This document shows positions 1 through 64,000 of a stretch of DNA of 64,000 nucleotides, one piece after another. The position numbers and the translations under genes were made by a program. The stretch lies in the NCBI RefSeq assembly GCF_003790525.1, contig NZ_CP033635.1. One strand, written 5' to 3'. How positions within the stretch are numbered: position 1 is the stretch's first letter; each line of letters starts with the position of its first letter. A model generated the notes under the pieces. The model was not told the origin of the DNA. It ran no database searches and saw only the letters and a program-made list of their open reading frames with translations. This DNA is from Escherichia coli. Lineage in GTDB: Bacteria; Pseudomonadota; Gammaproteobacteria; Enterobacterales; Enterobacteriaceae.

Positions 1-658
1 TCACTAAACGGCCCAATCATAACCAACGGCCCGAGATATTTCGGCTGGCGATGGAGGATTTTCGCATCAATCACCGCGCTGACTCTGGCAAGTTTTTCCC
101 GCAGTTGAGTATATAAACCGTGTTTCATATTCAGGTCTGGCGCGTTAAAACCGATAGCATCGATACCATACTGTTTTGCCAGCCAGATGGCGCGTTGGTT
201 ATGAAATTCTTGCGAGATAATGGTGATATGGTTTTCACTAAACACCTTGTTGGCACGCACCACCGAATCAAGCGTTGAGAATCCGGCATAGTCGCAGAAG
301 ATCACTTTTGCCGGTACGCCTTTAGCGATCAAGGCTTGCTGCATTCCTGACGCTTCATCGTAATTTTTACGTCCATTATCGCCGCTCACCAATAGCCATT
401 TCACTTTTCCGGCGTGGTACAACTCTGCGGCGCTATCAATACGTCGGGTAAAGTAGCGATTACCCGGCCTGGCTCCCAGCAATAAACCCACGTTCCGCGC
501 CGGAACGGCGTTGACATCGCTCCAGGTCAGTTGTTGGCTGGCGTTTACCATAACGCGATCGGCAATAAAAATGGTCGCTCCTGCTATAAGCAACAATAAA
601 CAGCCAATCTTAAGAGTCCGGCGAGAAAAACAAATACGGAGAAGAAGGCGGGGCTGCA
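1..658 (-). CDS. ygjQ: DUF218 family protein YgjQ (partial; 3' end beyond window start)
   Basis: Reverse-strand frame open from the window edge to an ATG at 656-658; translation begins [19 protein letters not shown]...; lies downstream of ygjP as in E. coli gene order. Not in the ORF track because it is truncated by the window edge. Confidence 0.65.
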
Positions 659-735
659 TGGTCGTTATCCTTAACGAAAGGGGGGAGGTCGATTTTAGGC
701 GCTATAGGAAGAAAAAATAACGCCTGACATCATTT

Positions 736-1239
736 TCAGATTTTGTCCTGCCCAAGCGACAACTGCGTTAGCCACAGCCGGGTGTCGAACTCAAGCTGGT
801 GGTACTGCGGCTCCATATGGCAGCACAATTGATAGAACGCTTTGTTATGCTCTTTCTCCTTCAGGTGCGCCAACTCGTGCACCACGATCATGCGCAAAAA
901 CGGTTCCGGCGCGTTGCGAAACACGGTAGCGACGCGGATCTCCGCCTTTGCTTTCAGCTTGCCGCCCTGCACACGCGAAACAGCGGTATGTAACCCGAGC
1001 GCATTTTTCAGCACATGGATCTTGTTGTCATACATCACTTTATTGATCGGCGGGGCATTGCGCAGAAACTGATTTTTAAGATCCTGAGTATATTGCCAGA
1101 GGGCTTTATCGGTGGCGTAGTCGTGTGTTCCCGGATAGCGTTTTGCCAGCACATCGCCCAGACGCTGTTCGTTAATCAGCGTTCGCACCTGGGAAAGTAG
1201 CTGCTCGGGATAACCCTGAAGATAAGTAAGATTGCTCAT
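736..1239 (-). CDS. ygjP: Metal-dependent hydrolase YgjP (WLM/UTP pyrophosphatase family)
   Basis: Track ORF 736..1275; internal start [15 protein letters not shown] gives 167 aa; HELAHLKE zinc-hydrolase-like motif. Confidence 0.8.
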
Positions 1240-1323
1240 AACCGCCCACGAAAAAGAGAAAAAGGGTATACTCACGCACCCTTTTCAGGGGCAACGTCGA
1301 AATTTTATCATTCAGGAGGGCCG

Positions 1324-2460
1324 ATGAGCCACTTAGACAACGGTTTCCGTTCACTGACACTACAACGTTTTCCGGCGACGGATGACGTTAACCCGCTACA
1401 GGCGTGGGAAGCGGCGGATGAATATTTGCTGCAACAGTTGGACGACACAGAAATCCGCGGCCCGGTGTTGATCCTGAATGATGCCTTTGGTGCGTTAAGT
1501 TGTGCGCTGGCGGAACATAAGCCGTACAGCATTGGCGACTCATACATCAGTGAACTGGCCACGCGCGAGAATTTACGCCTCAACGGGATTGATGAATCGA
1601 GCGTGAAGTTTCTCGACAGCACCGCCGACTACCCGCAACAGCCGGGCGTGGTACTGATCAAAGTACCGAAAACACTGGCGTTGCTGGAACAACAACTGCG
1701 TGCGCTGCGCAAAGTGGTCACGCCGGATACACGTATTATTGCCGGTGCTAAAGCCCGTGACATTCACACCTCCACGCTGGAACTGTTCGAAAAAGTGCTC
1801 GGTCCGACCACCACCACACTGGCATGGAAGAAAGCGCGCCTGATTAACTGCACTTTCAACGAGCCGCCGCTGGTTGATGCACCGCAGACCGTTAGCTGGA
1901 AGCTGGAAGGTACTGACTGGACTATCCACAACCATGCGAATGTCTTCTCCCGCACCGGGCTGGATATTGGCGCGCGCTTCTTTATGCAGCATCTGCCAGA
2001 GAATCTCGAAGGTGAGATTGTCGATCTCGGTTGTGGTAATGGCGTTATTGGTCTGACGCTGCTTGATAAAAACCCGCAGGCGAAAGTGGTGTTTGTCGAT
2101 GAATCGCCGATGGCGGTTGCTTCCAGCCGTTTGAACGTTGAAACCAACATGCCAGAGGCGTTGGATCGCTGCGAGTTTATGATTAACAACGCGCTCTCCG
2201 GCGTGGAGCCTTTCCGCTTTAATGCTGTGCTCTGCAACCCGCCGTTTCATCAGCAACATGCGCTGACCGATAACGTCGCCTGGGAGATGTTCCACCACGC
2301 CCGCCGCTGTCTGAAAATCAACGGCGAGCTGTATATCGTTGCCAACCGTCACCTGGATTACTTCCACAAACTGAAGAAAATTTTCGGCAACTGCACCACC
2401 ATCGCCACGAATAATAAATTTGTGGTGCTGAAAGCAGTGAAGCTGGGGCGTCGTCGGTAA
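1324..2460 (+). CDS. rlmG: 23S rRNA m2G1835 methyltransferase RlmG
   Basis: 378-aa ORF; NPPFH methyltransferase motif and DLGCGNG SAM-binding motif; position between ygjP and fadH. Confidence 0.9.
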
Positions 2461-2577
2461 GATTGGCAGCTACCTGCCAGATAAGGCGTAAACGCCTTAT
2501 CTGGCATACGTTCAGCACATTACCCCCAGGTCGGATAAGACGCGGCAAGCGTCGCATCCGGCACTTCAATGCACAAT
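2461..2577. repeat. REP-like palindromic units in the rlmG-fadH intergenic region
   Basis: gccagataaggcgtaaacgccttatctggc and gtcggataagacgcggcaagcgtcgcatccggcac imperfect palindromes of the REP type. Confidence 0.5.
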
Positions 2578-4623
<2,046 letters not shown>

Positions 4624-4766
4624 TTATGTGGTCGGATGAGTTCTAATTTAGCCGTCGCCGGAGAAAAGGGAAAAGGGGAGTGCGGGGTTTGTGATGGGAT
4701 TCAAAAAGAATACGCCCGTTCGTCATGCCGGACGGCGGTAATACAGTCGTCCGGCATCGGGAAAAA

Positions 4767-14713
<9,947 letters not shown>

Positions 14714-14714
14714 T

Positions 14715-15090
<376 letters not shown>

Positions 15091-15094
15091 AAAG

Positions 15095-16646
<1,552 letters not shown>

Positions 16647-16852
16647 TTAACATCTGTTGTTGTTTTGCACGGTTTTTGTCGGGTATGGATTTGGCGATTG
16701 CTGCGCAAATGCACACTTTCAGGGCAACAACTGCCTGATTTTTGGGCAAGATAATTAACGTTTTCGTATAGTAACAGAGTGAAAGTATTTTAAATCAAGG
16801 GATTAGATTTATGCTTTAATCGCAAATTGCGATCTAAATCAAATTAATCAGT

Positions 16853-16879
16853 TAAAGATAACCGCAGTGGGGCCGACAT
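16853..16879 (+). promoter_or_regulatory. Sigma-28 (FliA) type promoter upstream of aer
   Basis: TAAA at 16853-16856, 15-nt spacer, GCCGACAT at 16872-16879, fitting TAAA-N15-GCCGATAA; about 50 bp upstream of the aer start. Confidence 0.5.
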
Positions 16880-16928
16880 AAACTCTGACAAGAAGTTAAC
16901 AACCATATAACCTGCACAGGACGCGAAC

Positions 16929-18449
16929 ATGTCTTCTCATCCGTATGTCACCCAGCAAAATACCCCGCTGGCGGACGATACCACTCTGATGTCCACTACC
17001 GATCTGCAAAGCTATATCACTCATGCTAATGACACTTTTGTGCAGGTGAGCGGCTTTACCTTGCAAGAGTTACAAGGGCAGCCGCACAACATGGTGCGTC
17101 ACCCGGATATGCCAAAAGCGGCGTTTGCAGATATGTGGTTCACCCTGAAAAAAGGGGAGCCCTGGAGCGGCATCGTGAAAAATCGCCGCAAAAATGGCGA
17201 CCATTATTGGGTGCGGGCCAATGCGGTACCGATGGTGCGCGAGGGAAAAATCAGTGGCTATATGTCGATTCGTACCCGGGCGACGGATGAAGAGATCGCG
17301 GCGGTGGAGCCGCTGTACAAAGCGTTGAACGCCGGACGTACCAGTAAGCGTATTCATAAAGGCCTGGTGGTGCGTAAAGGCTGGCTGGGAAAACTGCCTT
17401 CATTACCGCTTCGCTGGCGGGCGCGTGGCGTGATGACCCTGATGTTTATCTTGCTGGCGGTCATGCTTTGGTTTGTTGCTGCCCCGGTGGTGACGTATAT
17501 CCTCTGTGCGTTAGTGGTATTGTTGGCAAGCGCCTGTTTTGAATGGCAGATTGTCCGCCCGATAGAAAATGTCGCCCGTCAGGCACTGAAGGTGGCGACC
17601 GGAGAGCGTAATAGTGTTGAGCATCTGAATCGCAGCGATGAGCTGGGGCTGACATTACGCGCGGTAGGGCAGCTTGGCCTGATGTGCCGTTGGCTAATTA
17701 ACGATGTCTCAAGCCAGGTGTCCAGTGTCAGAAATGGCAGTGAGACGCTGGCGAAAGGCACCGATGAACTGAACGAACATACCCAGCAGACAGTTGATAA
17801 CGTTCAGCAAACGGTGGCGACCATGAACCAGATGGCGGCGTCGGTGAAACAGAACTCTGCCACGGCGTCGGCTGCTGATAAACTTTCTATCACCGCCAGT
17901 AATGCGGCAGTGCAGGGCGGGGAGGCGATGACTACGGTGATCAAGACAATGGACGATATTGCCGACAGTACCCAGCGCATTGGCACCATTACTTCGCTGA
18001 TTAACGATATTGCGTTTCAGACCAATATTCTGGCCCTGAATGCGGCGGTGGAAGCGGCGCGTGCCGGCGAACAGGGCAAAGGTTTTGCAGTGGTGGCGGG
18101 GGAAGTGCGTCATTTAGCCAGCCGCAGCGCCAATGCTGCCAACGATATTCGCAAGCTGATTGATGCCAGTGCTGATAAGGTGCAATCTGGTTCGCAGCAG
18201 GTACACGCCGCCGGACGGACGATGGAAGATATTGTGGCGCAGGTAAAAAACGTCACCCAGTTGATAGCTCAGATTAGCCATTCAACGCTGGAACAGGCCG
18301 ATGGGCTTTCCAGCCTGACCCGTGCAGTGGATGAGCTTAACCTGATCACCCAGAAAAACGCCGAGTTAGTGGAAGAGAGTGCGCAGGTGTCGGCGATGGT
18401 GAAACACCGCGCCAGCCGACTGGAAGACGCGGTGACGGTGCTGCATTAA
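16929..18449 (+). CDS. aer: Aerotaxis receptor Aer (PAS-FAD sensor with MCP signalling domain)
   Basis: 506-aa ORF; N-terminal PAS region, central hydrophobic hairpin, C-terminal methyl-accepting domain. Confidence 0.9.
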
Positions 18450-18477
18450 TCGGTATGCCGGATCCGGCAATCGGTGA

Positions 18478-19101
18478 TTAATCCAGTTGCGTAATATCAA
18501 AAGCGGCGCGGTCGATCACCGCAATGATCTTTTTTATTTGTGCATCAGTGATATCGCTCTGGTTGACGCGTAAATCCAGCACCGCTTTAAAATTATCCAG
18601 CGCCCGCTTCATTTGCGGGTTCTGGCGCAGCGCAGCGCCAACGCAACGCGATTTGATGCGTTCTTCAATCATCTCTACCTGTTCGCGGTTTTCTTCCAGC
18701 CACTGCGCGCCTTGTTCGGTCAGCGCAATCTGCTTCTTACCACCTTCCTCTTCGCGAATGGTAATCAGCGACTGCTCCTGCAGAAAATCCAGCGTTGGGT
18801 AGATGACGCCCGGGCTTGGGGTGTAATTCCCCTGGGTTAGATTCTCAATCGCTTTAATCAATTCGTAACCGTGGCTGTCATCGCGCGAGAGAATATCCAG
18901 AATCACCAGACGTAATTCACCGTGACCAAAGAAACGTTGCCGACGACCGCCGCCGCGACCGTGGCGACCACCGCAGCATTGACCGTGTTCATGCTGGTGA
19001 CCGTGTCCGCAGTGCTCGTGTTCTGACTTCTCACCTTTGCAGCAGCCCTCATGGCGTGGCTGGCCTTCATGTTTACAACACCCTTCGTGATGATGGCTCA
19101 T
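18478..19101 (-). CDS. yqjI: PadR-family metal-responsive regulator YqjI
   Basis: 207-aa ORF with His/Cys-rich N-terminus (MSHHHEGCCKHEG...) and PadR-like winged helix; divergent from yqjH. Confidence 0.85.
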   Translation of the reverse strand: MSHHHEGCCKHEGQPRHEGCCKGEKSEHEHCGHGHQHEHGQCCGGRHGRGGGRRQRFFGHGELRLVILDILSRDDSHGYELIKAIENLTQGNYTPSPGVIYPTLDFLQEQSLITIREEEGGKKQIALTEQGAQWLEENREQVEMIEERIKSRCVGAALRQNPQMKRALDNFKAVLDLRVNQSDITDAQIKKIIAVIDRAAFDITQLD

Positions 19102-19387
19102 ATCAGCCTCCTTTTGCTTAATTAGATATATCTAATTTATATCTGATATGAGCACTCTTGCAAGAATAAAAATGATTTTTAAATGTGGCTCATCTCACAC
19201 GTAGGCCGGATAAGGCGTTCACGCCGCATCCGACATTGAGCAATGATGCTTGATAAGAGGTTGCGCGTCTTATCAGACTACAGATATATCAGTTCTACAA
19301 ATCGCTTGCATTTATCATGATTAACAATCATTATCATTTACGAAAATTATTTAGATATATCTGATTACTATCACGAAGGCGATAACA
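19102..19387. promoter_or_regulatory. yqjI-yqjH divergent control region with a Fur-box-like site and palindromic operator candidates
   Basis: Perfect 14-bp palindrome ttagatatatctaa at 19122-19135; near-copy ttagatatatctga at 19351-19364; Fur-box-like atgattaacaatcattatc at 19317-19335; REP-like gtaggccggataaggcgttcacgccgcatccgac in between. Confidence 0.5.
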
Positions 19388-20152
19388 ATGAATAACTCCC
19401 CCCGCTACCCGCAGCGCGTTCGCAATGATCTGCGCTTCCGTGAACTGACTGTGTTACGCGTTGAGCGCATCAGCGCCGGTTTTCAGCGCATTGTCCTCGG
19501 CGGCGAGGCGCTGGACGGTTTTACGTCGCGCGGCTTTGACGATCACAGCAAACTCTTCTTTCCTCAACCTGACGCTCACTTTGTGCCGCCAACGGTAACG
19601 GAAGAGGGCATCGTCTGGCCGGAAGGACCACGCCCACCGTCGCGTGACTATACGCCGCTGTATGACGAACTACGCCATGAACTGGCGATCGATTTCTTTA
19701 TTCACGACGGTGGGGTCGCCAGCGGCTGGGCGATGCAGGCGAAACCGGGCGATAAACTTACGGTGGCAGGTCCGCGCGGTTCGCTGGTGGTGCCGGAAGA
19801 TTACGCGTATCAGCTGTATGTCTGCGATGAATCCGGAATGCCCGCACTGCGCCGCCGCCTGGAAACGTTGAGCAAACTTGCCGTTAAACCGCAAGTTAGT
19901 GCGCTGGTTAGCGTGCGGGATAACGCCTGTCAGGATTATCTCGCGCACCTTGATGGTTTTAATATCGAATGGCTGGCACATGATGAGCAGGCGGTAGATG
20001 CGCGTCTGGCGCAGATGCAAATCCCTGCCGATGATTACTTCATCTGGATAACCGGCGAAGGCAAAGTCGTTAAGAATTTAAGCCGCCGCTTTGAAGCGGA
20101 ACAGTATGACCCACAGCGGGTACGTGCAGCGGCTTACTGGCACGCAAAGTAA
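19388..20152 (+). CDS. yqjH: NADPH-dependent ferric-siderophore reductase YqjH (NfeF)
   Basis: 254-aa ORF; siderophore-interacting FAD-binding family; conserved position. Confidence 0.85.
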   Translation: MNNSPRYPQRVRNDLRFRELTVLRVERISAGFQRIVLGGEALDGFTSRGFDDHSKLFFPQPDAHFVPPTVTEEGIVWPEGPRPPSRDYTPLYDELRHELAIDFFIHDGGVASGWAMQAKPGDKLTVAGPRGSLVVPEDYAYQLYVCDESGMPALRRRLETLSKLAVKPQVSALVSVRDNACQDYLAHLDGFNIEWLAHDEQAVDARLAQMQIPADDYFIWITGEGKVVKNLSRRFEAEQYDPQRVRAAAYWHAK

Positions 20153-20172
20153 CTGATATATATAAAGAAAAA

Positions 20173-20198
20173 GGCTGACGATTTCTCGTCAGCCTTTG
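20173..20198. terminator. Hairpin terminator after yqjH, also downstream of the tRNA remnant
   Basis: ggctgacg-atttct-cgtcagcc followed by tttgct. Confidence 0.5.
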
Positions 20199-20205
20199 CT
20201 ATGTC

Positions 20206-20252
20206 TGGTGGCCCCTGCTGGACTTGAACCAGCGACCAAGCGATTATGAGTC
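20206..20252 (-). tRNA. ileX: 3'-terminal 47 nt of a tRNA-Ile (ileX-type) gene; truncated tRNA remnant serving as island att core
   Basis: tggtggcccctgctggacttgaaccagcgaccaagcgattatgagtc is the reverse complement of a tRNA 3' half (T-arm, acceptor stem, CCA); similarity to tRNA stops abruptly at 20253. Confidence 0.7.
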
Positions 20253-20448
20253 ATGAGGCAAGTTCGTTCTATATTGTTTTTGTTTGTTCGTGATTGCTTT
20301 ATTAGTTGTTTGTAATCAATAAATTATGTGATTTTCCCTGTCTCCGCTTGGTTCCGTTTTTTCTTCATTGTACGATCGTTACCTGACCCATTACCTGACC
20401 CAAAATCACGAGTTATTCTGATTGTTACTGGTTTAGAAAAGAGGTTCT

Positions 20449-21765
20449 ATGGCCGTCAATCTTACTGAAACAGCCATCCGAGCATTGAAAGCAAAAAAGA
20501 CATCGTTCTATGTCTGGAGCAACAGCTCTCAACGTGGCACTGGACGACTTGGTGTCAAAGTTCAGCCTTCTGGCAGCAAGATTTTCTATTTCCGCTATTA
20601 CGTGGAAAAAGGGAAAAAAGAAAGATTCATTCAATTGGGTATATGGCCTGAGATGAAACTGGCCACAGCGAATGAACTGACAAAAAAGTATGGTGCCTGG
20701 CTCATTGAAGGAAAGGATCCCCAGGCAGAACTGGAACGACAACAGTTTGCAGAACAGCAGCGGATACAACTCCATCAATCACAGGGCTCATTTGAAGCAT
20801 TGATTCATGGTTATGTTAACAAAATGAAAATTGATAATAAGAGGACATGGCAGGATGTTCTGAAACGCCTTGAAAATGAATGCTATACAGTGATCCCCCG
20901 TGAAACTAAAGCTAAAGATGTGACTTCCGGACAGATTAAACATATCCTGGCCGGGATCATTCAGCGCGGTGCTGTGGTTCACTCTAACCGGATCCGTTCT
21001 TACCTGATGGCTGCATTTAACTATGGACTGAAAGCAGATAACGATCCGATGAACACAAGTGTAGGGATTACTTTTGGGCTGGAGGCAAATCCGGTGTCAG
21101 TGATACCGAAACAGTCATCTGCTGAAAAAGTCGGTGATACCTGGCTGACACTTGAAGAGTTGCGTTTTCTAATGGAACATTTTGCTGAAGCAACCAACGT
21201 TGGATTATTGATGCAACATTTGATCCGATTCTGTATCTATACCGGAGGGCAACGTCCTTTCGAAATGATCGCCAGTCAGTGGTGTGATGTTGATTTTCAA
21301 CAAAAAACGCTGCTGGTGACTGCTGATGTCTCTAAAAATAAACGAGAGCATTTGATACCGTTGACTGAATCAGCATTACAGGAATTATCCTGTGTGCAGG
21401 AGTTAACAAAAGAAAAATCCAGCCCTTACATTTTTCCACTTTCGACTAATGGTAAGCGTCCGGTTCGTACGGACAGTCTGGCTCGCGCTATCATGTATTT
21501 CCGGGCTTTTAATCCTGACTTTAAAATTTTTACAGCACGTGACTTACGTCGGACCTGTAAAACGTTAATGGGAGAAGCTGGGATCAGTAAGGAAATCCGC
21601 GATCGTATTCAAAATCATGCGTTGAACGATGTCAGTTCAAAACATTATGATCGATACGATTATTTGCCAGAAAAACGCAGAGCACTTGAGATCTGGGAGG
21701 ACCGGGTTAATAACTATCAACAGCAAACAGGCAATAATGTTGTCAATCTGTTTGGCAGAAGGTGA
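20449..21765 (+). CDS. P4-type tyrosine integrase
   Basis: 438-aa ORF; C-terminal catalytic region with R...HxxR...Y arrangement (ARDLRRTCKTLM, HALNDVSSKHYDRYDY); directly adjacent to the tRNA fragment. Confidence 0.9.
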   Translation: MAVNLTETAIRALKAKKTSFYVWSNSSQRGTGRLGVKVQPSGSKIFYFRYYVEKGKKERFIQLGIWPEMKLATANELTKKYGAWLIEGKDPQAELERQQFAEQQRIQLHQSQGSFEALIHGYVNKMKIDNKRTWQDVLKRLENECYTVIPRETKAKDVTSGQIKHILAGIIQRGAVVHSNRIRSYLMAAFNYGLKADNDPMNTSVGITFGLEANPVSVIPKQSSAEKVGDTWLTLEELRFLMEHFAEATNVGLLMQHLIRFCIYTGGQRPFEMIASQWCDVDFQQKTLLVTADVSKNKREHLIPLTESALQELSCVQELTKEKSSPYIFPLSTNGKRPVRTDSLARAIMYFRAFNPDFKIFTARDLRRTCKTLMGEAGISKEIRDRIQNHALNDVSSKHYDRYDYLPEKRRALEIWEDRVNNYQQQTGNNVVNLFGRR

Positions 21766-21894
21766 GGGAGTTCCTGGTTGCTGTACGAATTGTGTACAAT
21801 TGATGGGTATTGTTGATGCACTTGGTTCTTGTATTGTTTACTATAATTATTGAGGTAAATTTTCGTGCCGGTATTACTCAGAGGGGATTCAAAA

Positions 21895-22491
21895 ATGGCT
21901 GTAATTCCAATGTCTTACTCCCCTGCTACTGTAGCTCGTCGTTTTTCGATACTGGATGGAGTAACTATTCAGGGCGTGCTTTACCAGATCATCTGGGATC
22001 CAAAGACTCCGTTTGCTGCGGTAATCGAAGCTGCACCTTCTGTTATTGATGGTGATGTTCGCCATAAGGTTGTTGCCACTCTGGAGCTTCAGCGTCGTCC
22101 CCGGCTTGAAGGCGTGTTTGTCCAGAAATTCTGGGAAGAACAGGATGTTGCTCAGATTGAAGGGATTGTTGTCGATGGCGCTGTACGTGATGTTGGTCTT
22201 GCAACGTTTGTTTATGAAACGATAGTCACAAAAGCGGGCGTTGTACTATTAAGTGATAACGAGCAATATGAAGGAGGTAAAGCTCTCTGGCAGCATATTG
22301 CGCGTCGTTCAACGAATCTGAAGGTGTTTATTTTAGATACTGATTCCGCACGGTATTACCCGTTTGATGGCGAACGGATCAGTTATGACGGGAAAAGCAT
22401 CCCGGAATCAGAAATCTGGAGTGAACATCCTGAGCGAAACAGACACGCTGTCGTTCTTGTGGCTGAATCTGTTAATGGTAAAGCCGCATAA
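21895..22491 (+). CDS. Hypothetical protein (198 aa), integrase-proximal cargo
   Basis: Track ORF 21865..22491; ATG at 21895 preceded by AGAGGGGA RBS. Weak resemblance to GNAT motif A (VVDGAVRDVGLATFVYE) is not conclusive. Confidence 0.4.
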   Translation: MAVIPMSYSPATVARRFSILDGVTIQGVLYQIIWDPKTPFAAVIEAAPSVIDGDVRHKVVATLELQRRPRLEGVFVQKFWEEQDVAQIEGIVVDGAVRDVGLATFVYETIVTKAGVVLLSDNEQYEGGKALWQHIARRSTNLKVFILDTDSARYYPFDGERISYDGKSIPESEIWSEHPERNRHAVVLVAESVNGKAA

Positions 22492-22538
22492 TTTGCTGAG
22501 TGTCTCATTTTTTGAGATCTTGCTGGAAAGTCTCCTTT

Positions 22539-22561
22539 GGGGATAGCGAACTGCTATCCCC
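22539..22561. terminator. Bidirectional hairpin between convergent cargo genes
   Basis: ggggatagc-gaact-gctatcccc perfect 9-bp inverted repeat between stops at 22491 (+) and 22574 (-). Confidence 0.45.
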
Positions 22562-22573
22562 TTTCTCAGTGAG

Positions 22574-24178
22574 TTACTGTTCGACCAGACATTTTCCCCA
22601 TAAAGGTCGTATCGAGTATCTATCTTCGCTATATGGATTTATTTTATTTTTTTCCCTCTGTGCTATCAGCAACGTGTCGATCTCATCCTTAATAATGTGT
22701 TGAACTGCTTGACGGTAACGGTTAAGCGAAGTGTCACTGATATCTTGTGGAAGTTGTAGACTGCCATCTGCCTTGACAAGTTCATTTACACCATCTTTAA
22801 TTCTGCGTCCCTGACCATCAGGTATACCTTCATTCAGATCATAGCCTTTTAGTCCTGCAAGACGAATATTCACGTCAATCTTTTCTGTACGTATCTTTTT
22901 GTTACTTACCAACAGAATTTTATTGGCGTTATACCATTTTTCAAATATTTCCAGTTGTTTCATGATGTTTGTGAAGTTATTCAGTTCGCTCCTGAATTCA
23001 ATAGATTTTCTAATTTTACGCTCTTTTGCATCAATGTTTATTCCTGGATAATTTATTTCCATTTTTAACGGTTCTGTGTATGCCTGTTGCAGGCAATCAG
23101 CAAGATTCATTGCTGCATCCTGCAGGGTATTGGTATAAATCAGTTTCAGAAGTTCATCACGCTGTATAGTGATTTGACAATAGTCTTTTTCCCATGCGGT
23201 GGTGTTTTCAATCGTGTCACTTTCATCGGAAATAATTGTTGTGAACTTCCAGGTGTAACGAATAAAATCATTTCCTTTAAAATATTGCACTAATTTATTT
23301 AACCATTCATATATTTCCAGAGCATAAAGTTTAACGTATCCATCATATATTATCTTTGTTGCATTTTTGTTGGCTAGCGAAAACATTTTGTCCACGAATT
23401 CTGTACGCCCGATTGTTAGCAATTGTTTTCTAAGTTTACTCACATCGTTAGTATCTGGTTTCTCACAATTCCAGGGACTTTTGTATTCATTTTCAAAAGG
23501 AGAAAGCCATTCAGGAATCTCTGTTTCTGAGTGATAGCAGTTGTTAATAGCCAAACCAAGGGTTCTGGCAAGTATCGCTGATTCATCAATTTGATGGTAT
23601 CGGTTCAGTTGTTCCAGTAATTCTTTAGTACATGAGTGCGCAACAGAAAGATCCTGATGGCAATATCCTTGTCGAACCAGAGCGGGAAGTGGTGAGCAAT
23701 GAGCTTTACAATCTGTCAGAATATTGAACAAATCGTTTCTGACGAATTCTTCCATCTCAGGTGTTTTCCAGCCACCACTATTTTGGCCGACAAATTTTGC
23801 TGTTGGTTCCCTGTTCATATCTCCCCAGGTTTTCAGGCTGACGAGTCTGTTATCAAAACCATTGTATAAATGGCACATAACCTGAAAAGCAGCATACAGA
23901 TCTTTAGATAGTGGATTATCGGTCTCACTTATGGAGTAGTTCTCTCTGTTTTTCTCTAAAATACTTTGGAGTTTTGTGTTAGCGCGTAATGCCGAGAGAA
24001 TCCGATGTTGTTCATCAAACCAAGGACGATATTCTGGATCCAGATACAATCTGCGTGCTTTGAAAATGAGTAGAAGCAACTGTTCGGAAACAGCTTCATG
24101 TATGTGGGGAAACGGCATGGAGGTGCCGGATAAAACACGATAGTACGGGTGGTTTGTTTTTACCTTTTTAGTTACCAT
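22574..24178 (-). CDS. Hypothetical 534-aa protein, low GC; candidate phage-defence or abortive-infection protein
   Basis: Long uninterrupted ORF in an AT-rich block between integrase and alpA; no motif I can assign confidently. Confidence 0.5.
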   Translation of the reverse strand: MVTKKVKTNHPYYRVLSGTSMPFPHIHEAVSEQLLLLIFKARRLYLDPEYRPWFDEQHRILSALRANTKLQSILEKNRENYSISETDNPLSKDLYAAFQVMCHLYNGFDNRLVSLKTWGDMNREPTAKFVGQNSGGWKTPEMEEFVRNDLFNILTDCKAHCSPLPALVRQGYCHQDLSVAHSCTKELLEQLNRYHQIDESAILARTLGLAINNCYHSETEIPEWLSPFENEYKSPWNCEKPDTNDVSKLRKQLLTIGRTEFVDKMFSLANKNATKIIYDGYVKLYALEIYEWLNKLVQYFKGNDFIRYTWKFTTIISDESDTIENTTAWEKDYCQITIQRDELLKLIYTNTLQDAAMNLADCLQQAYTEPLKMEINYPGINIDAKERKIRKSIEFRSELNNFTNIMKQLEIFEKWYNANKILLVSNKKIRTEKIDVNIRLAGLKGYDLNEGIPDGQGRRIKDGVNELVKADGSLQLPQDISDTSLNRYRQAVQHIIKDEIDTLLIAQREKNKINPYSEDRYSIRPLWGKCLVEQ

Positions 24179-24957
24179 AATGTTAAATTCTTCCGTCTAT
24201 TGCATAGCTGTTTCCAGTAGAGAAACTTGATACAGTCCTTTGTCAGGACATTGATACAGAGTTAACAGCCTCTACGAAATGGGAATCAGTTATGCAGTGG
24301 CATTATACGATGCTGAATCTAATACGATATCCTTAGCGTTTATTCCTGATTTTTTTACGAGCATTCCCTTTTGTTGCATATTGCTCAGGACGCAAATGAT
24401 TTTACGGTTATAGCCCTCTACAGTCACGTCACTTTCATCTGAAAATATGTATCGTTTTCATTCAATTATTATCTTTTGTCTGCACTTTAGCTTTAGAAAG
24501 TTGGCAAAAATCAACTCCCTCTTACAAGTTCTATTATCGCCAGAAGATAATTTTGTGAACTTCGTCACGTTTTCAAACTAATGTTGTGGGGGCTTTTCTG
24601 GGGAGAATTTTTGGTCACTACCCCTCCTCTTGATATCATAGATTATAACAAGATTTTTTTTGTTTTTGTCTGCATAAAATAACCTACGAATATTGTGATT
24701 TTGATTTTTATTTTGTATACCAAAAAGCATTGTTTAAGTTATTTTTATATTGTGACTTTCTTTGTTGTTATTGTGTTATTAGAAGTCAGTTAATTAAATC
24801 ATTTCTCACAATTTGATTTCTTGGTTGTGCAAATGTATTGTTTTGCTCGTGAGTTGCTGGTGCTGTTCAACAGCATACCACTACAGATAGATGTAGTGAT
24901 TTGAGCAGCTCACATGCATATACAATCTGAAAATCATGAATATATAAGGAGAGCAAT

Positions 24958-25185
24958 ATGTGGAAGCCGTTAAGAGATGAGAACCGTTTATCAATTTTGA
25001 AGATCTATGGATACACCTGTGACAGACTGGTACGAGAAAAGGAACGCCAGAAAATTACGTCTATTTCTCGTTCACAAGCCTGGAAACTGGAACGTGAAGG
25101 AAAATTCCCGCCACGTAAAACTATTGGAAAGAAATCCTGTGGGTGGTTATTAAGTGATCTATTGTGGTGGATTAGTCAGTATTAA
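24958..25185 (+). CDS. alpA: AlpA-family phage regulatory protein / excisionase-like HTH
   Basis: 75-aa ORF; ISRSQAWKLEREGKFPPRKTIGKKSCGWLLSDLLWWI fits the AlpA/Xis-type HTH pattern; preceded by a ~780-bp AT-rich non-coding region. Confidence 0.65.
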   Translation: MWKPLRDENRLSILKIYGYTCDRLVREKERQKITSISRSQAWKLEREGKFPPRKTIGKKSCGWLLSDLLWWISQY

Positions 25186-25247
25186 CCTTATAGTATCAGA
25201 ATAATATATATTTCTATATTTTAATTTTATAATTAAAAAGGAGTTTC

Positions 25248-25994
25248 ATGATGAAACGTGTCTCTTTCTCTCTTGCAGAAACATATGAAGCTGATGTAAT
25301 TAAAAAGTATCAGCATTTAAAAAAATGCTCATTTTCAGCAGCGATTAAAGAGTGTTTAAAGCTAGGGGCTCCTGTTTTAAACAGGATAAATGAAAATATT
25401 GCTGCTATAACTGATATAGAGGATAAGCTACGTCAGTTTTTTAATGAGGAACCATTTGTGCAACGGACAAAGCCTGAAATAACAAAAGGAGAGTTTTTTC
25501 ATAGCATTTATAAATCGCATATCAAATATGAATATGATGTTCTCGATAGAAAGATATTTCCTCATGAAAGCACCAGAAATGCTATGGGAGTTGCAGAGAA
25601 AAAGGGAATTAAAGAGAATGCGACCTTAATGCTGGAATATTATAAAGTTGAGAAGGCAATTTGTATTTACACGAACAGAAAAGTTTCCCATACCCTGAAT
25701 CGTGCAGGAGGGTTTTATAAAACCATTCTGATTAAAACCAGTGTTTTTGGGGATTATTTTTTTGACTTTTGCAATTCAGTTTGCCTGCCGATAGATGAGT
25801 TGATTGAGTATGGTACGAAAGAAACAGTGAGGCGACATCAGATTCGTAGTACAGGATTTTGTACTTTTCATATTCCGATTTTTTATATCAATAATAAGGC
25901 TGTAATAGTGCCTGTTCTGAGAACAGAGGAAGTTTCACAAAGTTCCAGAACAGGTGGAGATGTTATTATTATTAACCCATTTGAAGATGAATGA
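25248..25994 (+). CDS. Hypothetical protein with N-terminal ribbon-helix-helix-like segment
   Basis: 248-aa ORF; N-terminus MKRVSFSLAETYEADVIKKYQHL resembles a CopG/RHH beta-alpha-alpha pattern; remainder unassigned. Confidence 0.4.
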   Translation: MMKRVSFSLAETYEADVIKKYQHLKKCSFSAAIKECLKLGAPVLNRINENIAAITDIEDKLRQFFNEEPFVQRTKPEITKGEFFHSIYKSHIKYEYDVLDRKIFPHESTRNAMGVAEKKGIKENATLMLEYYKVEKAICIYTNRKVSHTLNRAGGFYKTILIKTSVFGDYFFDFCNSVCLPIDELIEYGTKETVRRHQIRSTGFCTFHIPIFYINNKAVIVPVLRTEEVSQSSRTGGDVIIINPFEDE

Positions 25995-26215
25995 TTATGG
26001 CCCGCGTAGATTTATTCATAACCCAGAAATCGTGGTGTAAATGATGAACAGAAACCGCTTTCTGAGGTTAAAGAGAGCAATCATTACCCGGGAGTGGCCA
26101 ACTCTTTTATCGAGTACTTTTCCGATGTATCTGGAGAGCCTCCCTTAGAAAAGAGTAATGCGACTCAGGAAAAAACAGGTTCAATAATTAATTCATGACA
26201 CCAGTTTGAGGCATT

Positions 26216-26776
26216 ATGGCGAGTTTTGCATACATAGACTCTGAAAAATGGTCAAAACTTAATCGCTTAAAATCCATGATTCAGAGATATTTTAAAGAAC
26301 CACTATTGCAGTTAACAGGCGAATTGGGTCGCCCGGATTATACTCTGGCAGACAGAAAACGGTTAGTTCGACTCCTGACGCAGGATATGCAAAGGGGTGA
26401 TATTCTGATTACTAAATCGTTAACTTGTTTTGGTAATACGCCGGAAAAAATACAGGAGGTTTTATCTTTAAGTATCAGACAAGGTATTAATATTTGCTTT
26501 TTTACGTCATCAGAGTTGCCGGATGGTGATGATATTCCTGTGGTACTCACCGGGATGATTTTACCTACAGATATTAGAGGAAAAATTCCCGACATCAGTA
26601 TCCGGAAAATTAAAAGAAAACCAGGAAGGAAAGAAGGGAGTATTCATAGTAAAAATATCAGACAGTTGAAATTGCAGGGGTTCAGTCAGTCACAAACAGC
26701 CAGAAAATTAAGCATCAGTTTATCCACTGTAAAAAGACACTGGGATAAAGGTATTGTTGATCTAACTGCAGAGTAA
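26216..26776 (+). CDS. Serine-recombinase (resolvase/invertase)-derived protein with C-terminal HTH; catalytic motifs degenerate (YagL-like)
   Basis: 186-aa ORF; RGDILITKSLTCFGNT aligns with resolvase GDTLVVxKLDRLGRS but lacks the RVS serine motif and DRLGR arginine; C-terminal QSQTARKLSISLSTVKRHW HTH. Confidence 0.5.
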   Translation: MASFAYIDSEKWSKLNRLKSMIQRYFKEPLLQLTGELGRPDYTLADRKRLVRLLTQDMQRGDILITKSLTCFGNTPEKIQEVLSLSIRQGINICFFTSSELPDGDDIPVVLTGMILPTDIRGKIPDISIRKIKRKPGRKEGSIHSKNIRQLKLQGFSQSQTARKLSISLSTVKRHWDKGIVDLTAE

Positions 26777-26970
26777 CATTTTATAGTCCTTGTAGCTATT
26801 GGCAATGGAGTTATAAATACATGTGCGTTGGATAGGTAATATATATTATATCTGTGATGTATAGTATATGTGTAATGATGGATATGATGTACTAATAGAG
26901 CTAATGGTATTCTGATACCAAATAATTAGTTGTGTGTAGATCATAACTCTGTTTAATGTTTTAGAACGTT

Positions 26971-27011
26971 CTAATGTAACTGTGTAACATCATCCTGTTC
27001 TCTAATGTAAC
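26971..27011. repeat. Direct repeats ctaatgtaac (x2, 31 bp apart) upstream of the Gp2-like gene
   Basis: ctaatgtaac at 26971-26980 and 27002-27011, with a related tgtgtaac between them. Confidence 0.35.
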
Positions 27012-27157
27012 AATAGGCAGTAGCGTTTTTCTTAATTGACGCCCAGAGGGTTATATATCCCTCTGGGAACTACTGATACGAATATTAATATCTGCTTCTG
27101 TTGTGTATTGGGTAGGTTAACTATTAGCTTATCTCTGAAAGCAAAAGGAATATTAAC

Positions 27158-27772
27158 ATGATTACGATTGAAACTCTTTACGGTGAATGTCATGAGGCTC
27201 ACGGGTTAAAAATAAGAAACCAGGTGAATAACCTCTTCCAGAAACATCCCAGAATAACGGCAATACGGGTGGATCTCCATTATCCTCCCGTGATTGACAA
27301 CGGGGATACCATTACCTGTTTTCCTAACCTGAGTCCCGGAGAGATATCTCGTTTCCGTAACTCGCTGAATGCGAAAATTAATGCAGATCAACACCGTAAA
27401 AAACAACAAGGCAAACGCACCTACGCAACGTCGGTTTGTATTATCTGGGCGAAAGAATATACGCAGTCCTTTAAATGTCATTATCACGTCTGCCTTTTTT
27501 TTAACAAAGACGCCTATTACCACCTGGGAGACTATGAGCGCTCTGACACCCTGAGAGGGTTAATTACCGGAGCCTGGTACAGTGCCTTAGGGTTAGAACT
27601 GGAAGATCACCAGGGACTAGTTCATTTCCCTGCTAATGGACGTTACATCCTGGATATTAACGATCCTGATTTCCCTGAGCAATATCAGCGCTTATTGGCA
27701 CGTCTGGATTATCTGACGAAGCTCGACACTAAAGCATCAGGCCAGCGTAACTTTGGCTACAGCGGTTTTTGA
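27158..27772 (+). CDS. Inovirus Gp2-like / YagK-YfjJ family protein with HUH motif
   Basis: 204-aa ORF; HYHVCLFF (HUH-like) and conserved HPRITAIRVDLHYP block typical of the YagK/YfjJ prophage family. Confidence 0.5.
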   Translation: MITIETLYGECHEAHGLKIRNQVNNLFQKHPRITAIRVDLHYPPVIDNGDTITCFPNLSPGEISRFRNSLNAKINADQHRKKQQGKRTYATSVCIIWAKEYTQSFKCHYHVCLFFNKDAYYHLGDYERSDTLRGLITGAWYSALGLELEDHQGLVHFPANGRYILDINDPDFPEQYQRLLARLDYLTKLDTKASGQRNFGYSGF

Positions 27773-27799
27773 CCTATTGTAACTGTAAGGTGATTTATT

Positions 27800-28366
27800 A
27801 TGTATACAGAATCAAACGTTAAGCTTTCCTGTAACGCCCTCTGGCAAAAGTATGTCCTTGCAACTCTGTATCGGGCTGCAGCTACACATCCTAAAATTAA
27901 ATTATTACAATTTAAATTAATACCTTGCCCAGGTATGAACAAGGCAATTCCCTCTCTGATGGCTGATTTTACTGGTGAACTGCATAGACTAATTTCTGAA
28001 TATTTGCAGTGCAAGCGACGTAAAGATAAATCTGTTGAGCCCGCCCCTTTATATTATCTCTGGAGTAGGGAAGCTGTGGCTAACGATACCACTCCTTATC
28101 TTATGGTACTGCTACTTAATAACGATGTCTGGTGTAAGAGTCGTGAGGTGGTGGCTCTCAGAAATCTGATTGAGCAGGCGTGGGGAAAAGTATTGGACGA
28201 AGATAACTCCATTACACATCAGGTTGTGTATCCTGAAGTGCTGTCGTTGGTATTTGATGCAGCTAACACATACAACGCTGAGCCTGGTGTACTGGAACAG
28301 ACGGCCCAGGCTTACATTGAATCGCATGGTGCCATTGAACGTCATCTTGGGTGTAGTGACTTTTAA
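27800..28366 (+). CDS. Paralogue of the upstream Gp2-like protein (HUH motif degenerate)
   Basis: 188-aa ORF; N-terminus HPKIKLLQFKLIPCP parallels HPRITAIRVDLHYPP of the neighbour; the HYHV position reads PYLMV. Confidence 0.4.
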   Translation: MYTESNVKLSCNALWQKYVLATLYRAAATHPKIKLLQFKLIPCPGMNKAIPSLMADFTGELHRLISEYLQCKRRKDKSVEPAPLYYLWSREAVANDTTPYLMVLLLNNDVWCKSREVVALRNLIEQAWGKVLDEDNSITHQVVYPEVLSLVFDAANTYNAEPGVLEQTAQAYIESHGAIERHLGCSDF

Positions 28367-28440
28367 CGACGTCAGGTGATGCATAAGGGCCTTTCGCTGA
28401 GAGGCCCTGTTTACACAATTAAATAAGTCGAACCCGACCA

Positions 28441-28561
28441 GCAATTTTGACGTTGACGGCAGGATTATTGAGGGGCAATCAATGTGTTCTTCGGCAGCGA
28501 TTACGGTAGTGAACGGACCTGCTGTCTGAATGGTATCGATCCGCAAGCGTATCTGCGCCAT
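28441..28561 (+). mobile_element. Short IS66-family transposase (TnpC C-terminal) remnant, truncated by IS2
   Basis: Translates to ...SERTCCLNGIDPQAYLR, resembling the conserved LNGxDPxAYL motif near the C-terminus of IS66 TnpC; abuts the IS2 end at 28562. Confidence 0.35.
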
Positions 28562-29650
28562 TGGATTTGCCCCTATATTTCCAGACACCTGTTATCACTT
28601 AACCCATTACTGGCCCGCTGCCGTAGATATTCCCGTGGCGAGCGATAACCCAGTGCACTATGCGGATGCCATTCGTTATAATGCTCGAACGCCTCTGCAA
28701 GGTTCTTTGCTGCCGTTAACCCGTCTGGTTTGGGCATGATACTGATGTAATCACGCTTTATCGTTTTCACGAAGCTCTCTGCTATGCCGTTACTCTCCGG
28801 ACTCCGCACCGCCGTGTTCTTCGGTTCAAGTCCCAGCATCCGGGCGAACTGGCGTGTTTCATTAGCCCGGTAGCATGAACCATTATCCGTCAGCCACTCC
28901 ACTGGAGATGTCGGAAGCTCGCTGCCGAAGCGGCGTTCCACCGCTCCCAGCATGACGTCCTGTACTGTTTCACTGTCGAAGCCGCCCGTAGTGACCGCCC
29001 AGTGCAGTGCCTCACGGTCACAGCAGTCCAGCGCGAACGTGACCCCCAGTTTTTCTCCGTTATCACAGCGGAACTCGAACCCGTCAGAGCACCATCGTTG
29101 ATTGCTTTCTTTCACGGCCACTTTGCCAGTATGTGCCCGTTTCGATGGCGGTACAGCGGTTTTTCGCTCAAGCAACAGCGCATTCTGGCGCATGATCCGG
29201 TAAACACGTTTGGCATTGATAGCAGGCATACCATCAAGTTCGGCCTGTCTGCGAAGCAGCGCCCATACCCGACGATAACCATACGTGGGCAGCTCTCCGA
29301 TAACATGGTGTATACGGAGAAGCACATCCGTATCATCTGAGTGACGGCTGCGGCGACCATCTTTCCAGTCATCGGTTCGTCTGAGAATGACGTGCAACTG
29401 CGCACGCGACACCCGGAGACAACGGCTGACTAAGCTTACTCCCCATCCCCGGGCAACAAGGGAGACCGTCATTCCCGGTTCAAAGCTCTGCTGAACAATA
29501 GCGATCTTTTCCTGTGTAGTACGCCGTCTGCGTTTCTCCGGCCCTAAGACATCAATCATCTGTTCTCCAATGACTAGTCTAGAAACTAGTATTAAGACTA
29601 TCACTTATTTAAGTGATATTGATTGTCTGGAGATTCAGGGGGCCAGTCTA
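28562..29650 (-). mobile_element. IS2 copy with a ~242-bp internal deletion (1089 bp against ~1331 bp expected)
   Basis: IS2 terminal sequences at both ends (tggatttgcccctatatttccagaca at 28562; complement of tagactggccccctgaatctccagacaa ending at 29650). Confidence 0.75.
28573..29559 (-). CDS. IS2 transposase, in-frame InsC(N-terminal 37 aa)-InsD fusion created by the internal deletion
   Basis: [37 protein letters not shown] (InsC HTH start) runs directly into [20 protein letters not shown]... (InsD) through to ...NRCLEI; DDE region intact. Confidence 0.7.
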
Positions 29651-29984
29651 TATATCAATTAATCATTAGTTTAAAAGCTTGTTCAACTGCATACATCATT
29701 AGCGTTTAAGCCAGTGAACAGGAAGTTTACTGGCTTAATTACAGTAATATAGTGTATCGCTATGCTCACTGAGTCTTAGATCTCCACCGTCGGTCTAATA
29801 TTCGCACTCCTGCTAACAACCGGTAATCAAATCGTCCTCCGGTATTGAAAGTTAATACACAAATCAGGATGATGGAGGCTCATACTGGTACAGCGCGACC
29901 ACTTATGCAGGCGTCTCTGTCAGGTTTGTTGCCCGGATCACCCGCATCAGGGACAGGGCTGTTCAGTTATCCGCAGGAGAAAAT

Positions 29985-30995
29985 ATGTCACTCAAGGCTA
30001 TCGCCGCCGAACTCGGGATCTCTGTCACCACAGTCAGCCGGGCGCTTGGCGGATTTTCGGACGTTTCCGCTTCGACCCGTGCACGTGTAGAAGCGGAAGC
30101 TCGGCGTCGTGGTTATCGCCCGAATACCCTGGCAAGACGTCTCAAAACCGGTAAAACCGATGCGGTCGGCCTGGTCTTCCCTGAACATGCTGTACTGTTC
30201 AGCAGTAGTGTGTTTGTGGATATGGTCAGTTGTATCAGCCGGGAACTGGTCCGCCATGATATTGACTTACTGCTGATAGCCGATGATGAACGGGCTGACA
30301 GCCACAGCTATATGCGTCTGGTCGAAAGCCGCCGGGTTGATGCCCTTATCGTGGCGCACACGATGGATAATGACCCGCGTCTTACACACCTGCAGGAGGC
30401 CGGTATTCCGTTTCTGGCACTCGGTCAGGTGCCGTCCGGTCTTCCCTGTGCCTGGTTTGACTTTGATAACCATGCAGGAACCTGGCAGGCCACACAGCAC
30501 CTGATTGCCCTGGGCCATCAGCGAATTGCCCTGCTGAGTGAGGACAACTCCCGTGCCTATGTCACTGCACGACGTCAGGGATGGCGCGATGCCCTGAGTG
30601 AACATGGTCTGCCTGAGACCTGGCTACGCCGGGTCTCTCCCACCCGACGCTCAGGTTTCCAGGCAGTGACTGAGTTAATGTCACTTCCGCTTCCCCCGAC
30701 GGCCATTATTACCGACAGTGACCTGATCGGTGATGGCGCGGCCATGTCGCTGCAGTTATCCGGTCATCTGTCCGGAGAGGATGCCGTCTCTCTTGTGGTT
30801 TATGATGGTCTGCCGCAGGACAGTATTATTGAACAGGATGTGGCTGCAGTTCTTCAGTCAACACGACATCGCGTCGGTCGTCAGATTGCCGACATGATAC
30901 GCCAGCTGGTCACGAATGTTTCACCTGAAATGCTACAAGTACTCTGGCAGCCGGAATTTCATCCTGGCAAGACAACGCTTGCTCCCTCCGCCTGA
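29985..30995 (+). CDS. rafR: LacI-family repressor, RafR-like
   Basis: 336-aa ORF; N-terminal HTH MSLKAIAAELGISVTTVSRAL; immediately upstream of the alpha-galactosidase gene. Confidence 0.65.
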   Translation: MSLKAIAAELGISVTTVSRALGGFSDVSASTRARVEAEARRRGYRPNTLARRLKTGKTDAVGLVFPEHAVLFSSSVFVDMVSCISRELVRHDIDLLLIADDERADSHSYMRLVESRRVDALIVAHTMDNDPRLTHLQEAGIPFLALGQVPSGLPCAWFDFDNHAGTWQATQHLIALGHQRIALLSEDNSRAYVTARRQGWRDALSEHGLPETWLRRVSPTRRSGFQAVTELMSLPLPPTAIITDSDLIGDGAAMSLQLSGHLSGEDAVSLVVYDGLPQDSIIEQDVAAVLQSTRHRVGRQIADMIRQLVTNVSPEMLQVLWQPEFHPGKTTLAPSA

Positions 30996-31088
30996 TTTTT
31001 AATCCCGCTCACAAATTCGAATCGTTTCGGTTGCTATCCGAAACGATTCGGATCAACAGTAAGGCATACCCGAAAACGGAGATGTCTT

Positions 31089-33215
31089 ATGGAACCGATG
31101 TACCGCAGGCTGACCAGTCCCCACTCAGACCTGATTATTAAAACCCACCCGTATGCAGAGATTGTCTGGTGGGGATCCACCCTGAAACACTTTTCACCGG
31201 ATGACTGTATCAGCCTGGAAAGGCCGGTTGCGAATGGTCGTCTGGATACCGACACCCCACTGACGCTGATGGCCGAAAACGGCGCGGGACTTTTTGGCTC
31301 GCCGGGGCTGGAGGGACACCGCAACGGGCTGGATGCGTCCCCTGTGTTCCGTACCATCAGCGTGGTACAGGCCGGAGAATCACTCACCCTGACCAGTGAG
31401 GATGCAGTGGCGGGTCTGCGCATGGTCAGTGAACTGGTGCTGACATCGTCCGGTGTGCTGAAGATGCGTCATGCCCTGACGAACCTCCGTGAAGGGGACT
31501 GGCAGGTGAACCGCTTCGCCATCACGCTCCCTGTGGCTGAAAGGGCAGAGGAAGTCATGGCCTTCCACGGACGCTGGACTCGTGAGTTTCAGCCGCACAG
31601 GGTCCGTCTCACACATGACGGTTTTGTGCTGGAGAACCGCCGGGGCCGCACGTCCCATGAGCATTTTCCGGCACTGATTGCCGGTGCCCCCGGTTTCTCA
31701 GAACAGCAGGGCGAGGTGTGGGCCGTACATCTGGGCTGGAGTGGCAACCATCGCATGAAATGTGAGGTCAAAACTGACGGACGGCGTTACCTCCAGGCGG
31801 AAGCACTGTGGATGCCCGGAGAAAAAGCCCTGAAGAAGGATGAGACCGTGTACACGCCGTGGCTGTACGCCAGCTATTCCCCGGAGGGGCTCAATGGTAT
31901 GAGTCAGCAGTACCACCGTTTTCTGCGCGATGAAATCATCCGTTTTCCTGAGCAGAAACCCCGTCCGGTGCACCTCAATACCTGGGAAGGTATTTATTTT
32001 GACCACGACCCGAACTACATCATGCAGATGGCCGGACGTGCGGCAGCGCTTGGCGTTGAACGTTTCATTATCGACGACGGCTGGTTTAAGGGACGCAATG
32101 ATGACCATGCGGCTCTGGGCGACTGGTATCTGGATGAACAGAAGTATCCGGACGGACTGATGCCGGTGATTAACCATGTGAAATCACTCGGCATGGAGTT
32201 CGGTATCTGGGTGGAACCGGAAATGATTAACCCGGACTCTGACCTCTTTCGCCGCCATCCTGACTGGGTACTGTCAATGCCGGGGTACACACAACCAACC
32301 GGGAGACATCAGTATGTTCTCAACCTGAACATTCCTGAGGCCTTTGCTTACATTTATGAACGCTGTTTATGGCTGCTGGGCGAACACCCAGTTGACTATG
32401 TGAAATGGGACATGAACCGCGAGCTGGTCCAGGCCGGGCATGAAGGTCGGGCGGCGGCGGACGCGCAGACCCGTCAGTTTTACCGGCTGCTGGATCTCCT
32501 GCGCGAACGTTTTCCCCGTGTTGAGTTTGAGTCCTGCGCTTCCGGCGGTGGACGTATCGACTTTGAGGTTCTGACCCGCACGCACCGCTTCTGGGCTTCT
32601 GACAACAATGACGCCCTGGAGCGCTGCACCATACAGCGTGGCATGAGTTACTTTTTCCCGCCGGAGGTTATGGGGGCACACATCGGTCATCATCGCTGCC
32701 ATGCCACCTTCCGGCAGCACAGCATTGCCTTTCGCGGTCTGACGGCCCTGTTCGGTCATATGGGACTGGAGCTGGATCCGGTAACGGCCGGAGAAGAGGA
32801 ATCCGCCGGTTACCGCCGCTATGCCTCGCTCTACAAAGAATGGCGGCAGCTTATCCACACGGGCACCCTATGGCGGGTGGATATGCCGGATGCGGCGACA
32901 CAGGTGCAGGGGGTGGTCAGCCCGGATCAGTCGCAGGCGCTCTTCCTGGTGAGCCAGCTTGCCATGCCGGATCACACCCTGCCGGGTGCTCTACGTTTTC
33001 CGGGGCTGGCACCACAGGCCCGTTACCGGCTTCGTGTTGTTGACCATCCGGATATTCAGCTGGTCGGTGAAGGCGGGCATACCATGCGCAGGCTGCCCGG
33101 CTGGATGAACCAGACCTCCGACATCAGTGGGGAATGGCTGGCGCAGGCCGGTATTCAGCTTCCCGTACTGGATCCGGAAAGCGCCATGCTGATTGCCCTT
33201 GAACGTTTGGCATAA
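31089..33215 (+). CDS. rafA: Alpha-galactosidase RafA (GH36)
   Basis: 708-aa ORF; GH36 motifs (DDGWF, KWDMN, CASGGGR). Confidence 0.8.
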   Translation: MEPMYRRLTSPHSDLIIKTHPYAEIVWWGSTLKHFSPDDCISLERPVANGRLDTDTPLTLMAENGAGLFGSPGLEGHRNGLDASPVFRTISVVQAGESLTLTSEDAVAGLRMVSELVLTSSGVLKMRHALTNLREGDWQVNRFAITLPVAERAEEVMAFHGRWTREFQPHRVRLTHDGFVLENRRGRTSHEHFPALIAGAPGFSEQQGEVWAVHLGWSGNHRMKCEVKTDGRRYLQAEALWMPGEKALKKDETVYTPWLYASYSPEGLNGMSQQYHRFLRDEIIRFPEQKPRPVHLNTWEGIYFDHDPNYIMQMAGRAAALGVERFIIDDGWFKGRNDDHAALGDWYLDEQKYPDGLMPVINHVKSLGMEFGIWVEPEMINPDSDLFRRHPDWVLSMPGYTQPTGRHQYVLNLNIPEAFAYIYERCLWLLGEHPVDYVKWDMNRELVQAGHEGRAAADAQTRQFYRLLDLLRERFPRVEFESCASGGGRIDFEVLTRTHRFWASDNNDALERCTIQRGMSYFFPPEVMGAHIGHHRCHATFRQHSIAFRGLTALFGHMGLELDPVTAGEEESAGYRRYASLYKEWRQLIHTGTLWRVDMPDAATQVQGVVSPDQSQALFLVSQLAMPDHTLPGALRFPGLAPQARYRLRVVDHPDIQLVGEGGHTMRRLPGWMNQTSDISGEWLAQAGIQLPVLDPESAMLIALERLA

Positions 33216-33269
33216 AAGGACCGGAGCCGGTCACGGCTCCCTGCACTCAGTCCCGTGAGGATAACAATA

Positions 33270-34547
33270 ATGAATACTGTCAGTACTCATAAAAACCCCG
33301 ATTTCTGGATATTTGGTCTGTTCTTTTTTCTCTACTTTTTCATCATGGCAACCTGTTTCCCGTTTCTGCCCGTCTGGCTGTCAGACATTGTGGGGCTGAG
33401 TAAAACGGATACCGGGATTGTTTTTTCATGCCTCTCCCTGTTTGCCATCAGCTTCCAGCCGCTGCTGGGGGTCATCTCAGACCGTCTTGGCCTGAAAAAA
33501 CACCTGATGTGGATCATCAGCCTGCTGCTGGTCCTGTTTGCACCGTTCTTTCTGTACGTTTTTGCGCCGCTGCTGCGGTTCAACATCTGGGCCGGAGCAC
33601 TGAGCGGCGGGATTTTTATCGGCTTCGTTTTTTCTGCGGGAGCCGGTGCCATCGAAGCCTATATTGAACGTGTCAGCCGCAGCAGCGGATTTGAATACGG
33701 TAAGGCCCGGATGTTCGGCTGTCTGGGCTGGGCGCTGTGTGCCACCACGGCAGGGCTGCTTTTCAACGTGGATCCGTCCCTGGTATTCTGGATGGGGTCC
33801 GGCTGCGCATTGCTGCTGGTCCTTCTGGTGGCGCTGGCGCGTCCCGGAACCAGTCAGACAGCGATGGTCATGAATGCGCTGGGTGCCAACTCGCCCGTGA
33901 TTTCCGCCGGAATGGTGTTCAGTCTGTTTCGTATGCGTCAGATGTGGATGTTCGTGCTTTACATGATTGGGGTGGCCTGCGTCTATGACGTGTTTGACCA
34001 GCAGTTTGCCACGTTCTTCCGTGCATTTTTTGACACGCCGCAGGCGGGGATCCGGGCATTTGGTTTTGCCACCACGGCTGGCGAGATTTGCAATGCCATC
34101 ATCATGTTCTGCTCCCCCTGGATAATCAACCGCATTGGTGCCAAAAACACACTGCTTGTCGCGGGTCTGATTATGACCATCCGCATCACAGGGTCGGCCT
34201 TTGCCACCACGGCTACTGAAGTGGTGATCCTGAAAATGCTGCATGCCCTTGAAGTCCCATTCCTGCTGGTTGGTGCGTTCAAGTATATCACCGGCGTGTT
34301 TGATACCCGGCTGTCGGCCACCATTTATCTGATTGGCTTTCAGTTCTCCAAACAACTGGCGGCGATATTCCTCTCAACCTTTGCAGGTCACCTGTATGAC
34401 CGCATGGGGTTCCAGAACACCTATCTGGTTCTGGGCGGTATTGTCCTTGCGGTCACCGTGTTATCGGCTTTCACCCTGAGCAGTACCCGTAAAACGGCTG
34501 CCCCGTCAGCAGAAACCGCTACAGCACAGACGGAGGTTCGCTTATGA
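33270..34547 (+). CDS. rafB: Raffinose/oligosaccharide:H+ symporter RafB (LacY family, MFS)
   Basis: Track ORF from 33255 (GTG); ATG at 33270 with GAGGA RBS; 12-TM hydrophobic profile; LacY-like N-terminus (NPDFWIFGLFFFLYFFIM). Confidence 0.8.
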   Translation: MNTVSTHKNPDFWIFGLFFFLYFFIMATCFPFLPVWLSDIVGLSKTDTGIVFSCLSLFAISFQPLLGVISDRLGLKKHLMWIISLLLVLFAPFFLYVFAPLLRFNIWAGALSGGIFIGFVFSAGAGAIEAYIERVSRSSGFEYGKARMFGCLGWALCATTAGLLFNVDPSLVFWMGSGCALLLVLLVALARPGTSQTAMVMNALGANSPVISAGMVFSLFRMRQMWMFVLYMIGVACVYDVFDQQFATFFRAFFDTPQAGIRAFGFATTAGEICNAIIMFCSPWIINRIGAKNTLLVAGLIMTIRITGSAFATTATEVVILKMLHALEVPFLLVGAFKYITGVFDTRLSATIYLIGFQFSKQLAAIFLSTFAGHLYDRMGFQNTYLVLGGIVLAVTVLSAFTLSSTRKTAAPSAETATAQTEVRL

Positions 34548-35974
34548 AACAGCGTCTTGTCTCTGCACAGGTTGCACTTGATACACTCCGCGCCCGTCGT
34601 GGTGATACCTGGTACCCGGTTTTTCATCTGGCTCCACCTGCCGGATGGATGAATGATCCGAACGGGCTTATTTATTTCAGCGGTCGCTATCACGCATTCT
34701 TTCAGCACCATCCGGCAAGTGAACATCAGGGGCCGATGCACTGGGGACATGCCACCAGTCCGGACATGCTGCACTGGCAGCATGAGCCGGTTGCGCTGGC
34801 ACCCGGTGATGAATATGACCGGGATGGCTGTTTTTCCGGCAGCGCAGTGGACGACAACGGCGTGCTGTCGCTTATCTACACCGGTCATCTCTGTCTGGAG
34901 GATCGGGGGGATGACAGCATCATCCGCGAAGTCCAGTGTCTGGCAACCAGCCGTGACGGCATTCACTTTGAGAAACAGGGCTGCGTGCTGACGCCACCGG
35001 AAGGCATCATGCATTTCCGTGACCCGAAGGTCTGGCGGGAAGGGGGATACTGGTGGATGGTTATCGGCGCGCGGGATACCTCTGACACCGGTCAGGTGCT
35101 GCTGTATCGCGGCACATCCCTGCGGGACTGGCGCCAGGAACGGGTTCTAGCGCAGTCGGCAGCCGGAGAAAGCTATATGTGGGAATGTCCGGACTTTTTC
35201 CGCTGTGGCGACCATCACTGGCTGATGTTCTCCCCGCAGGGGATGACGCCCGGCGGATACCGGTTCCGCAACCGCTTTCAGAGCGGAGTTTTACCGGGTC
35301 ACTGGCAGCCGGGGGCCGCCTTTGCCCTGAGCGGGGCATTTGAAGAACTGGATCACGGTCATGATTTTTATGCCCCGCAGTCCCTGGTCGCGGAGGACGG
35401 ACGGCGCATCATCATGGCCTGGATGAATATGTGGGACTCCCCGATGCCTACAAAGCGTGAGGCCTGGGCCGGATGTCTGACCCTGCCGAGGGAACTTTTT
35501 GAACGCCATGGTCGTCTGTGTCAGCGTCCGGTTCGCGAAGCCGAATCCCTTCGCGGGACGTGCCAGCCGTTACACCCTGTAAGGCTCAGTGGCACGCAGT
35601 TGCTGGCTGAGGACGCACAGGCCGTGGAACTGGTGCTGACGTGGCATACCCTCGACAGTCAGGCAGAGCATTACGGCATCCACCTGGGAGACGGGCTCCG
35701 GCTGTATGTGGATAACCAGGCAGGACGGCTGGTGCTTTGGCGTCACTACCCGGATGAGGGGCTGGACGGTTACCGCAGTATCGCGCTGCCTGGCGCAGAA
35801 TATCTGACGCTACGGGTTTTCCTGGACCGTTCATCGGTGGAAGTGTTCGTTAACGATGGCGATGCCACCCTGTCCAGCCGTATTTACCCGCAGCCCGGAA
35901 CCCGCCGGTTGTCGCTATATGCAGCTCACGGCGAGGCTGTGCTGACGGACGGCTCACTGTGGACGCTGGCCTGA
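34544..35974 (+). CDS. rafD: GH32 sucrose/raffinose hydrolase (invertase), RafD-like
   Basis: 476-aa ORF; GH32 N-terminal WMNDPNG motif plus RDP and EC motifs; 4-bp overlap with rafB stop. Confidence 0.75.
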   Translation: MKQRLVSAQVALDTLRARRGDTWYPVFHLAPPAGWMNDPNGLIYFSGRYHAFFQHHPASEHQGPMHWGHATSPDMLHWQHEPVALAPGDEYDRDGCFSGSAVDDNGVLSLIYTGHLCLEDRGDDSIIREVQCLATSRDGIHFEKQGCVLTPPEGIMHFRDPKVWREGGYWWMVIGARDTSDTGQVLLYRGTSLRDWRQERVLAQSAAGESYMWECPDFFRCGDHHWLMFSPQGMTPGGYRFRNRFQSGVLPGHWQPGAAFALSGAFEELDHGHDFYAPQSLVAEDGRRIIMAWMNMWDSPMPTKREAWAGCLTLPRELFERHGRLCQRPVREAESLRGTCQPLHPVRLSGTQLLAEDAQAVELVLTWHTLDSQAEHYGIHLGDGLRLYVDNQAGRLVLWRHYPDEGLDGYRSIALPGAEYLTLRVFLDRSSVEVFVNDGDATLSSRIYPQPGTRRLSLYAAHGEAVLTDGSLWTLA

Positions 35975-36037
35975 AATAATTCCACTGCCGTCGGTGACGG
36001 CAGTACTTTCGGTTCACCCGTAATGAAGGAAAGCACA

Positions 36038-36553
36038 ATGGGATTACTGGGCAGGATTAAACAACTGATAAGTGAAAATGAGAAACCGGCGGAAGTCACC
36101 CGCGTGATGGCACCGCTGTCCGGTGAAATTGTCCCTCTGGACACGGTTCCGGATGCTGTGTTTGCCGGGAAAATAGTGGGGGATGGTATTGCTATCCGTC
36201 CTTCCGGCGGCGATACCTTGATGGCTCCTGTCAGCGGCACTATCGGTAAAATACTGGAGACAAACCACGCGTTTTCCATCCGCACCGACAGTGGCACTGA
36301 ACTGTTCGTGCACTTCGGTATTAACACAGTTGACCTCAGGGGAGAGGGTTTCCGGCGTATTGCCCAGGAAGGCCAGCTGATCAGCACCGGTGACCCCGTC
36401 ATCGGGTTTGACCTTGCGTTACTTCAGCAGAAAGCACAGTCCACGCTGACACCGGTGATTGTGGCGGACTCTGACCGTGTCCAGGAGATAACCCTGTTCT
36501 CCGGCCCGGTCATCGCCGGAGAAACACCGGTTTTTGATATCAGCAGCCAGTAA
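36038..36553 (+). CDS. PTS EIIA-Glc (Crr)-like protein, island-encoded paralogue
   Basis: Track ORF 36023..36553; from MGLLGRIKQL the sequence parallels Crr (GDGIAIRPSGG, HAFSIRTDSGTELFVHFGINTV with the two His positions). Confidence 0.7.
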   Translation: MGLLGRIKQLISENEKPAEVTRVMAPLSGEIVPLDTVPDAVFAGKIVGDGIAIRPSGGDTLMAPVSGTIGKILETNHAFSIRTDSGTELFVHFGINTVDLRGEGFRRIAQEGQLISTGDPVIGFDLALLQQKAQSTLTPVIVADSDRVQEITLFSGPVIAGETPVFDISSQ

Positions 36554-36558
36554 GCGCC

Positions 36559-37135
36559 ATGAGTGACAATATCGCCAGCGGGCAGCTGGTATCAGGGAAA
36601 GCCGCACATCTGGCCTGGTGCGGGCTGGTAGCCCTGCATCTGGCCCGCCGGGATGGCCGGATTGCGTCAAAAATCCAGGAAAACCTGTTTCTAAACCGCT
36701 GGCGGAGCACAGCACTGAAACAGCACCGTTTTCCCCGCACATATCAGAGCCCTGCAGAGTGAAAGCGGGGCGAAAGATATCCGCAGCAGGCTGGAGTATC
36801 TGTGGCAGGCCTGCTCTGGTGATGTGTCGGTACAGACTGACCTGTTCCGCCTGACATTCGCCCTGGAAACCATCAGGGAGCAGGGCTGGTGCTGGCGGAT
36901 ACTGAGCGACCGGAAATGGGAGGGGCGTAATGTCGTGGTTCCGAACGGGGATGCCGGCAGCTTTTATCTTTCCCGCTCACGTCTTGAGGCGGCATTTGAT
37001 TATCAGGGGAGGTTGCTGCATCCCCTGACCGGCGATGTGTCTGCCCTCGCTGCCCTGCTCCGGAATGCGGGTTGGTATCCAATTCCAGCCGGAACCACGG
37101 ATATGGCGATGTTTGAGCTGTCTGTCATCCGCTGA
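36559..37135 (+). pseudogene. Possible frameshifted gene remnant of unknown function
   Basis: Three successive overlapping + strand ORFs in three frames (36559..36762, 36618..36854, 36824..37135) in a GC-rich stretch between the crr-like gene and the fructokinase gene. Confidence 0.2.
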
Positions 37136-37164
37136 ATATGACTGATGAAAATCATGGAGTATGA

Positions 37165-38091
37165 ATGAGTACAGTAAAAGTATGGGGTCTCGGTGATGCC
37201 GTGGTGGATTTATTACCGGAGAAGCCGGGCACGCTGTTGCAGTGCCCTGGTGGTGCGCCTGCCAATGTTGCCGTGGGCGTGGCCCGACTGGGGGGCCTGA
37301 GCGGGTTTGTCGGGTGTGTGGGGGATGACCCTTTCGGGCGTTTTATGCGCAAAACCCTGGCTGATGAGGGTGTGGACACGGCGTATATGCATACCGACCC
37401 TCTGTACCGGACTTCCACAGTGGTGGTGTCGCTGGTGCCGGGTGGTGAACGAACCTTCACATTTATGGTGCGCCCTTCGGCAGACCTTTTCCTTACCCCT
37501 GATGATTTACCGCCCTTTCGTGCCGGTGAATGGCTGCATACCTGCTCCAATGCCCTGAGTGCAGAGCCCTGCCGCAGCGCCACGTTTCAGGCCATGGAGA
37601 ACATCCGGCAGGCTGGCGGCAGGGTCAGCTTTGACCCCAACATCCGGACTGACCTGTGGCAGAGCACATCGCAACTGCGTGAGTGTCTGCACCGGGCGCT
37701 CATGCTGGCGGATGTGGCAAAGGTATCGGAAGAGGAACTGTTCTTTATCAGCGGTGAACAGGATGTCCGGAAGGGAACCGATGTTCTGGCATCACATTAT
37801 CCCCTGGCACTGCTGCTGGTAACCCAAGGAAAGGATGGCGTGATGGCTCGCTGGCAGGGAAAAAACCTGTACTTCCCGGCAACACCGGTGGTGAGTGTGG
37901 ACACGACCGGTGCCGGTGACGCCTTCGTGGCAGGTCTGCTGGCAGCGCTGGCGGCAGAGGGGATGCCCTCCGGTGAGCAGGCACTCGCATCCGTCATCGA
38001 ACAGGCCCAGCGCTGTGGTGCGCTTGCCACGACAGCAAAAGGTGCCATGACAGCGTTACCCCGTCGCCAGGATTTACTGAAACACCCCTGA
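37165..38091 (+). CDS. scrK: Fructokinase (PfkB family), ScrK/CscK-like
   Basis: 308-aa ORF; PfkB signatures (GGAPANVAV; DTTGAGDAF). Confidence 0.8.
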   Translation: MSTVKVWGLGDAVVDLLPEKPGTLLQCPGGAPANVAVGVARLGGLSGFVGCVGDDPFGRFMRKTLADEGVDTAYMHTDPLYRTSTVVVSLVPGGERTFTFMVRPSADLFLTPDDLPPFRAGEWLHTCSNALSAEPCRSATFQAMENIRQAGGRVSFDPNIRTDLWQSTSQLRECLHRALMLADVAKVSEEELFFISGEQDVRKGTDVLASHYPLALLLVTQGKDGVMARWQGKNLYFPATPVVSVDTTGAGDAFVAGLLAALAAEGMPSGEQALASVIEQAQRCGALATTAKGAMTALPRRQDLLKHP

Positions 38092-38139
38092 CCGTTTCCT
38101 GCCCGTAACCGTTGTGCACGTCATTTTTGTTGCGGGTGA

Positions 38140-39687
<1,548 letters not shown>

Positions 39688-39692
39688 ACACT

Positions 39693-39718
39693 AACGCTCC
39701 CGGTGTACCGGGAGCGTT
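39693..39718 (+). terminator. Hairpin immediately after the porin gene
   Basis: aacgctcccgg-tgta-ccgggagcgtt stem-loop 6 nt after the stop; no clear T-run. Confidence 0.4.
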
Positions 39719-39923
39719 GCCGGTCATTGTCCCGTAAATGAAAGCGTTGTTCATCAATAGGAATTTAAACCCCAAAAAGATTAAAAAAACACCTGAAAAA
39801 GGGCGCTTTCTCAGCATCGTCACACATGCCATAACTTCGACGTCATCAATTAAATGGACTTCATTGATTGATACCGGGTATCGTGACGGGAGCCTGTTTA
39901 GGATTCTGTGTAAATGCCTTTTC

Positions 39924-40703
39924 TCAGAAGTGACCGTCCAGGCGGTCACCGAACTCGATAATAAAGCGGCTCATTGCCATTCGCCAGTCCTTCAACGGCA
40001 TCGTCCATTTCTGGGACGCAGACTGGATTGCCAGCCACACCACTTTTTTCACCGAGTCGTCTGTCGGGAACACTTTACGCTTTTTGATCGCATGGCGGAT
40101 CACGCTGTTTAGCGACTCGATGGCATTCGTCGTATAGATCACTTTGCGGATGTCCGTTGGATAAGCGAAGAACGTGGCAAGATTCGGCCAGTTAGCCTGC
40201 CAGCTTCGGCTTATCTGAGGATAGCGACTGTCCCAGGCCGCAGCGAACGCTTCCAGTGCCTGCTGACCTGCCTCTTCCGTGGGAGCTTGATAAATCGCTT
40301 TCAGGTCGCGAGTGACGGCCTTGTAGTCCTTCCATGACACGAAGCGCAGGCTGTTGCGCACCATATGCACGATGCATAACTGGATGCGGGCCTTCGGATA
40401 TACTGTGTTGATGGCATCCGGGAAGCCTTTCAGGCCATCCACACAGGCGATGAGGATATCGTTCAGACCGCGGTTTTTCAGTTCAGTCAGCACATTGAGC
40501 CAGAACTTCGCCCCTTCATTTTCGGCCAGCCACATACCCAGCAGTTCCTTCTGACCTTCGATATTGATGCCCAGTGCCAGGAACACCGATTTGTTGATGA
40601 CGCGACTGTCCTGCCGAACTTTCAGGACGATACAGTCAAGATAAACAATGGGGTAAACAGCATCCAGTGGTCTGTTTTGCCATTCTACAACCTGCTCCAT
40701 CAC
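39924..40703 (-). pseudogene. IS256-family (mutator-type) transposase, C-terminal ~260 aa only; N-terminus removed by the IS3-family insertion
   Basis: ORF translation shows the IS256-family DDE region (...CVDGLKGFPDAI..., ...YTTNAIESLN...); reading frame runs into the IS3-family left end at ~40717. Confidence 0.55.
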
Positions 40704-40716
40704 GGCATCGGTGACC

Positions 40717-41511
40717 TGAGCCGCCCCGGGAATCCTGGAGACTAAACTCCCTGAGAAAGAGGTAAACAGAATGACTAAAAATACTCGTTTTTCCCCCGAA
40801 GTCCGTCAGAGGGCGATTCGTATGGTTCTGGAAAGTCAGGGCGAATATGACTCACAGTGGGCGGCAATTTGTTCCATTGCCCCAAAGATTGGCTGTACAC
40901 CGGAGACTCTGCGTGTCTGGGTGCGCCAGCATGAGCGGGATACCGGAGGCGGTGATGGCGGGCTCACCACCGCTGAACGTCAGCGTCTGAAAGAGCTGGA
41001 ACGTGAAAATCGTGAACTGCGCCGCAGTAACGATATCCTTCGCCAGGCTTCCGCTTATTTTGCGAAGGTGGAGTTCGACCGCCTCTGGAAAAAGTGATGC
41101 CACTGCTGGATAAGCTGCGTAAGCTGTACGGGGTCGGACCGGTATGCAGTGAACTACATATTGCCCCGTCAACGTATTACCACTGTCAGCAACAGCGACA
41201 TCATCCTGATAAACGCAGTGCCCGTGCGCAGCGCGATGACTGGCTGAAGAAAGAGATACTGCGCGTATACGATGGGAATCATCAGGTATACGGTGTGCGT
41301 AAAGTCTGGCGTCAGTTGTTACGGGAAGGAATCAGGGTAGCCAGATGTACAGTGGCGCGCCTCATGGCGGTTATGGGACTTGCCGGTGTTCTCCGGGGTA
41401 AAAAGGTCCGCACTACCGTCAGCCGGAAAGCCGTTGCCGCAGGCGACCGCGTAAACCGTCAGTTTGTGGCAGAACGTCCTGACCAGTTGTGGGTGGCTGA
41501 TTTTACTTACG
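40717..41511 (+). mobile_element. IS3-family element (IS629/IS1203-like) 5' part: left IR, orfA and orfB N-terminal section, ending at the group II intron
   Basis: Left end tgagccgccccgggaatcctggagac; orfA 40771..41097 ([26 protein letters not shown]...), orfB from 41094 reading ...QLWVADFTY up to 41511. Confidence 0.65.
40771..41097 (+). CDS. IS3-family transposase OrfA (HTH/leucine-zipper subunit)
   Basis: 108-aa ORF; conserved IS3-family orfA; 4-bp overlap with the orfB start. Confidence 0.75.
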
Positions 41512-44269
<2,758 letters not shown>

Positions 44270-44497
44270 TCTTAAATGACTCTGAGGTGTCTGTTAAACC
44301 TGTGGCGATTCAGTCTATTAAACCTGTGGCGATTCACTTTATGGTGTCATAAACTTAAATCTAGCGCCGGGTAGAACAAGTTAATCGAACGATGTAGCGG
44401 CCATTTAGGCGTTACAGAAAGAACAGAATTTTAAATTTATAGTGAAGCCGTTGCAGCAACTTTGTGGGGTGCAACCAACACTGAACAGGAAAAGAAA

Positions 44498-46921
44498 ATG
44501 GATCATAGTGTACATAACAAGCTCATCTCATTTATTTGGAACATTGCCGACGACTGTTTACGTGATGTGTACGTTCGCGGTAAGTACCGCGATGTGATTT
44601 TACCTATGGTGGTATTACGACGTTTAGATACGTTACTTGAACCCACCAAAGAAGCCGTGCTTGAAGAGGTCAAGTTCCAAAAAGAAGAGATGCAAGCCAC
44701 GGAGCTTGATGATGAACCATTGAAGGCGGCTAGTGGTTATGTTTTTTACAATACATCTAAATGGACCCTGAAATCCCTGTTCAACACCGCAACGAATAAC
44801 CAACAGATATTACTCGCCAACTTTGAAGAGTACCTGCTTGGCTTTAGCGATAATGTTAAAGAAATCATTGAATGCTTTAACCTCAAGTCGCAAATTCGTC
44901 ACATGGCCTCAAAGCAAGTCCTTCTTGATGTCGTCGAAAAGTTTGTTTCCCCTTACATCAACTTAACTCATGAAACGATCGAAGACCCAGATGGCAACAA
45001 GATGCCAGCCCTTACTAACCTGGGTATGGGGTACGTGTTCGAAGAGTTGATCCGTAAGTTCAACGAGGAGAATAACGAAGAAGCCGGTGAGCACTTTACA
45101 CCTAGGGAAGTGATTGAGCTGATGACACACTTGGTTTTTGACCCAGTGAAAGAGCAGCTACCATTGACCATGACCGTTTACGACCCTGCGTGTGGTAGCG
45201 GTGGTATGCTCACTGAATCTCAAAACTTCATTGAAGAGAAATACCCGAACGACAGCCGAGATATTTACCTTTACGGCAAAGAGATCAATGACGAGACCTA
45301 CGCGATTTGTAAATCGGACATGATGATCAAAGGTAACAACCCTGAGAACATCAAGGTAGGCTCAACCTTGTCTACCGACGAGTTTGCGGCTTCTCGCTTT
45401 GACTTTATGTTGTCTAACCCGCCATACGGTAAGAGTTGGGCGTCTGAACAGAAGCATATTAAAGACGGTAGTGACGTGATTGACCCACGTTTTAAGGTTA
45501 GCCTGAAAGACTATTGGGGAAATCTCGAAGTGGTGGATGCCACGCCACGTTCAAGTGATGGCCAGCTGCTCTTTTTAATGGAAATGGTCAACAAGATGAA
45601 AGATCCGAGCGTAAGCCCATTAGGCAGCCGGATTGCTTCTGTTCATAACGGCTCATCGCTCTTTACCGGTGATGCGGGCGGTGGCGAAAGTAACATTCGT
45701 CGCTTCATCATTGAAAACGACATGCTAGATGCCATCGTTCAGTTACCAAATAACCTGTTCTACAACACCGGCATTACCACTTACATTTGGGTGTTGAACA
45801 ACAATAAACCTGAGGCACGTAAAGGTAAGGTGCAACTGATTGATGCCAGCTTGCTATACCGTAAGTTGCGTAAGAACTTAGGTAACAAAAACTGCGAATT
45901 TGCGCCTGAGCACATCACGGAAATCACCGATACTTACCTCGCGTGTGTGGACGTTGAAAGAGCACTTGATGCAAACAATGATCCTATCGGTATCGCCAGT
46001 AAGGTCTTTAGTAATGACGACTTTGGCTACTACAAAGTCACTATCGAGCGCCCAGATCGCCGCAAAGCCAAGTTTACTCAAGATGCCATAGCCCCACTGC
46101 GTTTTGATAAGCAACTTAGTGAAGTGATGGAGTACGTGTACGCAGAGCACGGCGAACGTGTTTACGAAAAAACTGGCTACGGGTCAGATCAGAAAAAGAG
46201 CTTCTTAAAATCCATCGAGAAAGACATTCTTTCTTGGTGTGAAGATAACGACATCAGTCTCAATGCTAAGGCTAAGGCCAAACTGCTTGATGTGAAACAC
46301 TGGCTGGCGCTAAAAGCATTGCTTGAAACTGCACAAACGCTGATGGCTGACATCGGTAGCATTGAATTTGATGACTTCAATAGCTTTAAAACCCAAGTTG
46401 ATAAATCGCTAAAAGCCCATGCTATTAAGCTTTCAGCACCTGAGAAAAATGCCATTCTTCACGCGGTGAGCTGGTATGACGAAACCGCCAAGAAAGTGGT
46501 TAAAAAGGTAGTTAAATTAACGGGTGATAAATTAAACGACCTGCTGGAGCGCTATGAGTGTGAAGTCGCTGACTTGCCAGATTTTGGTTATTACCCCGTT
46601 CCTTCAGCAGAAGGCGGTAAAAAAGGCGAGTATATCACTTACGAGACCAATTCAGACCTGCGAGATACAGAATCTGTTCCATTAAAGCAAAGCATTTACC
46701 AGTACTTCCTAGATGAAGTGAAGCCTCATGTCGATGAAGCATGGATAAACCTAGATACGGTAAAAATTGGCTATGAAATCAGCTTCAATAAGTATTTCTA
46801 CCGTCATAAACCGCTGCGTAGTTTAGAAGAGGTCGCAACCGACATCATCAACCTAGAACAAAAAGCCGAAGGTTTGATTGCGCAGATTCTTGGTGCGGAA
46901 GTAAAAAAGGTTCAGGGGTAA
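44498..46921 (+). CDS. hsdM: Type I restriction-modification system methyltransferase subunit HsdM (long form, ~807 aa)
   Basis: Track ORF from 44462 (TTG); ATG at 44498 with AGGAAAAG RBS; N6-adenine MTase motifs DPACGSGGML and NPPYG; ~300-aa C-terminal extension. Confidence 0.85.
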   Translation: MDHSVHNKLISFIWNIADDCLRDVYVRGKYRDVILPMVVLRRLDTLLEPTKEAVLEEVKFQKEEMQATELDDEPLKAASGYVFYNTSKWTLKSLFNTATNNQQILLANFEEYLLGFSDNVKEIIECFNLKSQIRHMASKQVLLDVVEKFVSPYINLTHETIEDPDGNKMPALTNLGMGYVFEELIRKFNEENNEEAGEHFTPREVIELMTHLVFDPVKEQLPLTMTVYDPACGSGGMLTESQNFIEEKYPNDSRDIYLYGKEINDETYAICKSDMMIKGNNPENIKVGSTLSTDEFAASRFDFMLSNPPYGKSWASEQKHIKDGSDVIDPRFKVSLKDYWGNLEVVDATPRSSDGQLLFLMEMVNKMKDPSVSPLGSRIASVHNGSSLFTGDAGGGESNIRRFIIENDMLDAIVQLPNNLFYNTGITTYIWVLNNNKPEARKGKVQLIDASLLYRKLRKNLGNKNCEFAPEHITEITDTYLACVDVERALDANNDPIGIASKVFSNDDFGYYKVTIERPDRRKAKFTQDAIAPLRFDKQLSEVMEYVYAEHGERVYEKTGYGSDQKKSFLKSIEKDILSWCEDNDISLNAKAKAKLLDVKHWLALKALLETAQTLMADIGSIEFDDFNSFKTQVDKSLKAHAIKLSAPEKNAILHAVSWYDETAKKVVKKVVKLTGDKLNDLLERYECEVADLPDFGYYPVPSAEGGKKGEYITYETNSDLRDTESVPLKQSIYQYFLDEVKPHVDEAWINLDTVKIGYEISFNKYFYRHKPLRSLEEVATDIINLEQKAEGLIAQILGAEVKKVQG

Positions 46922-46927
46922 GTCGTT

Positions 46928-48238
46928 ATGATGAAGATTTCTGAAATGCCGAAATATGACGATTATGTAGATTCTGGGGTTGAATGGTTGGGACGAGTAC
47001 CTGCTTCTTGGGAATTAACACGATTAGGCACTCGCTTTAATGAGCGTAGATCTAAAGTTTCAGACATTGACTACCCCGCACTCTCCGTAACAAAAAAAGG
47101 CGTTCTACCTCAATTAGATAATGCGGCCAAAACAAAAGATGGCGATAACAGAAAGCTAGTAAAAGAGGGTGACTTTGTTATAAATAGCCGCTCTGATCGG
47201 AAAGGTTCTAGTGGAGTATCTGACAGAGATGGATCAGTATCGCTTATAAATATAGTGCTTAAACCAAAAGGGATTCATCCAAAGTTTTCTGAGCATCTTT
47301 TGAAAAGTCATGCATTTATTGAGGAATACTATCGTGTTGGACGTGGAATTGTCGCAGATTTGTGGACTACTCGATACGATGAAATGCGGACGATTACTAT
47401 ATCTGTTCCTTCACTAGAAGAGCAAACCCGTATCGCCAACTTCCTAGACAAGAAAACCGCTCTAATCGACGAAGCGATTTCGATCAAAGAAAAGCAAATT
47501 AATCTGTTAAAAGAACATAAGCAGATCATCATCCAACAGGCGGTGACCCAAGGGCTTGATCCCAATGTGCCAATGAAAGACTCCGGTGTGGATTGGATTG
47601 GAGATATTCCAGAGCATTGGGAAGTTGTGCCTCTAAAAAGGTTGGCGGTCTTGAGCCCTTCTGTGAAAGTTTCAAATAGAAAGTCCAAAGAATTAGTTAC
47701 TTTCTTAGCGATGGAAAAGGTTTCAACAGATGGATTTATTGATCAAGATACATTAATGCCTATATGTGATGTGAGCCAAGGTTTTACGGTTTTTAACCGG
47801 GGGGATGTGATTGTTGCAAAAATTACACCTTGCTTTGAAAATGGGAAATCTGCTTGGCTTAACAATCTTCAAACTGAGTTTGGATACGGCTCAACCGAGT
47901 TTCACGTTTTAAGATGTGGTCAGAGAATTATAGGAAGTTTTCTCTACTTAATCGTTAGTTCGCCCCTTTTTCTTAATGCCGGTGAGGCTATGATGACTGG
48001 TTCAGCTGGTCAGAAGCGCGTGCCTAGTTCATTTATCCAAAACTTTCCTACCGCAATTCCCGGAGTTGCAGAGCAAGAAAAAATAGTATCAAAGGTAAAA
48101 GAGCTGTTTTCACAGATTGATGTTGTTGTGGCTTCTACGGTAAATCAAATCGAAAAGCTCAAAGAATACAAAACCACCCTGATCAACAGCGCCGTGACAG
48201 GAAAAATAAAAATCACCCCAGAAATGGTTGAGCAATAG
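46928..48238 (+). CDS. hsdS: Type I R-M specificity subunit HsdS (two target-recognition domains)
   Basis: 436-aa ORF 6 bp after hsdM; duplicated architecture with conserved central and C-terminal repeat regions. Confidence 0.8.
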   Translation: MMKISEMPKYDDYVDSGVEWLGRVPASWELTRLGTRFNERRSKVSDIDYPALSVTKKGVLPQLDNAAKTKDGDNRKLVKEGDFVINSRSDRKGSSGVSDRDGSVSLINIVLKPKGIHPKFSEHLLKSHAFIEEYYRVGRGIVADLWTTRYDEMRTITISVPSLEEQTRIANFLDKKTALIDEAISIKEKQINLLKEHKQIIIQQAVTQGLDPNVPMKDSGVDWIGDIPEHWEVVPLKRLAVLSPSVKVSNRKSKELVTFLAMEKVSTDGFIDQDTLMPICDVSQGFTVFNRGDVIVAKITPCFENGKSAWLNNLQTEFGYGSTEFHVLRCGQRIIGSFLYLIVSSPLFLNAGEAMMTGSAGQKRVPSSFIQNFPTAIPGVAEQEKIVSKVKELFSQIDVVVASTVNQIEKLKEYKTTLINSAVTGKIKITPEMVEQ

Positions 48239-48247
48239 GAAGCGAAT

Positions 48248-49411
48248 ATGTTCACGGTAAATTATCAGACCAACAGGATTAGTCCGGTTAAGACGAAGAG
48301 ATTCAGTGAGTTGGGCTTTACTGAGCGCAAAAATCTTCAGGAATGGTTGGCACACGAGCCTTCCGCACTGGGTGAAGAGCTGCTGATTATTCAAAAAGAG
48401 TTCGATGGCTTTGATGACACCCGTGAACGCTTAGATTTACTGGCACTGGATAAAGATGGCAACTTGGTCATTATTGAAAACAAGCTGGACGATAGTGGCC
48501 GCGATGTGGTGTGGCAGGCGCTTAAATATGCCTCCTACTGCGCAAGTTTAACCAAAGCGCAAATCGTTGAAATTTACCAGCAGTACTTAGACCGCTATGA
48601 GCCTGTAACAGGAGAGGTTGACTTGTTTAATACCCCTGCAAGTGCCTCTGCTAGAATATGTGAGTTTTTGGATGCGCCCGATCTCGATGAGTTAAAGCTC
48701 AACCTGGGTAACAGCCAGCGCATTATGTTAGTTGCGGCAAACTTTCGCAAAGAAGTGACCAGCACCGCGCTGTGGTTATTGGGTCAAGGCATTAGCATTG
48801 CCTGCTTCAAAATCACGCCTTATTCACTGGGTGAACAGCTACTGATTAATATTGACCAGATCATTCCAACGCCAGAAGCGAAAGAGTTGATGATCGGCAT
48901 TAATGCCAAGGAAGCGGAAGAAAAAACCACCGAAGTGGTACTAAAAAACCGCCATACCGTGCGTCGCGAGTACTGGGAGCGTGCCTTAGAGGCGTTTCAG
49001 AAAAGCTCTTGCCAACTCTATAACAACATTAGCCCAAGCAAAGATCATTGGTTATCAGCAGGCTCAGGGCTAAGTGGATGTCCGTATAACCTGATATTTC
49101 TGCAAAAAGAGCTTCGAGTAGAGCTTTGGATCAGCCGTGGGGTTACCGAAGAGAATAAATACCTTTTTGATTTGTTGAGTCAGTCCAAACAAGACATTGA
49201 GCATACTTTTGGTGCAGAACTTGAGTGGATGAGGCTGGATGAGAAGAAATCTTGCCGTATCCAGTTTTCGACCAAAGCTGACGGGTTTAACAAAGAGACT
49301 TGGCCCCAAGCGGTTGCGTGGCACTTAGAGCAGATGACAAAGTTAGAAAAAGCCTTAAAAGGACCGCTGCAAAAAGCGGCTGAGGCAATGAAACAGAAGA
49401 ATTTTGATTAA
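48248..49411 (+). CDS. PD-(D/E)xK nuclease-fold protein with DUF4268-like C-terminal region, embedded between hsdS and hsdR
   Basis: 387-aa ORF; RERLDLLALDKDGNLVIIENKLDD ... QALKYASY gives a D / ExK / QxxxY (RecB-type) motif series; 9 bp after hsdS and 14 bp before hsdR. Confidence 0.5.
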   Translation: MFTVNYQTNRISPVKTKRFSELGFTERKNLQEWLAHEPSALGEELLIIQKEFDGFDDTRERLDLLALDKDGNLVIIENKLDDSGRDVVWQALKYASYCASLTKAQIVEIYQQYLDRYEPVTGEVDLFNTPASASARICEFLDAPDLDELKLNLGNSQRIMLVAANFRKEVTSTALWLLGQGISIACFKITPYSLGEQLLINIDQIIPTPEAKELMIGINAKEAEEKTTEVVLKNRHTVRREYWERALEAFQKSSCQLYNNISPSKDHWLSAGSGLSGCPYNLIFLQKELRVELWISRGVTEENKYLFDLLSQSKQDIEHTFGAELEWMRLDEKKSCRIQFSTKADGFNKETWPQAVAWHLEQMTKLEKALKGPLQKAAEAMKQKNFD

Positions 49412-49425
49412 GGGAATTTACAATT

Positions 49426-52400
49426 ATGGTCAGTCAAACCAATGAACAAGCATTAGAGTCGGCCATTGAGAAATGTCTGGCTGGGATCAGTACTGAAGAG
49501 CTTAAAGAGGGACTGAGTCAGCAGTCACTGGGTGCTGGATACTTCATTGGTGCTGCTAGTGACTTTAATATGCAATATGCCATTGATGAACGTTTTTTCT
49601 GGCAATTTCTGCAAAAGACACAAGAAGTAGAGTTGGCCAAACTGCAAAAGAACAACCCCTCAGATTGGCAACGTAAGTTACTCGAACGATTTGACCGACT
49701 GATTAAGAAGCATGGCATTCTTCATTTACTTAAGAAAGGGCTAAGCGTAGACGATGCTCATTTCAATTTGCTCTATCCAGCCCCTTTGGCAAGTAGTAGT
49801 GAGAAGGTAAAGCAAAACTTTGCAGATAACGTGTTTAGTTGTACTCGCCAAGTGCGCTATTCCATGGTAAATCCCCTACAAGAAATCGACATGGTATTGT
49901 TTATCAACGGAATACCCTTGATAACGCTGGAGTTGAAGAACGCATGGACCGGGCAAACAGCACGTTATCACGGCCAAAAGCAGTATCGAGATGATCGGGA
50001 TGCAACTCAGCCATTGCTGACCTTTGGCCGCTGCCTAGTGCATATGGCGGTCGATACCGACGAAGTGTATATGACCACCAAGTTATCAGGTAGCAGTACA
50101 TTCTTCTTGCCGTTCAATAAAGGTCACAATCTTGGACAAGGCAACCCGCCGAATCCATCTGGCCATAAAACGGCATACCTATGGCAAGAAGTATTCACTA
50201 AAGACAGCTTGGCGAATATTATTCAGCATTTTGTGCGTCTGGATGGGTCAAGCAAAGATCCATTACCAAAGCGAACCCTGTTCTTTCCTCGATACCATCA
50301 ATTGGATGTGGTGAGAAAATTAGTAGACCATGCCGCCCAGCACGGTGTCGGTCAGACTTACTTAATTCAACACTCAGCCGGTTCAGGTAAGTCTAACTCG
50401 ATTACCTGGGCAGCTTATCAGCTAATTGAAACCTATCCTGCTTCGTCTGATGTGGCAGGCGGAAAAAGCTTGGAGCAGCCGTTGTTTGACTCTGTGATTG
50501 TGGTCACCGATAGACGCCTATTGGACAAGCAGCTGCGGGATAACATTAAAGAGTTTTCTGAAGTAAAGAACATTATTGCCCCAGCGAATAAGTCTTCTGA
50601 GCTTAAGCAGGCGCTGGAGAATGGCAAAAAGATTATTATAACGACGATTCAGAAATTCCCGTTCATTATTGATGGTATCGCCGATCTTAGTGACAAGCGC
50701 TTTGCAGTGATCATCGATGAAGCACACAGCTCACAGTCTGGTTCGGCGCATGACAATATGAACCGAGCGATGGGCAAGTCTGAAGTCGAAGAGGCAGAAG
50801 ATGCTCAGGATAAAATCCTTCAGGCGATGAGATCGCGTAAGATGCGCGGGAATGCGTCGTACCTGGCATTTACAGCGACACCAAAAAACAGCACTTTGGA
50901 GAAATTTGGTCAACGCCAAGAAGATGGCTCTTACAAGCCGTTTCACTTGTATTCGATGAAACAAGCCATTGAAGAAGGCTTCATCTTGGATGTGCTGGCA
51001 AATTATACGACGTACAAAAGTTATTATGAGATTGAGAAATCAATTGCTGATAACCCTGAGTTTGATACCAAAAAGGCGCAGAAAAAACTCAGAGCTTATG
51101 TAGAACGAAGCCAGCAAACAATTGATATCAAGGCAGAGATTATGCTGGAGCATTTTGTTCCGCATGTCGTGAATACGAAAAAGCTCAAAGGTAAAGGTAA
51201 AGGAATGGTGGTCACTCAAAATATTGAGGCGGCCATTCGATACTACAAAGCGATAAGGCGAATACTTGAGGAGCAAGGAAACCCGTTTAAAGTTGCCATT
51301 GCTTTCTCAGGAACCAAAGAAGTTGATGGTATTGAATATACCGAAGCAGATATTAATGGTTTTGCCGAGTCAGATACCAAAGATATGTTTGATACCGATG
51401 AGTATCGACTTTTAGTGGTTGCTAACAAGTATCTGACTGGGTTTGACCAGCCTAAGCTTTGCGCCATGTATGTAGATAAGAAGCTCGCCAGTGTCTTGTG
51501 TGTTCAGGCGCTATCTAGGCTCAATCGCAGTGCACCTAAGCTAGGGAAGAAAACAGAAGACTTGTTTATCCTGGATTTTTTCAACTCGGTTGAAGATATT
51601 CAATCAGCATTCGATCCTTTCTATACAGCAACGTCATTGTCCCAAGCTACAGATATAAACGTACTGCACGAGTTGAAAGATGAAATGGACGATGTCGGTG
51701 TGTACGAGTGGTATGAAGTTGAAGACTTTGTGACGCGTTATTTCAAGAATGAAGACGCCCAAACACTCAGTCCAATCATTGATATTGCCGCAGCGCGGTT
51801 TGACCATGAACTAGATCTTGAAGCTGAAGCTAAAGTGGACTTTAAGATTAAAGCCAAACAGTTCGTTAAAATCTATGGGCAGATGGCTTCTATCATGCCT
51901 TATGAAATGGTCAGCTGGGAAAAACTGTTTTGGTTCCTGAAGTTTTTAATACCGAAATTGAAAGTGGAAGATCCCGATGCTGATGCTATTGATGAGCTTC
52001 TCGATTCTGTCGATCTGAGTTCATACGGTTTGCAACGTGTGAAGCTTAACCACAGCATTAAACTTAGTGACCAAGAAGCGGAGCTTGATCCTCAAAATCC
52101 GAACCCACGTGGGGTGCATGGCGGTGAAAAAGAAACTGACCCGCTGGATGAAATCATTCGCACATTTAATGAGCGATGGTTCCAGGGCTGGAGTGCCACA
52201 CCTGAAGAGCAAAAGGTTAAGTTCGTGAACATCGCTGAAAGTATCCGCAATCACCCTGACTTCGAATCGAAATACAAAAACAACCCAGATCCCCATAATC
52301 GAGATTTGGCCTTCGAAAAAATGCTCAAGGAAATCATGCTGCAACGCCGTAAAGATGAACTTGAGCTCTACAAGTTGTTCGCAGGAGATTCAGCATTTAA

Positions 52401-52443
52401 AGCCTCGTGGACGCAAAGTATGCAACGAATGGTAGGTAGGTAG
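49426..52443 (+). CDS. hsdR: Type I restriction enzyme endonuclease/helicase subunit HsdR
   Basis: 1005-aa ORF; SF2 helicase motifs (HSAGSGKS Walker A, IIDEAHSS DEAH box) downstream of an N-terminal nuclease region. Confidence 0.85.
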   Translation: MVSQTNEQALESAIEKCLAGISTEELKEGLSQQSLGAGYFIGAASDFNMQYAIDERFFWQFLQKTQEVELAKLQKNNPSDWQRKLLERFDRLIKKHGILHLLKKGLSVDDAHFNLLYPAPLASSSEKVKQNFADNVFSCTRQVRYSMVNPLQEIDMVLFINGIPLITLELKNAWTGQTARYHGQKQYRDDRDATQPLLTFGRCLVHMAVDTDEVYMTTKLSGSSTFFLPFNKGHNLGQGNPPNPSGHKTAYLWQEVFTKDSLANIIQHFVRLDGSSKDPLPKRTLFFPRYHQLDVVRKLVDHAAQHGVGQTYLIQHSAGSGKSNSITWAAYQLIETYPASSDVAGGKSLEQPLFDSVIVVTDRRLLDKQLRDNIKEFSEVKNIIAPANKSSELKQALENGKKIIITTIQKFPFIIDGIADLSDKRFAVIIDEAHSSQSGSAHDNMNRAMGKSEVEEAEDAQDKILQAMRSRKMRGNASYLAFTATPKNSTLEKFGQRQEDGSYKPFHLYSMKQAIEEGFILDVLANYTTYKSYYEIEKSIADNPEFDTKKAQKKLRAYVERSQQTIDIKAEIMLEHFVPHVVNTKKLKGKGKGMVVTQNIEAAIRYYKAIRRILEEQGNPFKVAIAFSGTKEVDGIEYTEADINGFAESDTKDMFDTDEYRLLVVANKYLTGFDQPKLCAMYVDKKLASVLCVQALSRLNRSAPKLGKKTEDLFILDFFNSVEDIQSAFDPFYTATSLSQATDINVLHELKDEMDDVGVYEWYEVEDFVTRYFKNEDAQTLSPIIDIAAARFDHELDLEAEAKVDFKIKAKQFVKIYGQMASIMPYEMVSWEKLFWFLKFLIPKLKVEDPDADAIDELLDSVDLSSYGLQRVKLNHSIKLSDQEAELDPQNPNPRGVHGGEKETDPLDEIIRTFNERWFQGWSATPEEQKVKFVNIAESIRNHPDFESKYKNNPDPHNRDLAFEKMLKEIMLQRRKDELELYKLFAGDSAFKASWTQSMQRMVGR

Positions 52444-52468
52444 GTAGAAAGGAGTGATGGTTTGCTGA

Positions 52469-52591
52469 AGGCAGTCTCAGAGTTATTAGGTGGGTCACCA
52501 GGCCTGAAAGGACGTCAAATTGCCAAGGAGCTGGGGCTGGATAAGTCACAAGTGAACTCGTTTCTTCACAAACACCAGGATACGTTTTGAA
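52469..52591 (+). pseudogene. 5' fragment of a small HTH gene truncated by the IS911 left end
   Basis: TTG-initiated frame LLKAVSELLGGSPGLKGRQIAKELGLDKSQVNSFLHKHQDTF ends in a TGA supplied by the first bases of the IS911 IR. Confidence 0.3.
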
Positions 52592-52922
52592 GTGGCACAC
52601 TGAATTTGGCCACCTGAACAGAGGTGATATGCTCACCTCAGAACAACACAGGTGCTCCAATGAAAAAAAGAAATTTCAGCGCAGAGTTTAAACGCGAATC
52701 CGCTCAACTGGTTGTTGACCAGAACTACACGGTGGCAGATGTCGCCAAAGCTATGGATGTTGGCCTTTCCACAATGACAAGATGGGTCAAACAACTGCGT
52801 GATGAGCGTCAGGGCAAAACACCAAAAGCCTCTCCGATAACACCAGAACAAATCGAAATACGTGAGCTGAGGAAAAAGCTACAACGCATTGAAATGGAGA
52901 ATGAAATATTAAAAAAGGCTAC
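52589..52922 (+). mobile_element. IS911 5' part: left IR and truncated orfA, interrupted by IS30
   Basis: tgaagtggcacactgaatttggccacc terminal repeat; orf[36 protein letters not shown]... ends abruptly after ...ILKKAT where IS30 terminal sequence begins. Confidence 0.7.
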
Positions 52923-53685
52923 TGTAGATTCAATCTGTCAATGCAACACCCCTTTCAATTATCTCTTTCGGTGTTTTGAACTTCAGTGTCTTTCTCGGTC
53001 TGTTGTTTAGCTGAGCAGCAACCAGATCTAGTTCATGTTGAGTATATTGGGCAAGACATGTCTTTTTAGGAAAGTACTGCCGAATTAGCCCATTTGTGTT
53101 CTCATTTGTTCCCCGCTGCCAAGGACTCTGAGGATCGCAGAAGTAAACTTTAACGCCGGTGCTGACAGTAAATTCTAGATGTCTGGCCAGTTCCATTCCT
53201 CTGTCCCATGTCAGTGATTTTCTGAGTTCTGACGGTAAACTCAGGAATTTGTCGGTAAGAGCCTGATTTACTGAGACAGAATCTTTGCCCCTGAGTCTAA
53301 GGATGATCGTATAACGTGATTTTCGGTCTACAAGTGTGGCTATATGAGAGTTTTTTGTACCTGAGACTAAATCGCCCTCCCAATGCCCCAGAGAGCGTCT
53401 GTTATCGATATTTCGGGAACGTTCGTGAATTGGTGTTCCGTTCACTATGTTAATCGTACCTCTTTCGCCTTTGCGGGTATGACGCCTGCCATGGCGAAGG
53501 CTATGCGACCGTCGCAGATGCTGTATATTCAGGTGGTGTAGCGCTTCACGGCTACGAAAGTACAGCGTTTTATAAATTGTCTCAGGTGATATTCGCAGCG
53601 TTTTTTGACGTGGTTTTGTTCGCCTTAACCATCCTGATATTTGCTCTGGAGACCATTTCATCTCCAGCTTTTCCAGAACAAGGTA
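52923..53685 (-). mobile_element. IS30 3' portion (right IR plus C-terminal ~255 codons of the transposase), 5'-truncated
   Basis: Terminal tgtagattcaatctgtcaatgcaacacc at 52923; transposase frame (track ORF 52930..53847) is IS30-like from ...LVLEKLEMKWSPEQISGW... to ...[10 protein letters not shown]; upstream ORF codons derive from unrelated sequence. Confidence 0.7.
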
Positions 53686-54271
53686 AGCGTAAACCGACCG
53701 CCGTATGTAGCCATTAGACAAGAATTGGTAACTTAGACGCCCATCTGACACAGACGGACATCTAAGTATGGAATTACAGGACTGGCGAAAAGAACCTCTA
53801 AAAAGTATTCGAATGAATTCAAACTTCGTATGATTGACTGGCATCACAACCCGGTGCTTGTGTGGCCCAGATTGCTCGAGAAAATGGCGTCAATGATAAT
53901 GTTATTTTCAAATGGCTCAGACTTTGGCAAAACGAAGGGCGTATATCGCGGCGTCTTCCGGTAACAACCTCTTCTGACACTGGCGTTGAATTATTACCTG
54001 TGGAGATAACGCCGGATGAGCCGCAAGAACCGGTGGCTGCTCTTACTCCGTCTTTATCCACCCAGACTACTGTCAGTGCCAGCTCCTGCAAGGTGGAGTT
54101 CCGTCACGGTAACATGACGCTGGAAAATCCTTCACCAGATCTGCTCACAGTGTTGCTCCGTGAACTGAGCGGGAGGGGACAATGATCTCACTCCCGTCAG
54201 GTACCCGCATCTGGCTGGGTGCCGGCATTACCGATATGCGTAAATCCTTCAACGGATACGACATATGCTGA
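53686..54271 (+). mobile_element. IS66-family 5' portion: left end, tnpA (orf1) and the first ~30 codons of tnpB
   Basis: Begins gtaagcgtaaaccgaccgcc; ORF 53862..54185 (MAQIARENGVNDNVIFKWLRLWQNEGRISRR, HTH-like); 54182 starts MISLPSGTRIWLGAGITDMRKSFNG (IS66 TnpB N-terminus) then stops. Confidence 0.5.
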
Positions 54272-54997
54272 AGGAGGAGCAGTAATGGATTAAGTGATAA
54301 CAAATGCCCAGAAATAGAGGTTTAAATCCTGCTTAGTTAGTACATAAATACTATTTTGATGAAAATTATTATATGTCACCTCGGATTTTAATCAGGCGCC
54401 CAGATTAAATCAAGTATTGAGCGCCTGATTATGTTTATTCATTAATATCTGTCATTGATTGTCTTATTATCAGTTACCCCCGTCTTAATCAGAGTTTTCA
54501 TTTATTTTTAATGCATAATCAGATGCCGCCTCATCATTATCCTCAGTATTATCATAGCCGAAAACTTCTCCCGGGCACGGGCGTTCACGATAATAGTCAT
54601 CGTTATAGTTTTCATCGTCAGATAATGATATGTCGTATTCTGAATATGATTCACCACAATTATACATAAAATCATCTCCTTTGGGATTGTTACAATAATT
54701 AGTGAGTTTATTCGAAAAAATAATGAGCGCCAGACCAATCCACCCGACTTTTGATTATAATCATGAAGATACCTGTCTCAGTACAAATAGAATCAAACTC
54801 AATACAGCATGATTCACCTTTATATTCTCTCAGGGAAACCAAATACCACTATTCAACTATTAAGAATAAAATTCTGGAGGTGCGATTATCTGAAGATACC
54901 TGCATCCTAAATAATTTCAGACAGATATTATCTCCGTGAATCCCCCGCCACCTTTCCGGTGCGCGGGGTTTTGTCTTTTTTCACCGGGAATACATGT

Positions 54998-55870
54998 ATG
55001 AATCCGTCTGATGCCATTGAGGCAATTGAAAAACCACTGGCCTCCCTGCCTAATTCGCTTTCCCGCCATATCCTCGAACATCTGCGCAAACTCACCAGCC
55101 ACGAACCCGTGATTGGCATTATGGGTAAAAGCGGGGCCGGTAAATCCTCACTCTGTAATGCACTGTTTCAGGGGGAGGTCACCCCGGTCAGTGATGTTCA
55201 CGCCGGCACCCGGGAAGTGCGGCGCTTCCGTCTGAGTGGCCACGGTCACAGCATGATTATCACTGACCTGCCCGGGGTGGGCGAGAGCCGGGACAGGGAT
55301 GCAGAGTATGAAGCCCTGTACCGTGACATTCTGCCTGAACTTGACCTGGTACTGTGGCTGATTAAAGCCGATGACCGTGCCCTGTCTGTGGATGAGTATT
55401 TCTGGCGACACATCCTGCACCGGGGACATCAGCAGGTGCTGTTTGTGGTGACGCAGGCCGACAAAACGGAGCCCTGCCATGAATGGGATATGGCCGGCAT
55501 TCAGCCTTCTCCCGCACAGGCACAGAACATTCGTGAGAAAACAGATGCGGTATTCCGGCTGTTCCGGCCCGTACATCCGGTTGTGGCCGTATCGGCCCGC
55601 ACCGGCTGGGAACTGGATACGCTGGTCAGTGCGCTCATGACAGCACTTCCCGACCATGCCGCCAGTCCCCTGATGACCCGCCTGCAGGACGAGCTGTGCA
55701 CGGAATCTGTCCGGGGGCAGGCCCGTGAACAGTTTACCGGTGCGGTGGACCGGATATTTGACACGGCGGAGAGCGTCTGTGTTGCCTCTGTGGCTCGTAC
55801 GGTTCTGCGTGCCGTCCGTGACACGGTGGTCTCTGTTGCCCGCGCTGTATGGAACTGGATTTTCTTCTGA
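54998..55870 (+). CDS. YeeP/YfjP/YkfA-family P-loop GTPase
   Basis: Track ORF 54959..55870; start placed at MNPSDAIEAIEK; Walker A GKSGAGKSS and DLPGVGE G3-like motif; sits upstream of Ag43 as in CP4-44. Confidence 0.7.
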   Translation: MNPSDAIEAIEKPLASLPNSLSRHILEHLRKLTSHEPVIGIMGKSGAGKSSLCNALFQGEVTPVSDVHAGTREVRRFRLSGHGHSMIITDLPGVGESRDRDAEYEALYRDILPELDLVLWLIKADDRALSVDEYFWRHILHRGHQQVLFVVTQADKTEPCHEWDMAGIQPSPAQAQNIREKTDAVFRLFRPVHPVVAVSARTGWELDTLVSALMTALPDHAASPLMTRLQDELCTESVRGQAREQFTGAVDRIFDTAESVCVASVARTVLRAVRDTVVSVARAVWNWIFF

Positions 55871-56242
55871 ACAGTCTGCCAGGGGAAATGCCTGATTACA
55901 TTGCGTTAACCAACTGAAAACATGACACAAACACCTCATCCCCCTCCTGTTTCTCTTGCGTGACTGCCTTGCTGTTAATAGAACAAAACGATCAATAAGA
56001 CAGGTGTCGATCGTTGCCATCGATCGTTTGTAGTGGTTAATGGTCTGCGAAAAGGCAGCTGAATCTCTTCATCATGCATAACGGAATTGCACACAACGGA
56101 CTGATACTTCTCTGGCGGATGAGAGAGGGAAAGCATTTATGTCCGGGAAAAACCACTTTATCTGACCATGCTGTTTTGTACCTGCCGGTATCCACTTTTG
56201 TGGGTACCGGCTTTTTTATTCACCCTCTGTAAGGAAAAGCTG

Positions 56243-64000: not shown

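Follow-up and report, generated by a model that had tools for sequence, protein, structure and literature searches.

A pile of three truncated insertion sequences marks the boundary between two modules of an E. coli chromosomal island, and we favour, at a probability of roughly 0.6, a history in which nested insertions were followed by recombination between IS66-family copies, leaving inert remains. Upstream of the pile, the window (the whole stretch of 64,000 nucleotides analysed) carries a type I restriction-modification operon consisting of hsdM, hsdS, a DUF4268 gene and hsdR, which ends at 52443. Downstream of it lies a module with a gene for a 60-aa hypothetical protein, a YeeP-like GTPase, Ag43, DUF932 and antirestriction genes, and the pile is the seam joining the restriction-modification module to this GTPase-Ag43 module. 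An earlier note, made from the sequence alone, had described three abutting partial IS elements with sharp junctions, and reference alignments bear this out in the order and orientation given there. From left to right, the stump of a small wHTH gene (52462-52590, plus strand) is followed by nt 1-335 of IS911, an IS3-family element (52588-52922, plus strand), by nt 462-1221 of IS30 (52923-53682, minus strand) and by the first ~576 nt of an IS66-family element (53683-54256, plus strand). BLAST E-values for the segment matches were 0, excluding chance, and in genomes that match the window at 100% identity over 52300-54500, PGAP calls an identical set of four transposase genes, each partial or frameshifted.

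None of the three IS elements keeps its distal half at the pile, and the continuation of the wHTH locus is missing as well. A search of the window found none of these missing parts elsewhere, the one exception being a 170-bp IS911 orfB piece at 43782-43951 that is not related to the pile. Because no remnant has two ends or an intact transposase, none is mobile alone; autonomous transposition of any of the three is impossible, and the pile is the inert remains of successive transposition events, not a working element. On its right side the whole stack ends at a single breakpoint within the IS66 tnpB gene (54256/54257). The possibility, raised in the earlier note, that a single known composite element contains all three segments as contiguous parts does not hold for the pile as a whole: both a composite transposon and a single catalogued composite element were rejected, the left edge being the IS911 left inverted repeat (IRL) and the right edge having no IS terminus. 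A composite transposon formed by IS911 copies bracketing the hsd genes was rejected as well, since the upstream IS3-family element has no IS911 left end; no second copy of IS911 nt 1-335 is present in the window.

Several features around the hsd genes were noted separately. A group II intron reverse-transcriptase region (41484-42821), 99% identical to the K-12 CP4-6 IS911A-1 tail/eyeA/ykfC, is embedded in IS3/IS911-related sequence immediately 5' of hsdM and is followed by the orfB piece at 43782-43951. Over ~0.5 kb of hsdS (46882-47407) the window differs from strain XD35, while hsdM and hsdR around it are >99% identical, a divergence typical of target-recognition-domain swapping. At the hsdR stop codon, a GTAG/GGTA tetranucleotide run (52432-52447) differs by one 4-bp unit from most relatives, which leaves the HsdR C-terminus unaffected.

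At each internal junction of the pile, one element is present at an intact terminus and its neighbour at an internal point, an anatomy that reads, on sequence, as the signature of nested insertion; the earlier note's nested-insertion reading is thereby supported. The favoured history comprises the following steps, the insertions being read from anatomy and from complete counterparts elsewhere: 1) IS911 entered after codon 42 of the wHTH stump, just downstream of hsdR; 2) IS30 entered IS911 at nt 335/336 in inverted orientation; 3) an IS66-family element most likely entered IS30 at nt 462; and 4) this IS66 copy, nested in IS911::IS30 beside the hsd genes, would have undergone homologous recombination with an older IS66 copy, already truncated, that lay upstream of the GTPase-Ag43 module. 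The last step would have deleted or replaced the intervening DNA, so that one breakpoint ends all three elements.

The target of the first insertion was examined through the small ORF at the left edge. This ORF (52462-52590) appears in the ORF list with a TTG start, an AGGAG 7 nt upstream and 42 codons. Its stop codon, TGA at 52588-52590, is formed by the first three bases of the IS911 IRL, just as the earlier note had held in ascribing the stop to the IS911 terminus. Against Pfam, it gave only a weak match to HTH_23 (E=0.008) under the Pfam cut-off. Queried with the 42-aa ORF, a word-indexed protein search gave truncated versions only, and an exhaustive phmmer search was needed to reach full-length homologues. 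The homologues it yielded span 180-372 aa and align by their N-termini to ORF residues 1-42, the intact ones (362-372 aa) having an N-terminal wHTH and a HATPase_c-like C-terminal domain. An NCBIfam scan of these wHTH-HATPase_c homologues matched no family, and a PADLOC scan gave marginal matches only.

Among complete E. coli genomes, an intact version of the HTH gene was not found. Each of the 59 that have the hsdR tail shows either the window's IS911 junction or another junction, in which position 52540 leads into mid IS911 orfB. Since the 52540 breakpoint differs from the pile's IS911 junction, the hsd module has been cut beside IS911 sequence at least twice. An uninterrupted site occurs in four metagenomic contigs with the same hsd operon, where it reads ...CAGGATACGTTT|GTCAAAAACTC... 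and the protein continues '...DTFVKNSNHE*', giving an ORF of 49 codons. The stop codon of this allele falls where the homologues have tryptophan (a W-to-stop change), which indicates that the target of IS911 would have been a decayed stump. Judged from this allele, the only uninterrupted one found, IS911 appears to have removed 7 codons from a gene that had already decayed. The sequence 3' of the insertion point in the uninterrupted alleles is absent from the window.

The junction at 52540/52541 to mid-orfB of IS911 was observed in a further ~36 genomes, on plasmids in 20 cases (e.g. GF4, locus positions 3788-4075, and pM160133_p3, from locus position 3788). Relatives of the wHTH + HATPase_c type (P0016, P0026 and P0029) are uncharacterised; one such relative adjoins a Bil-like ubiquitin-conjugation cluster (Multi_ubiq, E2, JAB and ThiF). 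The proximity to a type I restriction-modification operon here and to a Bil-like cluster elsewhere hints at a defence-island accessory gene family.

The IS911 piece is 99.7% identical to the copy on EPEC E2348/69 plasmid pMAR2, 98.2% to K-12 IS911B and 90.7% to the GF4 copy. Its IRL at 52588 is TGAAGTGGCACACTG. The IS911 terminal inverted repeat begins TGAAGTGG and has an internal TGGCCACC block; at 52588 the window reads TGAAGTGGCACACTGAATTTGGCCACC, and the curated K-12 elements IS911A and IS911B both begin at the base aligned with 52588. A complete IS911 has an HTH-bearing orfA, then a DDE orfB reached by a -1 frameshift, and two inverted repeats; it moves by a copy-out-paste-in pathway and generates a 3-bp duplication. 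The window retains orfA codons 1-87 (52660-52920), matching Pfam HTH_Tnp_1 (E=3e-15) and NCBIfam transpos_IS3 (E=1.7e-14), and is devoid of the frameshift site, orfB and the right inverted repeat (IRR), so that it is a fragment rather than a complete member. The same blocks as in the window's IRL are found in the published IS911 IRR oligo TGAAGTGGTCAACAAAAACTGGCCACC (PMC2909936). The naming is supported by PGAP, which calls the continuation of the pMAR2 copy 'IS3-like element IS911 family transposase'. With full OrfA being 100 aa (PMC2909936), the ORF at 52660-53010 consists of 87 OrfA residues and a 29-residue tail derived from IS30.

The IS911/IS30 junction lies at 52922/52923, exactly where the earlier note had orfA stop and the IS30 terminal repeat begin. 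IS30 is inverted and inserted between IS911 nt 335 and 336. The piece on the minus strand runs from nt 1221 to nt 462 and is 99.7% identical to K-12 IS30A over 760 nt; with this identity (membership being set at at least 95% plus the IRR) and the terminal IRR TGTAGATTCAATCTGTCAATGCAACACC at 52923, it belongs to IS30. It encodes the C-terminal 250 codons of the transposase (52933-53682, stop at 52930-52932), with profile matches to NCBIfam transpos_IS30 (E=7e-74) and Pfam rve, and is without the IRL, the promoter and the N-terminal ~133 codons that include the DNA-binding region.

We compared this junction with its counterparts elsewhere in the species. In K-12 KpLE2, IS911B::IS30D (insO fragment/insI3) is joined at the identical nucleotide with IS30 inverted as in the window, the IS911 part being 98.2% and the IS30 part >99.7% identical. 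There, however, IS30D is complete and followed by IS600, whereas the window's IS30 is cut at nt 462 by the IS66-family left end. The pMAR2 plasmid has the same IS911 variant, site and orientation and displays the full nesting, namely IS911 nt 1-335, a complete inverted IS30, an AC duplication and the remaining IS911; unlike in the window, IS30 is complete, IS911 goes on past it and there is no IS66 insertion. In K-12 CP4-6, IS911A::IS30A (insN fragments/insI1) has IS30 at the same AC dinucleotide with a 2-bp duplication, but in the opposite orientation, with IS30 complete and in an IS911 variant that is ~9% diverged. The window's IS30 has lost its other end, and the AC duplication is visible at the same site in pMAR2 and K-12.

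Junctions were counted in a set of 5,426 complete E. coli genomes. In the window's orientation, the IS911/IS30 junction occurs in 1,215 of them, on chromosomes and plasmids, and in the K-12 CP4-6 orientation in 1,039, while the IS911 site is uninterrupted in 2,448. The AC dinucleotide in IS911 orfA is thus occupied by IS30 in both orientations across E. coli. IS30 generates 2-bp duplications on insertion and prefers hot spots, and IS911 in K-12 is interrupted by IS30A (PMC9333248); on these grounds and because of the occupancy in both orientations, we speak of a hot spot for IS30 here. A published IS30 hot-spot consensus for scoring the IS911 site was not found in the accessible literature. 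Given the 1,215 genomes and the site and orientation shared with K-12 IS911B::IS30D, IS911(1-335)::IS30 is a widespread pre-existing composite that is not peculiar to the island of the window. It may have arrived at the wHTH site already assembled, and entry of IS30 may have come either before or after IS911 reached that site, both timings being compatible with the data.

IS30 meets the IS66-family piece at 53682/53683. The earlier note was right that a junction exists here; it had placed it at 53685, and the true position is 3 bp further left. The left end at 53683 starts with GTAAGCG and reads GTAAGCGTAAACC... from its first base. Membership in the IS66 family is indicated by this GTAAGCG terminus and by the overlap of the tnpA stop and tnpB start (ATGA) at 54182-54185, both genes being named by PGAP. 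The tnpA gene (53768-54185) has lost 1 bp at each of two places, after 53798 and 53836, and is labelled 'frameshifted' by PGAP; TnpB is labelled 'missing C-terminus', as only its codons 1-25 (54182-54256) are present. Homology ends at 54256, in tnpB codon 25; the piece has neither the remainder of tnpB nor tnpC nor the right inverted repeat. The stretch singled out in the earlier note ended at 54271, which is indeed the end of the tnpB read-through (54257-54271, plus strand; stop TGA at 54269-54271), but IS66 homology stops before this tail, which reads into an unrelated flank. Beyond 54256 the flank is conserved and leads to the GTPase and Ag43 genes.

By the ISfinder convention, iso-forms share at least 95% nucleotide identity. 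The IS66 piece is 95.5% identical to an intact unnamed copy in strain GPEC1054; its identity to the ISEc23 named by PGAP in uk_P46212 is 90.4%, below this threshold, and we do not assign it to ISEc23. Elements of the family generate an 8-bp duplication on insertion. In uk_P46212 (a sat island), a complete ISEc23 lies within IS30, with both IS30 halves present and the relative orientation as in the window. It is inserted at IS30 nt 464 with a CCAGAACA duplication (~8 bp), 2 bp away from the window's junction at nt 462. Unlike in the window, the interrupted IS30 is flanked by IS600 fragments and not by IS911, and the element shows only the 90.4% identity given above. The IS30::ISEc23 of uk_P46212 is an independent event, analogous to that in the window but not identical to it. 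Among the genomes searched, none was found with a complete IS66-family element exactly at IS30 nt 462 and the other IS30 half beyond it; from the anatomy of the terminus and the ISEc23 case 2 bp away, we infer an insertion of the IS66-family element at this nucleotide.

Two sister genomes, LR-72 (locus positions 2942-5278) and ET474 (3234-5494), have extra complete IS66-family elements within the same pile, namely ISEc22 at the IS911/IS30 boundary and another inside the IS30 fragment. The graveyard is still gaining IS66-family insertions.

The right edge of the pile is far more widely distributed than the pile itself. The whole pile (52300-54500) was found in 29 of the 5,426 genomes and the IS30/IS66 junction in 36, 31 of them exact, while the junction between the truncated IS66 element and the right flank is present in 780, including O157:H7, UPEC 536 and CAVP814. 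Most of these 780 are without the IS911 and IS30 parts, and the pile therefore probably did not come about by mere assembly and later truncation on the spot. The IS66 stub upstream of the GTPase-Ag43/Cah module in O157:H7, UPEC 536 and others has its breakpoint after tnpB codon 25, as in the window. In O157:H7, UPEC 536 and CAVP814, the right flank is 95-98% identical to that of the window, but the left flanks are unrelated. Where the window has IS30 and IS911, an intact IS66 IRL in O157:H7 abuts an orfB remnant of another IS3-family element, and in UPEC 536 a truncated IS66 left end adjoins cadB. The O157:H7 left flank was also considered as a diverged IS911/IS30 pair and rejected, the orfB remnant being unrelated. 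With neither tnpC nor a right end, a stub is unable to transpose; the right breakpoint common to these genomes was therefore inherited, and the exchange of left flanks came later. The constituent pieces are older than the pile.

Consistent with an exchange of left flanks, the IS66 piece is a mosaic, 84-94% identical to the O157 stub vs 91-98% over most of the flank, and is closest to the intact GPEC1054 copy (92-99% identity). This mosaic identity fits recombination or conversion between IS66 copies. The tnpB breakpoint also abuts unrelated left DNA elsewhere and IS911::IS30 is widespread; for these reasons we propose that the stack was probably put together partly by recombination between IS copies, and not solely by events in place. 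Junction distributions and mosaic identity, both read from sequence, point to the recombination step as the most likely one, and the mosaic of the stub could also come from gene conversion by other copies.

The alternative that all events took place where the pile now stands, with insertion of IS911, IS30 and the IS66-family element followed by one deletion rightwards from IS66 tnpB to the GTPase-upstream region, is possible but rather unlikely. It accounts for the same junction anatomy, a single deletion is parsimonious, and what lay 3' of the IS911 target is indeed missing from the window. It fits poorly, however, with a tnpB/right-flank breakpoint in 780 genomes as against a pile in 29-36, with an IS911/IS30 junction that is identical in 1,215 genomes of many contexts, and with O157:H7, where the breakpoint comes with an intact IS66 left end that borders unrelated DNA even though the truncated element is immobile. 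We consider improbable an adjacent deletion in which intramolecular transposition from the left end of a nearby IS66-family element deleted the DNA that had separated its IRL from IS30 nt 462. Such an end-mediated event would likewise leave an intact IRL against a truncated neighbour; in strain Res13, ISEc23 lies 34 bp outside a complete IS30, making the two neighbours without nesting, and a similar terminus-flush difference is found at the IS3 end at 28562. Against it, uk_P46212 has a true IS66-family insertion in IS30, with target duplication, 2 bp away, and an intermediate in which the window's element neighbours an intact IS30 was not found. A retained function, for example of the truncated OrfA fusion ORF (52660-53010) as a trans-regulator of IS911 copies, is very improbable: OrfA retains its HTH and most of its leucine zipper and 1,215 genomes share the fusion junction, but hitch-hiking and hot-spot re-insertion explain this persistence equally well, and K-12 curators and PGAP label such pieces pseudogene fragments.

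The pile sets the exact limit at which the type I restriction-modification module of the island gives way to the GTPase-Ag43 module. This boundary is an IS graveyard, and the modules were probably joined there via recombination between IS copies. Its exact junction sequences can be used as lineage markers, the whole pile for 29 genomes and the older IS66 stub for 780. They also call for caution, as sharp nested junctions are no proof that all events occurred in place. The arrangement is already known in that its component parts are annotated in the K-12 reference and RefSeq; the pile is real but ordinary and has little importance beyond housekeeping. Two IS66-family elements that are 90% identical to each other lie 2 bp apart in IS30 (in the window and in uk_P46212). 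It is doubtful that the pile reflects a real preference of insertion sequences for each other as targets; if IS66-family elements did have an undescribed hot spot in IS30, the nesting of one IS in another would be programmed in part, as a kind of safe-harbour targeting, and would not be neutral accumulation.

A separate C-terminal remnant of an IS66-family tnpC is present on the plus strand at 28484-28561. The earlier note had it at 28441-28561; the remnant exists, with demonstrable homology starting at 28484 and not at 28441. This segment matches residues 477-511 of ISEc23 TnpC in tblastn (E=7e-11), and by blastn 28510-28561 matches ISEc23 nt 2369-2421 (53 nt, 90.6%). At 28561/28562 an IS3-family terminus cuts it off, the IS3 end reading TGGATTTGCC from 28562. 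Compared with strain XD35 (locus positions 18139-28541), the window (28516-28562) is without a ~10.4-kb block containing IS5, a GGDEF gene, pgaABCD and phoH, and the difference stops exactly at the IS3-family terminus at 28562. The absence of this block looks like an IS-end adjacent deletion. The tnpC remnants of the window and XD35 have different small internal deletions.

Follow-up and report, generated by a model that had tools for sequence, protein, structure and literature searches.

The DNA analysed here, a 64,000-nucleotide stretch of Escherichia coli contig NZ_CP033635.1 that we refer to as the window, has a mean GC content of 50%, but only 32-37% between positions 54300 and 54900. This AT-rich spacer separates the remnant of an IS66-family element from a YeeP-like GTPase gene. 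A preliminary description of the sequence had recorded the spacer as AT-rich, placed it between an IS66 fragment and the GTPase gene, and drawn attention to an 11-bp inverted repeat and a very acidic minus-strand ORF within it. Each of these observations was reproduced: the IS66 fragment ends at ~54255 and the GTPase gene starts at 54998, the inverted repeat has the arms described and extends to a 14-bp stem, and the ORF encodes 60 residues with a large acidic excess. The features of the locus, with coordinates in the window, are as follows.

53773-54256, plus strand: IS66-family remnant comprising a frameshifted tnpA and the first 75 bp of tnpB; left boundary
54257-54889, no strand: AT-rich segment of 630 bp, ~35% GC, specific to one island type
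54389-54431, minus strand: stem-loop with a 14-bp stem (11 bp perfect) and a 15-nt loop, 54 nt 3' of the ORF stop
54485-54667, minus strand: ORF of 60 codons with an ATG start, encoding the acidic orphan protein MYNCGESYSEYDISLSDDENYNDDYYRERPCPGEVFGYDNTEDNDEAASDYALKINENSD
54676-54681, minus strand: Shine-Dalgarno sequence AAGGAG (CTCCTT on the plus strand), 8 nt 5' of the ATG
54754-54781, minus strand: candidate sigma-70 promoter (-35 CTGAGA, 16-nt spacer, -10 TATAAT; 10/12 matches in a consensus scan)
54890-54997, plus strand: element of ~110 bp found upstream of YeeP-like GTPase genes, common to ~3,600 of 5,426 E. coli genomes
54998-55870, plus strand: YeeP/YkfA/YfjP-like GTPase gene with an MMR_HSR1 domain, divergent from the ORF and its constant right neighbour

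Island context of the AT-rich segment

A complete IS66-family element can be matched only as far as 54255, which places both the hairpin and the ORF outside the insertion sequence, and the junction with the IS66 remnant recurs in most related loci. Everything of interest in the spacer, namely the hairpin, the ORF and the region 5' of the ORF, is held by the segment 54257-54889, which is 0-10% diverged among its copies and was found in none of the other YeeP-type islands. Because those islands match the window only from ~54890 rightwards, the segment serves as a marker of one island type. A 12-bp perfect direct repeat, TGAAGATACCTG, occurs at 54764-54775 and 54891-54902; its right copy sits exactly where homology to the other YeeP-type islands starts, and may therefore represent recombination microhomology.

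The annotated island used for comparison, that of SCEC020022, is 100% identical to the window in this region and illustrates the wider arrangement. Its left part carries a P4-type integrase, raffinose/sucrose-type cargo and a type I restriction-modification system, followed by IS3, IS30 and IS66 debris and then the small ORF, annotated as WP_000282126.1. On the strand opposite to the ORF lie genes for the YeeP-like GTPase, Ag43, a DUF932 protein and a KlcA/ArdB-type antirestriction protein, continuing on the same strand with a JAB/RadC protein, a DUF987 protein, YeeU-CbtA and further genes; the end of the island adjoins tRNA-Ile, mug and rpoD. In the window, a type I restriction-modification operon (hsdM, hsdS, a DUF4268 gene and hsdR) occupies ~45500-52443, directly left of the IS debris. 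An Rfam hit to IS102 RNA, an isrC-type sRNA (60 bits, E = 9e-9), also lies at 55988-56224 on the plus strand, between the GTPase and Ag43 genes.

The cargo to the left of the ORF differs from copy to copy and includes hsdR, an MmeI-like enzyme with a helicase, a ter operon, or ibrAB/perC. Such variation among copies of the module identifies the IS-debris junction as a cargo hot-spot. The ORF gene is carried at the boundary between variable cargo (restriction-modification, tellurite resistance and so on) and the conserved backbone of E. coli CP4-like integrative islands, the latter consisting of the series GTPase-Ag43-DUF932-antirestriction-JAB-YeeU/CbtA.

The 60-codon ORF and selection on its reading frame

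The ORF is already present in RefSeq as a hypothetical protein, WP_000282126.1. Its product contains 18 Asp+Glu (30% of residues) against 3 Lys+Arg (net charge -15), together with 8 Tyr (13%) and few hydrophobic residues, and its central motif, RERPCPGEVFGYDN, is invariant. Natural variants (54600-54620, codons 17-24; proteins P0009 and P0024) include an in-frame expansion of a 15-nt unit encoding DDENY and a 6-nt in-frame deletion that takes out Cys-Pro, which together indicate that the acidic tract varies in length. All natural indels in the main protein clusters are of these two kinds and in frame. The Cys-Pro deletion and a C4Y variant further show that the two cysteines are dispensable, which argues against a metal or disulphide core.

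The signals upstream of the ORF are well preserved. AAGGAG is unchanged across the genome-derived loci; the metagenome loci had been picked with a 17-mer, AAATCATCTCCTTTGGG, and their invariance at this site was therefore not counted as evidence. In the candidate promoter the -10 box is invariant and the -35 box nearly so among 20 haplotypes, and we infer from its sequence that CTGAGA-16 nt-TATAAT would drive the ORF. The -10 box is held by a palindrome, ATTATAAT (54754-54761), which presents TATAAT on both strands, is invariant in the same haplotypes, and could supply -10 boxes in divergent orientation to the small ORF and to the leader of the GTPase. In the gene anatomy that we propose, transcription would start from the sigma-70-like promoter near 54754-54781, a 5' leader of ~80-90 nt would precede the ORF, and the strong AAGGAG ribosome-binding site would be followed by the ATG and 60 codons; the 14-bp stem-loop 54 nt past the stop codon would then block 3' exonucleases or weakly pause transcription.

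Conservation across related islands, which the preliminary description had named as a check on this ORF, proved extensive, and its refuting case, an ORF broken or not conserved in homologous islands, did not arise. Of 5,426 complete E. coli genomes, 852 (~16%) carry the ORF, usually as one copy, with at least 95% identity in 851 of 853 records. Carriers include the O157:H7, O121, O145 and O104:H4 lineages, and PGAP had called a CDS under all 60 genome hits that were sampled evenly down the ranking. The exact protein is found in >10,000 blocks of a public assembly collection, and Klebsiella and Salmonella records contain the ORF sporadically. By tblastn, plasmids gave only 6 near-identical hits and 50,697 phage records gave none; among 100,044 GTDB species-representative genomes, neither a degenerate codon pattern for PGEVFGYDN nor an intergenic 27-mer was found. 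The entries of the Sakai Ribo-seq supplement do not include the ORF, and a literature search by locus tags, accessions and peptide string returned no paper mentioning it.

Searches with the protein were equally narrow in outcome. A word-index search of 5.8 billion clusters and an exhaustive HMMER search of 1.84 billion representatives both recovered only near-identical copies from E. coli and other Enterobacteriaceae, apart from one low-complexity chance hit. No family in Pfam, PADLOC or NCBIfam matches the product, PHROGs yielded a single chance-level match (E = 0.29) and no relative, and the PDB contained no matching chain at E up to 10. Rfam, at E up to 1, had nothing in the spacer.

For analysis of selection, 41 copies of the region from complete genomes, assemblies and metagenome contigs were reduced to 22 haplotypes that are 90-100% identical over 54380-54900. 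The metagenome scan by 17-mer gave mostly chance matches and located the module in 24 of 120 loci; those 24 were used in the test. The 60-codon frame is intact in 20 of the 22 haplotypes. Of the two exceptions, both from metagenome contigs, one has lost 1 bp (contig coverage 0.7) and the other, on a short contig, contains a garbled 9-nt insertion that stays in frame; both haplotypes were left out of the substitution counts. Frameshifted versions of the ORF in public assemblies form small clusters, rare relative to the >10,000 intact blocks, and some derive from very low-coverage contigs.

Substitution events were counted by Fitch parsimony on a neighbour-joining tree of the 20 haplotypes, a procedure whose counts could be distorted by recombination among island copies. 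The ORF accumulated 0.126 substitutions per site versus 0.24-0.25 across 54668-54889, 0.43 between the hairpin and the stop codon, and 0.49 in the hairpin itself (arms and loop), revealing faster evolution of the flanks (0.24-0.49 versus 0.126, p = 3e-4). Within the ORF, 15 events are synonymous and 8 non-synonymous, and codon position 3 accounts for 11 of 19 variable sites. These values, set against 33 synonymous and 147 non-synonymous sites, afford a dN/dS of ~0.12, an estimate that rests on only 23 substitution events because there is no homologue beyond the near-identical Enterobacteriaceae copies. The same substitutions yield dN/dS values of 0.8-1.8 in four other frames; the codon-complementary antisense frame gives 0.24, since it shares its wobble positions with the ORF frame. 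The synonymous excess holds over transition/transversion ratios of 1-8 (p = 3e-6 to 3e-4). Two overlapping ORFs, of 76 aa on the minus strand and 52 aa on the plus strand, were considered as genes and discarded, with dN/dS of 1.8 and 1.4, respectively.

Overall, purifying selection acts on the encoded protein, and the ORF is a real gene. The preliminary description had suggested that it may equally be a chance frame in AT-rich DNA, and this part of the description did not survive: the frame is conserved in 852 genomes and intact in 20 of 22 haplotypes, and the synonymous excess is frame-specific (dN/dS ~0.12), which together lead us to reject the chance reading. Such a frame might seem conserved through hitch-hiking during recent spread of the island, a scenario that would suit a segment diverged by only 0-10% and a low-complexity protein that has no homologues elsewhere and for which AF2 predicts no fold. 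However, the synonymous excess is specific to the ORF frame, the complementary antisense frame excepted, with the others acting as internal controls, and it persists when transition bias is allowed for. Substitutions also accumulate in the ORF half as fast as in its flanks. The ORF has a strong Shine-Dalgarno site at the correct spacing and lies under a PGAP call in every sampled hit, and we consider a chance origin very improbable. A remnant of a larger gene broken by IS66-associated rearrangement is harder still to credit. The segment does adjoin IS debris, with repeated rearrangement on its left side, but the ORF is equipped with an ATG, a Shine-Dalgarno site and a stop codon of its own and with a downstream hairpin, a longer homologue is absent among the 1.84 billion representative proteins, and selection extends along all 60 codons. 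Left of the gene, rearrangements with IS3, IS5 and other junctions extend as far as the hairpin, or into it, but stop short of the ORF in every case.

We therefore favour, with a probability of roughly 75%, the reading in which the minus strand carries here a small gene that is complete, monocistronic and a lineage-restricted orphan. ORFan genes of bacterial accessory genomes are a class discussed in PMC12315717. The ORF resembles lineage-restricted ORFans in being short and AT-rich, in residing on a mobile island in part of one species, and in having no homologues. Unlike many of them, it combines a signature of purifying selection with good translation signals.

The constant right neighbour of this gene calls for a separate account. 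The ORF is always arranged head-to-head with the GTPase gene, with 330 bp between them. Within 54890-54997 lies a canonical hairpin of the intrinsic-terminator type, CCCCCGCCACCTTTCCGGTGCGCGGGG (54941-54968), followed by TTTTGTCTTTTTTC, with a T-run to ~54980, so that the hairpin and T-run end ~18 nt 5' of the GTPase ATG. This element is kept whatever lies further upstream, which suggests read-through or attenuator control of the GTPase. The invariable pairing across 330 bp, an intergenic region that evolves at about half the synonymous rate, and the palindromic -10 box with TATAAT on both strands are features that one might expect if the peptide were a partner or regulator of the YeeP-like GTPase and shared a divergent control region with it. 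However, ~2,750 genomes have the upstream element of the GTPase without the ORF, indicating that the GTPase does not need it, and we regard a partnership of this kind as quite improbable.

The stem-loop downstream of the ORF

The perfect 11-bp arms of the inverted repeat, taatcaggcgc (54389-54399) and gcgcctgatta (54421-54431), are separated by 21 nt; when one mismatch or wobble is allowed, the arms lengthen to 14 bp (54389-54402 and 54418-54431). The predicted RNA fold has an energy of -20.7 kcal/mol on the plus strand and -22.0 kcal/mol on the minus strand, with z values of -3.8 and -4.1, respectively, relative to dinucleotide shuffles. In the 64-kb window, perfect inverted repeats that are 11 bp or longer, with a spacer of at most 30 nt, occur at 8 distinct loci (17 position matches observed versus ~0.65 by chance), and for the 701-bp spacer alone such a repeat appears in 1% of shuffles.

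Conservation of the stem is uneven. The outer 7 bp of both arms experienced 0 events in 14 sites among the 20 haplotypes (p = 0.002-0.02, the range being set by the assumed neutral rate), and the inner stem and loop changed at approximately the synonymous rate. In minus-strand RNA the 14 pairs are kept, several of them through one-sided changes from G-C to G-U; double compensatory changes in the stem were found in none of the haplotypes. The minus-strand fold is the more stable of the two in most haplotypes. An 81-bp piece containing the hairpin occurs in the same 852 genomes as the ORF, at a median of 1 copy each, and is more diverged than the ORF, with 165 records below 95% identity. As a single-copy piece limited to ORF carriers, it is not a REP- or MITE-type repeat.

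Two other identities for the hairpin were discarded: an IS66 end, given that IS66 similarity ends at 54255, and a dispersed repeat, given the median of 1 copy per genome. An IS or another rearrangement has removed the left arm or cut into it in some strains, leaving the ORF intact. In three loci (L004, L046 and L064) homology breaks at or within the left arm, at the equivalent of 54385-54400, and the ORF is intact; a copy of 54328-54400 lies 1.3-2.2 kb off in these loci, with an IS3 between in L004. The heptamer TAATCAG or its complement is present 4 times in 134 bp (at 54389, 54425, 54486 and 54516), corresponding to the two hairpin arms and two sites within the ORF that encode Ser-Asp-Tyr and Ser-Asp-stop. 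This cluster is probably not a binding-site array: the heptamer is in excess window-wide (24 copies versus 6 expected), and one of the ORF-internal copies varies synonymously.

The stem-loop most likely forms the 3' end of the ORF transcript or stabilises it. Like intrinsic terminators and protective 3' stem-loops, it has a G+C-rich core, here GCGCC, and a conserved base, and it follows soon after a stop codon. It differs from intrinsic terminators in its 15-nt loop, compared with the 3-8 nt typical of that class, and in the ORF-strand sequence AAAAUCC where a U-tract would be expected; owing to the long loop, a consensus terminator scan made no call. With no U-tract on the ORF strand, blocking of 3' exonucleases or weak pausing is more likely than classical intrinsic termination. 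The hairpin is possibly also a two-way transcription barrier facing the IS66 remnant.

A role on the other strand is a lesser but genuine possibility, in which the hairpin would act as a plus-strand intrinsic terminator or insulator against transcription running on from the IS66 remnant or out of an upstream gene since lost. There, a U-rich if interrupted tail, UGUUUAUUCAUU, comes after the stem, as opposed to AAAAUCC on the minus strand; convergent units flank the hairpin, and one variant (L028) pairs on the plus strand only. The tail, however, is an unstable ATTC microsatellite, the long loop left the terminator scan without a call here as well, and both the greater stability of the minus-strand fold in most haplotypes and the G-U changes that keep minus-strand pairing point the other way. 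The plus-strand role is compatible with a simultaneous one on the minus strand. The microsatellite itself, right of the hairpin at ~54437-54445, ranges from 1-2 up to ~5 units (L003 and L032).

Possible roles of the acidic product

AF2 returned a monomer model with a pLDDT of 55.6 and a glycine-serine-linked tandem dimer with a pLDDT of 39.8, neither containing secondary structure, although low confidence is expected of an orphan with so shallow an alignment. From its composition and these models we infer that the product may be a largely disordered polyanion, with the proviso that low AF2 confidence is not proof of disorder.

Charge and size invite comparison with proteins that imitate DNA. 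In DNA mimics, surface charge rather than sequence defines the class, carboxylates are displayed in a DNA-like array on a stable fold, and Ocr-like members bind the basic, nucleic-acid-binding surface of another protein (PMC3439906, PMC3384305). At 60 aa and a net charge of -15 the ORF product falls within the size and charge of such proteins, and the PDB, Pfam, PADLOC, NCBIfam and PHROGs provided no sequence or profile link to a known mimic or antirestriction family. The DNA-mimic reading, the basis of which is charge and size only, is thus neither supported nor excluded by our analysis. The most plausible mechanism, though a tentative and somewhat doubtful one, is that the product would electrostatically occupy the basic nucleic-acid-binding surface of a partner protein, serving as a decoy or competitor; that the target is specifically one of restriction or another defence system is unlikely.

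We consider a folded DNA mimic similarly unlikely, in which the product, like Ocr, ArdA or phi29 p56, would counter restriction or another defence and shield island DNA entering a new host. The composition (60 aa, net -15, 30% Asp+Glu) fits this idea, as does the definition of mimics by surface charge and not sequence (PMC3439906, PMC3384305); the island backbone has a KlcA/ArdB-type antirestriction gene and other establishment-type genes, and the nearby cargo is often restriction-modification. On the other hand, the databases gave no match (PDB at E up to 10, Pfam, PHROGs, PADLOC, NCBIfam), no confident fold was predicted for the monomer or the tandem dimer, the ORF is directed away from the backbone operon that contains the known antirestriction gene, and it is missing from phages and essentially from plasmids.

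Individual comparisons are similarly mixed. The product shares with Ocr (T7 gp0.3) and ArdA its charge density and a mobile-element setting beside restriction-modification cargo, but those proteins are stably folded dimers whose carboxylates trace the DNA backbone, whereas the ORF product has no predicted fold and no sequence similarity to any solved structure. The 56-aa phi29 p56, an inhibitor of UDG, and the 64-aa T7 Gp2, an inhibitor of RNA polymerase, are very small acidic inhibitors of DNA-binding enzymes; both are phage early proteins with defined folds in which negative charge competes with nucleic acid for a basic cleft. The ORF product is of similar length and likewise negatively charged, but it was not found in the 50,697 phage records and has no detectable homology to p56 or Gp2. 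Closer at hand, the KlcA/ArdB-type protein (PF03230) is encoded ~6 kb away on the same CP4-like backbone, which demonstrates an investment of the island in anti-restriction; it nevertheless belongs to another family, is encoded on the other strand in a separate transcription unit, and has no similarity to the ORF.

The most far-reaching form of the decoy proposal is that the ORF founds a new family of disordered polyanionic decoys on the CP4-like islands of pathogenic E. coli, which would neutralise a defence or silencing protein that binds DNA, without themselves folding into a DNA-like shape. We think this improbable. Its candidate targets may be restriction enzymes of type I or of the MmeI type, or H-NS, and the islands concerned may include the tellurite/adherence islands of O157:H7.

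As it stands, the locus holds an ordinary accessory orphan gene with an ordinary 3' hairpin. The gene had already been catalogued, without a name or family, and ~16% of complete E. coli genomes carry it; with selection shown on its protein, it no longer counts as probable annotation noise and becomes a legitimate target for small-protein work. If the anti-defence or anti-silencing decoy proposal were true, the product would be a very small, disordered addition to the repertoire of DNA mimics and would help to explain how CP4-like islands establish in new hosts.
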